The notes under the pieces were generated by a model. The model was given only the letters and a program-made list of their open reading frames with translations, was not told the DNA's origin and ran no database searches. Both the position numbers and the translations under genes were made by a program. From IMG/VR virus record IMGVR_UViG_3300008262_000013: a DNA stretch of 64,000 nt. One strand, 5' to 3'. Of this stretch, positions 1 to 64,000 are shown one piece after another. How positions within the stretch are numbered: the stretch's first letter is position 1; the number at the start of each line of letters is the position of its first letter. The DNA is from a virus. Taxonomy: Duplodnaviria; Caudoviricetes.

Positions 1-2
1 TC

Positions 3-1022
3 GCGGAGAGTTTACAAGCTTATGCATGTGCTACGAGACAATTCATTGGTAAACCACTAACCGATGTTACAGAAATAACTAATAAAACAATTGGTGATGC
101 TGAGTGTGATAGACCATTGGATAAATGTTTAAAAGGTTTAAATGCAAATTGGTATCACAGTGTCATAACTACAGCCAATGAAATTTTTAAAGATGTCAAA
201 CCTCAAGGTAAATATATGTTTTACCGTGGTGGAAAATTAGTCGGCGACATTTATAAAGAGTTCGGAAAATTTAGAAAAGAAAGTGGTTTATCTGGAGATG
301 ATAAATGGAATCCTGCTGACATTTGGATGGCAAAAAAAGGATTTAAATTTGAAAAAGACTGGTCAACACTTAGAGACTATAATCGATATATCTATGATGA
401 ATTTGCACATAAGAATCTAATTGGAATTTCTTTGAAGTTGGTACCAAAAGGTGATGCACATTCTAAAATATTTAATGATGGTAAACCTCTCATCGCAGAA
501 TGGAATGGGTACAAAATTAGTGATGATATGTTTAGTTCAAAAGACATATATCTGAAATATAAATCAGAAGGTAAAGAAGGTGAAATACAACTTAGAAATT
601 TCTCAAGTCGTCCGGTTACAAGTTCTTGGCAAGGAGAAATTAAAGGTAAAACAGCAGCAGGTGGAAAAATTGGTGGTGGCATTGTAATGACTGCTGCATT
701 AGAATCTGGGATACCAAGAACTAAACTAATGATACCTTCGTCTTTCGGTACTCATATTGAAAAACCTAATGATAAGATTCTAAAAGAATTTGCTACAATG
801 TTTAAAGAATTAAGTAAAAGTAAAAAATCAGTAAAAGATTTAATGACTGAAGCTATGATTTGTCAAAAGAAAGATAAGACTTGGTGGATGTCAAAATTTT
901 TAGGCATACATTATGTTTATACCATTATAAACGAAAAAAAAGAAAATGAAGTTGTTAAATGGTTGTTTGAATATGGATCATCAGCAACTAAGAACAGTAG
1001 TATTTTTATAAAGTATAGCTAA
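3..1022 (+). CDS. 5'-truncated conserved T4-like phage protein, possible PD-(D/E)xK nuclease fold
   Basis: Frame is open from base 3, so the gene starts upstream of the window. WNPADIW...LIGISLK resembles a PD..(D/E/S)xK signature. Confidence 0.5.
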   Translation, partial: AESLQAYACATRQFIGKPLTDVTEITNKTIGDAECDRPLDKCLKGLNANWYHSVITTANEIFKDVKPQGKYMFYRGGKLVGDIYKEFGKFRKESGLSGDDKWNPADIWMAKKGFKFEKDWSTLRDYNRYIYDEFAHKNLIGISLKLVPKGDAHSKIFNDGKPLIAEWNGYKISDDMFSSKDIYLKYKSEGKEGEIQLRNFSSRPVTSSWQGEIKGKTAAGGKIGGGIVMTAALESGIPRTKLMIPSSFGTHIEKPNDKILKEFATMFKELSKSKKSVKDLMTEAMICQKKDKTWWMSKFLGIHYVYTIINEKKENEVVKWLFEYGSSATKNSSIFIKYS

Positions 1023-2254
1023 TGAAATTCTCAGAATATTTAACCGAATCTAAGAAAGAAGGAGCTAACCTTCACTTAGAACATTTAGAAGATAATGTAT
1101 TAAACAGAGGCATAAAAGGTGCAAGAGAGTCAATTGATTTTCTCCGTGCATTGCGTGATATGTTAGCAGGTCATTCTCAATCCAAAGTGAATGTTACTAC
1201 AAAATGGGATGGTGCTCCTGCTGTAATTTGTGGTACTAATCCAGAAAATGGAAAGTTTTTCGTCGGCACAAAATCAGTTTTTAATAAAGAAGGTAAATTA
1301 AATTATACTGATGATGATATTGATAAGAATCATCCTGGTGGAGGACTAAATGAAAAATTAAAAACAGCACTTGCTTTTCTTTCAAAGTTAGAAATTAAAG
1401 GTATATTACAAGGTGACATGTTATTCACTAAAGGTGATATACAAAAACAAAGTATAGACGGCGAATCATATATTACATTTCAGCCTAATACAATTGTTTA
1501 TGCTGTGCCTACTGATTCTGTTATGGCTTCAAAAATGATGGCAGCTCAAATGGGTATCGTGTTTCATACATCGTATTCTGGTAGAACCATGGATACATTG
1601 AAGGCCTCTTTTAATATTGATATTGGTAATTTAAAACAAACTAAAGATGTTTGGTTTAGAGATGCTTCATTTGTTGATGCCTCTGGTACTGCAACATTTA
1701 CTGAAACAGAAACTAAGTTAATTACGAATGTTCTATCTCAAGCAGGCAGAGTATTTCAAACAATCAATCCTCTAGTTCTAAATAGAATATCTTCTTCAGA
1801 TATTTTAAATACACAAATTAAAACATTTAATAATACGAAAGTCAGAGCAGGTCAAAAAATAACTAACACTCGAACACATGTTACAGAATTGATTCGTTGG
1901 GTAGAAGATAGGTTGAATAAAGAAATTCTTGCTGCAAAGAAAGAAGATACGAGGAAAAAAAGAATCGCAGAAAAATCTGAACTGATTAGATTTTACAGAA
2001 GTAGTGCATCTCAACTTGCGGCAATTTTTGACTTAATGAACTTAATTGTAGACGCCAAGATAATGATAGTCAGAAAATTAGAATCTATAAAATCTTCAGT
2101 AAGTACTTTTGTAAATACTGAAGATGGTTTCAAAGTTACTGGTCCAGAAGGTTTTGTTGCAGTAGATAGATTAAGTGGTGGTGCATTGAAACTTATCGAT
2201 AGAATGGAATTTTCGCAACAAAACTTTAATGCCGCAAAGAATTGGAGTAAATAA
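1022..2254 (+). CDS. Ligase-like covalent nucleotidyltransferase with capsid-targeting-like N-terminus
   Basis: Motif I TTKWDG, III-like LQGDMLF, IV PEGFVA, V-like LKLID; HLEHLED near the N-terminus; starts MKFSEYLTES. Confidence 0.55.
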   Translation: MKFSEYLTESKKEGANLHLEHLEDNVLNRGIKGARESIDFLRALRDMLAGHSQSKVNVTTKWDGAPAVICGTNPENGKFFVGTKSVFNKEGKLNYTDDDIDKNHPGGGLNEKLKTALAFLSKLEIKGILQGDMLFTKGDIQKQSIDGESYITFQPNTIVYAVPTDSVMASKMMAAQMGIVFHTSYSGRTMDTLKASFNIDIGNLKQTKDVWFRDASFVDASGTATFTETETKLITNVLSQAGRVFQTINPLVLNRISSSDILNTQIKTFNNTKVRAGQKITNTRTHVTELIRWVEDRLNKEILAAKKEDTRKKRIAEKSELIRFYRSSASQLAAIFDLMNLIVDAKIMIVRKLESIKSSVSTFVNTEDGFKVTGPEGFVAVDRLSGGALKLIDRMEFSQQNFNAAKNWSK

Positions 2255-2526
2255 TGGCTTATGATTTAAATAAAATACTGCAAGAGTATGGTGATGATGA
2301 CTTTGGTTTTTCTGCCGTATCTGAAGAAGAATATAATGCGGTCATAAATGAGAAGGCTGATACTGCCGAAGAATTTCAAGCAAGACTTCAACAGGTAGAA
2401 AAATTAGTATTACCTTTTTTCACTAAGTTGTTACAGACCGCGGATAAAGAATACATATATTGGCCAAATAGAAAAAAATTGGTCGAAGATCAAATACAAA
2501 AGATTTTAAAACTAACAAGAGGATAA
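2254..2526 (+). CDS. Hypothetical protein (90 aa)
   Basis: Overlaps the upstream stop (TAATG), consistent with translational coupling. Confidence 0.6.
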   Translation: MAYDLNKILQEYGDDDFGFSAVSEEEYNAVINEKADTAEEFQARLQQVEKLVLPFFTKLLQTADKEYIYWPNRKKLVEDQIQKILKLTRG

Positions 2527-2537
2527 AGGAGACTAAC

Positions 2538-2660
2538 ATGTTAGAGACACTTTTCTGGTTACTAATTGGAGCATTTATTGGTTGGAATTTTCCGCAACCA
2601 CAGTTTGCAAAAAATTTGCAGGCGAAAGTAATGGGAATGTTTAAAAAAACTGGTGAATAA
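2538..2660 (+). CDS. Small membrane protein (40 aa, MLETLFWLLIGAFIGWNFPQP...)
   Basis: Below the ORF-track cutoff. AAGGAGA Shine-Dalgarno, hydrophobic N-terminus, fills the intergenic gap. Confidence 0.6.
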   Translation: MLETLFWLLIGAFIGWNFPQPQFAKNLQAKVMGMFKKTGE

Positions 2661-2662
2661 AA

Positions 2663-3052
2663 ATGGCTTATTCTAGTCAATTGATGGATCACTATGAGAA
2701 TCCACGAAACGTAGGAAAGTTAGATACAAGTGACACGACTGTTGGTACAGGATTAGTTGGTGCGCCAGCTTGCGGTGACGTTTTAAAGTTGCAAATTAAA
2801 GTTGATGACGGAGTAATTACTGATGCGAAATTTAAGACGTATGGTTGTGGCTCGGCGATTGCATCGTCGTCGCTTGTCACCGAGTGGGTTAAAGGCAAGA
2901 CAATTGATGAAGCGATGGCGATCAAGAATACCCAAATTGCTGAGGAACTTGCATTACCACCAGTCAAAATTCATTGTTCGATTCTGGCGGAAGATGCAAT
3001 CAAAGCAGCTATAAAAGATTATAAAGATAAAAATTTAGCAAAGGCAGCTTGA
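2663..3052 (+). CDS. iscU: Fe-S cluster scaffold protein IscU
   Basis: HYENPRNVG, GAPACGDV, FKTYGCGSAIASSS, LPPVKIHCSILAEDA with all three Cys ligands. Confidence 0.95.
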   Translation: MAYSSQLMDHYENPRNVGKLDTSDTTVGTGLVGAPACGDVLKLQIKVDDGVITDAKFKTYGCGSAIASSSLVTEWVKGKTIDEAMAIKNTQIAEELALPPVKIHCSILAEDAIKAAIKDYKDKNLAKAA

Positions 3053-3927
3053 TGTTAAAACAAGTAGATGGTAAGTGGGCTTTAGTTTCTAAAAAAACAC
3101 AGAGACCACTTGCTTATTACAGAGGTGAGGGTAAACCTTCTGACGAATGGGTTAGGAAACAAGAATCAAGAATTCAAATATTCAAGTCGATGAATGAACA
3201 AAAAGATTCTACGAAGTCTGGTTCTGGTTTAACTATATTCGATATTGATGACACACTCTTTCATACAACTGCTAAGATTGCTGTGAAGAAAGATGGTAAA
3301 GTTGTTCGTGAATTAAATAATCAAGAATTTAATACCTATCAATTAAAGAAAGGTGAAGAATTTGATTATCGCCAATTTCGTGATGCAAAAAAGTTTAAAG
3401 AAGAATCAAAGCCTATTGCCAAAATGTTTGCTAAGGCAAAAGCAATACTCCGTAATGTTGTAAATAAACCGGGTAGTCAGATGATTATTTTGACTGCACG
3501 TAATGATTTTGATGACAAAGAAACATTTTTGGATACATTCAGGCAATATGGTTTAGATATAAACAAGGTAAGAGTCGAACGTGCAGGCAAATTAACAAAG
3601 TTGTCGCCAGCGCACGCTAAGTATGTTATAATATATAATTATTTAAAACAAGGTAAATTTTCCCACGTTCGTTTATTCGATGATAGTATGGCAAACCTAA
3701 AAGAATTTTTACGTTTGAAAAAAGATTTTACAGACGTAACATTTGAGGCATATTTTGCGAAACCAGATGGTTCAGTGGAAAGAATCGGTGGTATAAATGA
3801 AGAACAAGAGTTTGTTTCTAAGGCTGGCGCAGGAGAATGGGGTAGACCAGAACTAACACGTAAATATATAGAAGATACACCAGGACAAAAGGTTCAGAGG
3901 TTTAAGAAATACATAAAGAATATATAA
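3049..3927 (+). CDS. HAD-family phosphatase (Pnkp 3'-phosphatase-like) with short terminal modules
   Basis: FDIDDTL, ILTAR and LFDDS HAD motifs. Short flanking modules are separated by KSMNEQ and GINEEQE. Confidence 0.7.
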   Translation: MMLKQVDGKWALVSKKTQRPLAYYRGEGKPSDEWVRKQESRIQIFKSMNEQKDSTKSGSGLTIFDIDDTLFHTTAKIAVKKDGKVVRELNNQEFNTYQLKKGEEFDYRQFRDAKKFKEESKPIAKMFAKAKAILRNVVNKPGSQMIILTARNDFDDKETFLDTFRQYGLDINKVRVERAGKLTKLSPAHAKYVIIYNYLKQGKFSHVRLFDDSMANLKEFLRLKKDFTDVTFEAYFAKPDGSVERIGGINEEQEFVSKAGAGEWGRPELTRKYIEDTPGQKVQRFKKYIKNI

Positions 3928-3945
3928 TTTTTTTGGAGAATGTGA

Positions 3946-4779
3946 ATGAGAGATTTGATTATAGGATGTTCCACCAACTACGATTGGTCCAAATTAAAAT
4001 ATTGGATCAACTCTATCAATAAATCCGGATTTCAGGGTGATAAGGTCATGATTCTTATGAATTGTGACAAAGATACAGTAAATAAAGTTGTTGAATCCGG
4101 ATTCAATGTTATAGGTTTCAAAAAAGACGAAGAAGGTAATTTAACATATTCCTCTAATATGCCAGTGCATACTGAAAGATTTTTGCACATATACAACTAT
4201 CTAAAAGATAAGGACTATCGATACGTAATTACTACTGATGTTAAAGATGTAGTCTTTCAAAAAAATCCTATTGAATTTTTGGAAAAGGAATGTGTCAATA
4301 AAAATTTACTTTTTGCTTCGGAAAGTATTCGATACAAAGATGAACCATGGGGTGATCAAAACTTAAAAGAAACTTTTGGTCCTTACATTTATGAACAGTT
4401 TAAAAATAATGAGATATTCAATGTGGGTGTTTTGGCTGGACATGGATATGCTATTCGTGATTTAGCACTAAACATTTTTGTTTCTTGTTTGAATCGTCCA
4501 ATTCCTATTTGTGACCAATCAACCTTCAACTTTATGATTAGTCAAAATCCCTACACTTCATTGAGTAAGTATACTCGTTCTGAAGAAGGCTGGGCAGCAC
4601 AGTTAGGTACAACAGGAGATCCATCAAAAGCATTACAATTTGATCCTGTTTTATTGGAAGCCAAACCTAAACTACAAGATGGAATTGTAACGACATCTGA
4701 AGGAAAACAATTTTATATTGTACACCAGTACGATAGAGTACCTGAAATGAAAAATACATTGGAGAAAAAATATGAGTGA
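3946..4779 (+). CDS. Glycosyltransferase-like protein
   Basis: ITTDVKDVVFQ DxxD-type motif, N-G-like NVGVLAG, terminal HQYDR; first gene of a sugar-modification cluster. Confidence 0.55.
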   Translation: MRDLIIGCSTNYDWSKLKYWINSINKSGFQGDKVMILMNCDKDTVNKVVESGFNVIGFKKDEEGNLTYSSNMPVHTERFLHIYNYLKDKDYRYVITTDVKDVVFQKNPIEFLEKECVNKNLLFASESIRYKDEPWGDQNLKETFGPYIYEQFKNNEIFNVGVLAGHGYAIRDLALNIFVSCLNRPIPICDQSTFNFMISQNPYTSLSKYTRSEEGWAAQLGTTGDPSKALQFDPVLLEAKPKLQDGIVTTSEGKQFYIVHQYDRVPEMKNTLEKKYE

Positions 4780-5344
4780 TATGTTAGTAATTAATACGAA
4801 TTCTGAAGCATTTAATATAACAGAAAAAAGAGAATTTAGGCCTTCTGGGTACCACTTTAAACAATTTATTTCTGTAATGGAAAAACCTGTTGTTTTAGAA
4901 ATTGGTTGTGATATCGGTGATACAGCATTTTCTTATCTAGAATGTAATCCTAATTTAACTTTATATTCTATTGACCCGTATGATGATTATGTTGATTGGA
5001 ATGGAAATCATTTGAATGAGAGACAGAAACTTTATCAACATGTGGTGGATAGATTTAAACCATTTGGTGATAGATTTAAACTTATACGAAGTAATTCTGA
5101 TGAAGCGGTTAGTCTTTTTGAAGATGAATTTTTTGATTTAATTTTTATAGATGGACTTCATACTTATGACCAACTAAGTAAAGACTGTGATAATTATTAT
5201 TCCAAACTAAAAACCGGATCAATATTTTCTGGACATGATTATACGGTAATTGAGGGAGTTAATAGGGCTGTTAATGAATTTTCTCAGAAAGTAAATAAAG
5301 AAGTTAATAGTGGTGAAAACGATACGTGGTTTTGGGTCAAATGA
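4772..5344 (+). CDS. Class I SAM-dependent methyltransferase (Methyltransf_24-like)
   Basis: VLEIGCDIG, IDP, DLIFIDGLHTY, GHDY. Confidence 0.85.
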   Translation: MSDMLVINTNSEAFNITEKREFRPSGYHFKQFISVMEKPVVLEIGCDIGDTAFSYLECNPNLTLYSIDPYDDYVDWNGNHLNERQKLYQHVVDRFKPFGDRFKLIRSNSDEAVSLFEDEFFDLIFIDGLHTYDQLSKDCDNYYSKLKTGSIFSGHDYTVIEGVNRAVNEFSQKVNKEVNSGENDTWFWVK

Positions 5345-6030
5345 AAAATTGCATAGTTTTTTCTGGACAATTCAGGACTTTTAAAGATACTGTTGAAAAC
5401 ATCAAAGAGTTTATTCGAATCAATGATTTAGATGTTTATTGTTTTTTATGGACTACAGACGCGGATGAAAAGCGATTTGTAGTCGATAATCTAAAACCTA
5501 TAAACTTTAGATTTGATGATTACTCCAATTATCAAGGTATGTTTGAAGAAATGGAACAAAGAATTCGCCATAATAACCCTAAACCTGCTCCCATCGATAA
5601 GGTTGCTGCAAACGCATCGATGAATTTTGCTAGAAAACAGGCGTATTCTTTAGTGAGAAATAATTATGATAACATCTTCTATTGTAGATATGACATTGAC
5701 ATATACGAACAGTTTACTTTAAAGGAACAAGTTGATTTTGTAGTAACACCATTAGAAGAATCGTATAATTTAATATCGGATATATTTGCAATTATACCTC
5801 AAAAATATGCTAAACATTATTTTTTGTATGATGAATATGAAAATATACACTCAACTAAATTTGAACCTAAGTTTGAAGAATGGTTGAGAAGTATTAAAAA
5901 ATACGGTGAAGAAAACATCAGGATTCATAGAGATGATAGATATTGTCCACATATGATGTTGTTACGCAATTTATGGAATAATAATGTACCCTTTGTTATA
6001 GAAAACCTTCCTGTGAGAATAAAAAGATGA
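5341..6030 (+). CDS. Putative glycosyltransferase-like protein, paralog of the next gene
   Basis: IVFSGQFRT ... YCRYDI pattern; ATG at 5341 preferred. Confidence 0.45.
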   Translation: MKNCIVFSGQFRTFKDTVENIKEFIRINDLDVYCFLWTTDADEKRFVVDNLKPINFRFDDYSNYQGMFEEMEQRIRHNNPKPAPIDKVAANASMNFARKQAYSLVRNNYDNIFYCRYDIDIYEQFTLKEQVDFVVTPLEESYNLISDIFAIIPQKYAKHYFLYDEYENIHSTKFEPKFEEWLRSIKKYGEENIRIHRDDRYCPHMMLLRNLWNNNVPFVIENLPVRIKR

Positions 6031-6752
6031 AAATAGCTTTATGTTTTTCTGGACAAGCCAGATCGTTTGAAAAAGGTTACGAATATTATAAAAAAAATCT
6101 CTTAGATAATTATGATGTAGATGTTTACATTCATAGCTGGAAATTTGATGGTGAAGAAAAGTTTTTGGATCTTTACAAACCAAAATCTTTTAAATTTAGT
6201 GATCCTTACTCAAATACTGAACAAGGATTTAAGTTGGATGATTACTATACGCATACACCAAATAGAGAAAAATATCCACCAAGATTTACATATTCGATGT
6301 TTGATTCTATGTATAGGTGTTTAGAATTATTGGTTCACGAATCATTAAACAATCGGACTGATTATAATTGGGTAATAAGAACTCGAACTGATTATGCTTT
6401 GAATGTTTCGATTCCTTTTGAAACACTAGATTCAAACAAACTTTATATACCAAATTGTAGAATGGTACCAGAAAGAGATTTTGGAAATGACCAGTTCGCA
6501 TTTTCATCATATAATAATATGAAAAAATATATGTCAACTTTCATGAACATAAATCACTACTATGATGATTTGAAAACATTATTCATAGGTGAAGATTTGA
6601 TGAAAGCCAATTTACATGAACATAATTTATTTGGTGAAAATTTGGTTTATGTTAATATGAATAATCCTTTTCCACCAGGATCCCACAACGGAACTTGGCA
6701 CTCATTGATTCGAGATGATTACGAAGAATGGACAAACAATTCAAAAAAATAA
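6027..6752 (+). CDS. Putative glycosyltransferase-like protein
   Basis: KIALCFSGQARS, DVYIHSW, IRTRTD, NDQFAF. Confidence 0.45.
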   Translation: MKIALCFSGQARSFEKGYEYYKKNLLDNYDVDVYIHSWKFDGEEKFLDLYKPKSFKFSDPYSNTEQGFKLDDYYTHTPNREKYPPRFTYSMFDSMYRCLELLVHESLNNRTDYNWVIRTRTDYALNVSIPFETLDSNKLYIPNCRMVPERDFGNDQFAFSSYNNMKKYMSTFMNINHYYDDLKTLFIGEDLMKANLHEHNLFGENLVYVNMNNPFPPGSHNGTWHSLIRDDYEEWTNNSKK

Positions 6753-7486
6753 TCAAAGAATTAAAAGGACATTCTGGAAATAAAATAACTTTGGTTGAAA
6801 ACGATAATATTTTATACGTTGAAAAAACTGGAGATATAGAAAGAAATTTTGAAAGAATGAAGTTTCTTTATGAAAACAACTATAATGTACCATTAATTTT
6901 TGAAAGTGATGGAAAAACATTCATGAACATGGAGTATATCCATGGTCTTGATATGAAAGAATATTTAAAAACACATAATATAAAGTTTCTTTTTAATTTT
7001 ATATTTGATATATTAAAACAGTTTTCTGAAAATAGTGAAGTTGTAGATTACACTGAAACATATTATAAAAAGTTATCTTTTCTTGATGATGTGAATGATT
7101 TACCTTTCTCTAAAGAAGAATTTATATATTCTTTACCTAAAAAAATACCCAGATCACATTATCATGGAGATTTTACTTTAGAAAATTTAATTTATACAGA
7201 AAACAAATTCGTTATGATTGATCCAGTAACAATAGAATATGATTCTTATATATTTGATATAGCTAAACTTAGACAAGATTTAGAGTGTAAATGGTTTCTT
7301 AGAGAGACAGACTTAAGATTAGATGTAAAATTAAATGAGTTACAAGAGAGAATACTGAATTCTTTTCCCTTGGCTAAAGATGATAATTTATTAATATTGA
7401 TGTTATTAAGAGTTTATAGGCACACTAAGAGTGGTGATAATAATCATCAGTTTATTTTGAAGGCGATTGAAAAATTATGGAAATAA
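6728..7486 (+). CDS. APH/choline-kinase-like phosphotransferase
   Basis: HGDFTLEN catalytic loop, MIDP, DIAKL. Confidence 0.75.
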   Translation: MDKQFKKIIKELKGHSGNKITLVENDNILYVEKTGDIERNFERMKFLYENNYNVPLIFESDGKTFMNMEYIHGLDMKEYLKTHNIKFLFNFIFDILKQFSENSEVVDYTETYYKKLSFLDDVNDLPFSKEEFIYSLPKKIPRSHYHGDFTLENLIYTENKFVMIDPVTIEYDSYIFDIAKLRQDLECKWFLRETDLRLDVKLNELQERILNSFPLAKDDNLLILMLLRVYRHTKSGDNNHQFILKAIEKLWK

Positions 7487-8520
7487 TTGTACCTGCAGCA
7501 GGACTTTCAACCAGATTTCCCAATACTAAACCCAAATATCTATTATATGATTACGGTCATAAAATGATGATACAGAGAGCTCTGGATCCTTGGTTAAAAA
7601 CCGAACATAATATAACGGTTGGAGTTTTAAAACAACATGATGAAAAATTTAACTCTGTAGATTTTTTGAAGTATGAATTTGGTGATAGAATTAATGTGGT
7701 TATTTTAGAAGAAATGACCGAAGGTCCGGCTGACACTGTTTATAAAATCATAAAAAAATCTAATATTGATTTAACACAACAATTATTAGTTAAAGATTGT
7801 GACAGTTTTTTTCATATGGATAAAGTTGAAACCGAAAACTTCGTATGCACTTCAAATATAGCTGATCATGAGGTATTGAAAAAATTATCATCAAAAAGTT
7901 TTGTTATAAAAAATGAACAAGGTATAATTACTAGTATTATAGAAAAAAAAGTTGTATCTGATACCTTTTGTGTTGGTGGTTACGGATTTAAAAATGTTCA
8001 ATCATATTGTGACACATTTGAACAATTAAAAAAATCTCAAACGAATAGAGAAATTTTTGTTTCAGATGTAATATCCAAACAACTGGAAGATGGTGAAATT
8101 TTCAGTTCAGTTTCGGTTAAAAATTACACGGATGTAGGAACGCAAGAAGATTGGCATGAATACAATAACAAACCTGTTATATTTTGTGATATAGACGGCA
8201 CACTAATAGTATCACAAAGTAGAGTTGGACAAAATAACTTTTATAGTTCTTATATTGCTTTAGAAAAAACTGTTAATAAACTATTAGATTTACAGAAAAA
8301 TGGAGCTCAATTTATATTTGTAACTTCTAGACCTAAAAATTTAGAAAGACAAACTCATAATTTACTCACATCTCTAGGATTTAAAAATTATGAATTAATT
8401 ATAGGATTACAAAATTCTACTAGAATATTAATAAATGATTTTAATAATGCGAATCCACACCCTAGAGCAATATCAATTAATGTAGAACGAGACAAGGACC
8501 AAGCATGGATGTATCTTTAA
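7477..8520 (+). CDS. Sugar-phosphate nucleotidyltransferase fused to a HAD phosphatase
   Basis: N-terminal IIVPAAGLSTRF...KP, GPADT, KDCD; C-terminal FCDIDGTL, VTSR, INDF. Confidence 0.8.
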   Translation: MEIIVPAAGLSTRFPNTKPKYLLYDYGHKMMIQRALDPWLKTEHNITVGVLKQHDEKFNSVDFLKYEFGDRINVVILEEMTEGPADTVYKIIKKSNIDLTQQLLVKDCDSFFHMDKVETENFVCTSNIADHEVLKKLSSKSFVIKNEQGIITSIIEKKVVSDTFCVGGYGFKNVQSYCDTFEQLKKSQTNREIFVSDVISKQLEDGEIFSSVSVKNYTDVGTQEDWHEYNNKPVIFCDIDGTLIVSQSRVGQNNFYSSYIALEKTVNKLLDLQKNGAQFIFVTSRPKNLERQTHNLLTSLGFKNYELIIGLQNSTRILINDFNNANPHPRAISINVERDKDQAWMYL

Positions 8521-9221
8521 TTCCTAATAAAATTTTATTTATTGTTACTTCAGCTTTAAATTCAAAAGTTGGAGTTGTGAATAGTACTCAAAGATTACAA
8601 CAGACAGTAGAAACACTAATTAATTTAAAACAAAAAGTGCCTGAAGCCACTATACTTCTTGTAGATGGTTCGCCTGATCCAGTTCCCGAAGAAACGAAAA
8701 AAATAATCAGTCAACATTGTCAATGTATTTGGTTTGGAGAACATCCAGAAATAAATTCAATGTCATCAATAGGTAGACAAAGTGAGGCTGAACTTTTACT
8801 ATTATTTAATACCTTTATTTTATTTAAACGTGTTCCTGAATTTATGAGTTTTTTGCATGGAGTCAAAAGAATTTTCAAATTTTCAGCGAGAAGTTTTTTA
8901 GAAGATGATTTCGACATTAATGAGTATGATAATCTTTTTGGTAAGTATGTGTTTAAGAAATCTTTGCCATCTTGGATGCCACCCGAAAGAAAAAAGAATA
9001 TAACTGATCATCTCTACATTACAAGAATGTATTCCTTTTGTCCTTCTTTATTGGATAATTACTTACAACAAATTCAACCAATGTTAAACAACGTGATGCA
9101 ACATAGAATCGATTTCGAACATGCTCATTATCTTTGTCTAGATAAAACACATATAGTTGAATTTGATAGAATAAAATGTTCTGGCATCGTATCGGTTTCG
9201 GGACAAATGGAAAGATATTAA
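8505..9221 (+). CDS. Hypothetical protein, possible glycosyltransferase
   Basis: Inside the sugar cluster; LLVDGS and FKFSAR motifs only. Confidence 0.35.
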   Translation: MDVSLIPNKILFIVTSALNSKVGVVNSTQRLQQTVETLINLKQKVPEATILLVDGSPDPVPEETKKIISQHCQCIWFGEHPEINSMSSIGRQSEAELLLLFNTFILFKRVPEFMSFLHGVKRIFKFSARSFLEDDFDINEYDNLFGKYVFKKSLPSWMPPERKKNITDHLYITRMYSFCPSLLDNYLQQIQPMLNNVMQHRIDFEHAHYLCLDKTHIVEFDRIKCSGIVSVSGQMERY

Positions 9222-9222
9222 T

Positions 9223-9999
9223 ATGATTAATGAATTTGAATATGAAAAATTACAAAATGAGTTTAAAAATGGACAACCATTTTCTCATTGTGTTATAGAT
9301 AATTTTTTTGATGAAGAAACGGCTTTAAAATTGTCAGAAGAATTTCCCGACTATAATGATAACGTTTGGTCTATCTATGATAATCCAATAGAAAATAAAA
9401 GAACTAATTCAAACTGGAATTTGTTTCCAAAAGAAACATATCAATTCTTTTCTTTAATGAATGGTGATGAGTTTATAGAAAAAGTAAAAAAAATTACAGG
9501 TATTGATGATTTGGCTGCCGATTATGGATTACACGGCGGCGGGTGGCACATGCATGGTCGCAACGGAAAATTGAATTTACATAAAGATTATTCTATTCAT
9601 CCAAAACTTGAAATGGAAAGAAGAATTAATATTATCATTTACATGACACCAATTTGGCAAGAATCTTGGGGTGGAGGGTTGGAATTATGGTCAAATGATG
9701 AGGAAAAAAATTTACCAAAAGAATGTATTAAAAAAATTGATAATAAATTTAACCGTGCTGTAATTTTCGACACTACGCAGAATTCGTGGCATGGCCTTCC
9801 TGATGCGATTAATTGTCCTCCAGGAATGTACAGAAAATCTTTAGCAATATACTATGTCTCTCCTCCAAGAAAAGAAGCTGAAGTACATGACCGAGCACTT
9901 TTTGCACCTTACAAAGATCAGGTTAGTGACCCTAAAATTTTAGAATTGATTAAAAAAAGATCAAGTTCTAAAACCTCTGGTGAAGTTTATAGGACATAA
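9223..9999 (+). CDS. 2OG-Fe(II) oxygenase
   Basis: LNLHKDY (HxD), GGGLELW, SWHG, YRKS. Confidence 0.85.
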   Translation: MINEFEYEKLQNEFKNGQPFSHCVIDNFFDEETALKLSEEFPDYNDNVWSIYDNPIENKRTNSNWNLFPKETYQFFSLMNGDEFIEKVKKITGIDDLAADYGLHGGGWHMHGRNGKLNLHKDYSIHPKLEMERRINIIIYMTPIWQESWGGGLELWSNDEEKNLPKECIKKIDNKFNRAVIFDTTQNSWHGLPDAINCPPGMYRKSLAIYYVSPPRKEAEVHDRALFAPYKDQVSDPKILELIKKRSSSKTSGEVYRT

Positions 10000-10019
10000 A
10001 AACCTCAGGTAAGAGAAAT

Positions 10020-10027
10020 TATAAATA
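10020..10027 (+). promoter_or_regulatory. T4-type late promoter TATAAATA
   Basis: Exact consensus in the intergenic gap, 40 nt upstream of the 907-aa ORF. Confidence 0.75.
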
Positions 10028-10067
10028 CAAGATAAAATTAGACTAACTGCTGTAGAGGCGGAGAAAT

Positions 10068-12791
10068 ATGAAATTTAAAGACTTTCTATTAGAACAGAAA
10101 GAAAAACACGCTGTCATGGCTTTCGGCCGTATGAATCCGATTACGAACGGCCATGAAAAAGTAGTCAAGGAAGTCAAAAAAATTGCTAAGCAATTTGACG
10201 CATCCCACCACATCGTACTGTCACATTCTCAAGATCCGAAGAAAAATCCTCTTACAGTACAGCAAAAAATGAAACACGCTAAGCGTGCATTTCCCGATAC
10301 AAAATTTGTAGCAGCATCCAGTGAATCTCCCACATTTTTCGAATATGCCGAAAAGTTATACAAACAAGGTGTAACTCATTTTCACATGGTTGCTGGTTCT
10401 GATCGAGCTCTCGAATATTTAAAATTACTCAAAAAATATAATGGTACACATAAGGGTGCTAGATTTAATTTTAAATACATGGGTGTAGAATCTGCCGGTG
10501 AACGTGACCCAGATGCAGAAGGCGCAGAGGGTATCTCCGCATCAAAGATGCGTGATGCTGCCGCAAAGGGAGATTTCAAAACTTTTAAAAAAGGCGCACC
10601 ATCAAAAATGTCAGTTGATCAGGTAAAAGACATGTATAATGATGTGCGTAAAGGTATGAACATTAAAGAAAGCATCAATGAAGAATTCGAAGAACTTCTC
10701 GTTGAAGGTGTACATGATCAAAGTATTTTCAAAGCAGTATTTTTAGCAGGCGGTCCAGGTTCAGGTAAAGATTATGTGTTAAGTAATACATTAGATGGCC
10801 ATGGATTAACAGAAATTAATTCTGATAAAGCTTTAGAGTTCTTAATGGATAAAAAAGGACTTGATAAGAGAATGCCTGAGAATGAAACTGAAGCGAGAGA
10901 TATCGTTCGAGGCAAAGCTAAGAGTGTAACTGAATTACGTCAACGTTTAGCATTACAGGGAAGAAACGGTTTAATCATCAATGGTACAGGCGATGATCCT
11001 AAAAAGGTTGCAAAAATTAAATCAAAATTAGAAGAATTGGGTTACGACACCTCAATGATTCTTGTCAATACAAATGATGAAGTGTCTGCACAAAGAAACA
11101 TTGAACGTGGTCAAAGAGGTGGTAGAACTGTACCAGAAACAATTCGTAAAGAAAAATGGGACAATGTTCAAAACGCACGTACAGAATACGCAAAGATATT
11201 TTCTGATCGTTATATGGAGTTTGACAACTCGGAAGATTTGCGACAAGCGCCACCTGATGTGGTTAAAGAAAAGAAAATGGAAATGTTGCAACTCTTTAAG
11301 AATGTTAAAGAGTTCGTTGCACAACCTCCACAATCTCCTGCTGCTCAAGAATGGGTAGCAAATGAACTTCAACAAAAAGATACATTAAAGCCGGACACAA
11401 AAGGTGCAGAAAAGATTCCACCAAGTGGATCTAGTGCTGCTGATGAAGCTAGAAAGATGGGATTACAATATTATGGATTTGGCCGTTACGGTAAAAATGG
11501 TAAAACTACACACCGTTCAGTGCATGACAAATTAGTACAAGTAACAAACAAAGAACCAGAACAACCAAAATTACCAACACCAGGTTCTTCACCAGTTGAT
11601 AATAAATCTAAAGTCAAAAAAGAATCTATTGATGACGAATTTGAAAATCTTATTTCAGAAGATTTGCGTAAGTGGTTTAGTAAAACTGATCCAGAAGGTG
11701 GTTGGAAAAGAATTAATAGTAAAGGTGAAGCAATTGGTCCTTGCGCTCGTGAACCTGGTGAACCAAAACCAAAATGTATGTCAAACGAAAAACGTGCTTC
11801 ATTGTCCAAGAAAGAACGTGCATCTGCTGTCGCAGCAAAACGTAAACATGATCCTGTTGCAGACAGAGGTGGCAAAGGTGGTAAACCTGTGAATGTTTCT
11901 AATTTTGGAAAAGGAAAACTATCTGAAGCTGTAACAGTTTCGGTTACTGGTGATACAGTTGATGAAGTAAAAGACTTCTTTACTACATTCAATAATAATG
12001 TAACCCATGAAGAATCATATGCTTTGTCTGATTCAAAGACTGATGCTATAACATTAGGTAAATTTATGCAACCCTTTGGTGAGAAAATGGAAAATACCAT
12101 GATCACTAATGAGATGATGCAAGATATGCTTGATGAAAGTCAACATAATTTATTGAAAGATAAACAAGGTAGAGTTAGAGTTTTCATGTTGCGCTCTGTT
12201 GCAGCAAAAGAAGCACATACGAAACAAGGTATCGTTTTGAAACATAAAAATGGTTATGTAATTAAACTAAAAGAGGAGATTGAAAATGTTGAAGTTTATA
12301 AAGGAACTATTCGGAATTGGATTGAAGAATCCAAACAAGCACGGGTTAGAGGGAGCATCGACAGCTCCAAACCAGGACTTCTCACAGAGAGTAGAACAAT
12401 ACTCAGCACCAGTGGAAGCACCAGTTCAGGAACAAACAGTTCAAGAGAAACCAAAGACGCAAAAGAAGGCACCAGCATCCAAGAAGCCATCGCCAAAGAA
12501 ACAAGAAACAAAATCACCCTCTCAGAAATCAGGCAGAGGCAGAAAACCTGGTCAGAAGAACAAATCAACGAAATAGATCGTGGTATTGAACCTGGTCTAT
12601 CAATGGCTGGTGCAGGTGAAAGTATTGGTAGAGATATGGGAGAAAAAATTAAAAAAAGATCCCATAAAGTTACTACAGTAGAAATGACTGGTGATGAAAC
12701 AACAGCTTCTATTGGTGATCAAAAAGAAGGTGAGTTAAAAAGAAAAGGTATTAATTTAACGACATTCAAAGCAAAAAGGCCGATAGGATGA
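10068..12791 (+). CDS. Multidomain protein: HxGH nucleotidyltransferase + P-loop kinase + small modules; putative packaged polyprotein
   Basis: GRMNPITNGH, VAGSDR, ISASKMR; LAGGPGSGK, INGTG, RNIER; Glu-rich linkers; starts MKFKDFLLEQ. Confidence 0.75.
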   Translation: MKFKDFLLEQKEKHAVMAFGRMNPITNGHEKVVKEVKKIAKQFDASHHIVLSHSQDPKKNPLTVQQKMKHAKRAFPDTKFVAASSESPTFFEYAEKLYKQGVTHFHMVAGSDRALEYLKLLKKYNGTHKGARFNFKYMGVESAGERDPDAEGAEGISASKMRDAAAKGDFKTFKKGAPSKMSVDQVKDMYNDVRKGMNIKESINEEFEELLVEGVHDQSIFKAVFLAGGPGSGKDYVLSNTLDGHGLTEINSDKALEFLMDKKGLDKRMPENETEARDIVRGKAKSVTELRQRLALQGRNGLIINGTGDDPKKVAKIKSKLEELGYDTSMILVNTNDEVSAQRNIERGQRGGRTVPETIRKEKWDNVQNARTEYAKIFSDRYMEFDNSEDLRQAPPDVVKEKKMEMLQLFKNVKEFVAQPPQSPAAQEWVANELQQKDTLKPDTKGAEKIPPSGSSAADEARKMGLQYYGFGRYGKNGKTTHRSVHDKLVQVTNKEPEQPKLPTPGSSPVDNKSKVKKESIDDEFENLISEDLRKWFSKTDPEGGWKRINSKGEAIGPCAREPGEPKPKCMSNEKRASLSKKERASAVAAKRKHDPVADRGGKGGKPVNVSNFGKGKLSEAVTVSVTGDTVDEVKDFFTTFNNNVTHEESYALSDSKTDAITLGKFMQPFGEKMENTMITNEMMQDMLDESQHNLLKDKQGRVRVFMLRSVAAKEAHTKQGIVLKHKNGYVIKLKEEIENVEVYKGTIRNWIEESKQARVRGSIDSSKPGLLTESRTILSTSGSTSSGTNSSRETKDAKEGTSIQEAIAKETRNKITLSEIRQRQKTWSEEQINEIDRGIEPGLSMAGAGESIGRDMGEKIKKRSHKVTTVEMTGDETTASIGDQKEGELKRKGINLTTFKAKRPIG
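12286..12576 (+). CDS. Nested same-strand ORF (96 aa, MLKFIKELFGIG..., Lys/Pro-rich tail)
   Basis: GAGGAG 7 nt before the ATG; stop-free in a different frame inside the 907-aa gene. Confidence 0.55.
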   Translation: MLKFIKELFGIGLKNPNKHGLEGASTAPNQDFSQRVEQYSAPVEAPVQEQTVQEKPKTQKKAPASKKPSPKKQETKSPSQKSGRGRKPGQKNKSTK

Positions 12792-13372
12792 AAACATTTA
12801 AAGAATTAATGTTAGAGAGATGTTGGCCAGGTCATAAACCTGTACCTGGTAAAAAACCTTATTCACCAGGTTCTTGTGTAAAAGAAGAACAACTTGATGA
12901 AATGCCTGGTGCTAATATGGACACTAGAGCAGTACATAAGCATCTTAGAAAATCTGGTTGGGAATTAACTAGAACATCCGGTGGTCACGATGTGTTTACT
13001 CATCCAGAAGCTAAGCATCATATTCCTGTTCCTCGTCACAAGCAATTAAAGGCACCATTAGTTCGTGGTATTCTAAAAGCTGCCAAAATAAATGAAGATT
13101 TGGAAGAATCTGCCGCATGGCAACGTAAAGAAGGAAAAAATCCTGAAGGTGGATTAAATCGTAAAGGTATTGCTTCTTATCGCCGTGAAAATCCTGGTTC
13201 AAAATTGTCAATGGCTGTGACTACACCACCATCAAAATTAAAACCAGGAAGTAAAGCAGCGAATCGCCGTAAATCATTTTGCGCTCGTATGGGTGGTATG
13301 CCAGGTCCTATGAAGGATGAAAAAGGTCGTCCAACAAGAAAAGCATTATCTTTGAGAAAGTGGAATTGCTAA
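12788..13372 (+). CDS. Three-module protein containing a HicA-like RNase domain
   Basis: Starts MKTFKELMLE; CWPG..C module; HicA-like LRKSGWELTRTSGGHDVFTH..IPVPRH; C-terminal AWQRKEGK..SFCARM..KWNC module. Confidence 0.75.
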   Translation: MKTFKELMLERCWPGHKPVPGKKPYSPGSCVKEEQLDEMPGANMDTRAVHKHLRKSGWELTRTSGGHDVFTHPEAKHHIPVPRHKQLKAPLVRGILKAAKINEDLEESAAWQRKEGKNPEGGLNRKGIASYRRENPGSKLSMAVTTPPSKLKPGSKAANRRKSFCARMGGMPGPMKDEKGRPTRKALSLRKWNC

Positions 13373-14683
13373 GTGGCACAATTTAGAACCGACTTACACA
13401 AGATAGATTCAGGACAAGTATTCACTCGTTATGAAGTGAATATGATGTCTGATCGTCTTACACCATCGGGCACAATGACAGATGCGTTTGGTCGCCTTCG
13501 TCTATCACAACCATTTACTCTTTTTGATAGTTCGCACCGTTTTACTGACAACGGACTGTGGTCAACATCAAATACAGAAGGAAATAGTTCATATGCTTTT
13601 GTAAACAATCAAAGTATGATTGCGATGACTGTGGGAACTACAGCAAATGCCGAAGTCATTCGTGAGACAACAAGAGTGTTTTCATATCAACCAGGTAAGT
13701 CTTTGTTGATGATGTCGTCATTTGCTATGGAGACACCTAAAGCAAATGTTCGTCAGAGAGTTGGTTATTATGGTGCTGAGAATGGTATCTATCTTGAGAA
13801 TGATGGAACAGCAAACTATTTTGTGCTGAGAAGTAATACATCAGGGACAATTACAGAAACAAAAGTTACACAAACAGATTGGAATATAGACAAGTTTGTC
13901 GGCACGGGTTATTCATCTCAAAGTGGTGGTGCTGAACATACTAACGGCATCGATGTAAGTAAAACTAATATTCTTTGGATGGATATTGAATGGTTGGGTG
14001 TTGGTGATGTTCGTTGTGGATTTGTGGTTGATGGTAAAATGGTTCCTGCTCATATATTTCATAATGATAATAAGAATTTGGTTCCTTATATGACAACGGC
14101 ATCTTTACCGTTGCGTTATGAAATCAAGAACACAGGTATTACAACAAGTAATTCTACATTAAAACAGATTTGTTCAACCGTTATATCTGAAGGTGGATAT
14201 GAGTTGCTTGGATCGCAGCAAGCCGTAGGCACACCAGTTACTAGCCCAATTGATTTGGCCGTTGCTGGAACATATTATAATCTCATTTCTTTGAGATTGA
14301 AATCGGATAGATTAGATGCGATTGCCATTATTACTGCACTATCTTTATTAGCATTAACTAACAACTCATATTATAACTGGCAACTCAGGGCGGGTGGTAC
14401 AACAACAGGTGGAACATGGGTAAGTGCAGGAGATAATTCGGCTGTTGAATATAAATTAGATGCCGCAACAATTTCAGGTGGAAGAATATTAGCATCGGGC
14501 TTTACAACTTCTACTACACAAAGTTCTATACCAGTGGATATTCTTAGAGAAGCACTATTCAAATTTCAATTAGAAAGAAATGGATTGACCAATACACCCT
14601 TCGAACTCACATTATGTGTGGCAGCATCAGTTAATGGTTCTGATATATACGCATCGATGGATTGGGAAGAAGTCACAAGATAA
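13373..14683 (+). CDS. Putative virion structural protein
   Basis: DAFGRLR start and beta-rich Thr/Ser/Gly composition like T4-like structural proteins; GTG start. Confidence 0.5.
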   Translation: MAQFRTDLHKIDSGQVFTRYEVNMMSDRLTPSGTMTDAFGRLRLSQPFTLFDSSHRFTDNGLWSTSNTEGNSSYAFVNNQSMIAMTVGTTANAEVIRETTRVFSYQPGKSLLMMSSFAMETPKANVRQRVGYYGAENGIYLENDGTANYFVLRSNTSGTITETKVTQTDWNIDKFVGTGYSSQSGGAEHTNGIDVSKTNILWMDIEWLGVGDVRCGFVVDGKMVPAHIFHNDNKNLVPYMTTASLPLRYEIKNTGITTSNSTLKQICSTVISEGGYELLGSQQAVGTPVTSPIDLAVAGTYYNLISLRLKSDRLDAIAIITALSLLALTNNSYYNWQLRAGGTTTGGTWVSAGDNSAVEYKLDAATISGGRILASGFTTSTTQSSIPVDILREALFKFQLERNGLTNTPFELTLCVAASVNGSDIYASMDWEEVTR

Positions 14684-14708
14684 CAAAAACTAAATCAGGA
14701 GAACTAAA

Positions 14709-16031
14709 ATGTTTCAAGACAAACTAACAAAAGAAATTGCTGCTGCAGCAGCACAAATTAAAACAGAACCAACTAAAAACGTTGTAAATGGAAACAGCGT
14801 TGAAGGTGCTGTTGTTTCAATTATGGCCAATGAAGAACTTAAAGGTAATCAACACAAGATTGATGCCAATAAGAATGGTAAAGTTGATGCACACGACTTT
14901 AAACTTCTTCGTAGTAAGAAAAAAGTAGAAGAAGGTGTTAAGGGTGCTGGTGTAGGTGCTGCTCTAGGTTCTGTTGCTGGTGGACCAGTCGGTGCTGCAA
15001 TTGGTGGTGCTTTAGGACATGTGGCTGGTGAAGTTCTTTCCAGTGCTAAAAACAAAGCAAAAGCTATGGGTCGTATTGCTGTAGGTCCTTCAATGGCTGA
15101 TAGCAAATTAAAAAGAGAAGATGTTGAACAAATCGATGAAGTTGGTGATACATCAGCAGGTAGAAAAATGATTAGTTCATATGTCAACAAAGCAATTGGT
15201 GACAAATCAAAAGACCGTTCAAAAGGTTTACGTAAAGCAACATCACGCCTCTACAAAGACAATTACTATGGTAAAAAGAATGAAGAAGTTGAAATGAACG
15301 AAGAAGATGCTTATAACAAAGACCGTTATGCTGTTAAAGATGGTAAAGCAAAAAAAGATAATCCTACACACATGGGTTCACCTAACTACAAAGATCAACC
15401 ACATCATGTTTGGGCAACAAGTGCTGAACATGCATTGAAAAAATCTATGAAGAAAGAAGAAGTTGAACAAATGGACGAAGCTTTTCCAACTGTAGCAGAT
15501 GCTAAAAAACGTATGGCTGCCGGTCAAAGTTCTTTCGAGAAAAAGAAAATTTCTACTGGCACAGTTTACTCACGTAAGTACAAAGCAGAACCAGATGATG
15601 CAGATGATATGCCAAAGAAAAAGGCAAAGACTATGAAAGAGATGTTGGACATTTACAGACAACATGGCGCAGAATCTTTGGTAGAAAATTTAATGATCGA
15701 AGAACCAACGAACGATGAGTATAAAAAAGAAGCTGAAATTGCTCAAGCAAAATCTGAAGGTAAAATTCGCAATGACAAACAGATTGCTAAAGCAGCATCA
15801 CAAGGTGTAAAAATGGAAGAAGTTGAACTTGAAATGTATGATGCTGATGAAATCAATGGTGTTCAAATCGATACAATTGATGAGCGTTCAATGACTGATG
15901 CTGAAATGGACAAACGTGAGAAAATCGTAAAGTCAATGAAAAAAGGCATTCAAGGTTTCAAAGATCGTTATGGTGATGATGCTAAGTCGGTAATGTATGC
16001 TACTGCAACCAAAAACGCGATGAAGGACTAA
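14709..16031 (+). CDS. Modular charged protein, putative internal head polyprotein
   Basis: Short basic modules separated by EDVEQIDE, EEVEMNEE, EEVEQMDE, EEVELE; glycine-zipper segment; AGGAGA Shine-Dalgarno. Confidence 0.6.
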   Translation: MFQDKLTKEIAAAAAQIKTEPTKNVVNGNSVEGAVVSIMANEELKGNQHKIDANKNGKVDAHDFKLLRSKKKVEEGVKGAGVGAALGSVAGGPVGAAIGGALGHVAGEVLSSAKNKAKAMGRIAVGPSMADSKLKREDVEQIDEVGDTSAGRKMISSYVNKAIGDKSKDRSKGLRKATSRLYKDNYYGKKNEEVEMNEEDAYNKDRYAVKDGKAKKDNPTHMGSPNYKDQPHHVWATSAEHALKKSMKKEEVEQMDEAFPTVADAKKRMAAGQSSFEKKKISTGTVYSRKYKAEPDDADDMPKKKAKTMKEMLDIYRQHGAESLVENLMIEEPTNDEYKKEAEIAQAKSEGKIRNDKQIAKAASQGVKMEEVELEMYDADEINGVQIDTIDERSMTDAEMDKREKIVKSMKKGIQGFKDRYGDDAKSVMYATATKNAMKD

Positions 16032-16033
16032 CT

Positions 16034-17491
16034 ATGAAAAAGTTTTCGGATGTTTTTAAATCCATTCGATTTGCTAAATTGGACCCTCAACATGATAAAC
16101 CTGAAATTGGTGGATCAAAAGATGATGAGGAACATTATACTGTTGGCACAAAAGAATGGGATCAACAAGTAAAACATGTAAAGAAAAGAGCTATGCAAGA
16201 AGAAAAGAAAGACAAGTATGATGAGGGTGAATATGACCGTGAAGGTGATATGGCTAAATCCGACTTGCGTTCTATCATTGCGAATGCTAAAAGATTGCAC
16301 GATATGATTGAAGATGCTGATAATCTTCCTGAGTGGGTGCAATCTAAAATTACTGTAGCAGAAGATTATATTTCAACCGTTGCGAATTACATGACAGCAG
16401 AAATGAATGAATCTGTCGCAGATACACATTCTAAATTGCGTAAAAAATCTGGTTTGCCACATCCCGATTACTATAAAGAATTAGGCAAATCTTATGATAT
16501 TGAAGATGATAAAGAAAGACTTTCAAAGCAATCTGAAATCAAAAAGAAATACAAAGTCGAATCTTATGTTCCTTCACCACATGCCAAACCTGTTCCTAAG
16601 AAACCAAAAGGTGAATATGAACGTAAGGTTGACAAGTATTTGAAAAAGAAATACAACAAAGAAGAAGTGGAAATAGACGAAGCAGCAAAGTGGCGTTCAA
16701 CTTCAGTAGCAAAAAAAGTTACTGATCCTGATGATGAAAGCAGTCGTTCTTATGACTATCATCACGAAAATCCCAGATCAACAGGCATGAAGCAAGCAAC
16801 TTCAGATAAGCCATATTCATCGGGCAGTTTGATGACAAGACTTAAAGCACAAGTCGCCTCACAGGGTGCCAGAAAAGGTATGGTTACCAAACAACACGCC
16901 GCAAGTCTAAAAGATAGAATCAAGTCTGCTATGCGTAAAGAAGAAGTTGAACTTTCTGAAGGTCGCCCATCACAGCGCCATCCATTAGAGGGTCATGAAT
17001 ATCACAAGAAAACGGATGCTGAATTGATTCACATTGCTAAAGATGCACATGAAGCAGCAGAAGCAATGAAAAGTCACAACACAACCGCAGAAAACAAATA
17101 CCGTGACCAAGCAAATGATTCTGCGACAGTGAGATATTTCCGTCAAAAGAGTGGTATGCCTAACTGGTATAAAAAGAAGTACGGACACGTTAAGGAAGAA
17201 ATGGAACAGTTAGAAGAAAAGAATGTTCCAACTTCACCTGAAAAGTGGGCTCAGGCCAAAGCACAAGCAAAAGCTAAGTTTGATGTATATCCATCAGCCT
17301 ACGCAAATGGTTGGGCTGCAAAGAAATATAAAGAAATGGGTGGTGGTTGGAAATCAGTTAGCGAAGAAACTATTTCAGAATCTCGCAAATCTGAAATTAT
17401 CAAAAAGTTAGTTAAGAAAAAAACTAATCCAGACGATAAATTTGAACCAAATCCAGTAATGGTAAAAACCAGAGATGACAGAGATCATTAA
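16034..17491 (+). CDS. Modular charged protein, putative internal head polyprotein
   Basis: Starts MKKFSDVF; linkers KEEVEIDE, KEEVELSE, KEEMEQLEE; modules LPEWVQSKIT and YPSAYANGW. Confidence 0.6.
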   Translation: MKKFSDVFKSIRFAKLDPQHDKPEIGGSKDDEEHYTVGTKEWDQQVKHVKKRAMQEEKKDKYDEGEYDREGDMAKSDLRSIIANAKRLHDMIEDADNLPEWVQSKITVAEDYISTVANYMTAEMNESVADTHSKLRKKSGLPHPDYYKELGKSYDIEDDKERLSKQSEIKKKYKVESYVPSPHAKPVPKKPKGEYERKVDKYLKKKYNKEEVEIDEAAKWRSTSVAKKVTDPDDESSRSYDYHHENPRSTGMKQATSDKPYSSGSLMTRLKAQVASQGARKGMVTKQHAASLKDRIKSAMRKEEVELSEGRPSQRHPLEGHEYHKKTDAELIHIAKDAHEAAEAMKSHNTTAENKYRDQANDSATVRYFRQKSGMPNWYKKKYGHVKEEMEQLEEKNVPTSPEKWAQAKAQAKAKFDVYPSAYANGWAAKKYKEMGGGWKSVSEETISESRKSEIIKKLVKKKTNPDDKFEPNPVMVKTRDDRDH

Positions 17492-17499
17492 CATAAATA
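17492..17499 (+). promoter_or_regulatory. Late promoter variant CATAAATA
   Basis: One mismatch to TATAAATA, intergenic, upstream of a structural gene. Confidence 0.55.
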
Positions 17500-17529
17500 A
17501 CAAGTAAAACAATTTTTAGGAGAAATAAA

Positions 17530-18330
17530 ATGCCTTTATGGTCAAACACAGACGCTAATACTAGCGCACCAAAATATGCAGTAGCTGGAGGACTTGGTGT
17601 CTCCGCTAATGGTGATGTCTTATACACAAATACAACCGCCGATGCATTTGTTCCAGGTGCAACGATTGGTGTATTTGGTGTTTCCGCTTCGGAGAAATCT
17701 GGAACAGGTAATGTTGCAACATTGACTATTACTTCAGCTGGTTCGGGTTTCACTGCTCGTCCGACTTTAAGTATAACTGGTGCTAATACTGTTCAAGCAG
17801 TAGCTATTGCTAATGCAAAAACTGTAGGTGTAACAATCACCGCAGCAGGTACAGGTTATGTAGCCGGTCAAGTATTTACTGCAACTGGTGGTACAGGTAC
17901 AGCAACGACACTTACTATAACTACAGTCAACGGAAGTGGTAATGTTACTGCGGTTAGCATTACACAAGCAGGTGACTATACAGCATTACCAACACTAACT
18001 AATAATCCATTTACATCCAACACTACTGTTGCTGGTACAGGATTTACGGCTACACTTTCTATGGGTGTTGGTAGTACATTGGTTACTACAGTTGGTGAAC
18101 AATATAATTCTTCCGACGTAACCGTTACAGTTGGTGGTGCTGGTGGTACAGGTGCTGTTGTTGCACCAGTCTTAACTGGTCAAGAAGGTACTTCGAAAGG
18201 TGTATTAGCTGGTTGGAACTTACGTAAAGAAGGATCTGGTGGTCGTGCAGGTCGTGTACAGTATGAGTGCTTAGTTGCTATGGGTTCAATCTCCGGTGAT
18301 GGCGCTGACGATACTCTATTGGCACCGTAA
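17530..18330 (+). CDS. Putative virion structural protein (Thr/Gly/Ala-rich)
   Basis: MPLWSN start, ITxAGxGY repeats, C-terminal GRAGRVQYECLVAM; AGGAGA Shine-Dalgarno. Confidence 0.6.
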   Translation: MPLWSNTDANTSAPKYAVAGGLGVSANGDVLYTNTTADAFVPGATIGVFGVSASEKSGTGNVATLTITSAGSGFTARPTLSITGANTVQAVAIANAKTVGVTITAAGTGYVAGQVFTATGGTGTATTLTITTVNGSGNVTAVSITQAGDYTALPTLTNNPFTSNTTVAGTGFTATLSMGVGSTLVTTVGEQYNSSDVTVTVGGAGGTGAVVAPVLTGQEGTSKGVLAGWNLRKEGSGGRAGRVQYECLVAMGSISGDGADDTLLAP

Positions 18331-18332
18331 TA

Positions 18333-18752
18333 ATGAGATATGAAGATGATGCTATCGATTCCTCAGAAGTAATAGGAACGATACAAAAAGGTCAAGCGAT
18401 TGATGCACATGAACCTTCGGGTGAGGACTCTGTTTCGGTCCTCAACCCGAATGTTGTTACCGAAGTTAATTTTCGTTTAAGAAATGAATTAAATGAAATT
18501 ATATTAACTGCCGATCAGGGTATACAGAAGATAAGAAAAACCTTACATAGATATGGTTTTGATTTACCTGCTGTATATGAACCTGATCGTGAAGGTGATG
18601 AACTGGTAATTGAAGTTAATCAGTTTGGTTTTGATGATTTAGATTCTAATGTTTATATTTTATATTTTATGAATGATAAAGGGGTTTATGAATTTTATGC
18701 TGAACTTGGAGATGATCAACGTATGGATGAATTACTATCTGACGGTATTTAA
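18333..18752 (+). CDS. Acidic hypothetical protein
   Basis: ORF track; tightly packed in the operon. Confidence 0.55.
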   Translation: MRYEDDAIDSSEVIGTIQKGQAIDAHEPSGEDSVSVLNPNVVTEVNFRLRNELNEIILTADQGIQKIRKTLHRYGFDLPAVYEPDREGDELVIEVNQFGFDDLDSNVYILYFMNDKGVYEFYAELGDDQRMDELLSDGI

Positions 18753-18763
18753 AAAGAAAAATA

Positions 18764-19156
18764 ATGCTGTTTGATAATTTGACTAGTGAAAATATACTGA
18801 TGTATGCAATGAAGATTTATGATAAGCCTAATTGCATCATGAGTGAGTTTAAAGAAGATATGAAAAGATTCAACTATTTAAAAAGGTTGTTTCGAAGGTA
18901 TCGAAAAATAGGTGAAATAAAAGAACTTCTAGTATTAAATCATCTAGTCGTTTTATATAATGTTTTTGGTGCTGAAGCATTGACTAGATTATTATTTTTT
19001 AAGATGTCCAAAGAAGATCAACCTATTTTAAAAACATACCTTATATTTTTAAGTTGTATGCCAGATGTGGTAAAAGGTATAAAAGGACAAGATGTATTAT
19101 CTTCTGATATACCTGTAGATTTAAAAATAGCCGAAGTGTTAAGAGAGATTAAATGA
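18764..19156 (+). CDS. Conserved T4-like hypothetical protein
   Basis: F.EDMKRF.YLKRL and LNHLVVLYNVFG pattern familiar from T4-like genomes. Confidence 0.6.
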   Translation: MLFDNLTSENILMYAMKIYDKPNCIMSEFKEDMKRFNYLKRLFRRYRKIGEIKELLVLNHLVVLYNVFGAEALTRLLFFKMSKEDQPILKTYLIFLSCMPDVVKGIKGQDVLSSDIPVDLKIAEVLREIK

Positions 19157-19377
19157 GTAATGAATTTAAAAAAGAATGTGGCGAAGGAATGTATTGGTGT
19201 AGCACTGATAAAAAGTGTAAGCCAATACAAGAAGATATGCCCACAAACAATGCCGGTGGTGGTGTCATTGCTGGAATAGGTGTTGGTCCTCAAGGTGAAC
19301 CTGGTGTAAATAAGAAAAAAAGAAATTTAATACCTTTAATGGCTTTTATAAGAAGGAAAGCAAATGTGGCTTCTTAG
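19153..19377 (+). CDS. Small modular protein
   Basis: CGEGMYWCSTDKKCK module, then IQED-MPTNNAGGG module. Confidence 0.5.
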   Translation: MSNEFKKECGEGMYWCSTDKKCKPIQEDMPTNNAGGGVIAGIGVGPQGEPGVNKKKRNLIPLMAFIRRKANVAS

Positions 19378-19879
19378 TTTTTTACCTACAGCATTTCTAG
19401 AATTTATAATTAATGCCGTATTGTTTGCAAGTATAGTTGGTGTTGTTGTAGGATTTTTTGGAAGTAAAATTCCATTTGTTGGCTCATATGCAACAATCAT
19501 TAAGTATGCGTCAATCGTATTTTTCTGTATAGGCCTTTATTGGAAAGGTGGATTTAGTGTAGAGAAAGAGTGGCGAGCTCGTGTCGAAGAAATGCAAGAA
19601 AAAGTAAGACTTGCAGAAGAACAGTCTAAACAAGTCAACACAGAAATAGAAACTAAAATTGTAGAAAAAACAAAAGTTGTAAGAGAAAAAGGTAAGATAC
19701 AAATCGAATATATTAATCGATTAGTTAAAGGTGATACTGTAGAGATTGTGAAAGACATGACTGAAGAACAGAAACAGGAATTTATGGTAAAGCAAAAAGA
19801 ATTACAAGATGCTTTGAAAAATTGTCCTATACCAAGAATCATTATAGAAGAACATAATAAAGCTGTGGAGTTGAAATGA
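19364..19879 (+). CDS. Putative i-spanin (Rz-like)
   Basis: N-terminal TM segments plus a long coiled coil, directly upstream of a lipoprotein and the endolysin. Confidence 0.6.
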   Translation: MWLLSFLPTAFLEFIINAVLFASIVGVVVGFFGSKIPFVGSYATIIKYASIVFFCIGLYWKGGFSVEKEWRARVEEMQEKVRLAEEQSKQVNTEIETKIVEKTKVVREKGKIQIEYINRLVKGDTVEIVKDMTEEQKQEFMVKQKELQDALKNCPIPRIIIEEHNKAVELK

Positions 19880-20142
19880 AACTATATCTAATTTTATTGA
19901 CTGCATTATTAACTGGTTGTTCCACTACTGTACCAGTTGTTGCAAAGTTTCCTGAAGCACCACAATCGTTAAAAGAAAATTGTGCCACTTTAAAGAAAAT
20001 TGAAGGTGAACAAGTTTCTATCGTAGATTTGCATAAAACTGTGATTGAGAATTATACTACTTACCATGAGTGTGTTATTAAAGTTGAAGGTTGGAACGAG
20101 TGGCACAAAAAACAAAAAGAGATTTTTGAAAGTATAAAATAA
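19876..20142 (+). CDS. Putative o-spanin lipoprotein (Rz1-like)
   Basis: Lipobox LLTGC, Pro-rich linker, additional Cys residues. Confidence 0.65.
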   Translation: MKLYLILLTALLTGCSTTVPVVAKFPEAPQSLKENCATLKKIEGEQVSIVDLHKTVIENYTTYHECVIKVEGWNEWHKKQKEIFESIK

Positions 20143-20155
20143 ATTGGAGTAAACA

Positions 20156-20773
20156 ATGGAACTAACAAAACAACAACTAAAACAATTATTACCAAAAAAT
20201 CCATATATTGACCAGTGGCACAATGCACTCAGTCAATTATTGCCAGATTATCAAATCAATACACCACAACGTATTGCAGCATTCATTGCACAATGCGCTC
20301 ACGAATCTGGTAATTTTATTTTCTTAACTGAAAATTTGAATTACAAAGCCGCAACACTACGTAAATTATTTGGAAAATATTTTCCAGATGATGCAAGTGC
20401 TGCTGCATATGAAAAGAAACCTGAAAAGATTGCAAACAAAATCTATGCTGATCGTATGGGTAATGGTAACGAAGCATCTGGTGACGGCTACAAATATCGT
20501 GGTCGTGGATTAATTCAATTGACTGGTAAAACAAACTATACTTGGTTTGCTGCATCACTGGAGATTTCTCCTGAAGAAGCAGCAGAGTATACACAAACTT
20601 TTGAAGGCGCAGCACAATCTGCATGTTGGTTCTGGGAAACAAATAATATTAATCAATGGGCTGATAAGAATGATATTCTCACAATGACAAAGAGAATTAA
20701 TGGTGGCACCATAGGACTTGAAGATCGCAAGAAACATTATGAACATGCCCTTCACGTTCTAGGAGCTCACTAA
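20156..20773 (+). CDS. Glycoside hydrolase family 19 endolysin
   Basis: AAFIAQCAHES, YRGRGLIQLTGK.NY, TKRINGG..GL.DR. Confidence 0.9.
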   Translation: MELTKQQLKQLLPKNPYIDQWHNALSQLLPDYQINTPQRIAAFIAQCAHESGNFIFLTENLNYKAATLRKLFGKYFPDDASAAAYEKKPEKIANKIYADRMGNGNEASGDGYKYRGRGLIQLTGKTNYTWFAASLEISPEEAAEYTQTFEGAAQSACWFWETNNINQWADKNDILTMTKRINGGTIGLEDRKKHYEHALHVLGAH

Positions 20774-21015
20774 TGAAATATCTAGCACTTCTAATACTAC
20801 CACTATTGGTTGCTTGCGAGGAAAACTATCGTTACCCTTGCCAAGATCCAGATAATTGGGAAAAGAAAGAATGTAAAAAACCCTATTGTAGTGCTAACGG
20901 AACTTGTCCTGAAGATTTGACTCCATACGAAAAAGATAAAGTTGGAGGATTACCAGGAAATAATAATATAACACAGCCTGCACAACAGATGCCAAAAAAA
21001 GGAGAATGTAAATGA
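20773..21015 (+). CDS. Cys-rich lipoprotein
   Basis: Lipobox LLVAC followed by YRYPCQDP..EC..PYC..GTC. Confidence 0.6.
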   Translation: MKYLALLILPLLVACEENYRYPCQDPDNWEKKECKKPYCSANGTCPEDLTPYEKDKVGGLPGNNNITQPAQQMPKKGECK

Positions 21016-21512
21016 TTAAGGATATATGGGAAGGACCAAGATATACAACTGAAGAATTAAATGCGAGATTAAAATTCTTTATTGGTGTCGTTTTAGGCCT
21101 AACACTATTTGGTATTGTTTTCGTAGTATTATACAGTTTAATTTTTGTTACTCAGCCGATGAATGGTATGAGTCCTGTGGATAATAAATTCTTTGAGTTA
21201 ATTATTCCAATTGCAACATTCTTAACTGGTACATTATCAGGTATTATGTTGGCAGGTGATGACAAAGACTTGAGAGCAAAAGCACTTGATGCTGCTAACA
21301 AGCCATATACACCACCACCTTCGCCACCACCATCACCGTCACAGAAAAGAATTGAACCAACTTTAAGTGAAGCAGCCGCCGCTCGTGCATCAACACCATC
21401 AAATCCGTTTGAATCTGCAATGGACGATGTGTTAAATAGTTTTGCTCCTGCTGTTGCATCGGGATTCGGTGGTAAAGAAGCGCCTGCACAACCAGATCAT
21501 CCTGAAAAATAA
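21012..21512 (+). CDS. Two-TM membrane protein with Pro-rich tail
   Basis: Two hydrophobic helices and a PPPSPPPSP segment. Confidence 0.55.
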   Translation: MIKDIWEGPRYTTEELNARLKFFIGVVLGLTLFGIVFVVLYSLIFVTQPMNGMSPVDNKFFELIIPIATFLTGTLSGIMLAGDDKDLRAKALDAANKPYTPPPSPPPSPSQKRIEPTLSEAAAARASTPSNPFESAMDDVLNSFAPAVASGFGGKEAPAQPDHPEK

Positions 21513-21739
21513 TGAGTCTATTAATCAAGATGCTCTCAGGAGAGGGTGAAAATAATCCAAGTAGCAAGAGAGTAATTACGTTTCTAGCGTTTTTACTTCT
21601 TGCTACGGGGTTTATTGCAGAAATGTTTTTTGAAAGAAAAGTAAACCCTAGTACCTACGAAACAATGATGTATATTGTTATTGGTGGTTTAGGGTTTACC
21701 GCATCCGAAAAATTTACTAAAAAGGAAAATACAAAATGA
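21512..21739 (+). CDS. Small two-TM protein, holin candidate
   Basis: 75 aa, SSKRV then two TM helices, basic C-terminus, in the lysis block. Confidence 0.45.
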   Translation: MSLLIKMLSGEGENNPSSKRVITFLAFLLLATGFIAEMFFERKVNPSTYETMMYIVIGGLGFTASEKFTKKENTK

Positions 21740-21915
21740 ATTACCTATTCGCTTTAGCAATTGCGCTATTTCTTGCCACATCAGTATATGCAGCAGAAGA
21801 AAAGAAAGTTTGTGTCAAAGAATATGACAACAAAACTAAAAAAGAAAAAGAAGTGTGCAAAACTATCAAAGTTCATAAGAAACTAGAAGGCACAAAGATT
21901 CCTGAGAAAAAGTAA
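21736..21915 (+). CDS. Small secreted basic protein (59 aa)
   Basis: Below the track cutoff. Signal peptide ending VYA-A, two Cys, ATGA overlap. Confidence 0.55.
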   Translation: MNYLFALAIALFLATSVYAAEEKKVCVKEYDNKTKKEKEVCKTIKVHKKLEGTKIPEKK

Positions 21916-21927
21916 TAGAGACATAAA

Positions 21928-22647
21928 ATGCCTTTAACTAGAATAACATCCGACAATATTTCAAATACTACAATTGAAATACAGGATCTAAGTGTAAACA
22001 CTGTAAATGCTCTAATGTACACAGCAAATACCGCTGTTAGTGCTAGTGGTGTTACTGCTGGAACTTATGGAAGTATAGGAACATCTCCTATTATAGTAGT
22101 TAATGATCAAGGTAGATTGACTTCAGCTCAAGAAAATATAGAATTTTTACTATATCGATTAAATTCTACTAGAGTTGGTTCCAATGCAACTGGAGCTCAA
22201 AGTATTTTTGGTGTTAGTGCTAATTTGGAAACAAACACACAATATGAAATAGAAGGATTGTATGCCCTGTCAAAAACGGCAGGAACTACATCTCATAACT
22301 TTTCTATTGGCTTTGGTGGAACCGCAACATTTAATAATGTAGCTTATCTATCTTCATTCAAATACAATACAACTAGTTTTTTAGCAGCTCCAACAACCGA
22401 TGGTTTACATTCTTTTATACAAGGAACAACTACAACTCAGATTTTATCCGCAATAGTTTCTGCTGGCACATACATAGCAATAACTATAAGAGGAAGTTTA
22501 AGTGTTAATGAAGCAGGTACATTAATACCACAATATTCTTTGAGTGCCGCTCCTGGCGGCGCATATACTGTAGCTATAGGAAGTTATTTTAAATTAACTA
22601 AGGTTGGATCTGCCGGTTCCAATATTTCTGTTGGTAGTTGGTCTTAA
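21928..22647 (+). CDS. Tail-fibre-like structural protein
   Basis: VTAGTYG..IVVNDQGRLT fibre motif; Thr/Ser/Gly-rich. Confidence 0.5.
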   Translation: MPLTRITSDNISNTTIEIQDLSVNTVNALMYTANTAVSASGVTAGTYGSIGTSPIIVVNDQGRLTSAQENIEFLLYRLNSTRVGSNATGAQSIFGVSANLETNTQYEIEGLYALSKTAGTTSHNFSIGFGGTATFNNVAYLSSFKYNTTSFLAAPTTDGLHSFIQGTTTTQILSAIVSAGTYIAITIRGSLSVNEAGTLIPQYSLSAAPGGAYTVAIGSYFKLTKVGSAGSNISVGSWS

Positions 22648-22662
22648 TTTTTTGGAGAAAAG

Positions 22663-23028
22663 ATGGCACATTTTGCACAATTGGATGAAAACAACACAGT
22701 TATTCAAGTTATCGTCGTTCATAATAATGAATTAATGATGGACGGCCAAGAGAATGAAACAAAAGGTATTTTGTTTTGTAAATCGTTGTATGGTGAAGAA
22801 ACACGATGGAAACAAACATCATATAACGGAACTATGAGAAAAAATTATGCAGGTTTTGGTTATACGTATGATGCACAAAGAGATGCATTTATACCACCGA
22901 AACCTTTTAATAGTTGGGTATTGAATGAAACCACTTGTTTGTGGGAAGCACCAACACCATACCCAACAGATGGTGAAAGATACTATTGGGATGAAGAAAC
23001 GACCAGCTGGGTGCTCAGTACGGTATGA
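22663..23028 (+). CDS. Tail-fibre-associated protein
   Basis: MAHFAQLD, WKQTSYN, RKNYAG, AFIPPKP..SW pattern typical of genes beside fibres in aquatic phages. Confidence 0.55.
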   Translation: MAHFAQLDENNTVIQVIVVHNNELMMDGQENETKGILFCKSLYGEETRWKQTSYNGTMRKNYAGFGYTYDAQRDAFIPPKPFNSWVLNETTCLWEAPTPYPTDGERYYWDEETTSWVLSTV

Positions 23029-23393
23029 CAACCTACGTCAACAGTGGTAACTTTGAACAAACAACAATTGATGAATTCTCAGGACCAAAGATAACTTCAA
23101 TTACTGTAACGAACAGTAGTTATGTTGCCACTGGAGCAACAACAATATCTACAAGTGGTGGATATGTACAAATAGTAGGAACAAGTTTTAGCAGTCCAAT
23201 GCAGGTGTTTTTGGATCCAACAGGAACAAATAGAATTCAAAGTACAACTGCTGCAACATCAGTAACATATGTGAACTCAACTACAATTAATGTACAACTA
23301 CCAGCAAAAGCCGCAGGAAATTATACTTGTTTTGTTGTAAGAACGTCAGACGGACAATTTGCAACAAAAATTAACGGATTAACATACGCATGA
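23025..23393 (+). CDS. Stand-alone IPT/TIG-like domain protein
   Basis: GP.ITSI...GG.V.I.G..F...V.YVNST.I.V..P; paralogous to the N-terminus of the next gene. Confidence 0.6.
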   Translation: MTTYVNSGNFEQTTIDEFSGPKITSITVTNSSYVATGATTISTSGGYVQIVGTSFSSPMQVFLDPTGTNRIQSTTAATSVTYVNSTTINVQLPAKAAGNYTCFVVRTSDGQFATKINGLTYA

Positions 23394-26300
23394 CACAAAA
23401 AATTACATCGGTCAATATTGAAGCAACTACATTAAGTTCATTTACGGGACCAACAATATCCAGTATTGCTATTGCCAATTCAACTTACGTTTTATTAGAT
23501 GATACCGCAGTTTCAAATGCTGGTGGTTATGCTGTCATTACAGGAAGTAACTTCACAAGTGGCGCCCAAGTTTTATTTGGTAGTACACCAGCAACAGCAG
23601 TTACTTTTGTTAATTCAACTACATTAAATGTTCAAGTGCCTGAATTGACAGCAGGTAGTTACGTTACCTATGTACAAAATGCGGATGGTTCTACTGCAAT
23701 CAGGTTGAATGGTATCACCTCAAGTCCTATACCTGTTTGGGCTACAGGAAGTACATTGACACCTCAAACTGATGGTGTTGCTATTTCTGTTCAATTATCG
23801 GCAACATCTGATTCGAGTGTTGTATATTCTGTAGCTAACGGCAGTTCTTTGCCTTCTGGAACAACATTAGATTCAAATGGTTTGTTTAGTGGTACGATTT
23901 CTGGATTAAGTGGTGATACAACATATAATTTTAGTGTAAATGCAATTGATGCTGAAAATCAAGAAACACTAAGATCATTCAGTGTAACGGTGGTTTCAGG
24001 AGATCCGTTTTTTAAAGATACTGTATTGTTGTTGAATGGTGAAACAAGTAATAATACATGGATTACTGATGTAAGCACAAATAAATTTGCACTTACGGTG
24101 GCTGGTGATACACGACCAAACGCATTTAGTCCGTATGGAACTGTTCGGAGTAATTATTTTGACGGTACTGGTGATTGGTTATCATTAACAAGCCAAGCTA
24201 ATCTAGCATTAGGCACTACAGATTTTACAATAGAATTTTGGGTTTATATAGCATTAAATACGATACCAACTAATATTACATTTTACGATCAACGTAACAA
24301 TACCAATGGATTTTCAGTGGTGCAGCCTGTTATTGAGTTGACTTCGGGTACTGGATATGCATGGTATTCCGAAGCCGCAAATAAGATAACAACAGGTACT
24401 TCCGTAGTAAGATTAAATGCATGGCAACATGTGGCTGTATCTAGGTCGGGTACTACTACTAGAATGTTTATAGATGGAGTTCAAGCTGGAAGCAGTTTCA
24501 CTGATACACTAAATTATCCAGCAGGAAGTCTTAATATAGGTCGAGCAAACGATGGAGTAAGTACTAGGAATCATACTGGATATATCTCCAATCTTAGAGT
24601 AGTAATAGGAACTGCACTTTACACATCAACTTTTACACCCTCAACTTCACCATTAACAGCAATTACAAACACACGTTTATTAACCTGTCAATCTAATCGT
24701 TTAATTGATAATAGTACAAATAACTTTACAATTACAAGAAACGGTGATGTATTAGTAAGCAACTTTGGTCCTTTTGTTGAAACAGACACAACAACAGGCA
24801 GTGGTTATTTTGATGGTACTGGAGATTATATAGATGCACCAAGCAATGTAGCATTTACACTTGGTACATCAGATTTTACAATAGAAGGTTATCTATACTT
24901 AATTTCAGGAACCACGGGAACACTGTATGATTCAAGAACAGGCTCGACTACAATATCTCCAGTGATATATTTAAACGCCGGAGCGTTAACTTATTTTGTT
25001 GCAGCGAATAGAATTGGTGGACCTACACTAGTTGCTGGACAATGGCATCACATTGCAGTTTCACGAAGTGGAACAAGTACAAAATTGTTTTTAAATGGAG
25101 AACAAGTAGGATTAACATATACTGATACGAATAATTATGTTATAGGTGGCCCAAAAATTGGAGCTGGATATAACAACACTAACCTGTTGAACGGTTATAT
25201 TTCTAATTTAAGAGTATTAAAAGGTACTGCATTATACACATCAAACACTGCGCCACCAACTGCACCATTAACCGCAACAGCGGATACGAGTTTACTTACA
25301 TTACAATCACGCATTGGTGAAAACAATAATAGATTTATCGATACTTCTGGTATAAACAGTATTATAACAAGAAGTGGTAATACCTCACAGGGAACATTTA
25401 GTCCGTTTCAGATAGGCGGTTGGAGTAATTTTTTTGATGGTACGGGAGATTACATTTCTACAGCTGATAATGCAGTTTTGAATCCAGGAACTCAAGATTT
25501 TGTCATGGAAGCATGGGTTTATTTTACAGGTACAACTGGTGCCAATCAAGGTATAAACGGCAAAGGAACTGCGGGCACCAATGGATATTCATTCTTTATA
25601 ACGAACGCTCTAGTCTTAAGTTTCATTTGGAATGGAACGGGCGGAACAACAATTACTGGAGGAACACTCAGTTTAAATACATGGAATCATGTCGCTGTTG
25701 TAAGAAATAATAGCGTAATTCGATTATATTTGAATGGTGTGGGAGCAGGATCTTCTACTGCATGTACAACTGATATAACATCTACCGCTATCAAATATAT
25801 TGGCCAAGCTCGTGGTGCTAATCCTATGTTAGGTTACATAAGTAACTACAGAATGATGAAGGGTTCGCGTCCCTCTGGATATGATGCTACATCGTCATCA
25901 CTTACAGTACCGTCATTACCATTAACTGATGTCGCTAACACTTCAATATTAACTTGTGCTGATAATGCATTTATTGATGATAGTCCAAATAATTTTGCGA
26001 TTACACGTAACGGTGATGCATCGGTGCAACCGTTTAATCCATTTAAAGCACATACAATAGTACCCAATACTCGTAGTGTTTATTTTGATGGGACAGGGGA
26101 TTATCTGTCTACCCCAGACAGCACTGCTTTTGATTTTGGTACTGGGTCATTAACTGTAGAAGCGTGGATTTATACTGGTGTAAAAGTTGATTATCAAAGT
26201 ATTGTTGGTTCTTTTGACGGTTCCAGTAATGGGTGGTATTTACACACAAATTCATTAGGAACTATTACATATGGACTAACTCCAAGTGCCCCATATAATG

Positions 26301-27901
26301 GAACGATCCAAGTTTGCAACAATGCATGGAATCACATTGCGATGGTTCGTAATGGGTCAAGTGCTTTAGCGTTGTATGTTAATGGGGTGTTAGACAGCTC
26401 GCAGACTAATAGCACAAATATAAATAATAATGCTGAAGTCAGGGTTGGAAGCCTTAGTGCTGGAGCAACTAGGTTTTTCAATGGGTATATTTCCGGTGTC
26501 CGTGTTGTTAATGGCACGGCTGTTTACACGTCGGCGTTCACACCCCCCACAGCACCACTCACCGCGATTGCAAATACAAGTTTATTGACTTGTTCCAGTA
26601 ACACAATCGTAGACTTAAGTACAGCAAATACAGGAAATGTGCCACATACAATTACTATAAATGGCGATGCTCGACCAACCACTGTAAACCCATTAGGATT
26701 TACAGTAACTAATGTAACAGGAACATCATCTGAATATTCTATCACCAATGAAGGTGGCAGTATGTACTTTGATGGTACAGGAGATTTTTTAACCATACCA
26801 AGTAACGCAGCATTAAGTTTTGGTACTGCGCCACTTACAGTAGAATGTTGGATTTATCCTACAAGCACTGCTGCTGCAAATAAAATGATTTTAAATAGAT
26901 GGAATGGTTCTAATGCTGATTCCTATCAATTATTTTTAAGAAGTAATAATAGAATATGTTGGCAAGTACATACTCAAAATAGTGCTGATGTAGCCGCACT
27001 TGATATTCCTATAAATTCTTGGACACACATAGCTTGGACTAGAGTTGGTACTAGTGGTTACTTGTATGTTAATGGTATTTTAAGAGATACCGCTACATTC
27101 AGTAATTCATCGAATGGAAATGGGATTGCAACTGTGGGTGCTGATCAAAGTGGCACTGCTCCTTTCTTTGGGTATATAAGTGATTTGCGTGTTACTAGGG
27201 GGGTTTCAAGATATACTTCAAACTTTATCCCACCATCAACTCCATTAACACCAGTAGCAAATACTACATTATTACTAAATGGTACTAATGGTTCTATCAT
27301 TAATTATAGTAGAAAAAGTAATTTAGAAACTTTTGGTGATGTTAAAATTAGAAATGATGTGGTAAAATATGGAAACACATCGATGTATTTTGATGGCACA
27401 GATGATGCTCTTATCATGCCTTATTCACCAATCTTCAACTTAGGCACAGGACAGTTCACTATAGAATGTTGGGTGAATTTTAGTACTCTTTCTGGTAATA
27501 GACTGATTTTTGACACTTATACTGCAGCTTCCGCTGGTGGAGGATATCAACTTTACTGGAGAGGAACAGGTTCAAGTATTACTTTCTATGCAAATGGTGT
27601 TGTGGTAGCACAAAGTTCATTTACTAGTCATGCAATTGATACTTGGTATCACGTAGCAACAACTAGAGATTCTTCTGGAATCGTTCGTGTTTTTGTTGAT
27701 GGTGTAATGTATGCATATGCTTCATATACAGCCACGATAGATATTGCTACAACTGCTCGACCTGGTGTAGGTATTCAAGTTGCAACTTTAACTAATGATT
27801 TCCATGGATACATAGATGATTTGAGAATTACTAAAGGTTTTTCTAGGTATTCATCGAATACAAGTTTTACGCCACCTACAATAGCATTTTCAAGAAGATG
27901 A
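23390..27901 (+). CDS. Large fibre/adhesin: IPT/Ig-like domains + six LamG/ConA-like repeats
   Basis: Six (Y/F)FDGT(G/D)D starts, W.H(I/V)A..R cores, GYISN/DLR..YTS.F.PP ends. Confidence 0.8.
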   Translation: MTQKITSVNIEATTLSSFTGPTISSIAIANSTYVLLDDTAVSNAGGYAVITGSNFTSGAQVLFGSTPATAVTFVNSTTLNVQVPELTAGSYVTYVQNADGSTAIRLNGITSSPIPVWATGSTLTPQTDGVAISVQLSATSDSSVVYSVANGSSLPSGTTLDSNGLFSGTISGLSGDTTYNFSVNAIDAENQETLRSFSVTVVSGDPFFKDTVLLLNGETSNNTWITDVSTNKFALTVAGDTRPNAFSPYGTVRSNYFDGTGDWLSLTSQANLALGTTDFTIEFWVYIALNTIPTNITFYDQRNNTNGFSVVQPVIELTSGTGYAWYSEAANKITTGTSVVRLNAWQHVAVSRSGTTTRMFIDGVQAGSSFTDTLNYPAGSLNIGRANDGVSTRNHTGYISNLRVVIGTALYTSTFTPSTSPLTAITNTRLLTCQSNRLIDNSTNNFTITRNGDVLVSNFGPFVETDTTTGSGYFDGTGDYIDAPSNVAFTLGTSDFTIEGYLYLISGTTGTLYDSRTGSTTISPVIYLNAGALTYFVAANRIGGPTLVAGQWHHIAVSRSGTSTKLFLNGEQVGLTYTDTNNYVIGGPKIGAGYNNTNLLNGYISNLRVLKGTALYTSNTAPPTAPLTATADTSLLTLQSRIGENNNRFIDTSGINSIITRSGNTSQGTFSPFQIGGWSNFFDGTGDYISTADNAVLNPGTQDFVMEAWVYFTGTTGANQGINGKGTAGTNGYSFFITNALVLSFIWNGTGGTTITGGTLSLNTWNHVAVVRNNSVIRLYLNGVGAGSSTACTTDITSTAIKYIGQARGANPMLGYISNYRMMKGSRPSGYDATSSSLTVPSLPLTDVANTSILTCADNAFIDDSPNNFAITRNGDASVQPFNPFKAHTIVPNTRSVYFDGTGDYLSTPDSTAFDFGTGSLTVEAWIYTGVKVDYQSIVGSFDGSSNGWYLHTNSLGTITYGLTPSAPYNGTIQVCNNAWNHIAMVRNGSSALALYVNGVLDSSQTNSTNINNNAEVRVGSLSAGATRFFNGYISGVRVVNGTAVYTSAFTPPTAPLTAIANTSLLTCSSNTIVDLSTANTGNVPHTITINGDARPTTVNPLGFTVTNVTGTSSEYSITNEGGSMYFDGTGDFLTIPSNAALSFGTAPLTVECWIYPTSTAAANKMILNRWNGSNADSYQLFLRSNNRICWQVHTQNSADVAALDIPINSWTHIAWTRVGTSGYLYVNGILRDTATFSNSSNGNGIATVGADQSGTAPFFGYISDLRVTRGVSRYTSNFIPPSTPLTPVANTTLLLNGTNGSIINYSRKSNLETFGDVKIRNDVVKYGNTSMYFDGTDDALIMPYSPIFNLGTGQFTIECWVNFSTLSGNRLIFDTYTAASAGGGYQLYWRGTGSSITFYANGVVVAQSSFTSHAIDTWYHVATTRDSSGIVRVFVDGVMYAYASYTATIDIATTARPGVGIQVATLTNDFHGYIDDLRITKGFSRYSSNTSFTPPTIAFSRR

Positions 27902-27950
27902 AAAAATTAATTTTCGATTTAGATAAATACTCTATCAGTAAATTTCAATA

Positions 27951-28091
27951 ATGTGGGCACTTAATACATTTTTCTTTTTCATCATTCTGATAGGTATTAG
28001 AACAGGCCAATTTTTACCTACATTTTTAAGTTTAATAGTTTATATTATACTCTTAACAATTTGGGAAAACGAAATACGGGAAACAGACTAA
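27951..28091 (+). CDS. Small two-TM membrane protein (46 aa)
   Basis: Below the track cutoff. MWALNTFFFFIILIGIR...LSLIVYIILLTIW; GATAAATA late-like box at 27922-27929. Confidence 0.45.
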   Translation: MWALNTFFFFIILIGIRTGQFLPTFLSLIVYIILLTIWENEIRETD

Positions 28092-28092
28092 A

Positions 28093-28287
28093 ATGAGTCC
28101 AAAAATATTAGAAGAAGCTTTTAACGGTGCAAAACAAATGTACGAATCTGGTGATGTCACTAGAAACGACTATTTGAACATGTTAAAAAGTATCGATACC
28201 GAAAAAATACCTTCTACTCCAGAAAATGATATCAAAAAACAAGAATTGAGAATTTTGATTGATGATGCCATTTTTACGGTAGAATAA
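28093..28287 (+). CDS. Hypothetical protein
   Basis: ORF track; tight packing. Confidence 0.5.
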   Translation: MSPKILEEAFNGAKQMYESGDVTRNDYLNMLKSIDTEKIPSTPENDIKKQELRILIDDAIFTVE

Positions 28288-28288
28288 G

Positions 28289-28726
28289 ATGTTGCAAGAT
28301 CAAGACGAAGTTAATCTTAAGGTAGATGTGAGTGTACTTAAAGAAAAAGTATCGACATTAACAATACTTTGTGATAAAATGGACAGAGTAATGGAGAAAT
28401 TGGCAGATAGTCAATTAGACTTGTCCTCACAAATTTACAAAGATATGGACAAAAGAAAAGAAGAAACAATCGGCGATATTAAAGAATTGCATTCCAGAAT
28501 TACCACGACAGATAGAAATCTTTCCGATAAGATAGAACTTACCGAGCGTAGAATTATGGATGAAATCAAATCTCTACGCGACCATATTACCGAACATAAT
28601 CAAAAAGAAGATGATGATATGAAAACACTCACCCAATGGAAATGGATGATTGCTGGTGGGGTAATAATCTTAGCTTGGGTAATCTCCAACATTAAATTTG
28701 AGTCATTGGTAAAGTTGTTTATATAA
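28289..28726 (+). CDS. Coiled-coil protein with C-terminal TM anchor
   Basis: Heptad pattern followed by WKWMIAGGVIILAWVI. Confidence 0.55.
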   Translation: MLQDQDEVNLKVDVSVLKEKVSTLTILCDKMDRVMEKLADSQLDLSSQIYKDMDKRKEETIGDIKELHSRITTTDRNLSDKIELTERRIMDEIKSLRDHITEHNQKEDDDMKTLTQWKWMIAGGVIILAWVISNIKFESLVKLFI

Positions 28727-28727
28727 C

Positions 28728-28756
28728 TTGATACTTCATCAAGTTTCTGTTATAAT
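28728..28756 (+). promoter_or_regulatory. Sigma70-like promoter for primase
   Basis: TTGATA-17-TATAAT with extended -10 TG. Confidence 0.6.
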
Positions 28757-28784
28757 AGTCGTTCATTAAATAATTTACTATATT

Positions 28785-29816
28785 ATGTCTCTGTCTATTG
28801 ATGTGAAGTATTTGCGGTTAATTTCTTCTCGTTTGCGTAACTTCAAACAGAAAGATACTAACCTATTCAATTTTTCTTGTAACTTCTGTGGTGATTCACA
28901 GAAAAATAAATCTAAAGCTCGAGGATATGTTTTCGAGAAATCTGGTGGTTTATTTTACAGATGTCACAATTGTGCAGCGAGTACGAACCTTGGCAATCTT
29001 ATTAAACACACCGACTCAGCCTTATATCAAGAATATATCCTTGAGAGATACAAGGCCGGCGAATCAGGTAACTCCAATTACCAAAAGCCAACTTTCGACA
29101 TACCACAACCCAAATTTGATAAGATCAAAAAGCAAACAACATTCGAATACGCAGATAGACTTTCGGACTTGCCTTCTGGACATTTTTGTTTAACATACGT
29201 ACAAAAAAGAAAAATACCAGAAAAGTTTTTTGATAACCTCTATTTCACAACCAACTATGAGAAGTTCATTAAGAAACTCATACCTGATTGTGATAAAGAA
29301 TTAGTACCTGATGCTCGTCTAGTTATACCTTTCTATGACCATTACAATGAATTAATCGCTGTAACTGGTCGATCATTGGAATCTGGAAGTAAAGTGCTTC
29401 GTTATGTTACCGTGAGAACAAACGATTCAAAAGATAAGTTATTGTTTGGTATGGATACAGTTGATTTAAATCAACCAGTAAGAATTGTAGAAGGCCAGTT
29501 AGATTCCTTGTTTCTAAATAACTGCATCGCTTCAGGTGATGGAAATCTTTCAATCGCAGCTAAGAATGTAGATTGCAAAGAAAAGATTCTCATCTATGAT
29601 AATGAAAAAAGAAATAAAGAAATTCTAAAGATGATGCACAATTCGATAGAATTAGGTTATAAGGTAGTGATATGGCCAGATTATATTGAAGCCAAAGATA
29701 TAAATGAAATGGTAATGTCAGGCATTTCACCTGACGCAATTGAAGAAATTATAAGTAATAATACTTTTTCTGGTTTGGAAGCACAAACTAGATTTACATT
29801 TTGGAAAAGAGTTTAA
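28785..29816 (+). CDS. gp61: DNA primase, T4 gp61 type
   Basis: Zn finger CNFCGDS..CHNC, TOPRIM IVEGQLDS, DNE, KDINEM. Confidence 0.92.
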   Translation: MSLSIDVKYLRLISSRLRNFKQKDTNLFNFSCNFCGDSQKNKSKARGYVFEKSGGLFYRCHNCAASTNLGNLIKHTDSALYQEYILERYKAGESGNSNYQKPTFDIPQPKFDKIKKQTTFEYADRLSDLPSGHFCLTYVQKRKIPEKFFDNLYFTTNYEKFIKKLIPDCDKELVPDARLVIPFYDHYNELIAVTGRSLESGSKVLRYVTVRTNDSKDKLLFGMDTVDLNQPVRIVEGQLDSLFLNNCIASGDGNLSIAAKNVDCKEKILIYDNEKRNKEILKMMHNSIELGYKVVIWPDYIEAKDINEMVMSGISPDAIEEIISNNTFSGLEAQTRFTFWKRV

Positions 29817-29817
29817 C

Positions 29818-30486
29818 ATGAAAGTTAATTTGATTAGTTATTCACAAATAGCACGAACATCAGGTGGTGGCATTGAAAAAGATTTACAAGAGTTAGTCGC
29901 TTTCTGTGCAAGAGTATCAAATCCCAGTAACCAATCAAATAAAGAAACAAGTGAGAAGTTAATTCGTTATCTCATCAAAAACCAACACTGGTCACCTTTA
30001 GAGATGGTGAGTATGTGTTTAGAAATTGAAACCACAAGAGATATTGCTAGACAGATGCTTCGTCACCGTTCTTTTTCTTTTCAGGAATTTTCACAGCGTT
30101 ATGCTAATCCTGTAGAAGATTTGGATTTTGTGTATCGTGAAGCTAGATTACAAGATACAAAGAATCGACAAAATTCTATTGAAACGAATGATGATTACTT
30201 GCAAGAAAGATGGGAATCAGAACAAGCATCAGTAATTCTAAGAGCAAAACAAGCGTATGAGTGGGCTATAGAAAATGGTCTTGCAAAAGAACAAGCCCGT
30301 GTAGTTTTGCCAGAAGGTCTAACAGTATCACGTTTGTATATGAATGGAACCTTGCGTAGTTGGATACACTACATACAGTTACGTTCAGCAAACGGCACAC
30401 AAAAAGAGCACATGCTCATCGCACGTAAATGTGCAGAAGTAGTTGCCAAAGTATTTCCGATGGCAAAAGAATTCACAGAAAATTAA
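29818..30486 (+). CDS. thyX: Flavin-dependent thymidylate synthase
   Basis: ARVS, HWSPLE, RHRSFSFQEFSQRY. Confidence 0.95.
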   Translation: MKVNLISYSQIARTSGGGIEKDLQELVAFCARVSNPSNQSNKETSEKLIRYLIKNQHWSPLEMVSMCLEIETTRDIARQMLRHRSFSFQEFSQRYANPVEDLDFVYREARLQDTKNRQNSIETNDDYLQERWESEQASVILRAKQAYEWAIENGLAKEQARVVLPEGLTVSRLYMNGTLRSWIHYIQLRSANGTQKEHMLIARKCAEVVAKVFPMAKEFTEN

Positions 30487-30509
30487 TAACAATAAAATTG
30501 GAGCAGCGA

Positions 30510-32306
30510 ATGGAAGATATCATCAATGGTATTAAGGTAGACTATTCTCAAGATAGTTTGTTTGATGAGTTGGGTGTAAAAAGATTAAAAGAATCTTACA
30601 TGAAAGAGGAAGAAAACTCTCCACAAGAAAGGTTTGCATATGTTTCAAAAGCTTTTAGTTCAAATGAAGAACATGCACAAAGACTTTATAATTATAGTAG
30701 CAAGCATTGGCTTAGTTATTCTACTCCCATTCTTAGCTTTGGCCGTAGTAAGCGTGGCCTTCCTATCTCTTGTTTCTTACCTTATTTGGATGATAGTGCT
30801 GAGGGCTTGGTCGATACGTTATCGGAAGTCAACTGGCTTTCAATGTTAGGAGGAGGAGTTGGAATTGGTCTTGGTATTCGTTCTGCTGATGATAAGTCTG
30901 TTGGCATTATGCCTCACTTGCGTACCTATGACGCTTCTTCTTTGGCGTATAGGCAAGGTAGGACCCGCCGCGGTTCTTACGCTGCTTATCTTGATATTAG
31001 TCATCCAGATATTCTTATTTTCTTAGAGATGCGTAAACCAACGGGTGATCAAAACATGCGTTGTTTGAATTTACATCACGGAATTAACATTACAGATGAC
31101 TTCATGCATTTAATTGAAAAGTGTATGTTAGACCATGATGCAGATGATACATGGGAACTAAAAGATCCACATAGTGGTGAAGTACGTGACAAAGTTTCTG
31201 CGAGAGAATTGTGGCAACGTGTACTTGAAATGCGTATGATGACGGGTGAACCATATTTGCATTTTATTGATACAAGTAATCGTGCAATGCCAGAATTTCA
31301 AAAGAAATTAGGTCTATCAATTAAACAAAGTAATCTATGCAGCGAAATTATTTTACCAACCGACAAAGAAAGAACTGCTGTTTGCTGTCTTTCGTCATTG
31401 AATTTGGAGTATTTTGATGAGTGGAAAAATGATAAACTTTTTTTACGGGACACGGCTGAAATGCTGGATAATGTACTTCAGTACTTTATTAGCAATGCTC
31501 CTGATCACATTAGCCGAGCCAGGTACTCTGCTATCCAAGAGCGCAGCATTGGTGTGGGGGCTCTTGGTTTTCACGCTTATCTACAGAGAAATGGCATACC
31601 GTTTGAGTCGGCGCTGGCAACATCTTCAAACAATAAAATATTTAAACACATACGAGAAGGATTAAATGAAGCGAATCTTCAATTGGGTGCTGAACGAGGT
31701 GAAGCACCGGATGCTAGAGGCACCGGACTACGTTTCAGTCATCTTATGGCCATTGCTCCTAATGCTTCTAGCTCTATTATCATGGGCAATACTAGCCCTT
31801 CTGTTGAGCCTTATCGTGCCAATGCCTATAGACAAGATACTCTTTCTGGAGCCTACTTAAATAAAAATAAGTATTTGGATAAGTTAATCAAGGAGAAATG
31901 TGATGCCGACAGCAAATTGGATTATCAAGAAATCTGGTCATCTATCATTGCAAACGATGGTTCCGTCCAACACTTGGATTTCTTGGATGAATGGACCAAA
32001 GATGTCTACAAAACTAGTATGGAAATTGACCAAAGATGGATTGTGGACCACGCAGCTAACAGACAAAATTACATTGACCAGGCGCAATCCATTAACCTCT
32101 TTTTTAGACCTGATGTAAATGTAAAGTATCTACATGCTGTACACTTTCAGGCTTGGAAACAAGGACTCAAAACACTTTATTACTGCCGTAGTGAGAAATT
32201 GGCTAAAGCAGATAAAGTGTCAAAGAGAATCGAAAGAAAAGTGATCGAAGAAATTGATTTGAAGGCTTTAGCAACAGAAGATGTTTGTTTAGCTTGCGAA
32301 GGATGA
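30510..32306 (+). CDS. nrdA: Class I ribonucleotide reductase alpha subunit (no obvious ATP cone)
   Basis: PISCF, GGGVG, SNLCSEI, IAPNASSS, LYY, C-terminal CLACEG; ATG at 30510 preferred over 30429. Confidence 0.93.
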   Translation: MEDIINGIKVDYSQDSLFDELGVKRLKESYMKEEENSPQERFAYVSKAFSSNEEHAQRLYNYSSKHWLSYSTPILSFGRSKRGLPISCFLPYLDDSAEGLVDTLSEVNWLSMLGGGVGIGLGIRSADDKSVGIMPHLRTYDASSLAYRQGRTRRGSYAAYLDISHPDILIFLEMRKPTGDQNMRCLNLHHGINITDDFMHLIEKCMLDHDADDTWELKDPHSGEVRDKVSARELWQRVLEMRMMTGEPYLHFIDTSNRAMPEFQKKLGLSIKQSNLCSEIILPTDKERTAVCCLSSLNLEYFDEWKNDKLFLRDTAEMLDNVLQYFISNAPDHISRARYSAIQERSIGVGALGFHAYLQRNGIPFESALATSSNNKIFKHIREGLNEANLQLGAERGEAPDARGTGLRFSHLMAIAPNASSSIIMGNTSPSVEPYRANAYRQDTLSGAYLNKNKYLDKLIKEKCDADSKLDYQEIWSSIIANDGSVQHLDFLDEWTKDVYKTSMEIDQRWIVDHAANRQNYIDQAQSINLFFRPDVNVKYLHAVHFQAWKQGLKTLYYCRSEKLAKADKVSKRIERKVIEEIDLKALATEDVCLACEG

Positions 32307-32316
32307 TTGATATAAA

Positions 32317-32955
32317 GTGTCAACAATTGCATTATTTGTGCAACACCCGAAATGTTCGGTTCAATCGTGCAATGGTATAATCAAAGCACTAGGACCGAAC
32401 TATACATATAAATTATTTACTAAACATGAAATCGAAAACGACTTTTTTGATAATGTGGATCTCTTGTGTTTTCCTGGTGGTGTTGGCGACAGTGATGCTT
32501 TCGATACATATTTTAGGCATCACGGGAGTTTTATCCTTGACTACATCAAATCTGGTGGCAGATATCTTGGGATATGTATGGGTGCCTATTGGGCTGATAA
32601 ACATTATTTTAATATACTGTACGGAGTTGAATCAAAACAATATATTAAAAGACCAAACACCTGTACCAGACGATCATACAGTAAAGCAATTGAATGTAAC
32701 TGGAACGGCACAGATGATAGATTCTTCTTTTACGATGCACCTACATTTATCGGAGAAGAATCGAATTATGAAGTTGTAGCGAGATATAAAAATGGAGATC
32801 CAGCCGCAATTATACAAGGTCGTATAGGTTTGATTGGACCCCATCTCGAAGCAGAAGAATATTGGTATGATAAACCTTATTTGCATCGTCACTGGAATAA
32901 TGGTAAACATCATACATTATTAAAACAATTTGTTGACAGATTGATGGAGAAGTAG
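32317..32955 (+). CDS. Class I glutamine-amidotransferase-like protein (BPL_N-like)
   Basis: FPGG, YLGICMGAY nucleophile elbow, GPHLE. Confidence 0.75.
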   Translation: MSTIALFVQHPKCSVQSCNGIIKALGPNYTYKLFTKHEIENDFFDNVDLLCFPGGVGDSDAFDTYFRHHGSFILDYIKSGGRYLGICMGAYWADKHYFNILYGVESKQYIKRPNTCTRRSYSKAIECNWNGTDDRFFFYDAPTFIGEESNYEVVARYKNGDPAAIIQGRIGLIGPHLEAEEYWYDKPYLHRHWNNGKHHTLLKQFVDRLMEK

Positions 32956-32956
32956 T

Positions 32957-33088
32957 ATGATAGGTGAAATCATTATGTGGGGTTTCTTTTCAGCATGGGG
33001 TTGGTTTGGTGCTTCATACATTAAAGAAAAAATATGGCCAGAAAAACCAGCAATAGTACAAGAGGAAAAAAAGAATGAGCAAAAGTAA
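32957..33088 (+). CDS. Small membrane protein (43 aa)
   Basis: Below the cutoff. MIGEIIMWGFFSAWGWFG; GGAGA upstream. Confidence 0.5.
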   Translation: MIGEIIMWGFFSAWGWFGASYIKEKIWPEKPAIVQEEKKNEQK

Positions 33089-33239
33089 AGATTACAGCAA
33101 TTTTGAAACACAAAAAGAAATATTATTGGATTATTTACAAGTAATGATTGCGATTGAAGATTGGCATGGCGTATCAGATGTGGCAAACGATTTGCGTGAA
33201 TTGGAAGCAAAACAAAATGTAAATTACAAAAGCAAATAA
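33075..33239 (+). CDS. Hypothetical protein (54 aa)
   Basis: Below the cutoff. DYLQVMIAIEDWHGVSDVANDLRE; GAGGA upstream. Confidence 0.55.
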   Translation: MSKSKDYSNFETQKEILLDYLQVMIAIEDWHGVSDVANDLRELEAKQNVNYKSK

Positions 33240-33248
33240 GGAGATATT

Positions 33249-33383
33249 ATGGCTAAGCAAACCGGAACAAGTAAACACAAATCAGTACACAAAAGAACTA
33301 AACAGGGTGGACAGAAAAAAACCTCCTCCATGAATAAAACAGAAAAAACATCAAATAAAAAATATAGAGGTCAAGGTCGATGA
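33249..33383 (+). CDS. Very basic 44-aa peptide ending KKYRGQGR
   Basis: AAGGAGA Shine-Dalgarno; ATGA overlap with thioredoxin. Confidence 0.65.
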   Translation: MAKQTGTSKHKSVHKRTKQGGQKKTSSMNKTEKTSNKKYRGQGR

Positions 33384-33625
33384 AAAAAGTTTTAAGATTT
33401 ACAGCATCATGGTGTGGACCATGTAAAATGCTAGCTAAAACATTAGAAGAAGTTGAAACTAATGTACCAATTGAAGTGATTGATATTGATGTCAATCCAG
33501 AAATTGCAACAGAATTTGGCATTCGTAGTGTACCAACATTGGTAATCGTTGAAGATAATATGGCATCAAAAAGACTCATAGGAAATAAAACAAAACAAGA
33601 ACTAGAGGCATTCATCAATGATTAA
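33380..33625 (+). CDS. trxA: Thioredoxin
   Basis: WCGPC, SVPT. Confidence 0.92.
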   Translation: MKKVLRFTASWCGPCKMLAKTLEEVETNVPIEVIDIDVNPEIATEFGIRSVPTLVIVEDNMASKRLIGNKTKQELEAFIND

Positions 33626-34610
33626 AAAGCACGACACAAAACTAACGGACGAAAGAACCGCATTTAAACCATTCGCATATCCTTGGGCATATAATGCATG
33701 GTTGCAACATGAACAAGCTCATTGGCTTCATTCAGAAGTTCCAATGATCGAAGATGTAAAAGATTGGAAAAACAAATTAACAACAGAACAGAAACAATTT
33801 CTCACACACATTTTTAGATTCTTCACACAAGGCGACATTGATGTGGCAGGTGGTTATGTAAAGAATTATCTTCCTTATTTTCCTCAACCGGAAGTAAGAA
33901 TGATGTTACTTGGTTTTGCAGCTCGTGAAGCATTACACATTGCAGCATACTCACACTTGATTGAAACATTAGGATTGCCTGATACAATGTACAATCAATT
34001 TTTAGAATATCAGGCAATGAGAGATAAACATGATTACGTACTTAATCTTAGCTCACAGAATGGCGATGCTGCTTCTACTGCTACTCACATTGCAGTATTC
34101 TCTGCTTTCACCGAAGGGATGCAATTATTCAGTTCCTTTATCATGTTACTTAACTTCCCACGCAACGGTACGATGAAGGGTATGGGACAAATCGTTACTT
34201 GGTCTATTGTTGATGAAACAATGCACGCCGAGAATATGATTAAATTGTTCCGTACATATGTGGAAGAAAACAAAGAAATTTGGAATGATGATTTAAAATC
34301 GAGAATATATACTATTGCAGAAAAAATGGTGGAACTAGAAGATAAATTTATTGACCTAGCTTTCGAGATGGGTCCAATGGAGAACCTAGATGCAGAAGAT
34401 GTTAAGCGCTATATTCGCTATATTGCTGACCGTAGGCTTATTTCTCTTGGTCTTAAAGGGATTTTCAAGGTAAAGAAAAATCCATTGCCATGGGTTGAAG
34501 AAATGATTAATGCTCCTATTCACGGAAACTTTTTCGAAAATCGTGTTACTGATTACGCAAAAGGTGCCTTGTCGGGACAATGGGAAGAAGTTTGGGGTAA
34601 AGCAGCTTAA
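33618..34610 (+). CDS. nrdB: Ribonucleotide reductase beta subunit
   Basis: HW..SE, D, EALH..AY, EGMQLFSSF, DETMH, NFFE; uninterrupted. Confidence 0.95.
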   Translation: MIKKHDTKLTDERTAFKPFAYPWAYNAWLQHEQAHWLHSEVPMIEDVKDWKNKLTTEQKQFLTHIFRFFTQGDIDVAGGYVKNYLPYFPQPEVRMMLLGFAAREALHIAAYSHLIETLGLPDTMYNQFLEYQAMRDKHDYVLNLSSQNGDAASTATHIAVFSAFTEGMQLFSSFIMLLNFPRNGTMKGMGQIVTWSIVDETMHAENMIKLFRTYVEENKEIWNDDLKSRIYTIAEKMVELEDKFIDLAFEMGPMENLDAEDVKRYIRYIADRRLISLGLKGIFKVKKNPLPWVEEMINAPIHGNFFENRVTDYAKGALSGQWEEVWGKAA

Positions 34611-34624
34611 AAGGAGAAAAAGTG

Positions 34625-35311
34625 ATGAAATGGAAAAATGATTTAATAAAAGATATTAGATATCTTACACCTTGGGATGATAGTGATGGAGATCCAAGAA
34701 TAGAATTTAGGGGTTGGGCTGAGGTAACTGAAGCGAATAGAATGGTCTTAAGAGATAGATTTTTGAGAGTTTCTGAAAATTGTTCCGCTATACTTGAAAT
34801 CGGAGTCAATAGAAATGGAGAAAATTCATTTACACAAGTGTTGTTGAAAAATAAGAAAAAAGAAACTATCTATATTGGAATAGATATAGATGATAGAGAA
34901 TATCTAAACAATGAAGAAGAAAATATTCATGTTATAAGAGGTGATAGTTCCAACTATGAAGAAAATATGAAAATAATAAATCAAATTTTTGAAAAATGTG
35001 GAGCAACTAGAAAAGAATTTGACTTTATTTTCATCGACGGGTGGCACAGCGTTAATCAATGTTTAAAAGATTGGGAATACACAAACATTTTAGGAAAAAA
35101 TGGAATTGTTGGACTTCATGATACAGCATATCATCCTGGTCCAAAAGTATTCATGAGAAATTTAAATAAAGATGAATGGGCTGTTGAAGCAAACGTGATT
35201 GAAACTTCTAACGATTGGGGTATTGGTTTTGCATGGAAAAAAGATACCAATAATTGGAATCCAGTTCCCGAAGGATATGAATGGAAAGTAGATCCTCCAA
35301 ATATGTATTAA
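34625..35311 (+). CDS. Class I SAM-dependent methyltransferase
   Basis: ILEIGV, IGIDI, DFIFIDGWHS, LHDT. Confidence 0.8.
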   Translation: MKWKNDLIKDIRYLTPWDDSDGDPRIEFRGWAEVTEANRMVLRDRFLRVSENCSAILEIGVNRNGENSFTQVLLKNKKKETIYIGIDIDDREYLNNEEENIHVIRGDSSNYEENMKIINQIFEKCGATRKEFDFIFIDGWHSVNQCLKDWEYTNILGKNGIVGLHDTAYHPGPKVFMRNLNKDEWAVEANVIETSNDWGIGFAWKKDTNNWNPVPEGYEWKVDPPNMY

Positions 35312-35318
35312 TTGATTT

Positions 35319-35351
35319 ATGACAATCCGATGACGGTTTTGTTACAATCCC
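35319..35351 (-). promoter_or_regulatory. Three tandem 11-bp Pho-box-like units upstream of pstS
   Basis: Plus strand ATGACAATCCG/ATGACGGTTTT/GTTACAATCCC; minus strand reads TTGTAAC-4-CCGTCAT-4-TTGTCAT. Confidence 0.6.
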
Positions 35352-35419
35352 GTTTAAGGATCATGATTTCATAGATAAGTGTGATATTGTGCAAAGGCAC
35401 AATTCTTATAGGAGAAATC

Positions 35420-36442
35420 ATGAGAAAGTTACTTTTATCTTTATTGTTATTTACAGGAGTCGCATCCGCAGCAGAATTAACTGGCGCTGGTGCGACTTTT
35501 CCATTTCCAATCTATGCTAAGTGGGCAGAAGCATATAAAGCATCCACTGGCATTGGTCTGAATTATCAATCAATCGGTTCTGGTGGTGGTATCAAACAAA
35601 TCAAAGCAAAAACAGTTGACTTTGGTGCAAGTGATATGCCATTGAAGCCTGAAGAATTAGACAAAGAAGGTCTAGTGCAATTTCCAGCAGTAATTGGCGG
35701 TGTAGTACCAGTATTCAATCTTGACGGTGTAGCAGCAGGTCAATTAAAATTAACACCAGAAGTTATTGCAAACATTCATCTTGGTAAAATCACAAAGTGG
35801 AACGATAAAGCAATTGTTGATTTGAATCCTGGCGTCAATCTACCAGCATTAGCAATCACAGTTGTTCATCGTGCAGATGGTTCAGGCACTACATTTATTT
35901 GGACAAACTTTTTAGGTAAAGCAAACGCTGATTTTGCAAAAACTGTTGGCGAAGGCACAGCAGTAAAATGGCCAGTTGGTGTAGGTGGTAAAGGTAATGA
36001 AGGTGTTGCTGTTCAAGTACAAAGAATCAAAGGTGCATTTGGCTATGTAGAATATGCATATGCAAAAAGAAATAAAATTGCACACGCACAATTAAAAAAT
36101 CGTGATGGTGTTTTTGTACAACCAAGTGACGATTCATTCAAAGCCGCAGCAGCAAACGCAGATTGGGCTAATGCACCAGGAATGTATTTGTTGCTCACAT
36201 GGCAAACAGGTAAAGAAGCATGGCCAGCAACAGGCGCAAGTTTCATTCTCATGCACAAACAACAAGCAGATAGTTTGACAGGTCGTGCAGTTTTGAAATT
36301 CTTTGATTGGAGTTGGAAGAATGGTGCCAAGATGAGTGAAGAACTAGAATATGTTCATTTACCACAATCAGTTATTAAATTAAATCAGGACAATTGGAAA
36401 AAAGACTTAAAAGGTCCTGACAACAACCCAATTTGGAAATAA
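35420..36442 (+). CDS. pstS: Phosphate-binding protein PstS
   Basis: Signal peptide, GAGATFP, YQSIGSGGG, DFGASD, HRADGSGTT, GKGNEGV; AGGAGA before ATG 35420. Confidence 0.95.
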   Translation: MRKLLLSLLLFTGVASAAELTGAGATFPFPIYAKWAEAYKASTGIGLNYQSIGSGGGIKQIKAKTVDFGASDMPLKPEELDKEGLVQFPAVIGGVVPVFNLDGVAAGQLKLTPEVIANIHLGKITKWNDKAIVDLNPGVNLPALAITVVHRADGSGTTFIWTNFLGKANADFAKTVGEGTAVKWPVGVGGKGNEGVAVQVQRIKGAFGYVEYAYAKRNKIAHAQLKNRDGVFVQPSDDSFKAAAANADWANAPGMYLLLTWQTGKEAWPATGASFILMHKQQADSLTGRAVLKFFDWSWKNGAKMSEELEYVHLPQSVIKLNQDNWKKDLKGPDNNPIWK

Positions 36443-36451
36443 GGATAAATT

Positions 36452-37858
36452 ATGAAACTATTTAAAAAATTATCTATCGTAGTTGCACTTGCAGCAGTAA
36501 TTCCTGCATATGCTGATGAGTATAAAGATACATTGAATATTCTAAGAGAGAAGAATATAATCACTCAAAAAGAATATGAATCAAAACTCAATGCATATGA
36601 AGAAAAAGAAGAAAACAAAAAGTTTGCAGAACAAAGAATCGACAAAGATGTTAGTGATTCGGTCAAATACAGACAAGCAAGAGCAAACGATGGTTCAGTC
36701 ACAGAAAATGGAATCGGACTCAAAAGCAAAGATGGAAACAATACGGCACAGTTTACAGGTCGAATTCATATGGACTATCGCCAATACACACCAGATTATG
36801 GTGTCGGCCAAACCACGGATTCGTATCAAAACTTAGCCGAAGTTCGCCGTGCAAGATTTGGTGTTCGTGGACAATTTGCAAAAGACTTCAAATATCAATT
36901 GTTAGCAAACTTTGGTGCAAGTGATGGCTTTAGTTCTACATCATCAACAGCAGATGAGATGTGGGTAAACTATGCAGCAAATCCAGAAATGCAATTTCAA
37001 TTTGGCTTATTCAAGATGCCATTTAGTCTTGAACAAATGACAAGTTCAAACAATCTAGATTTTATGGAACGTAGTTTGATTGGTCAGAATGATACTGAAT
37101 TTATTCCTGCAAAAGAAACTGGTTTCATGTTACATGGTGTGCCAAAACCTGGCCTTACATATGCTATAGCAGCAAGTAGAGGCAAATCCAATAAGAGCGC
37201 AGAGTTCGATGGACTTGATTATATTGGTCGTGTAACAACTAATATTGCTGAACTAACAGGCAGCAAAGCATACACTGCACACTTGGGTGCAGCATACAGC
37301 ACAGGTGAAATTAAAAGTGGCGTTGCACCAGCCAGTGGTAGAACAGAATCTCGTATGCAGTCTGGTTGGTTTACAGGTTCCGCATTGAGTGGTGCTACTA
37401 CAAGAACACGCCAAGGATTAGAAGCAGCGTTTGCATATAACGGTTTCAAAGTTCAAGGCGAACAGTTCAATTTTAAATATGATGCTGCAACAGGTAGTGA
37501 CCAAGAAATCAAAGGGTACTATGTACAAGCAGTTTATAATTTAACTGGCGAATCACATGCATACAAAGATGGTGCGTTTGGTTGGATTAAACCAAATAAT
37601 CCAATCGACAAAGGTGGTCGTGGTGCGTGGCAGGTTGGTGTACGTATGAGTGAGTTTGATGCAAGTGATGTATCCGTTGCAACAGGCAAGTCAAATCGTG
37701 CTACTGCTATGACATACGGTCTAACTTGGTTTTGCACTGACAATCTACGTTTCATGCTCAACTACGTAGATACAAAGTTTGATGCATTAGTTGGTAGTTC
37801 TGGTAGTCGTGTAAATGGTGAAAAAGCAATTATGTTTAGAAGTCAATTAAGTTTCTAA
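36452..37858 (+). CDS. Phosphate-selective porin O/P family
   Basis: Signal peptide, GRIHMD, RRARFGVRG, G.FKMPFSLE..TSSN..FMERS, C-terminal RSQLSF; directly after pstS. Confidence 0.85.
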   Translation: MKLFKKLSIVVALAAVIPAYADEYKDTLNILREKNIITQKEYESKLNAYEEKEENKKFAEQRIDKDVSDSVKYRQARANDGSVTENGIGLKSKDGNNTAQFTGRIHMDYRQYTPDYGVGQTTDSYQNLAEVRRARFGVRGQFAKDFKYQLLANFGASDGFSSTSSTADEMWVNYAANPEMQFQFGLFKMPFSLEQMTSSNNLDFMERSLIGQNDTEFIPAKETGFMLHGVPKPGLTYAIAASRGKSNKSAEFDGLDYIGRVTTNIAELTGSKAYTAHLGAAYSTGEIKSGVAPASGRTESRMQSGWFTGSALSGATTRTRQGLEAAFAYNGFKVQGEQFNFKYDAATGSDQEIKGYYVQAVYNLTGESHAYKDGAFGWIKPNNPIDKGGRGAWQVGVRMSEFDASDVSVATGKSNRATAMTYGLTWFCTDNLRFMLNYVDTKFDALVGSSGSRVNGEKAIMFRSQLSF

Positions 37859-37876
37859 AATTTTTTTGTTATATTA

Positions 37877-37901
37877 AAAGCCTCGTAAGAGGCTTTTTTT
37901 T
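37877..37901 (+). terminator. Intrinsic terminator (possibly bidirectional)
   Basis: AAAAGCCTC-GTAA-GAGGCTTTT followed by a T run. Confidence 0.85.
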
Positions 37902-37903
37902 CG

Positions 37904-37911
37904 TCTAAATA
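37904..37911 (+). promoter_or_regulatory. Late promoter variant TCTAAATA
   Basis: Between the terminator and the iscA Shine-Dalgarno. Confidence 0.45.
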
Positions 37912-37930
37912 AAGATCGAAGGAGAAATCT

Positions 37931-38251
37931 ATGATCACAATGACTGAACTCGCATCTCGCAAAACTTTAAACTCTTTAAACAAAAGAGGAAAAGGATTAG
38001 GTATTAAGGTTGGTGTTAGAACCACAGGTTGCAGTGGTTTGGCCTATACCTTAGAATATGTTGATAGTGTATCGGATACAGATACTATATACGAATCTAA
38101 CGGTGTTAAAATTTTTGTTGACCCAAAACATATTCCTTATCTGAACGGAATGGAAATAGATTGGAAAAGAAATGGACTCAATGAAGGTTTTGATTTTATA
38201 AATTCTTTAGAAAAGAATCGATGTGGTTGTGGTGAAAGTTTTAATATTTAA
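37931..38251 (+). CDS. iscA: A-type Fe-S carrier IscA/HesB
   Basis: GCSGLAY, CGCGESF. Confidence 0.92.
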   Translation: MITMTELASRKTLNSLNKRGKGLGIKVGVRTTGCSGLAYTLEYVDSVSDTDTIYESNGVKIFVDPKHIPYLNGMEIDWKRNGLNEGFDFINSLEKNRCGCGESFNI

Positions 38252-38260
38252 GGAGAAAGA

Positions 38261-38710
38261 ATGAAATTAACAAAAATACTTTTAATTGGTCTATTATCTT
38301 TCGCTGGTATAGGAAATGTTTATGCTGACAAAACAGCAAAAGGTGTAACGTATGATGCACAAATTGTACGGGTAAATGATGGTGATACTGTAGTGATTGC
38401 AGCACCCTTTTTACCTTTGCCATTAAAACCTGAATTAGCAGTTCGTATCTATGGTGTAGATACGCCAGAAAAAGGCCATAGAGCTCAATGTCCAAGTGAA
38501 GATCAACGTGGTCAAGCAGCAACTGTGTTTACTAAAAATCTAGTTGCAAAGTCCATTAAACGACAAGTCACACTCTATGGTTGGGATAAATTTGGTGGTC
38601 GTGTCTTGGGTGATATGATTCTAGATGGTCAAAGTCTCCGTAGTATGTTGATTCAAAACGGTTTCGCTCGGGAATATTTTGGTGAAGCCAAACAATCTTG
38701 GTGTCAATAA
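38261..38710 (+). CDS. Staphylococcal-nuclease-like (thermonuclease) protein with signal peptide
   Basis: V.DGDT, VRIYGVDTPE, DKFGGRVL, GFAREY. Confidence 0.85.
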   Translation: MKLTKILLIGLLSFAGIGNVYADKTAKGVTYDAQIVRVNDGDTVVIAAPFLPLPLKPELAVRIYGVDTPEKGHRAQCPSEDQRGQAATVFTKNLVAKSIKRQVTLYGWDKFGGRVLGDMILDGQSLRSMLIQNGFAREYFGEAKQSWCQ

Positions 38711-38859
38711 TGGCTTCGTTGAAACACACTTGTGGGGCATGTTCCTCAGAGTTTACAATTAAATATGATGAAAGTAAATGTGAAGATGATCCACACTACT
38801 GTCCATTTTGCGGTGAATATTTAATTGAAACTGAGGATTTTGGTGATGATGACGAATGA
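38710..38859 (+). CDS. Zn-ribbon protein (49 aa) with acidic tail
   Basis: Below the cutoff. CGAC...CPFCG. Confidence 0.65.
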   Translation: MASLKHTCGACSSEFTIKYDESKCEDDPHYCPFCGEYLIETEDFGDDDE

Positions 38860-39260
38860 CCTGGTATTTTCATAATACAGGTGAAGAATTTACCGAAGAA
38901 AATATAGACGGCCATTTTGGGTTTGTATATCTAATCACACATACTCAAAGTGGTCGTAAATATATTGGTAAAAAATTCTTCACCAAATCTAAGACTACAC
39001 AAGTTAAAGGTAAGAAAAAGAAAACCCGAGTATCGTCTGATTGGATGACATACTGGGGTTCTAATTTATTACTACAAGAAGAAGTTAAAAAAAATGGTGA
39101 AGATCAATACGTAAGAGAGATACTTCACCTCTGTAAAACTAAATCAGAATTGTCTTATTACGAAACGTGGGAGATATTCTCTCGCCACGCACTATTGAAT
39201 GAATCTTACTACAATCAATGGGTTTCTTGTAAGATTACAAAAAAACATTTACTTAAGTAA
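38856..39260 (+). CDS. GIY-YIG endonuclease
   Basis: GFVYLIT..RKYIGKK, Y.GS, E, YYN.W. Confidence 0.85.
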   Translation: MTWYFHNTGEEFTEENIDGHFGFVYLITHTQSGRKYIGKKFFTKSKTTQVKGKKKKTRVSSDWMTYWGSNLLLQEEVKKNGEDQYVREILHLCKTKSELSYYETWEIFSRHALLNESYYNQWVSCKITKKHLLK

Positions 39261-39551
39261 TTTTGTATTGTTTTCAGGATTCATTGACAACATATTGGAG
39301 AATATCTTCTGAGTTTCTTCATTAGATTTCACCATCTCATTCCTAAAACTTTCAACAGCTGCACCAGTTTGACGAGACATTCCTGAATTTTCAATCAGTA
39401 ACATAGGAATAAAAGTCATAGCACAATTCCATTCTTCAACTTGCTTACCTGTATTGATATCATAACCTTCAACTTTAGTAAACCATGCACATTTAAACTG
39501 TACACATTCTTCTTTCATTATAGGACAAAATGTTCCTGGTTTTAATTGCAT
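39249..39551 (-). CDS. Cys-containing hypothetical protein
   Basis: CP..KEEC..FKCAW; AAGGAGA supports ATG at 39551. Confidence 0.6.
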   Translation of the reverse strand: MQLKPGTFCPIMKEECVQFKCAWFTKVEGYDINTGKQVEEWNCAMTFIPMLLIENSGMSRQTGAAVESFRNEMVKSNEETQKIFSNMLSMNPENNTKLLK

Positions 39552-39564
39552 AATATAATCTCCT

Positions 39565-40725
39565 TTAAACAAACCAAGTAATAATAGAATATCTAGTGCC
39601 TTTGATTACAGGCATGATTTCGTGTGGATACATAAAATTTGAAGGGAACATGATTACTGATCCTTTCTTTAAATTATAAATCAACTCTCTATCAAAGAAA
39701 GCAAATTCTCCACCTCCAAAATCATCATTTAGTGCGAAAGAACAAGACACTGCTCTAGGATGTTTTTTGTATGAATCTGTATGTTGCCGGTAAAATTGCC
39801 CTACCTCATACTTTAATAAATCATATCCAGAATCTTCTTCTATTTGACTTAGTGGGAAAATATCATTATATTTTCTAATGACCTCATTTGCAACTTTATA
39901 AAGTCTATCATCTAAAAGTTTTCTTATTTCGGGATTTTTTAAAATTGTATTTTCGTGTGAAATAGGAATTGTATTTACATTTCTAGCATTTAAATTCATT
40001 TCCTCGTATCCTACTCCAGCAAGACACCAATTATCATCATTCTTATACTCATTTATAATTTCATCACATAGTGAGTAGGGAATAATATCTTCATAAATTT
40101 GAATGAAATCTGATATTTTATTTTTGGAGTTTATTTTAACTGGTGTTGTTTTTTCTTGTTTCACACTTTCTTCTTTTTTGATTGGAGAATCTTTTTTCTT
40201 ATCAAAATAAGTATAAGCTTTATCACCTCTACTTCTTACATAATGTAAAAATACCTGAACATATTCTTTACCTAAAAATTGATTTCTCCAATGATCAGCA
40301 ACACATCCCAAATAAAGCATTGCATCACCTGGTTTTAGAATCAATTCAACTTCATTACCATCAGGAGTTTCAATATAAATTGGCCAATCTTCATCACCAT
40401 CTAAATGTACAGTTAAACTTATTTCGCAAGCATCTCTATCCCTATGTCTTTCCAAAACACTACCATCTTTATACACTCTAGCATAACTATATGTTGGTAA
40501 AACGGTTTCACCTATAATTGTGCTCACCGTTGGTACTTTATCACATAGCATTTCTAAAAAGTCTATGAAATTATATTCCGCTGAAGAATTTGGAGCTTGA
40601 TTGTCTCCTTGAACCTCATTTTGTTTACAGTGACTTTTGAAGTTGGAAGCCATGACTTTTGCAGCGGCTTCACTAATGAAGTTGGGAATATAGATATAAT
40701 TATTTTCAGTTAATGATTTATTCAT
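39565..40725 (-). CDS. Tandem double 2OG-Fe(II) oxygenase
   Basis: Domain 1 HRDR..CEIS...HWR; domain 2 HTD...GGGEF...HEI..GTRYS; likely start MNKS at 40725. Confidence 0.85.
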   Translation of the reverse strand: MNKSLTENNYIYIPNFISEAAAKVMASNFKSHCKQNEVQGDNQAPNSSAEYNFIDFLEMLCDKVPTVSTIIGETVLPTYSYARVYKDGSVLERHRDRDACEISLTVHLDGDEDWPIYIETPDGNEVELILKPGDAMLYLGCVADHWRNQFLGKEYVQVFLHYVRSRGDKAYTYFDKKKDSPIKKEESVKQEKTTPVKINSKNKISDFIQIYEDIIPYSLCDEIINEYKNDDNWCLAGVGYEEMNLNARNVNTIPISHENTILKNPEIRKLLDDRLYKVANEVIRKYNDIFPLSQIEEDSGYDLLKYEVGQFYRQHTDSYKKHPRAVSCSFALNDDFGGGEFAFFDRELIYNLKKGSVIMFPSNFMYPHEIMPVIKGTRYSIITWFV

Positions 40726-40744
40726 AATATAATCACTTTTTAAT

Positions 40745-41104
40745 TTAATTGTTTTCTGCTGCAGCTGCGGCTTCATCAGCAGCATCTGATGCCGCTAGTG
40801 CAGCTTGTTTTATATTATATGCTTGCAACCATACATCATAACAGTTGATAGCCCATTGTGGTAATTCAGTTATATTTTCATTAGGATCGGTCGATCTAAA
40901 TTCTAACCAACCAGATCCTTGGCCATATTGCAATCCATTTAGATGGGAATTTTGTTTATCTGGCCAAATGGGATTATTCCATTGTAATGCATGTATATTA
41001 TCTGGTATTCCACATTGAGATAAGTCTAACTCTGATAAACCTTCTTGGTCTGTAACGACAATACCATCAACAGGAATTACTACTAATTTATGTGTTTGAA
41101 TCAT
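40745..41104 (-). CDS. Tail-fibre-associated protein
   Basis: IHALQW..GWLEF pattern; position in the fibre module. Confidence 0.45.
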   Translation of the reverse strand: MIQTHKLVVIPVDGIVVTDQEGLSELDLSQCGIPDNIHALQWNNPIWPDKQNSHLNGLQYGQGSGWLEFRSTDPNENITELPQWAINCYDVWLQAYNIKQAALAASDAADEAAAAAENN

Positions 41105-41149
41105 AAAAATTGCCTTTCGGTTAAAAACGAATATACTATTATATATGAA

Positions 41150-41653
41150 TTAGTTTAAAGAAGCAATAATAACATCAATATAATTTACACCTATTGTAGA
41201 ATTTGGACCAAAAACATTACCACTAGCGGTAATTGTAATTGAGTGATTGTGCGCTCCTGAACTACCTACTGATGCGCCTATCGGCCCACCGGCCGGTACG
41301 GCAGTAGTCATAACGGGTACAGCAGGAGTTATTGGAGATGTAGCATTTGTGGGTGTGGTAGCAGTTCCAATAGCAAATCTATTTGTTGATGGCGCAACAG
41401 CATGAAGGTGATATGGTAACTGAGCTCCAGTTAAGGTATGGTTACCTACTGTATAAGGAACAGCAACCGATGAAAAAATATATGATGTAGTATTAAAACC
41501 TGTTGTGAAATCGACAGTACCTCCAGAACTCAAAGACGATCCATTTACTACTCGAAGTGCGTGATTATTATAATTCACAGTTTCTTTCGTCCAACCAGTG
41601 GGTGCGGATGTTTGATGAAAAATTGTTGTTGTTCCAGAATCAAAAATAGCCAC
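41150..41653 (-). CDS. Tail-collar/needle-tip-like protein, paralog 3
   Basis: APTGWTK, ALRV, HLH and HNH motifs, V.YIDVIIA. Confidence 0.65.
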   Translation of the reverse strand: MAIFDSGTTTIFHQTSAPTGWTKETVNYNNHALRVVNGSSLSSGGTVDFTTGFNTTSYIFSSVAVPYTVGNHTLTGAQLPYHLHAVAPSTNRFAIGTATTPTNATSPITPAVPVMTTAVPAGGPIGASVGSSGAHNHSITITASGNVFGPNSTIGVNYIDVIIASLN

Positions 41654-41655
41654 GA

Positions 41656-42153
41656 TTAACTCCTAACCGCTATAATAGTGTCAACATATTTTATATTCAA
41701 ATTTATTTCTGAATTAACTCCACTCTGATTAATTGAACCAGTAACGGCTACAGTTCCAATTGGATGAGTATGTGATCCTCCACCACCAGGGTTATTACTA
41801 AAAGTAACTGGTGCTCCCGCTGGGGTACGAGCTACGTTCGTATTACCTGCACCACCTCGTCTAGTTAACAATGCGGATGGGTGTGTTATGGTAGTGTGAT
41901 TATGCGTTGTCATTGCCGCATCGTCTATCACAGTGGCGTTTACAGCAGAATAAGAAAGTCCAGGTGCCGGTACACCAATGCTATTATAATTTTTAAAAAC
42001 TGTAGAAAAAGACTCTCCTGTAGTTCTATTAATAACAGAACCGGTAGTTACTCTTAGTGCATAATTATCATATGTAGTATCTTTTGTCCATCCCGTTGGT
42101 GGAGTGGTCATTTTCATTATTGTTCTTGATCCTGATTCTATAACTAATGCCAT
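41656..42153 (-). CDS. Tail-collar/needle-tip-like protein, paralog 2
   Basis: PPTGWTKDT, ALRV, HNH and HTH, IKYVDTIIA. Confidence 0.65.
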   Translation of the reverse strand: MALVIESGSRTIMKMTTPPTGWTKDTTYDNYALRVTTGSVINRTTGESFSTVFKNYNSIGVPAPGLSYSAVNATVIDDAAMTTHNHTTITHPSALLTRRGGAGNTNVARTPAGAPVTFSNNPGGGGSHTHPIGTVAVTGSINQSGVNSEINLNIKYVDTIIAVRS

Positions 42154-42154
42154 A

Positions 42155-42715
42155 TTAAGTCCTTGTTGCTAAAATTGAATCCACATATTTAATAGCTAAA
42201 TTTACTGTGGTGAAGGTTACAGGACTTGTTGCTGGATTTAACGGATGATCATGAGCAGTTGCTGTAACTCCAGGATTAACACCACCTGGATTTACCACAC
42301 CAGGTGTAAAATTGTTAGATACTGTTCTGGCTATTGATGGTCCTGGTATTACAGGAGAAGTTGTGCTGGCAGCAACAGTTGCTGCAGCAGGATAAGGTCC
42401 GTGGTTGTGGGAGGGTATCATACTAGATGTAAGTGATGTTCCTCCTACAGTTCCAGTTACCGATAGACTACCTGTTAAAGATTTAGATGACATAACGGAA
42501 GAAAATCCTGATGATCCTCCACTTGATACTGATCCTGTAACACATCGTAAAGTATAATCGGTATCTGAAGTGTCTTTAACCCATCCTGTTGGTGCGGATC
42601 CTTGTAAAACAAAGACCATAGTGGCACCTTGATAATTAGCTTGCTCTGGATCAGTTGCTACCGAACCAATTACAGAATTTAAAACGAATGTGTTTATCGA
42701 AGATAATCTAGGCAT
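42155..42715 (-). CDS. Tail-collar/needle-tip-like protein, paralog 1
   Basis: APTGWVKDT, TLRC, HNH and HDH, IKYVDSILA. Confidence 0.65.
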   Translation of the reverse strand: MPRLSSINTFVLNSVIGSVATDPEQANYQGATMVFVLQGSAPTGWVKDTSDTDYTLRCVTGSVSSGGSSGFSSVMSSKSLTGSLSVTGTVGGTSLTSSMIPSHNHGPYPAAATVAASTTSPVIPGPSIARTVSNNFTPGVVNPGGVNPGVTATAHDHPLNPATSPVTFTTVNLAIKYVDSILATRT

Positions 42716-42717
42716 AT

Positions 42718-45700
42718 TTAACCAAATGTAATCTCAGAACCAAATACAGACCATGCAGATCCTATTCTTAATAAATTAAATGAATAAAATTCAGTTTTGT
42801 TTGCTGTTGGTGTGGGTGCTGCACCGCCAGCCCAATTAATTGTTTGTGCTGCGCCATCTATTTGTACGGCATTTGGTATATATCCTGTTGCACCTTGTAC
42901 TATAACAATCGTAACTGTAATAGATCGACTTGTTGTGGTTGGTACATTTGTAAAATTCGCAGTAAAGTTTGCTGCAGCACTTGTGTGATAAAAAACAGAA
43001 CCATCAGTTAAGTTATGAGTTACTGTTCCTGTAGCACCAGTTAATGTACTTAAAACTTCTGTTACTTCTTGTAAAGTGGTGAATCCTGTTACTGTTAAAT
43101 CACCAGAAATTGTACCACCAGCTGTAGCTAGTCGAGTGTTTGCAGAAGCAAAAGCACCATTAGCATACAAACTCGCTGATGTTACAGTGTTAGCGGTAGT
43201 GAATGATGAATTAGCATATGATCCAGCTGTTACAGCTTTACTATCTGCGGTATTTGCTACACCAAATGCCGAATTAGCATATGATCCAGATGTTACTGCT
43301 TTACTGTCGGCAGTATTAGCTGAACCAAATGCCGAGTTAGCATAGTTACCAGCTGTTACAGCCTTACCATCAGCGGTAGATGCATTTGTTGTAGCAGTAT
43401 TAGCTTGACCATAAGCTGAATTAGCATATGATCCAGCACTTGTGGCCTTTTGATCAGCAGTAGTAGCATTGGTAGTTGCTGTATTAGCTTGAGTATAAGC
43501 TGAATTAGCATAGTTACCAGCTGTTACTGCTTTACTGTCAGCAGTAGCAGCATCGGTAGTTGCTGTATTTGCTTGCGTGTAAGCTGAATTAGCATATGAT
43601 CCAGATGTTACTGCTTTACTGTCTGACGTATTAGCAACACTAAATGCAGAGTTAGCATAGTTACCAGCATCAACAGCTTTAGAATCAGCTGTAGATGCAT
43701 TTGTTGTAGCAGTATTCGCAGCAGCAAAAGCACTATTAGCATAGTTACCAGCTGTTACTGCTTTACCATCAGCTGTAGCAGCATTAGTAGTTGCGGTATT
43801 AGCTTGAGTATAAGCTCCATTAGCATAAGATCCTGCTGTTACAGCTTTACCATCAGCAGTTGCAGCATTAGTCGTAGCAGTATTAGCTTGACCATAAGCA
43901 CTATTAGCATAGTTACCAGCTGTTACAGCTTTACCATCAGCTGTAGATGCATTTGTTGTAGCAGTATTAGCTTGAGTATAGGATGAGTTAGCGTAATCAC
44001 CTGCCGTTAAAGCTTTAGAGTCAGCAGTAGTAGCATTGGTAGTTGCTGTATTAGCTTGACCATAAGCTGAATTAGCATAGTTACCTGCTGTTACTGCTTT
44101 ACTATCTGAGGTATTAGCTAAAGCAAAGGCAGCATTAGCATATGATCCAGCTGTTACAGCTTTACCATCAGCTGTAGCAGCATTAGTTGTGGCTGTGTTT
44201 GCTTGACTATAAGATGAATTGGCATAACTAGATGCAGCATTAGCAGTGTCTCTAGCATATTGGTCTGAACTACTGGCGCCTGTATTAGCGGCTGCAAATG
44301 CCGCATTGGCGTATGTTCCAGCCGTTACAGCTTTTTGGTCTGCTGTATTAGCTGCAGCAAAAGCGCCATTTGCATATGAACTAGAACTTACAGCTGTTTG
44401 ACTAGTAGTGTTAGCTGTATCATATAAAACTTTAATTACATTTGCGGAAGTTAAATTTGCAAATGTCAGATTACCTGAACCATCGGTTCTAATATAATCA
44501 TCATTTGAACCACCTGTAATATGAAGGTTTGCAATTGGTCCCAATAAAACACTCTTTGCGATACTTGAATCTACATTAGAACGAATGTTAATCGTATTGC
44601 TTGAACCAATGATACGCATTTGTTCATTTTCTTCATTCATGCCACCAGCAGTAAATATGACATCATTTTCTAAAAGTGTACCAATTACAAGGCCACCACC
44701 GCCCGTGACTGTATTGCCAGACACATACAAGTAACCATCATTTGGACCAACTAACGTAAATTCAGGATCGGCATGCAGACTACTAGCAATACCCATGTCA
44801 ATATAAGTATCATTTTCAGTACCGTTATCGGCCGTAGCAACATAATCAGATGATGCGTTATTTCCAGGATTAATGTTTTGAATGTTTATTTGAGAGTAAT
44901 TATCCTCATTTGTTGATGCTTGAAATACTGTATGTGGCTGATAGTCATATCCAACAGGAATACCAGCATATAATGCGTTATGCCCGTTCGCTTCACCAAA
45001 AAATTGACCACTATTACCAGTGACAGTTACAGAAGTAACATTTCCTGTAAAACTAACATTTCCTAAGACACTAAGATCATAGAGGATAGTAACGTTACCA
45101 GAGATTGTGCCGCCCGATGAACTAAATTTGGTGTTGGCATCAGCAAATGCAGCGTTTGCGTAAATTGCTGTTGTGTTTGCTGCACCAAAAGCTGAGTTAG
45201 CATAACTACCAGCACTCACTGCTTTACTGTCAGCAGTATTCGCTGTATTAAAAGAAGAATTGGCATAACTTGATGCCGCATTAGCAGTATCTCTAGCTAA
45301 AGTATCTGGCACTCCTGTATTTGCGGCCGCAAATGCTGCATTAGCATAAAGACCAGAACTATTAGCAGTATAAAATCCTGAATTGGCATAACTAGATGCA
45401 GCGTTTGCAGTATCTCTAGCCCAAGAATCGGTAATACCACTATTGGCCACAGCAAAAGCAGCATTAGCATAGTTACCAGCAGAAATAGAATTGACATCTG
45501 CTGTGTTGGCAATACCAAACGCTGCATTAGCATAACTGCCAGCTGTTACTGCTTTACCATCAGCTGTAGCAGCATTTGTAGTTGCAGTGTTTGCTTGAGT
45601 ATAAGCAGAGTTAGCATATTGTCCTGCATCAACAGCTTTACCATCAGCTGTAGCAGCATTTGTAGTTGCTGTATTAGCCACACTAAAGGACGAATTAGCA

Positions 45701-46953
45701 TATGATCCTGCACTTACAGCTTTACTGTCGGCAGTTGCTGCATTTGTAGTTGCTGTATTTGCTTGTGTGTAAGCTGAGTTAGCATAACTACCAGCACTTA
45801 CCGCTTTACTGTCAGATGTATTTGCTTGAGTATATGCTGAGTTAGCATAGTTACCAGATGTTACTGCTTTACTATCTGCGGTATTTGCTTGAGTGTATGC
45901 TGAGTTAGCATAACCACCAACATCAATAATTTTAGAATCTACTGTGTTAGCAGCACCATAAGCACTGTTAGCATAAACTCCGGATGATACTGCTTTGCTG
46001 TCGGCAGTCGCAGCATTTGTAGTTGCAGTGTTCGCAACACCAAATGCCGAGTTGGCATAGTTACCAGCTGTTACTGCTTTAGAATCAACAGTGTTGGCCT
46101 CACTGAAGGCAGCGTTGGCATAAATGCCAGCTGTTACAGCCTTACCATCAGCGGTAGATGCATTAGTGATTGCGGTATTAGATTGACCATAGGCTGAGTT
46201 AGCGTATTCTCCAGCACTTGTGGCCTTTTGATCAGCTGTAGTTGAATTTGTTGTTGCTGTATTAGCTTGAGTATATGCTGAATTGGCATAAGATGAACCA
46301 CTATTAGCGGCACCAAATGCTGAATTAGAATATGATGCAGTACTTACAGCTTTATCATCAGCTGTAGCAGCATTGGTTACGGCCGTATTGGCTTGACCAA
46401 AGGCAGTATTAGCATATTCTCCAGCACTTACTGCTTTACTATCGGCTGTTGCAGCATTAATAGTTGCGGTGTTTGCTTGACTGTATGCTGTATTCGCATA
46501 GTTACCAGCTGTTACTGCTTTACCATCAGCTGTAGATGCATTTGTTGTGGCGGTATTAGCTTGACTATACGCAGAGTTAGCATATGATCCCGCATTTACA
46601 GCTTTAGTGTCTGCCACTCCAGCATTTGTAGTTGCATTGTTGGCCTGACTGTATGCTGAGTTTGCATAACTACCTGCTATAACAGAAGTATTGGCTTTAT
46701 TGAAGGCCGAATTCGCTTCGTTAAATGCACTATTAGCATAAAAAGCGGCACTATTCGCTGTATCTCTAGCGTAACTATCTATGCTACCCGATGATGCTGT
46801 ATTCGCCGCAGAAAATGCCTGATTGGCGTAAGATGCTGCGGAGTTAGCCGCAGCAAAAGCAGAAGATATGTTTGCTGCTACTTCTGTACTTAAATCGGAC
46901 TGTTGAATTGATCCTGGTTCAATTAATCCGCCTGTTAGTTGTGTTAATGGCAT
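42718..46953 (-). CDS. Long tail fibre with Ala/Asn/Thr coiled-coil repeats
   Basis: Dozens of AD(G/S)KAVTAG(N/S)YANSA(Y/F) units around a central non-repeat domain; beta-rich C-terminal tip. Confidence 0.75.
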   Translation of the reverse strand: MPLTQLTGGLIEPGSIQQSDLSTEVAANISSAFAAANSAASYANQAFSAANTASSGSIDSYARDTANSAAFYANSAFNEANSAFNKANTSVIAGSYANSAYSQANNATTNAGVADTKAVNAGSYANSAYSQANTATTNASTADGKAVTAGNYANTAYSQANTATINAATADSKAVSAGEYANTAFGQANTAVTNAATADDKAVSTASYSNSAFGAANSGSSYANSAYTQANTATTNSTTADQKATSAGEYANSAYGQSNTAITNASTADGKAVTAGIYANAAFSEANTVDSKAVTAGNYANSAFGVANTATTNAATADSKAVSSGVYANSAYGAANTVDSKIIDVGGYANSAYTQANTADSKAVTSGNYANSAYTQANTSDSKAVSAGSYANSAYTQANTATTNAATADSKAVSAGSYANSSFSVANTATTNAATADGKAVDAGQYANSAYTQANTATTNAATADGKAVTAGSYANAAFGIANTADVNSISAGNYANAAFAVANSGITDSWARDTANAASSYANSGFYTANSSGLYANAAFAAANTGVPDTLARDTANAASSYANSSFNTANTADSKAVSAGSYANSAFGAANTTAIYANAAFADANTKFSSSGGTISGNVTILYDLSVLGNVSFTGNVTSVTVTGNSGQFFGEANGHNALYAGIPVGYDYQPHTVFQASTNEDNYSQINIQNINPGNNASSDYVATADNGTENDTYIDMGIASSLHADPEFTLVGPNDGYLYVSGNTVTGGGGLVIGTLLENDVIFTAGGMNEENEQMRIIGSSNTINIRSNVDSSIAKSVLLGPIANLHITGGSNDDYIRTDGSGNLTFANLTSANVIKVLYDTANTTSQTAVSSSSYANGAFAAANTADQKAVTAGTYANAAFAAANTGASSSDQYARDTANAASSYANSSYSQANTATTNAATADGKAVTAGSYANAAFALANTSDSKAVTAGNYANSAYGQANTATTNATTADSKALTAGDYANSSYTQANTATTNASTADGKAVTAGNYANSAYGQANTATTNAATADGKAVTAGSYANGAYTQANTATTNAATADGKAVTAGNYANSAFAAANTATTNASTADSKAVDAGNYANSAFSVANTSDSKAVTSGSYANSAYTQANTATTDAATADSKAVTAGNYANSAYTQANTATTNATTADQKATSAGSYANSAYGQANTATTNASTADGKAVTAGNYANSAFGSANTADSKAVTSGSYANSAFGVANTADSKAVTAGSYANSSFTTANTVTSASLYANGAFASANTRLATAGGTISGDLTVTGFTTLQEVTEVLSTLTGATGTVTHNLTDGSVFYHTSAAANFTANFTNVPTTTSRSITVTIVIVQGATGYIPNAVQIDGAAQTINWAGGAAPTPTANKTEFYSFNLLRIGSAWSVFGSEITFG
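43170..44400 (-). repeat. Coding tandem repeat array 2 (mostly 63/84-nt units)
   Basis: Same unit as array 1; boundaries approximate. Confidence 0.8.
45230..46830 (-). repeat. Coding tandem repeat array 1 (mostly 63/84-nt units)
   Basis: Recurrent gctgttactgcttta..atc and gttagcata; boundaries approximate. Confidence 0.8.
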
Positions 46954-46978
46954 ATCTTTTTCTTTTTATTTTTCGTGA

Positions 46979-47914
46979 TTAGAAAGTAATTGAACCTGAA
47001 CCTGTGAAAGTATAAATTTTAAATCCACCAGAAATTGTTAGTGTTGGAGATCCTGTGGTCGAAGCAGCATCCAGAAAATTTGAAGTATATCTTATAATTA
47101 CAATTCCGGAACCTCCTGCGCCTCCATTTCCAGTGCCTCCAGGACTATAAGAACCGCTGGCGCCGCCACCGCCGGTGTTTGTAGATCCACTTTGCCCTGC
47201 GCTTCCATTAGTACCTCCATCACCCGCTCCTCCTTTTTGAGAAGTTGTAGTAGTTCCTCCTCCGTATCCAGCCCTAGTCAGAGCTGTTGCTCGAGTGTCT
47301 TGTCCTGAGCCACCGCCGCCGGCATAATATGTTAAAGTTCCAGATATTGATGATTGAAGTGCTAATCCTCCATCAGAGGCGACAGTTACACCTGTTGTCC
47401 ATGTTTGTCCGTTACCTCCTGCTCCTCCACCTCCACCGGATGAAAATCTAGTAGAACCATCACCAGTTGCTGCACCGCCGGCATTTCCTTGGCCGGAACT
47501 TTGCACGGTGCCACCTGCGCCTCCGCCAGTAAACGTACTCAATCCACCGCCGCCGCCTGATCCACCGGTACCACCACTAGCACCATTATAAGATCCAAAA
47601 CCTCCTCCTATAGCAGTGACGCTACTAAAAACTGAGTTAGAACCTTTAGATCCACTGGCCGTGGTGCCTCCATTACCACCCGCGCCAACAGTAACAGTTA
47701 AAGAAGAACCTTTGGTTATAGAAAAATTAGTTGCTGTTAAAAGTCCTCCAGCTCCACCACCTCCAGAGGATGATCCGTATCCACCACCACCGCCACCCGC
47801 AACTACCAAATACTCGACCGTGGGAGTAGTTACGTTGCGCGAAGGATTCGAGGTGTCTCTTCTATTAAATCTTTGTGATCTAATATTTTGTTCTACAAAT
47901 GACTTGATCGCCAT
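46979..47914 (-). CDS. Glycine-rich virion/tail-associated protein
   Basis: VEYLVVAGGGGGG, YYAGGGGSG, GSGIVIIRY, IYTFTGSGS. Confidence 0.7.
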   Translation of the reverse strand: MAIKSFVEQNIRSQRFNRRDTSNPSRNVTTPTVEYLVVAGGGGGGYGSSSGGGGAGGLLTATNFSITKGSSLTVTVGAGGNGGTTASGSKGSNSVFSSVTAIGGGFGSYNGASGGTGGSGGGGGLSTFTGGGAGGTVQSSGQGNAGGAATGDGSTRFSSGGGGGAGGNGQTWTTGVTVASDGGLALQSSISGTLTYYAGGGGSGQDTRATALTRAGYGGGTTTTSQKGGAGDGGTNGSAGQSGSTNTGGGGASGSYSPGGTGNGGAGGSGIVIIRYTSNFLDAASTTGSPTLTISGGFKIYTFTGSGSITF

Positions 47915-47915
47915 A

Positions 47916-48248
47916 TTACGTTATCTCTGATCCAAAAATACCAAATGAAACATTAGATGATGAAGTATAAACAGTAACCACATCAGTATTTCCCAAAGTC
48001 AATCCCAAAGTCAATGCGATACTATCCACCGATTGAACCACATTGTTGTTTGTAATATAGTGTTTTGCAGCAATAGCTTCTCCGGCTGGGCGTACCGCAA
48101 TACTATAATTTGCATTTGCGGAAGTATTGGCATTTGCAATTGTAATTGTTGATATAACCGCTTGAGTCGCTGCTGGTACAGTATACAAAGTTGTATTTGT
48201 AAATGCTGTTGGATTTGATTGTCCTAGTACTTTGAAGGTTTGTGGCAT
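47916..48248 (-). CDS. Small beta-rich structural protein
   Basis: KVLGQSNP..TLYTVPA..FG.FGSEIT pattern. Confidence 0.55.
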   Translation of the reverse strand: MPQTFKVLGQSNPTAFTNTTLYTVPAATQAVISTITIANANTSANANYSIAVRPAGEAIAAKHYITNNNVVQSVDSIALTLGLTLGNTDVVTVYTSSSNVSFGIFGSEIT

Positions 48249-48249
48249 T

Positions 48250-48447
48250 TTACATTCCCGATAACATTAACATTGTTGGTATTGAAGATTCTGCACTACC
48301 GCCGCCACTTACCGCAACATTTGATGCTGCTGTGATTCGACCTTGTGCATCGACAGTAATAGCCGCTGCATTTCCATCCCCGCCATAAGAACCTGCTGTG
48401 ACTGCGGTGTTTGCAAGATTATGCGATTTTACTTTTGTGTTTGGCAT
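48250..48447 (-). CDS. Short fibre-motif protein (65 aa)
   Basis: VTAGSYG..ITVDAQGRITAAS; GAGG Shine-Dalgarno. Confidence 0.6.
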   Translation of the reverse strand: MPNTKVKSHNLANTAVTAGSYGGDGNAAAITVDAQGRITAASNVAVSGGGSAESSIPTMLMLSGM

Positions 48448-48470
48448 GGGTACCTCTTGAATTTATACAC

Positions 48471-48478
48471 TATTTAGT
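48471..48478 (-). promoter_or_regulatory. Late promoter variant ACTAAATA driving the minus-strand module
   Basis: 23 nt upstream of the first minus-strand gene; a second TATAAATT box lies just downstream. Confidence 0.55.
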
Positions 48479-48547
48479 CAAACTAATTACCGTAAAAAAT
48501 GTGCTCTTGCAACATAGGATTGGATATATACTTGTACAGGAGTTTTT

Positions 48548-48691
48548 ATGAGTTGCTTACAAAAATTAATCGATTTTCTAACACCGGATCATAAATCGGA
48601 GATAGAAGTATTTATTGAGTCTAAAAATCCAAAATCTACGGCTGACGTAGAACATTGGATCCAATATTATTCAAATTACAGGAGAAACTAA
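48548..48691 (+). CDS. Hypothetical protein (47 aa)
   Basis: Below the cutoff. AGGAG Shine-Dalgarno; EIEVFIESKNPKSTADVEHW. Confidence 0.6.
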   Translation: MSCLQKLIDFLTPDHKSEIEVFIESKNPKSTADVEHWIQYYSNYRRN

Positions 48692-48692
48692 A

Positions 48693-48941
48693 ATGTTTTA
48701 TACATTCCCACCAGTACCGACTTTCAATGAAGTTGCAGAGCGTCAAAAAGATTTTATGAAGGCCTTCATTGACCTTAAAGTTGAAGGTTTCAAGTCATAC
48801 AATAAAGCTTTTGACCATGCTACATATTCCTTTTTTACTACATATACCAAAGAGTCTGAAAAATTTGTAGTAGGATTAGGAAACTATGCAAAAGAAGCCA
48901 TTGACTTTGAACCAGGTAAAGTTCAATCAAGTAAAAAGTGA
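48693..48941 (+). CDS. Amphipathic helical protein, weakly phasin-like
   Basis: AGGAGA Shine-Dalgarno; periodic Phe residues; similarity is weak. Confidence 0.35.
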   Translation: MFYTFPPVPTFNEVAERQKDFMKAFIDLKVEGFKSYNKAFDHATYSFFTTYTKESEKFVVGLGNYAKEAIDFEPGKVQSSKK

Positions 48942-49155
48942 TTTAAAATTTTGGTCACCAGTAGAACGAAATGGGTGGTACATTAAATTCTCCATCTCTA
49001 AAGATGAAAGTGTACTACTCATTTTTATTTCTGCTTACACTTGTCAAACCATCATTCGGTACTTTGAAAACGAAAATGATGCCGTCAAGTATATAAACTT
49101 CCTTTGTGAAAAAGATCCTAGTATATTATTACAAGGTAACGAAAACCCAGCTTAG
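48886..49155 (+). CDS. Hypothetical protein (start uncertain)
   Basis: ORF track. Confidence 0.45.
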   Translation: MQKKPLTLNQVKFNQVKSDLKFWSPVERNGWYIKFSISKDESVLLIFISAYTCQTIIRYFENENDAVKYINFLCEKDPSILLQGNENPA

Positions 49156-49168
49156 TCTGGGTATTTTT
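49145..49168 (+). terminator. Terminator-like hairpin
   Basis: ACCCAG-CTTAGT-CTGGGT followed by ATTTTT. Confidence 0.4.
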
Positions 49169-49483
49169 ATGGCAAAAGAAAAAGATTGTCCTCGCTGCGG
49201 CACTACTCATACGAAACGTGGTCCCTTTTGCTCAAGGTCTTGCGGCAATGTTCGTGAGCATACTGAAGAAGATAAAAAAGTTCGCCGCAAAAAACTCATC
49301 GAATATCACCAAACACCAGAAGGTATTGCTACCCAAGAAAAATCTCGCCGCATGGTTACGGCAATGAATAAAGGTGAAGATTGGAGAGAAATTTCGGTAG
49401 ATGATTTTGCTGTTGACATTCCTGATGTAACCGATTATAATCTAGATTATGATTCATCGTGGTCTCGGGCAGAAAAGTGGTGA
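49169..49483 (+). CDS. Zn-finger protein
   Basis: CPRC..FCSRSC; ATG at 49169 preferred. Confidence 0.55.
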   Translation: MAKEKDCPRCGTTHTKRGPFCSRSCGNVREHTEEDKKVRRKKLIEYHQTPEGIATQEKSRRMVTAMNKGEDWREISVDDFAVDIPDVTDYNLDYDSSWSRAEKW

Positions 49484-49485
49484 GC

Positions 49486-49514
49486 TTGACAAACACATTT
49501 TTCCGTGTTACAAT
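49486..49514 (+). promoter_or_regulatory. Sigma70 promoter, probably giving a leaderless mRNA
   Basis: TTGACA-17-TACAAT with TG extension; ATG 5 nt downstream. Confidence 0.7.
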
Positions 49515-49519
49515 GACGT

Positions 49520-49927
49520 ATGATTATCAATGGAAAAGTACCGAAAAAACACCTCTTGGCAATTGATCATTTTGCCGAGTTGCTGTTTACGCCTGCGAGA
49601 ATCGCTCAATTAGAACTTACAATTCGGTACAAAAATCTAGATGTTTTTGGTCTAGTCTATATAGATAATTATAACCTTAAAGGTAAACCAGATTCTTTTA
49701 TCATTGAAGTAAACCGTTGTTTGAGTATAGATGATAAACTAAAAACCTTGGCGCATGAAATGGTTCACGTAAAACAATATTCGTTGGGATATTTAAATGA
49801 ACCGATGACAAGATGGCGAGGCAAAAAAGTTTCTAAAAATATTGTATACGAAAACAAACCTTGGGAAATCGAGGCAGAGCTCTACGGTTTAAACCTTTAT
49901 GAATCTTTTGTAGCAAACTACCAATGA
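49520..49927 (+). CDS. Zn-metallopeptidase-like protein
   Basis: TLAHEMVHVKQ...PWEIEA. Confidence 0.8.
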   Translation: MIINGKVPKKHLLAIDHFAELLFTPARIAQLELTIRYKNLDVFGLVYIDNYNLKGKPDSFIIEVNRCLSIDDKLKTLAHEMVHVKQYSLGYLNEPMTRWRGKKVSKNIVYENKPWEIEAELYGLNLYESFVANYQ

Positions 49928-50184
49928 AAGATTTACTTAAATTTCTACCACAAATACTCTCGGCTTTGCCAGAGTTATCAAAATATATCAAAATAATTCC
50001 TATACTGCTTGTACTAGCAGGCATTGGTTACGGTGCATACTATTATTTTATGAATTACAAAGACCCCTATAAATGTGTAAACAATCAAGTATTTGAACAA
50101 ATACGAGTTGATTCAAATGTTTATGTTTTTAAAGGTGAAATTTGCATTGACGGCGAAAGGGTAAATAGTGAGTATAAAGAATGA
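49924..50184 (+). CDS. Membrane-anchored protein with two Cys
   Basis: TM segment IIPILLVLAGIGYGAYYYF. Confidence 0.55.
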   Translation: MKDLLKFLPQILSALPELSKYIKIIPILLVLAGIGYGAYYYFMNYKDPYKCVNNQVFEQIRVDSNVYVFKGEICIDGERVNSEYKE

Positions 50185-50908
50185 ATCGTCATGTAATATT
50201 TGTGGTGAGAAAAAATTTCAACAAAAAATGTGTGAAAATTGTGGAAGTGAGTCTAGGCATAGATTGCTTTATTCCACATTAGAAAAGTATGGATATTTAA
50301 ACAAAAAAACCACATTCGAAAATATAAGAGTTTTACATATTTCTCCTGATCCAGGAATAGTAAATAATTTATTTTCAATAATTGGATCAGGATATTACTT
50401 ATCTGACTATAAATCAAAATACTACGAAAACTATAATGAAAACTTACCCATACCTTTCCTTAGATTAAAACTACCGGACGATATTAGAATATTTTCCGAC
50501 AATTACTTCGACCTTATCATACATTCTAGTGTTTTAGAACATATTCCGGGAAAATATGTCGATCATTTAACTGAACTTGTTAGAATACTTAAACCTAAGG
50601 GACGTATGATATTTCATGTTCCTCTTGCAAAAGATTTTTTATCAACAAAAACAATAGAAGGAGGCGAGTTTTTAACTAGTGATGAAGAAAGAATTCTTAT
50701 ACATGGAGAAAACGACCATTACAAAACTTTTGGGTATGATTTCTTCGTAGAAATTAAAAAACTAAATGGAAATTTTTGCGTCGAAACATTCACAGAAGAA
50801 TTTAAAAAGAGCATCGAGGCTTTTCATGTTAAAATCACACATTTAAATCAATTAACTACTATTTTTACTTTTACAAAAAATGAAAATACACAAGAAAGCA
50901 GCAATTAA
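50168..50908 (+). CDS. Class I SAM methyltransferase with N-terminal Zn finger
   Basis: CENCGSESRHR, FDLIIHSSVLEHI, RILKPKG. Confidence 0.75.
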   Translation: MSIKNESSCNICGEKKFQQKMCENCGSESRHRLLYSTLEKYGYLNKKTTFENIRVLHISPDPGIVNNLFSIIGSGYYLSDYKSKYYENYNENLPIPFLRLKLPDDIRIFSDNYFDLIIHSSVLEHIPGKYVDHLTELVRILKPKGRMIFHVPLAKDFLSTKTIEGGEFLTSDEERILIHGENDHYKTFGYDFFVEIKKLNGNFCVETFTEEFKKSIEAFHVKITHLNQLTTIFTFTKNENTQESSN

Positions 50909-51158
50909 GACAGCTCTTATCATACTGTCTTTCTTTATGCTAACAACATTTTTAGCATTTGTTATGATAAACATTCCAACAAATTGGATTCTACCCATCT
51001 TTGGTATCGTTTTACTTGGCATTGTTATACAAGCCATTTATAAAGTAGTTTTAAGTCAAATGAAATGGGACGAAGAAATCTTGGAAAGAGAACAGGAATG
51101 GAAAAGAATTGATTCTGAACGTTATGAAAGAAAGATGAATCATCATGATACTAAATGA
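50880..51158 (+). CDS. Two-TM membrane protein
   Basis: Two hydrophobic stretches. Confidence 0.55.
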   Translation: MKIHKKAAIKTALIILSFFMLTTFLAFVMINIPTNWILPIFGIVLLGIVIQAIYKVVLSQMKWDEEILEREQEWKRIDSERYERKMNHHDTK

Positions 51159-51429
51159 TGAATTGTTGAATTCTCTATCGACCATTTCGGTTCAATTAAA
51201 TGTCAATCATATCGAATCTCTTTCATACAGAGGATTAGATGGAGATGAATATGAGAAATTACTCAAAGAAAAATTAGTTCGAAAATTGATAGACGGATTA
51301 ATGAATTCGAATCATATCGAATTTACTGCACAAGAAGATACGAATCAAATGAGTCGAATTTATCGTGCCAGAGTTGTCACAGCTAATGCAAGTGTAATTG
51401 GTAAACTAAGAAAAGAATCAATAATATAA
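51145..51429 (+). CDS. Hypothetical protein
   Basis: ORF track. Confidence 0.5.
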   Translation: MILNDELLNSLSTISVQLNVNHIESLSYRGLDGDEYEKLLKEKLVRKLIDGLMNSNHIEFTAQEDTNQMSRIYRARVVTANASVIGKLRKESII

Positions 51430-51444
51430 CAAAAGGGAGAATTA

Positions 51445-52212
51445 ATGGCAAGAAAATCTTCTGTAGACCTGCAAATTGTTGAAAGTGAACATTCAACAAA
51501 AAACTCAAAAATAAAAACAGGAACACATAATTTGAGAATTAAAATAGATGATTTAAAAACATTTGACCCATTGACAGAAAATCAAAAAATATTTTTTGAT
51601 GCATATAAAAGGCAAGATTATTTTATAGCACTGCATGGTGTAGCAGGAACAGGAAAAACATTTTGTGCATTATATAAAGCCTTAGAAGAAGTTTTAGATA
51701 GAAATAATCCTTTTCAGAAAATCATTGTTGTTCGTTCGGCTGTACAGTCTAGAGAAATTGGCCATTTACCGGGTGATGTACATGAGAAGATGGAAATCTA
51801 TCAGCAACCATATAGACAAATTTGTGAAACATTATTCGGACGCAGAGATGCATGGGATAGATTAGAAGAACAGGGGCATATTGAATTTATTTCCACCTCA
51901 TTTATCCGGGGAATGTCCTTCGATGACGCAATCATTATCGTTGATGAATGTCAGAATTTATCATTCGAGGAAATTGATACCGTTATGACCCGAGTTGGAT
52001 ATCGTTCAAAAATTATTTGGTGTGGTGATTATCGTCAAACTGATTTGAACAAAAAGAAAAATGATGTTTCTGGTATTTTGAAATTCTTTGACATTGCATA
52101 CCATATGGCAGCATTTACAAGAGTTGAATTTACAGTTGAAGATATTGTGAGAAGTAGTTTAGTAAAAGATTACATTATCGCAAAGTTGAAAGTAGAAGAT
52201 TTGAATAACTAA
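51445..52212 (+). CDS. phoH: PhoH family ATPase
   Basis: GVAGTGKT, IGHLPG, IRGMSF, VDECQN, CGD..QTD, DIVRS. Confidence 0.93.
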   Translation: MARKSSVDLQIVESEHSTKNSKIKTGTHNLRIKIDDLKTFDPLTENQKIFFDAYKRQDYFIALHGVAGTGKTFCALYKALEEVLDRNNPFQKIIVVRSAVQSREIGHLPGDVHEKMEIYQQPYRQICETLFGRRDAWDRLEEQGHIEFISTSFIRGMSFDDAIIIVDECQNLSFEEIDTVMTRVGYRSKIIWCGDYRQTDLNKKKNDVSGILKFFDIAYHMAAFTRVEFTVEDIVRSSLVKDYIIAKLKVEDLNN

Positions 52213-52226
52213 CACAGGAGTATATT

Positions 52227-52658
52227 ATGATTTATTTTGATGATGAAAGAGATTATAGTAAAATCGTTGAAGAATGGATTCGTGATTTCATTGCAACAAT
52301 GGACGAGGGTGTGCTTACAGCAGGCAATGATTCGGGTGAGGCACCTTTTGGTGTAAAAATCATTTTCGATGGCTATGGGTATGATGAAGAAAATGATTTG
52401 GAAAATAATGATACAAACACATTGTCGTTTGCTGTATTCATTCACAAAAATTCATTGAATGAGGAATTTCCACCACATGAACAAACGCCTTGGGCTTTGA
52501 TTCATCGACCAAAAGAAGAAGTTTGCATTTGGGCTTGGTATGATGTCAATGCTGATTTAGTTGATATCATACCATTTGAAGATAATAATTCTACAGAGTT
52601 GGATCCAAAATTTGTCAGCAATTTAATTCATGAAATTTATATGAGGGAGTTACAATGA
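52227..52658 (+). CDS. Strongly acidic hypothetical protein
   Basis: AGGAG Shine-Dalgarno; about 30 Asp/Glu versus under 10 Lys/Arg. Confidence 0.6.
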   Translation: MIYFDDERDYSKIVEEWIRDFIATMDEGVLTAGNDSGEAPFGVKIIFDGYGYDEENDLENNDTNTLSFAVFIHKNSLNEEFPPHEQTPWALIHRPKEEVCIWAWYDVNADLVDIIPFEDNNSTELDPKFVSNLIHEIYMRELQ

Positions 52659-53158
52659 GTTTAGTACAATATGCAGAAAGTGAATTAGACCGTATTGGTA
52701 TGACCGATGATGATGACATGAATGGAGCAATGCGTAGACATTTGCTACACATGATACATGAATTTTCAGAAGAAGGACATTCTGGATTCTCTGCGAGTTA
52801 TGCATTACAGTGTTTAGAAAAATTACTTCGTTTTAAACCACTATCACCATTAACAGGTGAAGATGATGAATGGACTGATGTTGCTGAAATCAGTGGAAAA
52901 CCACACTATCAAAACAAAAGATGTGGTTCTGTATTCAAAGATGGTAAAGACGGTGAAGCATATGATATCGATGGTAAAGTATTTTGGGAATGGTATAAAG
53001 ATGATGATGGAAATGTATATAAATCACATTACACCGCTTTCGAAAGTCGTGTACCAGTAAAATTTCCTTATATTGTGCCTGATGAGCCAATCTATGAGTG
53101 GCGTGTTTCATCGCATGATCCACAACAAGCCGAACAAAATGAAGAAGGTTTTGTGTAA
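52655..53158 (+). CDS. Conserved phage hypothetical protein
   Basis: GHSGFSA..PLSPLTGEDDEW..QNKRC pattern. Confidence 0.6.
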   Translation: MSLVQYAESELDRIGMTDDDDMNGAMRRHLLHMIHEFSEEGHSGFSASYALQCLEKLLRFKPLSPLTGEDDEWTDVAEISGKPHYQNKRCGSVFKDGKDGEAYDIDGKVFWEWYKDDDGNVYKSHYTAFESRVPVKFPYIVPDEPIYEWRVSSHDPQQAEQNEEGFV

Positions 53159-53397
53159 TGAAATTTTGGACTATCGTTTATCCCGATGAGACAGAATCAG
53201 GTCAAGAATACACACATTGGGAAACATTATCTGATCAAGATATTTTAGAGCAATACTGGTCTTACTGGTATGTTCGTATGATTGAAAATAATCAACCTAT
53301 TGAGAAACTAACATCCGAACAATGTATTGAAGATTGGTGTGTCATACATTGGGCAGAGCGAAACTATTGGCGTGAGATGAAGGATTGCATAACATGA
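53158..53397 (+). CDS. Trp-rich hypothetical protein
   Basis: ORF track. Confidence 0.55.
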   Translation: MKFWTIVYPDETESGQEYTHWETLSDQDILEQYWSYWYVRMIENNQPIEKLTSEQCIEDWCVIHWAERNYWREMKDCIT

Positions 53398-54107
53398 GAA
53401 ACAATTTTTTTGAAATTACTTGGTCAGACTATAAATTTTGGCACATGTATTTGATATGGCCAACAGAGGGTGATGAAAACAAATATTTAAAAATTTCATT
53501 TGGTTTCTGGAAATTCTTTGCAAGTATAGGATTGTGGCCAACAAAAGGTGTTGGAGATTTTACTTCAATTATGGGACCAAAATATGGTTTCTCATATAGT
53601 GAAGGTGTATTTTTTATCTACAAAGGATTGGACAAATACACTGCAATTGATATGCCATGGCGTTGGCAAATTGTTCGCCATGACCTTTTATTGCCTGATG
53701 GTAGTGTATATCAAACCAATTTGTGGGATTATTCTGGCGAAAAAATTGGTGAACATTACCATTGGCATGAAATGTTAAATGGTTGGAAGGATGAAAATCT
53801 AAAAAGAGGCCTTTTAGAAAAATGTGCTAGAACGGTAGAATTGGATCACTATACAAAAGATGGTCGCCGTCAACAGGCAATAATCACATTAACGGGTGAA
53901 GAAAGAGAATGGCGTTGGTTGTGGTTTACATGGTTGCCATTATTCAATAAAGTTGAACGAGTTGTTTCTTGTGAATCAAATGTCGAATTGGGCAAGAAAG
54001 CAGGAACATGGAAAGGCGGCATGATGGGTTGGAGTTGCGATTGGGCAATAAATGAAAGTATGGAAATGGCATTTAGAAGATGGTATGATAAGTGGGACGG
54101 CAATTAA
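53394..54107 (+). CDS. Trp-rich hypothetical protein
   Basis: ORF track; ATG at 53394. Confidence 0.55.
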   Translation: MRNNFFEITWSDYKFWHMYLIWPTEGDENKYLKISFGFWKFFASIGLWPTKGVGDFTSIMGPKYGFSYSEGVFFIYKGLDKYTAIDMPWRWQIVRHDLLLPDGSVYQTNLWDYSGEKIGEHYHWHEMLNGWKDENLKRGLLEKCARTVELDHYTKDGRRQQAIITLTGEEREWRWLWFTWLPLFNKVERVVSCESNVELGKKAGTWKGGMMGWSCDWAINESMEMAFRRWYDKWDGN

Positions 54108-54157
54108 TCATGAAACTGTGTTACCTATACAACAAACCACTTGATAAAAAAATTTAG

Positions 54158-54394
54158 ATGAAGTATAATACTTTAAACACATTCATAGAAGGAGATGTTT
54201 TGGACAACGGCAATAAAGAAATTCTAATCGATAAGGAAGATTTAGAATCTATTCTACAAAAGGTGAAAGAGATTGGTTGTGATACACCATTCTATATTCG
54301 CCAACAAAAAGATCAAGAGAGTGATGCCTCTTTTGAAGTTGAAGTGCCTTTTAAATTAAAAGGAATTTTCGGTTTTTTTACGTTTAGGGTCTAA
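54158..54394 (+). CDS. Hypothetical protein
   Basis: ORF track. Confidence 0.45.
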   Translation: MKYNTLNTFIEGDVLDNGNKEILIDKEDLESILQKVKEIGCDTPFYIRQQKDQESDASFEVEVPFKLKGIFGFFTFRV

Positions 54395-54398
54395 CATA

Positions 54399-54623
54399 AT
54401 GGAAGATACAATTTTCGATGACGAGATCATTGAAGCTGCAGTAAAATTAGATGACTTTTTGCTTGAATTAGTCGAACAAGGTTTTGGTCCAAATGCAATT
54501 AATGGTATTGTGTTAGCCCGTCTAATGATACTAAACAGAGAAACCGATAACGAATCCGATTTTTATTCGTTTTTAACTACAGTGCAAAACGATAGAAACT
54601 TAACACCTAAAACATTGCAATGA
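54399..54623 (+). CDS. Acidic hypothetical protein
   Basis: ORF track. Confidence 0.5.
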   Translation: MEDTIFDDEIIEAAVKLDDFLLELVEQGFGPNAINGIVLARLMILNRETDNESDFYSFLTTVQNDRNLTPKTLQ

Positions 54624-54772
54624 ACGCAAATAATATCGTTTACTTGAAAACTCAGGAAAAACCAGAACCTTTAATTGATTCTGATTATTTTGGCTCTGAG
54701 AAAATTCCAGTAAACGATTTATTATCTTTAATTGATTTGATAAAGAAAGCAAAAGAAAATGGGAATACTTAG
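54620..54772 (+). CDS. Hypothetical protein (50 aa)
   Basis: Below the cutoff; ATGA overlap. Confidence 0.45.
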   Translation: MNANNIVYLKTQEKPEPLIDSDYFGSEKIPVNDLLSLIDLIKKAKENGNT

Positions 54773-54917
54773 TCTTTTCGTTGATACTTTTTTTGCTTGG
54801 TTATTTTGGCAATGGTCGAGTGAGAATTATAATGAAGGCAAAAAAATCTCTGCCTATTTTTATTTGTTTCTGAGTGCCTTGTTCGGTGCATTTGTTTTTA
54901 ACACATTATTTAAATAA
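54759..54917 (+). CDS. Two-TM membrane protein (52 aa)
   Basis: Below the cutoff; two hydrophobic helices. Confidence 0.45.
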   Translation: MGILSLFVDTFFAWLFWQWSSENYNEGKKISAYFYLFLSALFGAFVFNTLFK

Positions 54918-54936
54918 AAGAATTGAGGAAAATATT

Positions 54937-55116
54937 ATGAAAGTTTTAACCACTACCACAATCGGTCGTTCGGTATCAATTGTGTCTAATCAAATTGTTA
55001 GAGTTGAAGAACATGGTGATTCGCATCGATCATGGATTTTTACAACAGATGGACAATCAGTTGTTGTTGATATGCCTTATCTTGAAGTTGTGGGATTTTT
55101 AAAAAGTATTGATTGA
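54937..55116 (+). CDS. Small protein resembling the FlbD/SwrD family
   Basis: I..VEE..S.I.TTDG...V pattern; GAGGA before ATG 54937. Confidence 0.4.
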   Translation: MKVLTTTTIGRSVSIVSNQIVRVEEHGDSHRSWIFTTDGQSVVVDMPYLEVVGFLKSID

Positions 55117-55125
55117 GAGTAAATA

Positions 55126-55308
55126 ATGTGGACTTTAGTTATCATGTTACACGCCATTTCACCGAATGTGCCGCCATCAAAAGGATCAATAACTTTACCT
55201 ACTCAAAATATTGAAGAATGTCAGCAAGTACGAGATTATGTAAAAAAGGCCTGGGAATCCGACAAGTATAGAGTAACAGCAAATTGTGTACCTAATGGTA
55301 GGAGATAA
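55126..55308 (+). CDS. Small exported two-Cys protein
   Basis: MWTLVIML...EEC...ANC. Confidence 0.55.
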   Translation: MWTLVIMLHAISPNVPPSKGSITLPTQNIEECQQVRDYVKKAWESDKYRVTANCVPNGRR

Positions 55309-55309
55309 T

Positions 55310-55579
55310 ATGCAGCAATTAGAAATAAAATTTTTCTGGCCATTAACGGAACAAATTCCTCTTGACCTTGATTATGCAGATTGCGAGGCGCCAAAACTTT
55401 CCGCAGTAAAATTATATTCGAATTATGCGATACGAAATATAAATGATATTACCACTACCTTTGTTGCTAGCAATTTGTCGATTGATGTAGATACTACTGT
55501 AATCAAAACAAAAGATGAACCACCATTCTATCGTAAAATGCTTTATAAAATGATGGGTATAAAATGGGAGAAAAAATGA
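55310..55579 (+). CDS. Hypothetical protein
   Basis: AGGAGA before ATG 55310. Confidence 0.55.
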   Translation: MQQLEIKFFWPLTEQIPLDLDYADCEAPKLSAVKLYSNYAIRNINDITTTFVASNLSIDVDTTVIKTKDEPPFYRKMLYKMMGIKWEKK

Positions 55580-55725
55580 GTGATACAAAATTCATGGAAG
55601 AATACACTGAGATGATAATTGAAGAATGTCGTAAGGCTTTGCATCCTGAGCTTCGTGATATGATATCTCGCGGTCAAGCATTTGATTTAATCAAAAAACA
55701 TTTTGGTATAAAAGAAGATGAATGA
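55576..55725 (+). CDS. 'IIxEC' family small protein (49 aa)
   Basis: Below the cutoff; EMIIEEC...IKKHFG. Confidence 0.55.
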   Translation: MSDTKFMEEYTEMIIEECRKALHPELRDMISRGQAFDLIKKHFGIKEDE

Positions 55726-55972
55726 GCAAATAAAAGACTTGATGCAAAAGCATGGCATACACAAATATATTGATGCTGATTGCCAGTCGAGGATTGAAAT
55801 GATATCTGACTTGATTATAAAAGAATGTATTGCTTGCTGCGGTAGTCAGGCCGATAAGAAAAATATTCTTAAACGATTTGGTTATGAAATACCTAGCGAT
55901 ATAAAGTATAAGGGACCAGATGCTCATTGGTCGATTACAAGTCAATACAATAGAGATTATAATATACCATGA
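55718..55972 (+). CDS. 'IIxEC' family small protein
   Basis: MNEQIKDL...DLIIKEC...KRFG. Confidence 0.6.
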   Translation: MNEQIKDLMQKHGIHKYIDADCQSRIEMISDLIIKECIACCGSQADKKNILKRFGYEIPSDIKYKGPDAHWSITSQYNRDYNIP

Positions 55973-56247
55973 GTCGATTAAATTGTGATGAACTGTTAGT
56001 GATATTGCAGGAAGAATGTGGTGAAGTAGTGCAGATTATTTCAAAGATTCACCGATTTGGATTATATAATTTTAATCCAATTACCGAGGAACATAATGAT
56101 ACTCTACTACACAAAGAAGTGGGAGATTTATTGTGTATGATTGAGTTGTGTGTAGAGAAAAAAATTTTGGATGAAAAAGAATTAACCCATTACATAGCAG
56201 AGAAACGCAAGAAGTTGAAAAAGTGGAGTAATTTGGATCATGAATGA
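55969..56247 (+). CDS. MazG-like nucleotide pyrophosphohydrolase
   Basis: LQEECGEVVQ..K..EVGDL. Confidence 0.75.
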   Translation: MSRLNCDELLVILQEECGEVVQIISKIHRFGLYNFNPITEEHNDTLLHKEVGDLLCMIELCVEKKILDEKELTHYIAEKRKKLKKWSNLDHE

Positions 56248-56473
56248 AAAGATTAAAGAATTGGCCGAAAAGGCCGGTTTCCTACTATGGGAAGATGAGC
56301 CATGGAAACCTGAAGGTGCTATCGTTGATTGGGGATCACAATATGATGGTGAGTTGGAAAGATTCGCTGAGTTGATTATCAATGAATGTTTAGGTATATG
56401 TGAAGAACTAGGCGATAAAGGAATGGATGGTCATTATTGTGCTGATAAAATCAGTAAAACATTTAGGAGTTAA
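56240..56473 (+). CDS. 'IIxEC' family small protein
   Basis: MNEKIKELAEKAG...FAELIINEC. Confidence 0.6.
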   Translation: MNEKIKELAEKAGFLLWEDEPWKPEGAIVDWGSQYDGELERFAELIINECLGICEELGDKGMDGHYCADKISKTFRS

Positions 56474-56476
56474 AGA

Positions 56477-56677
56477 ATGATATTAAACTATTTTAGAGAA
56501 CAGATTGAGGGCGGTGCCACAGACAACTGGTTCTATGGCACTGAAATGAACGGCGAAGTTCGTGTTGAGCGTCATCGTGGCAGTCTTGACGTATTTCCCA
56601 CCAATCTAAAATTTGTTCGAATGGCAGGAAGTGTTCCATTCTTTACACTGGACACATACGATGAACGAGGCAATTGA
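56477..56677 (+). CDS. Hypothetical protein
   Basis: AGGAG Shine-Dalgarno. Confidence 0.5.
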   Translation: MILNYFREQIEGGATDNWFYGTEMNGEVRVERHRGSLDVFPTNLKFVRMAGSVPFFTLDTYDERGN

Positions 56678-56783
56678 GTTCGTTATGCAATTCTATAATA
56701 TCTCCAGAGATGATGTTATCAGCCTTTATTGGGATGAGGTTGAAGCCTACATGCAATTACTTAATCATGGAGTTGAAAAATGA
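56661..56783 (+). CDS. Hypothetical protein (40 aa)
   Basis: Below the cutoff; fills the gap between overlapping neighbours. Confidence 0.4.
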   Translation: MNEAIEFVMQFYNISRDDVISLYWDEVEAYMQLLNHGVEK

Positions 56784-56953
56784 AAATATTTGTAATCGCT
56801 GTGACTACGGTCGGTTTCATTCTACTGCTTAGTTGGATTGTAATGTTGCCACTCAATTTTAAAGATGATGAGTGTACCGCTAAGAACGGTATATTGGTGA
56901 AAACGGTCAATGGTTATTATTGCTTTGACCAAAAAGTTTTAATTAAAATGTAG
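56780..56953 (+). CDS. Membrane-anchored two-Cys protein (57 aa)
   Basis: Below the cutoff; GGAG Shine-Dalgarno, N-terminal TM, C..KNG..GYYC. Confidence 0.55.
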   Translation: MKIFVIAVTTVGFILLLSWIVMLPLNFKDDECTAKNGILVKTVNGYYCFDQKVLIKM

Positions 56954-57140
56954 AGTTAGGTGTTAGATAATCTTTGAATGTACATGATGCATTGATTTTC
57001 GTACCTTTGAGTGAGAGTGCTTGGATTGCCTTTTGCATGTCGGCGGTACATTCTGCCTCTGTTTTATAGAGGTTGAATATTGAACCTTTATGCTTATGCG
57101 GTGGTTCGGATGAGAGTACGATTAAGAGTAGGATCCACAT
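56943..57140 (-). CDS. Lone antisense exported two-Cys protein, likely late and leaderless
   Basis: MWILLLIVL...AEC...ASC; perfect late box 5 nt upstream. Confidence 0.65.
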   Translation of the reverse strand: MWILLLIVLSSEPPHKHKGSIFNLYKTEAECTADMQKAIQALSLKGTKINASCTFKDYLTPNSTF

Positions 57141-57305
57141 ATGATTATTTATAGAGAATTGCCCTTGGAGGAGAAAGATCGTTTAGCTCAGGAGTTTATA
57201 GAGACAACGGTTGATTTGCCGAGTCCCGATAATTATCCGAAGGTAGTACAGACTATGTTTCGATTTTTCCTTTATAGTAAAGGTGTAATGGTGCAGAATG
57301 ACTAA
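57141..57305 (+). CDS. Hypothetical protein (54 aa)
   Basis: Below the cutoff; AGGA upstream; PSPDNYPK; back-to-back with the minus-strand ORF. Confidence 0.5.
   Translation: MIIYRELPLEEKDRLAQEFIETTVDLPSPDNYPKVVQTMFRFFLYSKGVMVQND
57146..57153 (-). promoter_or_regulatory. T4-type late promoter TATAAATA
   Basis: Plus strand TATTTATA; minus strand reads TATAAATA-ATCAT-ATG. Confidence 0.6.
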
Positions 57306-57438
57306 TTATATAATATTAGTGTTATTACTTTCAGGTTGTGCCTCGCCGTATCAATTGAGAGTGATATCTGTATCTGATAAACCGACCCATCATTGTATAG
57401 AGAAAAACCGTATAATTTGCGAGTATAGAACAAAATGA
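57298..57438 (+). CDS. Small lipoprotein (46 aa)
   Basis: Below the cutoff; lipobox LLSGC, two further Cys, ATGA overlap with pal. Confidence 0.55.
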   Translation: MTNYIILVLLLSGCASPYQLRVISVSDKPTHHCIEKNRIICEYRTK

Positions 57439-57989
57439 AAATTCAAATAATTCCCTTAGTGTTATGTTTAACGGCCTGTTCAACGGTGTCATTGAAGGAT
57501 GTATCTAAAGGTAGTAATGAGAATAATGATGCCCCTCCCATAGTGGAGAATCGAACGAAAAAGAATAATTCGGGTGTGACGGTGGAGGTAGACACTGATG
57601 CTCGAATAGAGGTGAGAAAAATTGATATACCGAAACGGAATGACCCTAATGGTATTTTTCGTGATTATTTAATTTATTTTGATTTGGATGAGTATACGGT
57701 ACAGGACAAATTTTTACCTTTACTGAAGCAGCATGCCGAGTTTTTGGTGAAGAATCCGGATGAGTTTGTTTTTATAGAGGGGCATACTGATGAACGGGGT
57801 GGTGCAGAGTACAATTTAGCATTAGGTCAGAGAAGGGCTAATGCTGTGAAGGTTGTATTGATGAATTATGGAGTTTCTGAGAAACAAGCTGAGGCATTTT
57901 CTTATGGGTCGGAAAAACCCCGTATTATAGGTTCGAATGAGGAAGCTTGGAGTGAGAATCGCCGAGTGGAATTATACTATAGGAATTGA
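57435..57989 (+). CDS. pal: Peptidoglycan-associated lipoprotein (OmpA-C/Pal-like)
   Basis: Lipobox LTAC, IYFDLD, IEGHTDERG..EYNLALGQRRA, SYGSEKP, NRRVE. Confidence 0.85.
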   Translation: MKIQIIPLVLCLTACSTVSLKDVSKGSNENNDAPPIVENRTKKNNSGVTVEVDTDARIEVRKIDIPKRNDPNGIFRDYLIYFDLDEYTVQDKFLPLLKQHAEFLVKNPDEFVFIEGHTDERGGAEYNLALGQRRANAVKVVLMNYGVSEKQAEAFSYGSEKPRIIGSNEEAWSENRRVELYYRN

Positions 57990-57990
57990 G

Positions 57991-58161
57991 ATGAAAAATC
58001 CTGTTACTGAGAGAATCAAGGAATATTTGTTGTCTGGTGGTTTATTCAACCCTGAACTTATGGAGCATCAAAAAGTCCGTGATTTACTGGTCGAGGCAGC
58101 CGCAGAGATAAAGAGGCTGGAAGAATATGAGTGGATGTATAAGGAGTTAAATGATGAGTGA
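57991..58161 (+). CDS. Hypothetical protein
   Basis: ATG 57991 with AGGA upstream. Confidence 0.5.
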   Translation: MKNPVTERIKEYLLSGGLFNPELMEHQKVRDLLVEAAAEIKRLEEYEWMYKELNDE

Positions 58162-58345
58162 ACCGAAAAGTTGGGTAGTAAATGAACTGCCGAATGGTGA
58201 TTTAGTATATCAAGATACTATTTGGTGGAGTTTCGATGATTGGAAGAAAGGTAAAAATCCTATACGCACGAATTGGGATGATCCACCGAATGTGCGATTT
58301 ACCTTTGATATTAACGGCAACCTAAAGAATGTGGAAAAGTTATGA
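58151..58345 (+). CDS. Hypothetical protein
   Basis: AAGGAG Shine-Dalgarno. Confidence 0.55.
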   Translation: MMSEPKSWVVNELPNGDLVYQDTIWWSFDDWKKGKNPIRTNWDDPPNVRFTFDINGNLKNVEKL

Positions 58346-58587
58346 AAGCATTATATAAGAGTACCAGGGTTGTGTATGATGCTCATTTGAAGGAGTATCA
58401 GGTGTACTATAAGAACTGGTTTATCTGGAGGTATGATTCTTGTTATAAATTTGATGATCAAACAACGAAATATCCTGTGCATTATAGCTCTGAAGAATCC
58501 GCCAAAGAGCGTGCAATTTATCGTGCTAAGAGTATGTTGAATAGTGTAGAGGTTTGGAAGGGTACACAATATTGGGGAACTGAATGA
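58342..58587 (+). CDS. Hypothetical protein
   Basis: ORF track. Confidence 0.5.
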   Translation: MKALYKSTRVVYDAHLKEYQVYYKNWFIWRYDSCYKFDDQTTKYPVHYSSEESAKERAIYRAKSMLNSVEVWKGTQYWGTE

Positions 58588-58820
58588 GTTTACTGCCTTG
58601 TCCGCAATGTGAAAGTGAAGCGGAGATTTTTGCTACGGGTACTTCCGAATGCTATGGCTGGGCATGGCAAACCTATGGAGTAAGATGCACTGACACCAAA
58701 GGTAAGCACTGCGGCATGGAACTGAGTATGGTTGCAGATTATTCATATGTCGATATCCACGATGATTACTGGGAAGAACTCTGGAACAATTTACCCGTGA
58801 GAGCAAAAGAGAGAAAATGA
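58584..58820 (+). CDS. Zn-finger protein resembling Lar restriction-alleviation proteins
   Basis: LLPCPQC.SEA...VRC....HCG...W....WN. Confidence 0.5.
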   Translation: MSLLPCPQCESEAEIFATGTSECYGWAWQTYGVRCTDTKGKHCGMELSMVADYSYVDIHDDYWEELWNNLPVRAKERK

Positions 58821-59014
58821 ACGACCGAATAAAAGAACTATTATCACAGGCTGGTGTACACTATGAGGTGATGCCCAAGGACACGGTACATGAAAAATTT
58901 GCTGAGTTAATCATAAAGGAATGTGCTGACCTGTTCAAACTGACCTTCACCGATGAGCAGTACCAGAGGCGTATAGATAAGACCATCTATAAGCACTTTG
59001 GACTAGACCAATGA
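58817..59014 (+). CDS. 'IIxEC' family small protein
   Basis: MNDRIKELLSQAG...FAELIIKEC...KHFG. Confidence 0.6.
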   Translation: MNDRIKELLSQAGVHYEVMPKDTVHEKFAELIIKECADLFKLTFTDEQYQRRIDKTIYKHFGLDQ

Positions 59015-59193
59015 AAATAATCAAAGTATCTCATAATGCTACACAAATAGCGATTACCGTACAGACTGATACCGAATACCAGATCCACCTGTATAATGAG
59101 AATGGGTACGTAGAACTCCATAGTAGAGCCGATACCCTTGAAACCGCATTAGAATATCACCAACACCTTTGCGAGAAATGTAGTATCAAATAG
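59011..59193 (+). CDS. Hypothetical protein
   Basis: ORF track. Confidence 0.45.
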   Translation: MKIIKVSHNATQIAITVQTDTEYQIHLYNENGYVELHSRADTLETALEYHQHLCEKCSIK

Positions 59194-59200
59194 ACAATTG

Positions 59201-59215
59201 TTGTCAAAAAGACAA
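59201..59215. promoter_or_regulatory. Putative operator TTGTC-AAAAA-GACAA
   Basis: 5-bp inverted repeat 3 nt upstream of a -35 box; sister site at 60466. Confidence 0.4.
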
Positions 59216-59218
59216 TGG

Positions 59219-59247
59219 TTGCCAAATCCACCGTTTTATGAGATAAT
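59219..59247 (+). promoter_or_regulatory. Early sigma70-like promoter
   Basis: TTGCCA-17-GATAAT (TG-extended), followed by the leader ccatactgagagaggtt. Confidence 0.6.
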
Positions 59248-59274
59248 TACTCCATACTGAGAGAGGTTATCAAA

Positions 59275-59469
59275 ATGACTACACCAATTTGTCCTTGTTG
59301 TTCTACCGCACTTGTTCCGCGAGTATTTGCCGGGTACTATGACCGATTTACTTGCTGGACTTGCGCCTGTACTGATTCCGATACCTTGATTCCCGGCTCG
59401 ACTATTCTTGCTGGTGGGTATGGGTGGGGAACTACTGGCGACCTTGCAACCGCTGATGATTTAGGGTGA
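59275..59469 (+). CDS. Small Cys-rich protein
   Basis: CPCC...CWTCAC; GAGAGG Shine-Dalgarno. Confidence 0.55.
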   Translation: MTTPICPCCSTALVPRVFAGYYDRFTCWTCACTDSDTLIPGSTILAGGYGWGTTGDLATADDLG

Positions 59470-59473
59470 TAAA

Positions 59474-59632
59474 ATGAACAAAGTTTTTATTGTAGTAGAA
59501 CCGATACCATATGAGGGCGATACCGTCCTCCGTGTATTTGCAAAGTATGATGATGCTATTGCCTATGGTGAAGCACTAGTTGCTGAGAATACTATAGAGG
59601 AATTCGATGTATATGAGCGTGAGGTGTATTGA
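59474..59632 (+). CDS. Hypothetical protein (52 aa)
   Basis: Below the cutoff; KVFIV..YEG..V..VF pattern. Confidence 0.55.
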   Translation: MNKVFIVVEPIPYEGDTVLRVFAKYDDAIAYGEALVAENTIEEFDVYEREVY

Positions 59633-59868
59633 TGGGTACTTATCGTAGATTCTGTTATACTACAATACAAAAAGACCGAAAAGGTCGTATATATGCTGAA
59701 GTTGAACATGGCCGTGGAGGTGAAGTGTTTAATGTATATGCTGATGGTACAGTATTGCTGAAAGAGAACAAAAAACTCTATTCAACAAAAGACTATAATA
59801 GTACCTTTGTAAGCCATATCCGATACCATGGTAAAAAATCACTTAAATATGCTCTTGGAGTATACTAA
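59632..59868 (+). CDS. Hypothetical protein
   Basis: GAGGTG Shine-Dalgarno. Confidence 0.5.
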   Translation: MGTYRRFCYTTIQKDRKGRIYAEVEHGRGGEVFNVYADGTVLLKENKKLYSTKDYNSTFVSHIRYHGKKSLKYALGVY

Positions 59869-60263
59869 TGAAAAAGAAAATTATTGATATATCGAAGCGT
59901 CCAAAATGCTCCCATCCAGGTTGCAATAACCCTGGACAGCATACGGGAAATTACCGTAAAGACGGCACTCCACTTTTCCGTAAACAATGCCAAAAACACC
60001 ACGGTATACGCTATGAAATTGGGGGATGGGAATATAAACAATACCGTAAAGATTATTGTGAGAATAAAGACGGCCGATTAGGGTTTAAGTGTAATTATAA
60101 GATCCGTATAGAGGGTCAATTACAAGTAGACCATAAGAACGGCAATCCATCAGATAACCGTAAAAGAAACCTCCAAACATTGTGTGCGAACTGCCACACC
60201 TTTAAAACGCTAATGAATAAGGACTATAGTAGTCCAGGACGCAAGTATTATAAGACCGCATAG
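59868..60263 (+). CDS. HNH endonuclease
   Basis: QVDHKNGNPSDNRKRNLQTLCANCH; N-terminal C..C/C..H. Confidence 0.88.
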   Translation: MKKKIIDISKRPKCSHPGCNNPGQHTGNYRKDGTPLFRKQCQKHHGIRYEIGGWEYKQYRKDYCENKDGRLGFKCNYKIRIEGQLQVDHKNGNPSDNRKRNLQTLCANCHTFKTLMNKDYSSPGRKYYKTA

Positions 60264-60465
60264 AGAACCGAAGTATAGTGCATCCAGTGTATAGGAACAT
60301 GCAATATAATGCACTTTAGTGGGATAAAGTGGGATTTTGTGTCACGGAACGCTACGCAAACGCACTAGCTGGACGTAGCGAAAAATGCGAGGTTATTCGA
60401 GAAGCAACGGGTAGTCTAAAATCCATGTCATTTCTGTAACTTATCAGAGTGTCAACGAGATTTCC

Positions 60466-60480
60466 TTATCTTTTTGATAA
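60466..60480. promoter_or_regulatory. Putative operator TTATC-TTTTT-GATAA
   Basis: Reverse complement TTATC-AAAAA-GATAA matches the 59201 site architecture. Confidence 0.4.
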
Positions 60481-60492
60481 CATTCTGAGGGC

Positions 60493-60520
60493 TTGCCATC
60501 CTTGCCGAAACCTGTATAAT
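60493..60520 (+). promoter_or_regulatory. Early sigma70-like promoter
   Basis: gcTTGCCA-16-TATAAT (aacctgTATAAT), followed by ccatactgagagaggtt. Confidence 0.7.
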
Positions 60521-60596
60521 TGACCATACTGAGAGAGGTTTTGCCCGTCACGGAGGGGGGGGGTAAAGTTTCATTCCTGACAACACCAAATAATGC

Positions 60597-60624
60597 TTGC
60601 CATTCCTACCGAAACCTGTACAAT
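60597..60624 (+). promoter_or_regulatory. Early sigma70-like promoter, leaderless candidate
   Basis: tgcTTGCCA-16-TACAAT; ATG 6 nt downstream. Confidence 0.7.
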
Positions 60625-60630
60625 AGAGTC

Positions 60631-60903
60631 ATGGTTAAGAGAAAAGACAAATTCGATATAAGTGAGGCCTGCGGTTGGTTAGGTATGGTCTTGATTCACG
60701 CTGCAACCCTTCCTACTAGTCTTGGAGTGATTCTGGGATATAGTGATAAGTTGCCTCCTTTGAGCATGGTTCTGTTAGTCTGGAGTGGATTGTTTCTGTT
60801 CCTGATCCGTGCCTTGGCTCGAAGTGATAAACTGTATATTATCAGTAACGCTGTTGGTTTCTTCTTTAACAGCATACTACTGGCTCTAATAGTGTTTAAA
60901 TAA
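60631..60903 (+). CDS. Three-TM protein, PQ-loop/SemiSWEET-like
   Basis: GWLGMVL..ATLP, P..MVLLVW.GL, D.LYII.NAVG; ATG 60631 preferred over TTG 60520. Confidence 0.45.
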   Translation: MVKRKDKFDISEACGWLGMVLIHAATLPTSLGVILGYSDKLPPLSMVLLVWSGLFLFLIRALARSDKLYIISNAVGFFFNSILLALIVFK

Positions 60904-60909
60904 GGAATA

Positions 60910-61077
60910 ATGATGTATACCTGTAATGAAAGAAAATTCAAGACGCTGAGAGCCGCTGTGGCTTATGCTACGAAGGCATGGAGGAAGACTGGCGTGACAC
61001 CGAGTATTGAGCCTGTGGTGGTGCTGAACAAAAACCCTGGCTATATTGCTTACCTTGCAAATGGAATGAAACTATGA
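60910..61077 (+). CDS. Hypothetical protein (55 aa)
   Basis: Below the cutoff; AAGGA Shine-Dalgarno. Confidence 0.5.
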   Translation: MMYTCNERKFKTLRAAVAYATKAWRKTGVTPSIEPVVVLNKNPGYIAYLANGMKL

Positions 61078-61316
61078 AAAATTTAGAATGGGAAATCCAG
61101 GCCTACGGGTCTCCGAAAGATGATATTCTGGAGTCTGTACAGGATTCTCTGACTTTTAAACTAAGTGGTCCTGGCATGGTAGTGGCTAGTTATCTGTCGG
61201 ACGCCCAGGAGTTGATTGCTTCTAATCAGTCTGGTACCAATGAAATTGCTCGCCAGTATATCAATATAGCTAAAATGATTATGATGGAATTTGAGCTGGG
61301 CTTTAATCCGCGATGA
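61074..61316 (+). CDS. Hypothetical protein
   Basis: SYLSDAQE...INIAK pattern. Confidence 0.55.
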   Translation: MKNLEWEIQAYGSPKDDILESVQDSLTFKLSGPGMVVASYLSDAQELIASNQSGTNEIARQYINIAKMIMMEFELGFNPR

Positions 61317-61624
61317 GAAAAAAACGAAATGACCGAAATTATGTACTATATCAAATTGTTTGGCCGGATAGCGGTGACAGCTATATTGGCCTTACTGTTG
61401 CTTCCGGCCGTGCTTTTCTACGCTCTGTTAAGGTCCGTGTCCAAAAGCACCTATCCCGAGCTAAGTGTGAATCTAAAAATTGGGAGCTCTGTAACTTTAT
61501 ACGCCAGAACCCGGAAGTAGAACTGTACTATGAGGTACTGGAAGTGGTGCGAGGCCGTAAGCCAGCCTACCAGAGGGAACGAGAACTGATATCAGAATTG
61601 CAACCTTCCCTGAATACCTTTTAA
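61313..61624 (+). CDS. GIY-YIG-like nuclease
   Basis: YVLY..DSYIGLT..R...H..RERELI..P.LN. Confidence 0.7.
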   Translation: MRKKRNDRNYVLYQIVWPDSGDSYIGLTVASGRAFLRSVKVRVQKHLSRAKCESKNWELCNFIRQNPEVELYYEVLEVVRGRKPAYQRERELISELQPSLNTF

Positions 61625-61627
61625 TGC

Positions 61628-61655
61628 TTGCCAAAACCCAGGTTACCTGTATAAT
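61628..61655 (+). promoter_or_regulatory. Early sigma70-like promoter
   Basis: tgcTTGCCA-16-TATAAT, followed by ctgttgagtgagatt. Confidence 0.7.
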
Positions 61656-61689
61656 GGTACCTGTTGAGTGAGATTAATTGGAGATTCAA

Positions 61690-61773
61690 ATGATTGCATT
61701 TTTAGTAATTACTTTTGCGGTTTTGGTGCTGGTGGGTGTACTGGCCGGTTCTACTGTTACTACCTTGGGTTAA
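61690..61773 (+). CDS. 27-aa hydrophobic peptide
   Basis: GGAGA Shine-Dalgarno right after the promoter; MIAFLVITFAVLVLVGVLAGSTVTTLG. Confidence 0.5.
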   Translation: MIAFLVITFAVLVLVGVLAGSTVTTLG

Positions 61774-61778
61774 TTGTC

Positions 61779-61877
61779 ATGATTGAATTAGAACCGATTG
61801 TTTTCCTTTTTGTAATTGTTGCACCTTTTGTAATGGCCTATATCCTCTGGGATGCTCTGGAAGATCGCCGCAAATAG
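61779..61877 (+). CDS. 32-aa single-TM peptide
   Basis: MIELEPIVFLFVIVAPFVMAYILWDALEDRRK. Confidence 0.45.
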   Translation: MIELEPIVFLFVIVAPFVMAYILWDALEDRRK

Positions 61878-61880
61878 TGC

Positions 61881-61909
61881 TTGCCACGCCGGCGGTAATT
61901 TGATATAAT
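61881..61909 (+). promoter_or_regulatory. Early sigma70-like promoter
   Basis: tgcTTGCCA-17-TATAAT with TG extension, followed by gtgttgagtttgaga. Confidence 0.7.
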
Positions 61910-61937
61910 GACGGTGTTGAGTTTGAGAAAATACTAA

Positions 61938-62162
61938 ATGATAGATATTAATGATTATGCAAGTCCTCCATGGGAGACCAGTCTGTTCAAAGGTATTCCG
62001 ATGGCTGAAATTGAGACGGTCCGAGAACTGATGAAACAGAGAGGACTCAATTATAGATTCCGCTTCCGTGGTCCTAGACCTTCCAGGAAGTATCAGAGCT
62101 ATATTCCGAAAACAATGGCGACCACCTTTGCGGTGTACGATAATGATTATAGACCATATTAA
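61938..62162 (+). CDS. Hypothetical protein
   Basis: RFRFRGPR motif; first gene after the promoter. Confidence 0.55.
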   Translation: MIDINDYASPPWETSLFKGIPMAEIETVRELMKQRGLNYRFRFRGPRPSRKYQSYIPKTMATTFAVYDNDYRPY

Positions 62163-62319
62163 TACAGAGCTTCAGTACCTAGCCCAGGATTACTATGAGG
62201 ATCAGTCCACCCTTGCATGGGAAGGAATGATGGAGGAGATGTATGGCTCCGATCCGAGGTGGTCTGGAAACGACTGGGACTGGAATGAAGGTTTATGGTA
62301 TTGGGAGAATGTTAAATGA
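62143..62319 (+). CDS. Acidic Trp-rich peptide (58 aa)
   Basis: ATG 62143; 13 Asp/Glu, 2 Lys/Arg, 6 Trp. Confidence 0.45.
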   Translation: MIIDHINTELQYLAQDYYEDQSTLAWEGMMEEMYGSDPRWSGNDWDWNEGLWYWENVK

Positions 62320-62519
62320 TTGAAAATATTAGTGAATTTGTAAGAATCCGTACCGAGGGTTCACCTTTCGAAGTTGCAAATGATGTAATTGTCGAAGTGT
62401 TAAGAGATGGAGAATGGACGTATTATTCAGGTTATAACAGCTTGTCAAATGATTACGCTTTTTCAAGTGCTCGAGAAGCTGCTGTCCGGGCAGGAAAAGT
62501 GCTTGACATTTCCGCCTAA
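62316..62519 (+). CDS. Hypothetical protein
   Basis: GYNSLSNDYAF..AREAA pattern. Confidence 0.55.
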   Translation: MIENISEFVRIRTEGSPFEVANDVIVEVLRDGEWTYYSGYNSLSNDYAFSSAREAAVRAGKVLDISA

Positions 62520-62530
62520 ACCTGTATAAT
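62503..62530 (+). promoter_or_regulatory. Early sigma70 promoter
   Basis: tgcTTGACA-16-TATAAT, followed by ctgttgagtgagatt. Confidence 0.75.
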
Positions 62531-62576
62531 AGGTTCTGTTGAGTGAGATTTAGATTAATTATTAGGAGTTAATATT

Positions 62577-62885
62577 ATGAAAACAATGAAAGAATTGCTG
62601 GCGGAAAAACGCACCGCTCTGAAAACCCTGCGTTATGAGATCAAAACCCTGGCCGAGAATGTGAAGGCTGACAAGTTGTCCGCGAAGCTTGCGAAAGTTG
62701 CAGCTAAAGAATCCAAGGCTGCTGCGAAAGCTGAAAAAGCTGTGGCTCGCGAAGCTAAAAAAGCAGAGCGTATCGCTAAGTTGGAAGCTAAACTTGCGGC
62801 GATGAAAGCTCCGAAAGTGGGTCTTGCTGCAAAGAAAATGGCTCGCAAGCCTAGTCCTGTTACTGTTATTCAAATGAGCGCTTAA
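62577..62885 (+). CDS. Lys/Ala-rich histone-H1-like basic protein
   Basis: AAKESKAAAKAEKAVAREAKKAE..; AGGAG Shine-Dalgarno; host-like codons. Confidence 0.6.
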   Translation: MKTMKELLAEKRTALKTLRYEIKTLAENVKADKLSAKLAKVAAKESKAAAKAEKAVAREAKKAERIAKLEAKLAAMKAPKVGLAAKKMARKPSPVTVIQMSA

Positions 62886-62886
62886 A

Positions 62887-63204
62887 ATGAAAGCATTATT
62901 TACCACACAAGTTTACGAGAATTACGCCTGGCGTGAAGATGGTACAATCGGTACCGGTCCTGATTCCTACTGGAAGGCAAAGGGTGGTGACGAGTACGTG
63001 GTCCTGAATGTGAACAAAGACCAGGTGTTCGAAATCCTGGAGAAGGTCAGCCTGCAAATCGAGCGGAATGACGATTACATTCAGGAGACAATTGTGAATC
63101 TCCAGGTGGTGGAAGATGACTACCTCACCGATTATGAGCGAGACCAGCTGGAGTATGACGGCACAATCCAATTTCCCGCAAAGGTGATAGAATGGCAAAG
63201 CTGA
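62887..63204 (+). CDS. Hypothetical protein
   Basis: TQVYENY..YWKAKGG.EY pattern. Confidence 0.6.
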   Translation: MKALFTTQVYENYAWREDGTIGTGPDSYWKAKGGDEYVVLNVNKDQVFEILEKVSLQIERNDDYIQETIVNLQVVEDDYLTDYERDQLEYDGTIQFPAKVIEWQS

Positions 63205-63353
63205 AAAACTTCCTGAATGAATTGTCTGAGATGCTTGCTGACGGCTACACTATAGCACAAGTAGCTGACTTTACAGGTCTACCGCAGGACGTGGTATTTG
63301 ATATAGCTCAGCGGTACAGTCTGATGGAGCCAGAGCCCACTATACTACAGTAG
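63192..63353 (+). CDS. Small HTH-like protein (53 aa)
   Basis: Below the cutoff; G.TIAQVADFTGLP..VV; AAGGTG Shine-Dalgarno. Confidence 0.45.
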   Translation: MAKLKNFLNELSEMLADGYTIAQVADFTGLPQDVVFDIAQRYSLMEPEPTILQ

Positions 63354-63530
63354 CGCTCAGGAGCTGGAACGAAAACGCTAAAAACGGCAGAGGGAAGGAG
63401 TCCTCTAGAAGCAGACTACAGTTCGTATAAGGATCCTTAGCTCTGTTACTTTGGATGATTTTCGAATCCCTCCAAGAAATGTCACTAAAATTTTTTTCCG
63501 GTATCCGGAACAGTCTAGGAGTCGATTGAG

Positions 63531-63728
63531 ATGAATTCTATGGAATTTCTAAAGCGTGCAGAGAGGTATGCAGAAGCCCGTGGTGATCAGTATTTCTTCA
63601 AGCAGTACTATACTACATATCGTGAGTGGTACAATGTGGAGGATTCTGTGTGGTGTGCATTGTCTTGGTTATATGATGAAGATTCTGCGGATTTACTGAA
63701 GTATCAATATTGGGGACCTGCACTATGA
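63531..63728 (+). CDS. Hypothetical protein
   Basis: AGGAG upstream. Confidence 0.55.
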   Translation: MNSMEFLKRAERYAEARGDQYFFKQYYTTYREWYNVEDSVWCALSWLYDEDSADLLKYQYWGPAL

Positions 63729-63940
63729 GTATCAGTACCTATACGAGAAAAGCGAAGTATATTGACCTGAAGGATTACTGTCCTTTCTCTGAGAAAAACG
63801 ATTTTGTTGAATTGACTGAGTGGCATAATGGAGAAGGTTTTGATGTTACTGTATCAGGTAAGTTTGATACGAAATTCTCTTTAACCTGGGGTCAATGGGA
63901 GTCTCTGCAAGTCTTAGTAAATTATAAGGAATCAAAGTAA
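63725..63940 (+). CDS. Hypothetical protein
   Basis: ELTEWHNGEGFDV..F.LTWG pattern. Confidence 0.55.
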   Translation: MSISTYTRKAKYIDLKDYCPFSEKNDFVELTEWHNGEGFDVTVSGKFDTKFSLTWGQWESLQVLVNYKESK

Positions 63941-64000
63941 ATGCCAGTCATACTTAAACAAGAACCGGAAGTCGCTGAAACCTTAGATAAGAATGAGGTG
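63941..64000 (+). CDS. 3'-truncated ORF
   Basis: ATG immediately after the previous stop; open to the window end. Confidence 0.35.
   Translation, partial: MPVILKQEPEVAETLDKNEV

Follow-up and report, generated by a model that had tools for sequence, protein, structure and literature searches.

Organization of the locus

The window analyzed here, a 64,000-nucleotide stretch of viral DNA (IMG/VR record IMGVR_UViG_3300008262_000013), contains a block of five genes that we have named ORFs A to E; these and all other features located below lie on the + strand. ORF A (10068..12791, 907 aa), ORF B (12788..13372, 194 aa), ORF D (14709..16031, 440 aa) and ORF E (16034..17491, 485 aa) are strings of modules whose domain content shows them to be mutually unrelated. 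ORF C (13373..14683), which lies inside the block and is co-transcribed within it, is not a polyprotein and instead matches a virion structural protein family (phrog_1645, E = 5.8e-132). Gene starts in the block overlap or abut, with the ATG of ORF B overlapping the stop codon of ORF A (ATGA). In S-RIM8 and S-SZBM1, too, ORF C adjoins a polyprotein, and its positional counterpart S-SZBM1_190, annotated as a virion structural protein, is present in the S-SZBM1 virion proteome.

The initial annotation placed a late promoter ahead of the block, and a T4-type late-promoter motif, TATAAATA (10020..10027), is indeed found 40 nt upstream of the ORF A ATG. This motif occurs 3 times in the window where 8 copies are expected, and ATAAATA is also rarer than expected (7 copies vs 31), its + strand copies being intergenic. 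A second late-promoter-like motif, ATAAATA (17493..17499), sits directly past the ORF E stop codon, 31 nt before the ATG of the next gene (17530), where it closes the A–E transcription unit; the block is bracketed by the two motifs. On balance, we favor a single late operon of a T4-like marine myovirus, comprising ORFs A, B, D and E together with the virion protein C.

ORF A consists of a leader, a nucleotidyltransferase, a linker, a P-loop kinase, and four more modules. Module A1 (10095..10664) is a HIGH-type nucleotidyltransferase, the 'cytidylyltransferase' of cyanophages, that scores 26.7 bits against Pfam CTP_transf_like (cut-off 21) and E = 1.5e-60 against phrog_3041. Module A2 (10707..11372) is a Zeta_toxin/NMP-kinase-like P-loop kinase (Pfam Zeta_toxin 50.2 bits, cut-off 22.3) that matches UMP/CMP and adenylate kinases in the PDB (E = 2e-5). 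Module A4 (11661..11927; DLRKWF..) is basic, with a pI of about 10 and a C-terminal L-S-E at residues 618–620, and is also found in relatives as standalone proteins of 84–104 aa, while the C-terminal modules A5/A6 (11928..12788) are present or absent depending on the relative. ORF B reads leader, B1, linker, HicA, linker, DUF6321. Its HicA-like RNase module (12902..13090) scores 46.4 bits against Pfam HicA_toxin (cut-off 27), and the DUF6321 module (13109..13369; Pfam 82.6 bits) is very basic, with a net charge of +17. Five podoviruses encode DUF6321 as a bare ORF of 72–101 aa that has neither leader nor acidic linker; in four of them it is surrounded by head genes.

ORF D carries an EF-hand-like module, a glycine zipper and four further cassettes, with domain matches to the glycine zipper and to a weak EF-hand-like loop. 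ORF E is a string of small helical domains, and its AlphaFold model shows separate, confident small helical domains whose mutual arrangement is not fixed (pTM 0.33), with confidence dropping at the linkers. Module E6 (17219..17380; pLDDT 94–96) has a weak DUF5872 match and a C-terminal I-S-E at residues 447–449. The module cores are basic (pI 8.4–11.3) and the linkers acidic. Most of the modules are small basic proteins without an assigned function, so calling anything but the enzyme modules 'effectors' is a guess.

Acidic linkers at the module borders

The description of the four ORFs as short unrelated modules joined by acidic linkers is borne out by the domain matches and by the linker positions, all eleven quoted linkers being where they had been reported. 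ORF A contains KESINEEFEELLVE (10665..10706), which is of the S-I-N-E-E-F-E type, ends in L-V-E, and has counterparts of the same type ahead of A4 in relatives, and KESIDDEFENLISE (11619..11660), which ends in I-S-E. ORF B contains KEEQLDE (12881..12901) and NEDLEE (13091..13108), ending in L-D-E and L-E-E, respectively. The linkers of ORF D are REDVEQIDE (15114..15140), NEEVEMNEE (15279..15305), KEEVEQMDE (15453..15479) and MEEVELE (15813..15833), the last being the weakest of those named and kept only in the closest homologue, and those of ORF E are KEEVEIDE (16658..16681), KEEVELSE (16937..16960) and KEEMEQLEE (17192..17218), which lies ahead of E6. This list proved incomplete, as it missed A 618–620 (LSE|A), the I-D-E junction ahead of module D7 (D 390–392, IDE|R; 15876..15884), E 62–64, 124–126 and 447–449, and the leaders at A 1–9 and B 1–10. 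The reported likeness of the linkers at the DNA level holds, with five of them reading [AAA/AAT/ATG]GAAGAAGT[T/G]GAA.

The linker pattern E[ED][VIML]E.{0,2}[LIMV].E occurs three times in ORF D and three times in ORF E, compared to a mean of 0.005–0.008 (maximum 1) in composition-preserving shuffles of these ORFs, and is absent from the 28 other ORFs examined in the window. In relatives, 352 polyprotein-like ORFs carry it at 2.32 per 1000 aa, compared to 0.048 for 4848 other ORFs, about a 48-fold difference. The proposed fit to the site of the T4 prohead protease gp21 also stands: upstream of five unrelated modules, Glu at P1 is combined with L/I/V/M/F at P3 in 126 of 135 distinct contexts, and all 32 distinct contexts upstream of E6 end in [LI]-x-E, although these contexts are phylogenetically non-independent. 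The Glu ahead of each module could simply belong to the module family. The four ORFs show no rise in plain [LI]xE density; the departure from randomness lies in where the sites fall and in the extended motif. Within modules [LI]xE is not depleted overall (417 observed vs 355 expected), and it is enriched in the kinase module and E2, so cut specificity would need accessibility or a longer linker context. A single cut would leave the acidic linker attached to the upstream product.

The lack of depletion inside modules would suit packaged multidomain proteins that are left uncut, with the leader targeting them to the head and the acidic linkers acting only as helical spacers between domains or as motifs that bind the core. 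Structure prediction favors helix over disorder for the linkers, and the polyvalent-protein concept permits intact multidomain effectors (PMC5512222). However, a mere spacer needs no strict P1 Glu and hydrophobic P3 across five unrelated modules, and we regard uncut proteins as rather unlikely, a view to which the leaders described below also contribute.

Leaders resembling the T4 capsid-targeting sequence

In T4, the first 10 residues are enough for packaging, with positions 4 and 7 acting in targeting and positions 8 and 10 in processing (PMC9026906). T4 IPII and IPIII start with MKTYQEFIAE and IPI with MKTFKEF.. (read from NC_000866). The ORF B leader, MKTFKELMLE (12788..12817), has Phe 4, Leu 7, Met 8 and Glu 10 within its 10 residues and agrees with the T4 pattern at all four positions. 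ORF A begins with a 9-residue capsid-targeting variant, MKFKDFLLE (10068..10094), which ends in L-L-E and is of a type shared by the cyanophage homologues S-SZBM1_140 (MRFRQFIIE) and S-RIM4 (MKKFSAFLSE). The leader of ORF E, MKKFSDVFKS, has no Glu at position 10, and a T4-like leader was not found at the N-terminus of ORF D.

The loci of relatives encode 166 distinct leader-bearing proteins, 165 on the coding strand and one on the opposite strand. Among these relatives, single-module genes of 82–106 aa consist of a leader and one module, and the same module can stand behind a leader at the N-terminus or behind a linker within the chain (MKSFKQFVNE|DLRKWF vs ..FISE|DLRKWF). A leader copy lying inside the chain can likewise act as a linker, e.g. 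..LSFKSFINE|RCWPG. Leader and linker are thus interchangeable. Both this exchange, involving an N-terminal leader that is removed in T4, and the existence of the same modules as single small genes argue against the chains being left uncut.

Module shuffling and DNA breakpoints

Related viral contigs show 108 module orders among 349 distinct ORFs, which supports the earlier claim that modules are shuffled and means that homologues do not keep a fixed full-length architecture. Full-length homologues of ORF D differ by whole-cassette insertions and deletions flanked by the four named linkers. The ends of protein HSPs are enriched at linkers for ORFs A, B and E; in ORF D, the four named linkers hold 17% of the ends of similarity to relatives, no excess over the 24% expected. 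HSP starts, which are phylogenetically non-independent, number 39 at ORF A residues 521–540, 30 at the I-D-E junction ahead of D7, and 61 at KEEMEQLEE. DNA breakpoints cluster at 11655–11669 by KESIDDEFENLISE, at 15870–15884 by the D7 junction and, most strongly, at 17190–17204 by KEEMEQLEE. The anatomy of these genes, with its modules, junction motif, leaders and shuffling, is well supported.

At the DNA level, 44% of HSP ends fall no more than 15 nt from a junction (12% expected), GTT accounts for 79% of Val codons in linkers vs 48% outside them, and 152 of 359 linker cores read GAAGAAGTTGAA. It is plausible that linker DNA acts as a recombination joint, and the HSP pile-up and GTT bias are equally explained by common descent of the linkers and selection for in-frame junctions. 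The same data would fit late cytoplasmic proteins that are never packaged, in which the linker is mainly a DNA exchange joint acting through microhomology and the likeness to a protease site is coincidental. We consider this improbable. It leaves the T4-like N-terminal leaders and the position of the genes among virion genes unexplained, and the P3/P1 pattern is kept in linkers of differing DNA (..FISE, ..MIKE, ..ELKE).

Protease and virion proteins in relatives

A gp21-type protease (Peptidase_S77) is found above the cut-off in all four long relatives, from which we infer that this phage has one too. The capsid protein gp23 of these relatives retains an L-x-E maturation site, with QQLTE|A or QQLNE|T standing where T4 has SFLTE|A, the site of its 65-residue propeptide (PMC5694885). 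Two homologues of A1, the leader-bearing S-SZBM1_140 and S-CREM2 ORF154, were detected in purified virions, which absence from the capsid would not explain, and kinases and cytidyltransferases are said by the authors to turn up often in cyanophage virion proteomes (PMC9146016, PMC10665884). On the side of unpackaged proteins, most such proteins are missing from the one proteome checked in detail, with the small leader-bearing S-SZBM1_191 and _192 and the polyprotein-like _194 absent from the published S-SZBM1 list. Tryptic mass spectrometry detects small Lys/Arg-rich proteins poorly.

The persistence of A1 homologues in mature virions also bears on a role as expendable prohead core or scaffold like T4 gp22, gp67 and gp68, in which case the chains would be assembly aids rather than cargo, shredded and expelled before DNA packaging. 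ORFs D and E are Lys/Glu-rich and helical, the ORF D N-terminus resembles the gp22 N-termini of relatives, and one relative (G001) has a leader-bearing 271-aa ORF between portal and protease, the place of T4 gp67/gp68. However, ORFs A, B, D and E have about one [LI]xE per 100 aa, at module borders, whereas T4 gp22 has about 15 in 269 aa; cleavage would release folded basic domains and enzymes, and relatives carry their own gp22 in the canonical place. With this evidence combined, we give a core role little credence.

Proposed mechanism and comparison with known systems

We think it reasonably likely that ORFs A, B, D and E encode precursors of proteins housed inside the head. Because the leaders and linkers resemble the T4 head-loading tag and head-protease site, these long late proteins are probably packaged in the capsid and cleaved into many fragments. 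The T4-type leader, clear on A and B, would dock the chain on the prohead scaffolding core, and a gp21-type prohead protease would cut after Glu in (L/I/V/M/F)-x-E, the motif that ends the leader and every conserved linker. With cuts at these places, each chain could give several products, mostly small basic proteins along with the nucleotidyltransferase, P-loop kinase and HicA RNase. The products would stay inside the head together with the DNA and probably accompany it into the host. As the same short junction bounds each module, modules might be gained, lost or reordered without loss of targeting or release. We infer packaging of the ORF A, B, D and E proteins, cleavage, host delivery and any effector role.

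Our literature search found no paper describing this leader–linker–module architecture. The closest parallel is T4 IPI, IPII, IPIII and Alt, which share the N-terminal leader of about 10 residues (MKT[FY].E[FL]..E), the (L/I)-x-Glu cut motif, late genes and small basic products, the latter resembling the module cores here, and whose lineage likewise includes a cognate Peptidase_S77 protease. Each of these T4 genes encodes a single protein behind a single leader, whereas here a chain holds up to about 7 unrelated modules, the cut motif is repeated in internal linkers, and modules recombine into the many orders seen among relatives. In phiKZ, 201phi2-1 and SPN3US, many head-internal proteins are cut after Glu, with several sites possible per precursor (PMC9026906, PMC5694885). 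The protease of these inner-body and ejection proteins is related to gp21, but the extra sites in these giant phages fall in long, discarded N-terminal propeptides rather than between product-like modules, and the phiKZ motif is S/A/G-x-E as opposed to hydrophobic-x-E here.

Polyvalent proteins (Iyer et al. 2017, PMC5512222) also join disparate domains in one polypeptide and are predicted to be virion-borne, delivered with DNA, and processed, according to the abstract by zincin-like metallopeptidases. That study treats the T4-like ARTs as not genuine polyvalent proteins and makes no mention of HicA, zeta toxin, cyanophages or linkers; the proteins described here differ in their uniform short linker, T4 leader and predicted gp21-type serine protease. 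T4 gp22, gp67 and gp68, which are helical and charged, likewise enter the prohead, where gp21 cleaves them at numerous (L/I)-x-E sites. These core proteins have dense sites and yield expelled peptides, in contrast to the sparse sites at domain borders and the basic domains and enzymes found here. RNA-virus polyproteins are also single translation products, which a viral protease divides at short, conserved junctions. The machinery they encode, for replication and structure, keeps a fixed order, while the modules here are accessory, optional, and freely reordered.

Organization of the polyprotein-like genes

The window derives from a marine myovirus related to T4. Among cultured phages it is closest to Pelagibacter phage HTVC008M, Methylophilales phage Melnitz and T4-like cyanophages, which all belong to the Kyanoviridae, and the neighbors of the block include genes for giant proteins of the baseplate type, for ribonucleotide reductase and thymidylate synthase, and for a primase. 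The four ORFs that the initial annotation described as strings of modules are present on the + strand as A (10068–12791), B (12788–13372), D (14709–16031) and E (16034–17491). B and D are separated by ORF C (13373–14683, +), whose product is a conserved structural protein of the virion (phrog_1645, E = 5.8e-132). The late promoter that the annotation placed ahead of the block is supported by sequence evidence, with TATAAATA located 40 nt upstream of the ATG of A. This motif is depleted elsewhere in the window, and the block carries, at the sequence level, the late-expression signal of T4-type internal proteins. Over the whole window the ATAAATA core is strongly depleted: 31 ± 5.6 copies are expected and 7 are present, at 10021, 17493, 26420 and 27923 on the + strand and at 8536, 48609 and 57146 on the − strand. 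The second + strand copy directly follows the stop of E, ahead of the next gene, and three of the four + strand copies sit just beyond ORF ends. Both depletion and placement are consistent with ATAAATA being set aside for late promoters. Because the genes overlap or adjoin one another at their starts, A-B-C-D-E appears to be a single late transcription unit. The overlapping genes that precede the block (3946–9999, +) are outside this unit, and the last two of them include a 2OG-Fe(II) oxygenase and a putative nucleotidyltransferase/HAD-like protein of 347 aa.

The modules are mutually unrelated, as annotated, with different domains in A, B, D and E by Pfam and PDB matches. ORF A contains a HIGH-type nucleotidyltransferase (module A1), for which a PDB sequence search returned no match, and a Zeta-toxin/NMP-kinase-like P-loop kinase (A2), which has a GGPGSGK P-loop, a Zeta_toxin score of 50.2 bits (cut-off 22.3) and a match to the UMP/CMP kinase 1qf9 (E = 2.3e-5). 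ORF B contains a HicA module at residues 47–101 (HicA toxin, PF07927, 46.4 bits against a gathering cut-off of 27) and DUF6321; the HicA-like module (12902–13090, +) is flanked by linkers, the short Glu-rich strings between modules, and by DUF6321, rather than by a HicB-type partner. An embedded HicA is common in this polyprotein class, judging from ESM Atlas clusters of 544-aa viral proteins, 95% with HicA. D has a glycine zipper and a weak EF-hand-like loop, and E a weak DUF5872 match; Pfam searches of single modules at a relaxed threshold gave sub-threshold matches only, to DUF5872 for module E6 and to an EF-hand/dockerin loop for module D2. The ESM Atlas also provides leads for E6 and A4, a later module of A, both of which occur as standalone viral proteins of 60–104 aa and within proteins of many sizes. 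An AlphaFold model of E (fragment alignment) has small helical domains at residues 71–130, 321–375 and 401–440 (pLDDT 87–97) that lack a fixed mutual arrangement (pTM 0.33), with the linkers modeled as helices at lower confidence. The predicted module cores are nearly all basic (pI 8.4–11.3, up to net +17), as are T4 internal proteins, and the linkers are acidic (−2 to −5).

Leaders resembling T4 capsid-targeting sequences

In T4 (NC_000866), the internal proteins IPII and IPIII start with MKTYQEFIAE/A and IPI starts with MKTFKEFTSTTTPVSTITE/A, where the slash marks the boundary after the Glu. The first ten residues of IPIII are enough for packaging, with positions 4 and 7 involved in targeting and positions 8 and 10 in processing (review PMC9026906). 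ORF B starts with MKTFKELMLE/RCW and matches at four of four positions (aromatic 4, hydrophobic 7 and 8, Glu 10), and ORF A starts with MKFKDFLLE/Q, a 9-residue variant. E starts with MKKFSDVFKS, which is like a leader at its start alone and has no Glu at position 10, and D has no match to a T4-type leader. D (14709–14770, +) and its homologs start with M(S)IF.DK.LK.VAEAAAKI.., which resembles the N-termini of the relatives' gp22 scaffold proteins (MASNKLMEAAAEIL.., MGKFNLTEAAKDIL..; locus L165, 4620–4700, and locus L167, 4490–4570). Such an N-terminus could represent a further type of core-association signal, in a protein without a T4-type leader.

Scanning D and E against IMG/VR (two scans) gave 157 related loci, whose ORFs were called and compared with A, B, D and E. 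In these loci, 166 distinct proteins of 53–1074 aa bear a leader, with 165 on the coding strand and, as a strand control, one on the opposite strand. Single-module genes are found right behind a leader (leader plus A4, 84 aa; leader plus DUF6321, 95–106 aa; leader plus B1, the first module of B, 82 aa), and the same modules also occur in two-, three- and many-module chains. Because the same modules follow either, the leader and the internal linker are interchangeable as a module's left border, which is expected if both were removed at the same Glu. In one relative (G001; L165, 2303–3118), a 271-aa ORF that starts with MKSLNEFKNLVE.. and contains ..SEEVQLEE/A lies between the portal and gp21 genes, the place of T4's gp67/gp68, and since it bears a leader, this leader type is also used at a genuine prohead-core gene position.

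A 410-aa DUF6267 protein encoded elsewhere in the window (1022–2254, +; Pfam E = 1.5e-112) starts with MKFSEYLTE/SKKEGANLHLEHLED, with a leader of 9 residues that resembles the one on A. Its homologs HTVC008M gp127 and S-SZBM1_141 have no leader and begin at the conserved ..HLEHLEDD. The gene is upstream of the cytidylyltransferase, adjoining it in S-SZBM1 and with gp128 and gp129 intervening in HTVC008M. The DUF6267 protein could be the fifth in the window to be addressed to the capsid.

A shared junction motif

All eleven linker strings quoted in the initial annotation were located at the expected residues, and the likeness that it reported at the DNA level holds for 5 of the 11, which have [AAA/AAT/ATG]GAAGAAGT[T/G]GAA. 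Coded as E[ED][VIML]E.{0,2}[LIMV].E, the acidic linker has three copies each in D and E (composition-preserving shuffles, mean 0.005–0.008 and at most one) and is absent from 28 other window ORFs examined. In the relatives' loci, its density in polyprotein-like ORFs is also about 48 times that in all remaining ORFs (2.32 vs 0.048 per 1000 aa). Junction contexts were defined as every distinct set of 8 residues preceding the start of five unrelated modules, and 126 of 135 end in hydrophobic-x-E, with Glu as the last residue and L/I/V/M/F as the third-last; for module E6, all 32 upstream contexts finish in [LI]-x-E. The linkers are of three types: KEE[VIM]E[QLY][LI][DE]E; S[IV][ND]EEFE.[LFY][ILF].E, the 'twin' of A; and the leader copied internally, as in ..LSFKSFINE/RCWPG and ..QSFKSFISE/GRPSQ.

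Plain [LI]xE sites are no denser in A, B, D and E than in other ORFs. Their density was for this reason dropped as a signal, and the position of the sites and the extended motif were used instead. Within modules, 417 [LI]xE sites were observed against 355 expected, a ratio of 1.18, showing no overall depletion. By module, A1 (observed/expected 0.31), DUF6321 (0.52) and likewise D2 are depleted, and E2 (2.4) and the kinase (1.4) are enriched. If the gp21-type prohead protease cut at every [LI]xE, module interiors should avoid the motif; as overall they do not, the cut specificity would have to come from accessibility or from a longer linker context. In T4, some L-x-E sites stay uncut.

Modules are reordered among relatives

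Protein similarity to the relatives is piecewise, and its ends cluster at linkers. Of the internal HSP ends, 29% in A (expectation 7%), 82% in B (27%) and 35% in E (16%) fall at most 8 residues from a named linker; the ratios weigh more than p-values because HSP and shuffling counts are phylogenetically non-independent. For D, HSP ends at its four named linkers are not enriched (17% vs 24% expected). Its widely shared modules stop at other junctions, e.g., I-D-E at 390–392, and alignment of D with full-length homologs shows entire cassettes gained or lost precisely between conserved linkers.

When 349 distinct ORFs of the relatives were reduced to module strings, 108 different strings resulted, including B1-A4-E6-DUF6321, A4-E6-B1-DUF6321, HicA-E2-E3-E5-E6-E7 and E6-E5-D2. 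The homologs thus do not keep a fixed architecture, and the reordering of modules proposed in the initial annotation is evident. The nucleotidyltransferase-kinase pair is constant, with the modules C-terminal to it variably present.

Breakpoints are also seen in the DNA, where 44% of blastn HSP ends lie within 15 nt of a junction (12% expected) and the strongest clusters are at 17190–17204, 17355–17369, 12885–12899 and 11655–11669. The linker Val codon is GTT in 79% of cases, vs 48% elsewhere in the same proteins, and 152 of 359 linker cores read GAAGAAGTTGAA. Taken with the DNA breakpoints, this fits exchange at the linkers, with linker DNA as a possible recombination joint; the same data would be explained equally well by linkers that move with their modules, together with selection for in-frame junctions.

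The design in cultured phages

Cultured cyanophages share the design of the window, and gp129–132 of Pelagibacter phage HTVC008M likewise have this architecture. In S-RIM8, gp147 (592 aa, several modules) and gp146 (MKSYNEFISE..) are immediately upstream of the ORF C homolog, and S-SZBM1 has _191 (MKSFKSFLSE..), _192 (MKTFKQYITE.., with DUF6321 at its end) and _194. In the podoviruses S-RIP2, S-TIP37, HTVC131P, HTVC103P and HTVC033P, DUF6321 is a bare ORF of 72–101 aa without leader or acidic linker, which in four of the five is located among head genes (scaffold or head-assembly, capsid). Since podovirus DUF6321 bears neither, the leader and linker appear to be add-ons confined to the T4-like lineage. 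T7-like phages are not known to have a gp21-type protease.

Tiny, extremely basic ORFs (e.g., ..GLYANIHAKRKR.., 44–51 aa) adjoin the podovirus DUF6321 ORF and are among head genes in four of the five phages; in S-RIP2, a 171-aa ORF starts with the same GLYANIHAKRKR-type motif. A related module, ..PGLWANIRA, follows a KEEVEELEE linker in T4-like relatives. These ORFs may be unrecognized head-internal DNA-binding proteins common to several phage families.

Protease and putative packaging

The four long relatives (133–214 kb) each have one Peptidase_S77 (gp21) above the Pfam cut-off, and their head genes are in the usual portal-protease-scaffold-capsid order. Their major capsid proteins have QQLTE/A or QQLNE/T at the position of T4's SFLTE/A, which closes the 65-residue propeptide (PMC5694885). 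Because the capsid proteins of the relatives keep the cut site, the protease of this lineage very probably has a T4-like L-x-E specificity.

Packaging of the polyproteins is supported, by homology only, through A1. Cyanophage A1 homologs bear leaders (S-RIM4, MKKFSAFLSE; S-SZBM1_140, MRFRQFIIE), and S-SZBM1_140 and its neighbor _139 were found by LC-MS in CsCl-purified virions (PMC9146016). The S-CREM2 cytidylyltransferase was found in a virion proteome together with several hypothetical proteins; the authors note that kinases and cytidyltransferases turn up often in cyanophage virion proteomes, and they warn of possible contamination (PMC10665884). The S-SZBM1 proteins _191, _192 and _194 (L173, 27311–30375) are missing from the published virion list, in which _139, _140, _190 and _195 are present. 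Small Lys/Arg-rich proteins are easily overlooked after trypsin digestion.

Interpretation and comparison with known systems

The anatomy of this system, consisting of leaders, a junction motif, module shuffling, a late operon and a lineage protease, is solid. The best-supported reading, which we consider fairly probable, is that the chains would be packaged in the head and cut into many small proteins, which would then be delivered to the host. More tentatively, and with the odds against it, marine T4-like phages (Kyanoviridae and relatives) could possess a combinatorial cassette system in which one standard junction would serve as a capsid address or core-binding signal, a prohead-protease cut site and a favored site of DNA exchange. 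Whatever small gene came to lie between two junctions would thereby turn into cargo that is packaged, released and injected; self-toxic enzymes (the orphan HicA RNase, the zeta-like kinase) would stay inert in the precursor until cut, and the 108+ arsenals of close relatives would be the result.

T4-like cyanophages and pelagiphages rank among the sea's most abundant viruses, and the non-DNA cargo that they bring into the cell is almost unknown. If packaging, cleavage and delivery are true, a large, fast-evolving set of 'hypothetical proteins' becomes readable as virion-delivered cargo, including the conserved cyanophage 'cytidylyltransferase' that is already in published virion proteomes without explanation. 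A simple sequence rule would then predict packaged proteins and their mature ends, the T4 capsid-targeting/gp21 paradigm would grow from one protein per gene to polyproteins, and a natural modular design would be available for putting several foreign proteins into T4-type capsids.

In open-access papers and preprints on capsid targeting, prohead protease polyproteins and DUF6321, no prior description of this polyprotein architecture was found. Polyvalent proteins (Iyer et al. 2017, PMC5512222) likewise hold many domains in one virion-borne chain, and disparate domains are combined here in A (nucleotidyltransferase and kinase) and B (HicA and DUF6321). The abstract of that paper predicts zincin-like peptidases for polyvalent proteins, and the paper makes no mention of HicA, zeta toxin, cyanophages or linkers. 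Compared with its domain network (anchor domains, zincin-like peptidase), all Pfam matches of A, B, D and E are to other families, with no peptidase. As neither the domains nor the phage group match, we rejected membership in this class and regard it as an analog only. The T4 scaffold proteins gp22, gp67 and gp68 have much denser cut sites and are expelled: gp22 has about 15 (L/I)-x-E sites in 269 aa, vs 0.9–1.65 per 100 aa here. A scaffold-like reading of D and E was rejected because of this site density, because the module cores are basic and because the relatives have a gp22 of their own next to gp21. Giant-phage ejection proteins also have multiple Glu-specific sites, but within propeptides that are discarded (PMC9026906, PMC5694885).

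The closest system is that found in T4 for its internal proteins and for Alt, in which a capsid-targeting leader is paired with gp21 processing. Unlike the T4 internal proteins, each chain here holds several unrelated, freely reordered modules with internal cut motifs repeated.

Follow-up and report, generated by a model that had tools for sequence, protein, structure and literature searches.

The internal proteins of phage T4 are the textbook example of phage proteins that are injected alongside DNA. IPI, IPII, IPIII and Alt are cargo that carries a capsid-targeting sequence (CTS) and is cut by the prohead protease gp21; the T4 cargo known to us is small and, with the exception of Alt, non-enzymatic. 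NadR and the eukaryotic CoA synthase (PPAT plus DPCK) are a different point of comparison, as in them a HIGH nucleotidyltransferase is followed by a P-loop kinase. Then there are the polyvalent proteins of Iyer, Burroughs, Anand, de Souza and Aravind (2017; PMC5512222), which hold unrelated enzyme domains in one chain, have virion genes as neighbors and should, by prediction, enter the cell with the DNA.

The window analyzed here is a stretch of 64,000 nucleotides from a Caudoviricetes virus, 25 kb of which gave no match to isolated phages by megablast. Its ORF at 10068-12791 (this and all other features given are on the + strand) encodes a 907-amino-acid protein with a HIGH nucleotidyltransferase, a linker and a P-loop kinase in residues 1-437. 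The balance of the evidence leans toward this being a polyprotein that a T4-like marine myovirus expresses late, directs to the capsid as cargo, cuts and injects, and we infer that its packaging, cleavage, injection and chemistry are probably as set out below.

Both domains and their motifs are present, as an earlier note made from the letters of this DNA had claimed. Among Pfam families, CTP_transf_like (PF01467) matches residues 18-110 at 26.7 bits with the whole protein (cut-off 21), rising to 29.4 bits with residues 1-210 alone, and Zeta_toxin (PF06414) matches residues 222-370 at 50.2-53.8 bits (cut-off 22.3), with AAA_33 also passing. In PHROGs, phrog_3041 ('cytidyltransferase') covers residues 9-204 (E 1.5e-60) and phrog_12810 residues 210-433. 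The motifs lie at residues 20-29 (GRMNPITNGH), 156-162 (ISASKMR), 203-213 (the Glu-rich linker INEEFEELLVE) and 228-234 (the P-loop, GGPGSGK). The start of the span that had been given for the pair, 10068-11330, stands; its end does not, as the kinase domain extends slightly further, to about residue 437 (nucleotide 11378).

An AlphaFold2 model made with 43 homologues has a mean pLDDT of 89.7 and drops below 50 only in the linker at 202-211. There are 4320 protein matches to the two-domain region within one length band and 5612 matching clusters at 50% identity; the 119 others among the matches listed are 69-100% identical, mostly with all 430 residues covered (54-61% in two). With thousands of matching proteins and clusters, the two-domain architecture is not due to chance. 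Both domains are confidently folded and the catalytic residues are kept across thousands of metagenomic relatives, the conserved set in the homologue alignment being TxGH, SxSKMR, Walker A, Asp253 and the RNxxR lid. Nucleotidyltransferase and kinase together make up just the first half of the protein, and in many phages the two domains are found apart.

The nucleotidyltransferase (10101-10670, residues 12-201; PF01467, phrog_3041) belongs to the HIGH superfamily: the Pfam cut-off for CTP_transf_like is passed, T26-N-G28-H29 and S157..K160..R162 of TxGH and SxSKMR are conserved, and NMNAT and PPAT are its structural matches. Residues G20, R21, G28, H29, N60, P61, D112, R113, R146, S157, K160 and R162 are invariant in the homologue alignment. 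The domain is modeled at a pLDDT above 90, and over about 153 residues it matches archaeal NMNAT (1f9a, VIA Z 13.4), NadM (13.2) and PPAT (4nah, 13.0). Its profile matches PDB sequences marginally (3gmi, a TmcAL homologue, is best at E 0.0065, with PPAT at 0.14 and NMNAT at 0.35), and so this search does not separate an NMNAT-like from a PPAT-like enzyme. In the same profile alignment a KKNPL motif is identical to that of Pseudomonas PPAT, and the GRxNP and SxSKMR motifs are similar to those of archaeal-type NMNAT. A feature search of the ESM Atlas returned viral CTP_transf_like clusters alone.

The kinase (10707-11378, residues 214-437; PF06414 at 50.2 bits, AAA_33) is of the PNK/PSTK/zeta clade and not of the RNK or DPCK family. 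Its VIA Z values are 15.1 for 2rhm, 14.5 for PSTK, 13.9 for Cth Pnk, 12.6 for both zeta 1gvn and T4 Pnk, and 12.0 for AvrRxo1, with Kti12 and Pnkp1 also among its structural neighbors, as against 10.1-10.7 for DPCK structures. Features of the zeta toxin family are present: besides the Pfam score and the Z value, GGPGSGK and D253 are invariant, there is a catalytic Asp past strand 2 and an xGT motif past strand 3, and the kinase profile matches 1gvn (E 3e-4). The best link to a characterized enzyme, however, is to T4 Pnk (PseT), which hhalign matches with a probability of 86% (E 4.7e-6), placing K234 on the P-loop Lys, the post-strand-2 Asp D253 on D35 and R343/R347 on lid Arg122/Arg126, with the RNxxRG..VP lids aligned. 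Unlike PseT, the kinase has an adenylate-kinase-type P-loop (GGPGSGKD), and the position of Arg38, which in T4 Pnk binds the acceptor 3′-phosphate, is L256 with a family consensus of F/L. No HAD or 3′-phosphatase domain is found by Pfam in the 907-residue ORF. Adenylate and UMP-CMP kinases bind NMP via Arg residues of their NMP-binding segments; they match in P-loop and lid (E 1e-6 to 1e-4), but as there is no Arg at the NMP-segment positions here, and as the catalytic Asp is typical of the PNK/zeta clade, this assignment was rejected.

The protein begins with a leader, MKFKDFLLE (10068-10094), which resembles the T4 CTS and is a near match to MKTYQEFIAE, the start of T4 IPII and IPIII; the likeness is to a sequence of about 10 residues of the form M-K-x-aromatic-x-acidic-hydrophobic-aliphatic-x-Glu. 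In T4, aromatic residues at positions 4 and 7 and aliphatic and Glu residues at 8 and 10 serve targeting and processing (PMC9026906). The leader here has these residue types in a 9-10-residue form, with aromatics at the targeting positions and an aliphatic-x-Glu end. Three ORFs of the window start in this way, and the leader is encoded at no further ATG, whatever the frame. Among family members with an N-terminal extension, 158 of 179 keep the leader; it is absent from 23 of 202 members and from the nucleotidyltransferase of P-HM1, and so not every member of the family would be packaged.

Late expression is indicated by a T4-type late promoter, TATAAATA (10020-10027), in the 68-nt gap 5′ of the ORF, with a ribosome-binding site, GGAG, at 10060-10063. 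The promoter sequence occurs three times in the 64 kb where 8.1 are expected, and so is rarer than chance; of 29 related loci, 20 have it within the 70 nt before the gene. A gp21-type prohead protease (Peptidase_S77, PF03420) is encoded in three related genomes. One of them is complete, and its counterpart of the 907-residue protein is 84% identical.

Sites that such a protease could use coincide with the module junctions, as far as hydrophobic-x-Glu is their mark. The disordered acidic linker (10671-10706) ends in L-V-E (residues 211-213) followed by Gly, a candidate prohead-protease site, and [LIVF]-x-E then Gly is found at this point in every one of the 23 homologues in the alignment, the most distant being 36% identical. 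The invariant E213-G214 could instead cap the kinase structurally. Over the whole protein there are 15 [LI]xE sequences against 8.6 +/- 2.6 in shuffles, a modest enrichment. In the variable C-terminal half (11379-12791, residues 438-907), a basic module with the pattern DLRKWF...GGW...CAR...KC (11661-11927, residues 532-620) is preceded by ISE, with D as its first residue, and ends in LSE, with A as the next. The families phrog_727, phrog_3477 and phrog_12753 all begin at residue 532, and [LIVMF]xE directly precedes the module in 100 of 103 instances. Residues 430-907 match no family in Pfam or NCBIfam.

The next ORF (12788-13372) overlaps by 4 nt, has its own leader, MKTFKELMLE, and encodes a HicA domain and DUF6321 (PF07927, PF19846). 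In most relatives an equivalent leader-bearing ORF follows, in other phages the HicA/DUF6321 ORF and the C-terminal module found in the 907-residue protein are joined in one chain, and both phrog_3477 and phrog_727 cover that module as well as the next ORF. A virion structural protein, phrog_1645, is encoded beside the 907-residue ORF.

Homologues have been seen in purified virions of cyanophages. The cyanophage 'cytidylyltransferase' (T4-like gene cluster GC190) has a homologous nucleotidyltransferase domain at 30-45% identity and a capsid-type leader in S-CREM2, S-RIM8 and S-SM2, although it is mostly without the kinase and has other C-terminal extensions. S-CREM2 gp154, which starts MKNFSSFLTE, is a virion protein detected by mass spectrometry, and the homologue S-SZBM1_140 was detected in S-SZBM1 virions, in both cases from few peptides and with contamination allowed for by the authors. 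S-CREM2 gp160, a homologue of the basic module, appears in the S-CREM2 virion proteome table. The 'cytidylyltransferase' gene is not mentioned in the main text of Sullivan 2010. In cyanophage PSS2, a member of the kinase family is part of the 'minor head protein'. The earlier note's suggestion of virion delivery is thus well supported, by the CTS-type leader, the late promoter, the gp21-type protease of relatives and the virion proteomics of homologues.

If the analogy with T4 holds, the 9-residue leader would steer the protein into the prohead core, where a gp21-type protease would probably strip it and cut after E9, E213, E531 and E620. This would free a HIGH nucleotidyltransferase, a PNK/zeta-clade kinase and basic C-terminal modules, and all of these would exit the head with the DNA and work in the first moments of infection. 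With an enzyme pair behind a T4-type head-loading tag, injection with the DNA is probable. The chemistry would most likely be ATP-dependent phosphorylation of a hydroxyl together with transfer of a nucleotidyl group to a phosphate, the substrate being a nucleotide or the end of a nucleic acid. What is shared with T4 is the leader, late expression, a gp21-type protease (here in relatives), variable cargo behind a conserved tag and, in Alt, the precedent of an enzyme. In contrast to one small basic protein, there is here a 907-residue chain of two enzymes and basic modules with internal junction sites, neither a HIGH nucleotidyltransferase nor such a P-loop kinase is among known T4 cargo, and packaging and cleavage are predicted.

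The protein also resembles polyvalent proteins, having at least two unrelated effector domains in one polypeptide with a virion gene nearby, and relatives add lysozyme, DUF6321 and one weak, sub-threshold match to ART-PolyVal. It differs in lacking the hub domains MPTase, ArdC-N, MuF and DdrB-ParB and in its T4-type leader delivery. The text of PMC5512222 has no zeta-type kinases and no NMNAT, its 'nucleotidyltransferase' being Pol-beta enzymes only.

The same address tag thus stands on a conserved and extremely abundant enzyme pair in ocean and lake phages, some of them related to pelagiphages and cyanophages. If injected, the pair acts ahead of any phage gene expression, at the moment when host defenses settle the outcome. 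The capsid tag gives a concrete reason for the recurrence of 'cytidylyltransferase' in cyanophage virion proteomes, and reading the protein as capsid cargo yields cleavage sites that can be tested.

What the enzymes would do on arrival can be read in several ways. One is that they heal nucleic-acid ends: the PNK-like kinase would phosphorylate 5′-OH ends of RNA or DNA, a ligase-like DUF6267 protein would seal them, and the HIGH nucleotidyltransferase would activate or cap the 5′-phosphate or supply the ligase's nucleotide cofactor, as a countermeasure, when infection begins, to anticodon nucleases or damaged ends. With all its parts taken together we regard this as possible though on the unlikely side. 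The T4 Pnk alignment, with its matched catalytic Asp and lid, and the PSTK, Pnk, Kti12 and Pnkp1 neighbors of the kinase are in its favor, as are several properties of the DUF6267 protein. The latter is encoded in the window at 1022-2254 (PF19782, E 1.5e-112), has a capsid-type leader here, MKFSEYLTE, and carries the ligase-like motifs KWDGAP, PEGFV and LKLIDR. In phrog_455 DUF6267 is fused to the nucleotidyltransferase. In P-HM1 and S-RIM8 the DUF6267 gene immediately precedes that of the nucleotidyltransferase, and in HTVC008M it lies three genes upstream of it. That the nucleotidyltransferase travels with ligase-like DUF6267 in cyanophages and pelagiphages hints at end healing rather than cofactor salvage. 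In P-HM1 both proteins are without a leader; the gene link persists even so.

Against end healing, the Arg38 equivalent of the kinase is not conserved and a 3′-phosphatase domain is absent, and most cyanophages have the nucleotidyltransferase without the PNK-like kinase. Searches of PDB and Pfam sequences with the DUF6267 protein found DUF6267 alone and no ligase family, and its AlphaFold2 model (22 close homologues) has a pLDDT of 53, too low for a fold search. We also know of no RNA-repair pathway that has a HIGH-family nucleotidyltransferase, which counts against the reading.

A bolder proposal, which we hold to be unlikely, is that T4-like marine phages load all three enzymes, a ligase- or capping-like DUF6267 protein, PNK-like kinase and HIGH nucleotidyltransferase, into their heads as an end-remodeling kit that is injected with the DNA. 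RNA or DNA ends would then be healed, sealed or capped at time zero, for instance in reversal of anticodon-nuclease or nicking defenses or in NAD-type 5′ capping, and a HIGH-family nucleotidyltransferase would have a role outside all known repair pathways. To our knowledge T4-like cyanophages are without a recognizable DNA ligase, and the conserved link with DUF6267 may bear on this.

Another reading, from the earlier note, is of a NadR- or CoA-synthase-like cofactor pair, delivered by the virion, that takes NR to NMN to NAD+ and offsets NAD-depleting defenses; in its CoA variant the nucleotidyltransferase makes dephospho-CoA and the kinase phosphorylates it. The domain order is indeed that of NadR and COASY, and the nucleotidyltransferase is nearest in structure to archaeal NMNAT, NadM and PPAT, with the motif likenesses to Pseudomonas PPAT and to archaeal-type NMNAT. 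The weak NCBIfam matches are mostly to NMNAT models, and Foldseek ranks NadR first. Family membership, however, does not follow. The NadR equivalog nadR_NMN_Atrans (TIGR01526) reaches 19.6 bits where 341.15 are required, and over residues 16-87 only, coaD (TIGR01510) scores 13.3 bits against 103.3, and no NadR, NadD or PPAT equivalog model in NCBIfam comes near its cut-off. With E. coli NadR, hhalign pairs 31 columns around HxGH at a probability of 9.5%, leaving the kinase half unaligned, and with E. coli CoaD 54 columns at 37%. In Pfam there is no match to AAA_28 (the ribosylnicotinamide kinase type) at E up to 1 and none to CoaE. NadR is first in Foldseek because both domains score together, at a TM of 0.25-0.26 and an rmsd of 17; the VIA alignment to NadR covers both domains at an rmsd of 16. 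The likeness to NadR and CoA synthase is one of layout, and the protein is an orthologue of neither.

Unlike NadR and CoA synthase there is no HTH domain, the P-loop clade is another, and the domains are probably parted by proteolysis; that they are separate in many phages also goes against a cofactor pair. Neither of two complete genomes of relatives has NadV, and so NAD+ rebuilding of the NARP2 type is not encoded there. Moreover, NADases produce ADP-ribose and nicotinamide, not nicotinamide riboside, which also counts against this reading. Taken with the CoA variant it is improbable, and the JGI labels 'NMN adenylyltransferase' and 'dephospho-CoA kinase' for such proteins have no family-level support.

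A toxin of the zeta or AvrRxo1 type, which would phosphorylate the 3′-OH of UDP-GlcNAc or NAD/NAAD, its substrate possibly being the product of the adjoining nucleotidyltransferase, and so stop host wall synthesis or redox metabolism, is improbable, since for all that Zeta_toxin is the best Pfam family and HicA in the next ORF is another toxin-type module, PNK and PSTK match at least as well as zeta and AvrRxo1 do, the lid aligns with that of T4 Pnk, and no antitoxin-like partner is seen among the genes near the 907-residue ORF.

The earlier note recognized a nucleotidyltransferase and a P-loop kinase at 10068-11330. Pfam, PHROGs and AlphaFold2 confirm both within one ORF of 907 aa (10068-12791, + strand), the first half of which they occupy. 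Pfam assigns residues 18-110 to a CTP_transf_like (HIGH-superfamily) nucleotidyltransferase and residues 222-370 to a Zeta_toxin/AAA_33 P-loop kinase, each above the gathering cut-off, and PHROGs matches extend over residues 9-204 ('cytidyltransferase', E 1.5e-60) and 210-433 (kinase region). With a 43-sequence alignment AlphaFold2 gives two well-folded domains (mean pLDDT 89.7) and a linker at residues 202-211 with pLDDT <50; the pTM of 0.54 leaves their relative orientation undefined. The kinase ends at about residue 437 (nt 11378), slightly beyond the end first assigned to the pair. Both domains look like working enzymes, because catalytic-region residues are invariant in alignments down to 36% identity: in the nucleotidyltransferase G20 R21, G28 H29 (TxGH), N60 P61 (KKNPL), G110 D112 R113, Y124, G144 R146 and S157 K160 R162 (SxSKMR), and in the kinase the P-loop G228..K234, D253, R281, R299, N344 R347 R353 and N387.

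Delivery in the virion, also proposed in the earlier note, is the best-supported part of the whole picture. The protein begins MKFKDFLLE, and T4 internal proteins IPII and IPIII begin MKTYQEFIAE. Residues 4 and 7 of the T4 capsid-targeting sequence serve targeting and residues 8 and 10 processing (PMC9026906); with a one-residue shift these positions of the phage leader are occupied by Phe, Phe, Leu and Glu. Such a leader is present on just two further window ORFs, the HicA/DUF6321 ORF (MKTFKELMLE) and the DUF6267 ORF at 1022 (MKFSEYLTE), and is absent from every other ATG of the window in all frames. It is retained in 158 of the 179 family members with an N-terminal extension; MKSFLEILQE and MKTFGSYLAE are examples from distant members. 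A late promoter of the T4 type, TATAAATA, lies 41-48 nt upstream of the ORF and recurs at 20 of 29 related loci, at most of which the following ORF has a 4-nt overlap and begins MKSFK(S/T)(F/Y)I(T/A)E. The octamer TATAAATA occurs 3 times in the 64-kb window (8.1 expected from shuffles), a scarcity that fits selection against stray late promoters. A gp21-type prohead protease (Peptidase_S77) is encoded in each of the three related genomes that were searched.

Virion proteomics of homologues points the same way. The cytidylyltransferase gp154 of S-CREM2, which begins MKNFSSFLTE and by sequence comparison is homologous to the window nucleotidyltransferase domain, was detected in the virion proteome, as was the S-SZBM1 cytidylyltransferase in its virions. 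The S-CREM2 table also lists gp160, which carries a DLRKWF-type module, with a 7 after the product name that is read as a peptide count; its authors state that contamination is not excludable. The kinase family also occurs within a 'minor head protein' of cyanophage PSS2. The 907-aa protein is best described as T4-type capsid-targeted cargo of a new variety, overlapping the 'polyvalent protein' concept. Also in the S-CREM2 table, and encoded two genes past the cytidylyltransferase, is gp156 (5013-5726 of the S-CREM2 locus), whose Pol-beta-type nucleotidyltransferase signature, GGNANY...SDIDLHLV, suggests that it would be a further enzyme among the probable head cargo.

The NadR/CoA-synthase-like architecture proposed earlier holds as a two-domain layout but not at family level. 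NadR ranks first in Foldseek because its two domains score together, and since they do so at TM 0.25-0.26 and rmsd 17 the likeness is one of layout. When E. coli NadR was compared with the profile that was also used for T4 PseT (below), only 31 columns around HxGH aligned (probability 9.5%). No NCBIfam equivalog comes near its cut-off (nadR_NMN_Atrans 19.6 vs 341, NadD 16.5 vs 112, coaD 13.3 vs 103), and the structural neighbours of the nucleotidyltransferase are nearly tied (archaeal NMNAT 1f9a Z 13.4, a putative NadD and NadM 13.2 each, PPAT 13.0). Its GRxNP and SxSKMR motifs, which we take to be NMNAT-like, stand beside TxGH and KKNPL, PPAT-like in alignment; it is a phage-specific family in the NMNAT/PPAT branch. 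The kinase clade also argues against membership: Zeta_toxin is the best-scoring Pfam family, the nearest structures are the uncharacterised kinase 2rhm (Z 15.1), PSTK (14.5) and Clostridium Pnk (13.9), followed by Kti12, zeta and T4 Pnk (12.6 each) and AvrRxo1 (12.0), and dephospho-CoA kinases reach only 10.1-10.7. Profile comparison with T4 PseT gives a probability of 86% (E 4.7e-6); D253 aligns with the catalytic Asp35 of T4 Pnk and RNxxRG..VP with its lid, but the acceptor-holding Arg38 has no counterpart in the phage kinase.

The predicted chemistry of the pair is nucleotidyl transfer and phosphorylation. Healing of nucleic-acid ends is the leading rival for its role, though a tentative one, because of the Pnk-like kinase beside the nucleotidyltransferase and the DUF6267 context. 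DUF6267 is fused to the nucleotidyltransferase in phrog_455, its gene is immediately upstream of that for the nucleotidyltransferase ('cytidylyltransferase') in P-HM1 and in S-RIM8 and lies three genes before it in HTVC008M (4245-5477 of that locus, L001), and the association persists even where both proteins are without a leader. In the window lineage it is 7-9 kb upstream (window 1022-2254, + strand); it is also recorded at L063:287-1492 and L062:354-1250. Its conserved KWDGAP, PEGFV and LKLIDR are reminiscent of ligase and capping-enzyme motifs I, IV and V. QGDxLF and FHTSY are further motifs of this kind, and the protein has a long helical insert that the S-RIM8 version lacks. To our knowledge T4-like cyanophages seem to lack a ligase, and DUF6267 might be the missing enzyme. 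Reconstitution of NAD+ by a NadR-type cofactor pair is unlikely. A NadV plus NMNAT route is not encoded, as two complete and one partial related genomes are without a NadV/NAPRTase-family gene, and a NadR-type route requires nicotinamide riboside, which, as far as we know, NADases do not yield. A toxin role of the zeta/AvrRxo1 type is slightly less likely still.

The protein is modular. Ahead of the kinase domain, each of the 23 homologues in the alignment has a hydrophobic-x-Glu triplet and then Gly, and the basic DLRKWF module (residues 532-620) begins directly after I-S-E, at a point where three different PHROG profiles also start; the triplet precedes this module in 100 of 103 instances, across several different upstream contexts. 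Phrog_3477 and phrog_727 cover the module and the next ORF, and so these units are reshuffled between phages. That ORF (12788-13372, + strand; 4-nt overlap) encodes a HicA toxin domain and DUF6321 behind its own capsid-type leader, with no antitoxin visible for it; in relatives varied small cargo fills the slot, behind MKSFK(S/T)FI(T/A)E leaders.

The window is a portion of the genome of a T4-like myovirus, marine or aquatic, with genes for ribonucleotide reductase, primase, PstS, baseplate and fibres and for a virion structural protein common to cyanomyoviruses; comparison with isolated phages gave no close isolate. An identical 907-aa protein is present on contigs of up to 214,809 bp, and one 84% identical comes from a genome that is complete at 214,237 bp and has terminal repeats. 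Within one length band of a collection of 5.8 billion proteins there are 4320 matches; the 119 others among the matches listed mostly cover all 430 residues at 69-100% identity, two having 54-61% coverage. Matching clusters in a 50%-identity library number 5612. The two-domain core is also found alone (423-450 aa), with N-terminal extensions, and as part of 1000-1400-aa proteins that also contain lysozyme and DUF6321; a weak, sub-threshold ART-PolyVal match is seen in one relative. In isolates the domains are sometimes separate: as adjacent genes in opposite order in the pelagiphage HTVC008M (gp129 kinase, gp130 nucleotidyltransferase), as unlinked genes in Methylophilales phage Melnitz, and as a nucleotidyltransferase without the kinase in cyanomyoviruses by the hundred. 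RefSeq labels the HTVC008M products (L001 5989-8438) 'hypothetical protein' for gp129, whose N-terminus MIPFILKE|G falls exactly at the junction motif, and 'cytidyltransferase' for gp130, a nucleotidyltransferase with an extension.

Elsewhere in the window, overlapping genes at 3049-9999 (+) for HAD phosphatase-like and glycosyltransferase-like proteins, a methyltransferase, DUF7796, an APH-like kinase, a nucleotidyltransferase-HAD fusion and a 2OG-Fe(II) oxygenase look like a sugar or polyol activation and modification operon. A 1503-aa protein (23390-27901, +) with six Laminin_G_3 (concanavalin-like) repeats matches baseplate-wedge and virion structural PHROGs and is likely a host-recognition structure. 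Two auxiliary metabolic genes encode a NifU/IscU-like iron-sulfur scaffold (2663-3052, +; E 9e-53) and a 405-aa protein (39565-40785, -) that matches PHROG families with ferrochelatase and 2OG-Fe(II) oxygenase annotations.

Follow-up and report, generated by a model that had tools for sequence, protein, structure and literature searches.

The 194-residue product of a gene in a T4-like phage carries what, by its sequence and its modelled structure, is a genuine and selectively maintained HicA domain. This domain is probably catalytic as an endoribonuclease, and it lies between acidic linkers, behind a leader that resembles a capsid targeting sequence. HicA toxins are ribosome-independent RNases with a catalytic histidine in a G(S/G)H loop, normally paired with HicB. 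With slightly more confidence than doubt, we take the protein for a late, leader-tagged head cargo, whose HicA bead the prohead protease would cut out and which, free of any antitoxin, would reach the next host together with the DNA and act there as an RNase.

We analysed a stretch of 64,000 nucleotides of viral DNA, hereafter the window. Judged by its gene content it belongs to a T4-like myophage: it encodes a gp61-type primase, ThyX, a class I RNR, PstS, PhoH and baseplate-wedge-like repeat proteins. The identical 194-aa protein is found on 45 metagenome contigs, the longest of 214.8 kb, with constant gene order. Its open reading frame (ORF 12788-13372) encodes, in this order, a leader, a Cys motif, a linker, HicA, a second linker and DUF6321. 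The features of the locus are the following.

10020-10027, plus strand: T4-type late-promoter-like sequence motif TATAAATA, which precedes the 907-aa ORF by about 40 nt.
10068-12791, plus strand: upstream gene of a 907-aa modular protein, with leader MKFKDFLLE, a cytidylyltransferase-like domain, a P-loop kinase resembling zeta toxin, and other short modules.
12788-13372, plus strand: HicA-bearing ORF (P0001), 194 aa, 21.7 kDa, pI 10.2.
12788-12817, plus strand: capsid-targeting-sequence-like leader MKTFKELMLE, residues 1-10.
12818-12901, plus strand: short Cys motif RCWPGHKPVPGKKPYSPGSCVKE and acidic linker, residues 11-38, ending in L36-D37-E38.
12902-13096, plus strand: HicA module MPGANMD...KINE, residues 39-103 (Pfam match 47-101, folded core 44-100).
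12980-12988, plus strand: GGT GGT CAC, encoding G65-G66-H67, aligned to Gly22-Ser23-His24 of B. pseudomallei HicA.
13091-13108, plus strand: acidic linker NEDLEE, residues 102-107, with candidate cleavage sites I-N-E103 and L-E-E107.
13109-13369, plus strand: C-terminal module DUF6321, residues 108-194, very basic (pI 11.3), ending in LRKWNC.
13373-14683, plus strand: downstream 436-aa gene, homologous to a cyanophage 'virion structural protein' (PHROG 1645, 5.8e-132).

A first-pass annotation, made from the letters of this DNA, had placed HicA hallmarks at 12917-13090, between the sequences KEEQLDE and NEDLEE. The position is correct and encodes M44-I101 of the 194-aa ORF; both flanks are present, as residues 32-38 and 102-107. 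The hallmarks are borne out by profile searches. The Pfam family HicA_toxin (PF07927) matches residues 47-101 with an E-value of 4.1e-12 and 46.4 bits, against a cut-off of 27, and the match spans positions 2-58 of the 58 in the profile; PHROG 353, named 'toxin', matches the HicA segment with an E-value of 2.6e-14. As the Pfam and PHROG matches, the coordinates and the flanks all agree, the observation is real, correctly placed and far above chance.

Structure prediction, which the same annotation had proposed as a check, gives a HicA fold as well. In an AlphaFold2 model of the ORF built from 19 homologues, residues 44-100 form an α-β-β-β-α folded unit (pLDDT 71-81), with helices at 46-55 and 89-98 and strands at 59-64, 67-71 and 78-82; this is the HicA fold, similar to a dsRNA-binding domain. 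When the model is compared with the PDB using Foldseek, the best seven fold matches are HicA toxins without exception (7/7). They include B. pseudomallei 6g26_F, with a TM-score of 0.87 and an rmsd of 1.0 Å over 57 columns, as well as T. thermophilus 1whz, Y. pestis HicA3, S. pneumoniae HicA and E. coli HicA. Sequence identity between the module and these solved proteins is just 22-31%.

The closest relatives of the module are found inside long phage proteins. An exhaustive phmmer search with residues 36-108 as query, against 1.84 billion cluster representatives, returned 221 matches at E ≤ 1e-3, of which 96 reach E ≤ 1e-10; from these 96 we retrieved 95 representatives, all except the query's own cluster. 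Their median length is 450 aa, which means that the HicA domain is embedded in long bead-on-a-string proteins; 90 of the 95 have at least 120 aa, and the HicA unit sits anywhere from the N-terminus up to residue 763 of 865. Free HicA proteins (58-90 aa, median 83 aa) occur only among the weaker matches. Pfam recognizes HicA in 77 of the 77 polyproteins tested, together with a few rare co-domains: DUF5824, an ADP-ribosyltransferase exoenzyme domain, Zeta_toxin and SfsA.

Arrangements in related contigs set HicA apart from its neighbours. In one of them (L032) the syntenic DUF6321 protein, of 279 aa, is devoid of HicA, and a HicA module lies in the middle of a different polyprotein two genes downstream of the DUF6321 gene. 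At the same locus of a 139.8-kb contig (L098) we see a 127-aa leader-Cys-DUF6321 protein, again with HicA absent, and no HicA was found up to 5 kb to each side of the DUF6321 gene. A third gene (P0220, 83 aa) encodes MLTFKEFIAE and HicA, nothing more, and adjoins a DUF5824+DUF6321 gene. From these arrangements HicA emerges as an accessory bead, independent of DUF6321. As part of the head-cargo reading, and with the same slight leaning, we regard it as a swappable piece of cargo and not as half of a toxin-antitoxin pair.

A tblastn search that took the HicA module as query and covered 50,697 phage records produced a sole match, in Bifidobacterium phage Bbif-1, to a gene annotated as a YcfA family protein. 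This gene is unrelated, and the embedded form of HicA occurs in no cultured phage of that collection. A megablast search of 11 kb of the window against phage records gave no match, a 39-mer taken from the window is matched exactly nowhere in IMG/VR, and a literature search found no papers on DUF6321 or on embedded HicA. Automatic annotation at JGI already labels such proteins as HicA-like.

The start of the protein had been described in the first-pass annotation as capsid-targeting-like, and rightly so: the first six residues of MKTFKELMLE are the same as those of T4 IPI (MKTFKE). The T4 leaders, as read from NC_000866, are MKTYQEFIAE in IPII and IPIII and MKTFKEF in IPI. In the T4 capsid targeting sequence (CTS), residues 4 and 7 act in targeting and residues 8 and 10 in processing; the first ten residues of IPIII are enough for packaging, and CTS-like starts are known on other basic proteins of T4-related phages (Kuhn and Thomas 2022, PMC9026906). 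With F4, L7, M8 and E10, the leader of the ORF agrees with this T4-type pattern at the targeting and at the processing positions, having Leu at 7 and Met at 8 where T4 has Phe and Ile.

Across 120 homologues the leader follows the consensus M-K-[TS]-F-K-x-[FYH]-[ILVM]-x-E. The individual counts are M1 in 120, K2 in 117, T or S3 in 89, F4 in 88, K5 in 106, F, Y or H7 in 109, I, L, V or M8 in 114 and E10 in 114. With wider residue classes, position 4 is F, Y or L in 118 of the sequences and position 7 is F, Y, H or L in 119.

A second recurrent element marks the borders of the beads. T4 gp21 cleaves after L/I-X-E (PMC9026906). Among the 96 representatives aligned from the first residue of the HicA module onwards, Glu comes directly before the module in 93, and L, I, V or M stands at P3 in 94; the usual entry reads ...EEVEQLDE followed by MPGANMDTR.VH. 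As a sequence motif, this conserved site before the module matches the gp21 cleavage motif. In front of DUF6321 the residue is Glu in all 107 homologues (107/107), with L, I, V or M at P3 in 95 of the 107. In the ORF itself, [LIVM]-x-E sites end at E10, E33, E38, E103 and E107. All five (5/5) are outside both folded domains, and none of the six Glu within these two domains (0/6) belongs to such a site. Taken from one protein, this placement is weak evidence (Fisher p ~0.03); family-wide, the evidence is strong. Because leader position 8 is Met, the Glu-10 site is M-L-E, and not L/I-x-E. The L/I-x-E motif is short, and acidic linkers would yield it fairly often.

In the AlphaFold2 model residues 1-41 and 103-107 are disordered, with pLDDT below 50 for the Cys motif and linker (residues 11-38) and at 103-107. 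The pTM of 0.32 and the disordered linkers point to separate beads on a string, with no packed unit. We also considered inhibition of HicA in cis, by the Cys motif or by DUF6321. It is unsupported, the beads being separate in the model (pTM 0.32) and HicA occurring without either partner.

The C-terminal bead provides a link to the virion. DUF6321 (PF19846) matches residues 116-192 with an E-value of 3.3e-23 and 82.6 bits, against a cut-off of 28.5. The domain is present in 531 phage records, chiefly of T4-like cyanophages, where it forms the C-terminal end of the T4-GC119 proteins: PSSM2_123, ACG-2014f _123, Syn9 gp114 and SSM1_115 of S-SM1. The Cys motif RCWPGHKPVPGKKPYSPGSCVKE is likewise common to the cyanophage T4-GC119 proteins and to most homologues of the ORF, and the identity with the ACG-2014f member is 41% across both shared modules. 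A whole-protein Foldseek search found no fold match for DUF6321 in the PDB; a search of the protein atlas returned other DUF6321 clusters and nothing else.

Table S8 of Sullivan et al. 2010 (PMC3037559) names T4-GC119 as a structural protein of purified S-SM1 virions, and credits it with 13 peptide counts if the column order of that table is as we infer; in its text, the study also reports the cytidylyltransferase T4-GC190 from these virions. The S-SM1 homologue, SSM1_115, carries neither HicA nor a CTS-like leader, its N-terminus being MPLVNQ.... DUF6321 also occurs alone in T7-like podoviruses, which are not known to have a T4-type head protease; this makes it a basic module of phages in general and not a marker of gp21 processing.

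The genes around the ORF fit into the same picture of a T4-like phage. The candidate late promoter TATAAATA at 10020 is placed within the intergenic gap 9999-10068; octamers of this type number 3 in 64 kb, below a shuffle mean of 8. The 907-aa protein that follows matches CTP_transf_like (6.9e-6) and Zeta_toxin (2.8e-13) in Pfam and a PHROG cytidyltransferase (1.5e-60). In the sequence ATGA, the TGA that ends this gene overlaps the ATG that begins the HicA ORF; the two ORFs are translationally coupled, and the pair of genes recurs in related contigs. On the other side, the 436-aa protein shows 57% identity to its counterpart in S-RIM8, which there too comes after a DUF6321 gene. No gp21 gene is found within the 64-kb window. 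Two complete DUF6321-bearing IMG/VR genomes contain Peptidase_S77, which is also annotated in S-SM1; of the 10 related records searched, most of them fragments, 8 lack it, an absence that is uninformative for this phage.

We now propose a pathway for this protein, in which packaging, cleavage, activity and delivery are all inferred. First, the ORF would be transcribed late, together with the gene of the 907-aa protein, as the TATAAATA motif and the ATGA overlap suggest. Second, by its likeness to the T4 capsid targeting sequence, the 10-residue leader would bring the protein to the prohead core. Third, a gp21-type prohead protease may cut after L/I-x-E at E10, E38 and E103 or E107, as the conservation of the motif indicates. 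These cuts would release HicA as a basic fragment of 65-69 aa (residues 39-103 or 39-107, predicted 7.3-7.8 kDa, pI 9.9-10.7) and DUF6321 as a very basic peptide (residues 108-194, predicted 9.6 kDa, pI 11.3). Fourth, and more speculatively, the fragments could stay alongside the packaged DNA and pass together with it into the next host, where HicA might cut host RNA early in infection, either as a shut-off or against an RNA-dependent defence.

The same architecture could also belong to a cytoplasmic effector, late or early, that is never packaged or cut and binds or cuts RNA in the cell as the whole 194-aa fusion. DUF6321 and the Cys motif would then give affinity for nucleic acids, and the acidic stretches would do no more than join the parts flexibly. 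Several observations are in line with such an effector: packaging and cleavage are themselves deduced, DUF6321 stands alone in T7-like podoviruses, the Glu-10 site departs from L/I-x-E, and the S-SM1 virion homologue has no CTS-like leader. We nevertheless hold it to be unlikely. The leader is kept over 120 homologues at precisely the positions that matter in T4, and the HicA module occurs in many fusion contexts, including with the leader alone. Flexibility explains poorly why polyproteins otherwise unrelated should keep Glu at P1 (93/96) and L, I, V or M at P3 (94/96). Moreover, according to the cited table, a member of the family is present in S-SM1 virions.

If the protein is indeed head cargo, the bead could still serve without catalysis, as a basic binder of nucleic acids with a HicA fold that condenses or escorts the packaged DNA and has no RNase role. 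The charge of the module (pI 9.9-10.7) and of its neighbouring beads would suit this role. The fold of HicA resembles a dsRNA-binding domain and its surface is positive (PMC3969222), and the internal proteins (IPs) of T4 are abundant, basic and assumed to contact the packaged DNA (PMC9026906).

The conserved functional residues argue otherwise. In a PDB sequence search, G65-G66-H67 align to G22-S23-A24 of 4c26, an entry that carries the H24A mutation; the toxicity of B. pseudomallei HicA depends on both Gly22 and His24 (Butt et al. 2014, PMC3969222). Among 19 HicA+DUF6321 homologues of 57-96% identity, R47, G57, G65, H67, H72, P82, R83 and H84 are invariant, and H67 is retained in at least 90% of the 77 polyproteins. 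A charge-neutralizing bead would need neither G65 nor H67. Furthermore, the presence or absence of HicA between close relatives suits an accessory weapon, not a structural need. Between the window and four IMG/VR relatives, pN of the HicA module is 0.09-0.27 and pS is 0.67-0.82 (saturated), a pattern that, at the level of codons, is one of purifying selection. Altogether, a HicA fold, the retention of G65 and H67 and a low pN predict a maintained and probably catalytic HicA, and we consider a purely DNA-binding bead improbable, somewhat more so than the cytoplasmic effector.

The absence of a partner also sets the domain apart from the HicA of HicAB systems. The first-pass annotation had recognized no HicB in the window, and this holds under systematic search: no HicB family matched at E < 0.011 among the 69 small ORFs, and neither Pfam nor PHROGs gave one in the larger ORFs that were scanned. 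HicB (PF15919) is without a match in four related IMG/VR records, which, as 14-77% complete fragments, provide weak evidence; no HicB domain is fused to any of the 77 related polyproteins in Pfam (0/77), and no HicB neighbour accompanies the stand-alone leader-HicA gene. By tblastn, HicA itself has one copy in the 64-kb window. Canonical hicAB are, as far as is known, adjacent genes; since no adjacent hicB was found here, the gene at 12788-13372 lies outside the HicAB systems. The orphan status of this HicA is demonstrated for its neighbourhood, namely the 64-kb window.

A simpler cause for the missing antitoxin than those given in the first-pass annotation may be found in the life cycle: the operon would be late, the phage lytic, and the producing cell doomed anyway. 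An antitoxin would be unnecessary if, as proposed, synthesis of the protein comes late, when the cell is bound to lyse, and is followed by its enclosure in a capsid.

It is very improbable, in our judgement, that the domain is an ordinary toxin whose hicB is encoded elsewhere, in the ~150 kb of genome outside the window, or a decoy that titrates the HicB of the host. The window does represent 64 kb of a ~215-kb genome, PHROG 353 labels phage HicA proteins as 'toxin', and phage-borne hicAB pairs are known in temperate phages. Against a pair, HicB is missing from the 64 kb, from the four related contigs, from the surroundings of P0220 and from the 77 polyproteins, and the nearest 95 relatives are nearly all within long polyproteins. 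Nothing bears on a decoy function. That idea, offered in the first-pass annotation as a decoy for host HicAB systems, finds no support, the invariance of G65 and H67 fitting catalysis better; of the rest of its interpretation, comparison supports a genuine HicA with its functional residues, a discrete module between L/I-x-E sites, a CTS-like leader and a T4-like phage, and the inert fusion, the packaging, the proteolytic release and the injection of an active RNase are predictions. To readings beyond these four we assign hardly any probability.

More tentatively, and with rather less confidence than for the single protein, the head-cargo reading may extend to the whole clade: HicA beads would be widespread virion-delivered RNase effectors of aquatic T4-like phages, in at least 95 clusters at 50% identity, which the prohead protease would excise from polyproteins and which would be co-injected with the DNA. 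HicA is usually studied as one half of a bacterial toxin-antitoxin system; here it is found without an antitoxin across ~100 clusters, nearly all of them of long modular proteins. If the reading is true, a toxin-antitoxin domain has been turned into an antitoxin-free phage weapon, kept in check by its late production and its enclosure in the head: phages would repurpose toxin domains as ready-made injected effectors, and toxin safety would come from timing and encapsidation, with no antidote. The repertoire of T4-like head cargo would then reach past IPI and Alt, and the uncharacterized DUF6321/T4-GC119 genes of cyanophages and pelagiphages would offer testable proteins. In addition, the grammar of leader, linker and bead might help to predict virion cargo in metagenomes.

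The nearest known counterparts in terms of strategy are IPI, IPII, IPIII and Alt of T4. Like the product of the ORF, as we read it, they are small and basic, and a T4-like phage makes them late. The T4 IPs share with the family of the ORF a 10-residue leader with an aromatic residue at 4 and 7, I, L or V at 8 and E at 10. They also share L/I-x-E at the boundaries and a cargo that differs among related phages; Alt is a precedent for an enzyme as head cargo. There is no homology to the T4 IPs past the leader, and the cargo of the ORF is an RNase domain of toxin-antitoxin type. Unlike the T4 IPs, the ORF has several beads, with internal as well as N-terminal sites, and its packaging and processing are predicted.

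With the HicA proteins of HicAB systems (B. pseudomallei 4c26 and 6g26, E. coli 6hpb), the module has in common the Pfam family, the fold, the functional Gly and His, the P-R-H motif and a basic surface. It differs from them in having no adjacent or fused HicB and in being embedded between acidic linkers. Its clade is distinct, with members almost all inside phage polyproteins.

The T4-GC119/DUF6321 proteins resemble the ORF in their C-terminal DUF6321, in the CW..GY..C.VKE motif and in being strings of short basic modules. In S-RIM8, as in the window, the DUF6321 gene adjoins the structural gene of PHROG 1645. Unlike the ORF, the cyanophage members ACG-2014f _123, PSSM2_123, SSM1_115, Syn9 gp114 and that of S-P4 are without HicA, and those of S-SM1 and P-SSM2 are without the MK.FK leader.

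Finally, the polyvalent proteins of phages and conjugative elements (Iyer et al. 2017, PMC5512222) embody the same idea: unrelated effector domains share one polypeptide, which is packaged along with the DNA, cut by a protease and brought into the cell as it is invaded. Their survey does not mention HicA and reports a paucity of such proteins in cyanobacteria (PMC5512222). For their processing zincin-like metallopeptidases have been proposed, whereas a gp21-type serine protease would process the ORF; the beads of the latter, unlike those of polyvalent proteins, are mostly tiny basic modules. By Pfam the ORF has one recognizable enzymatic domain and no metallopeptidase was seen, which sets it outside the definition of a polyvalent protein. 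The ORF resembles the polyvalent proteins in strategy, not in family.

In contig L096, the leader and HicA are encoded apart from DUF6321, by a gene that lies directly upstream of a DUF5824+DUF6321 gene. Here the two parts of the window's HicA-DUF6321 fusion are split over two genes. In a related IMG/VR contig, L032, the DUF6321 gene is separated from the following polyprotein gene by an inserted ORF with many Cys/His motifs; the insertion of this putative HNH-like ORF agrees with homing-type traffic in the cargo cluster.

L096:2660-2911, 83-aa protein, MLTFKEFIAE leader and HicA only
L096:2993-4150, 385-aa DUF5824+DUF6321 protein
L032:3828-4259, 143-aa ORF with many Cys/His motifs, HNH-endonuclease-like as judged by eye
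L011:3968-4204, stand-alone DUF6321 protein, 78 aa, Prochlorococcus podovirus P-GSP1

DUF6321 also stands alone in the T7-like cyanopodovirus P-GSP1 and in pelagiphage podoviruses, and its role is therefore not bound to T4-type head maturation.

MK.F-type leaders are common to several late ORFs of the window (1022-2254, 10068, 12788 and 16034, all +) and read MKFSEYLTE, MKFKDFLLE, MKTFKELMLE and MKKFSDVF. MKFKDFLLE, resembling the T4 capsid targeting sequence, precedes both domains of the protein upstream of the HicA ORF. ORFs 14709 and 16034 also encode bead-on-a-string proteins, in which no Pfam domains were found. A cytidylyltransferase (T4-GC190) has been detected in S-SM1 virions (PMC3037559).

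10068-12791, +, 907-aa protein, cytidylyltransferase-like domain and zeta-toxin-like P-loop kinase
35381-37858 and 51445-52212, +, phosphate-acquisition set (PHROG/Pfam matches)
52655-53158 and 53385-54107, +, Tad3 and Acb3 homologues, anti-defence (Pfam matches)

The phosphate-acquisition set comprises a PstS-like subunit (PHROG 5385), a homologue of phosphate-selective porin O/P (PF07396, E 3e-50) and PhoH; cultured cyanophages are not known to carry a porin gene. Together, the Tad3 (type I Thoeris inhibitor; PF25185, E 1e-42) and Acb3 (CBASS inhibitor; PF25187, E 7e-23) homologues look like a small counter-defence island. Only a 79-codon ORF separates them.

Among the representatives of HicA-bearing clusters collected by exhaustive phmmer search (alignment A3), some polyproteins contain Zeta_toxin, SfsA or DUF5824. 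In one other, HicA is accompanied by an ADP-ribosyltransferase exoenzyme domain (PF03496, E 2e-13), reminiscent of the Alt enzyme that T4 packages.
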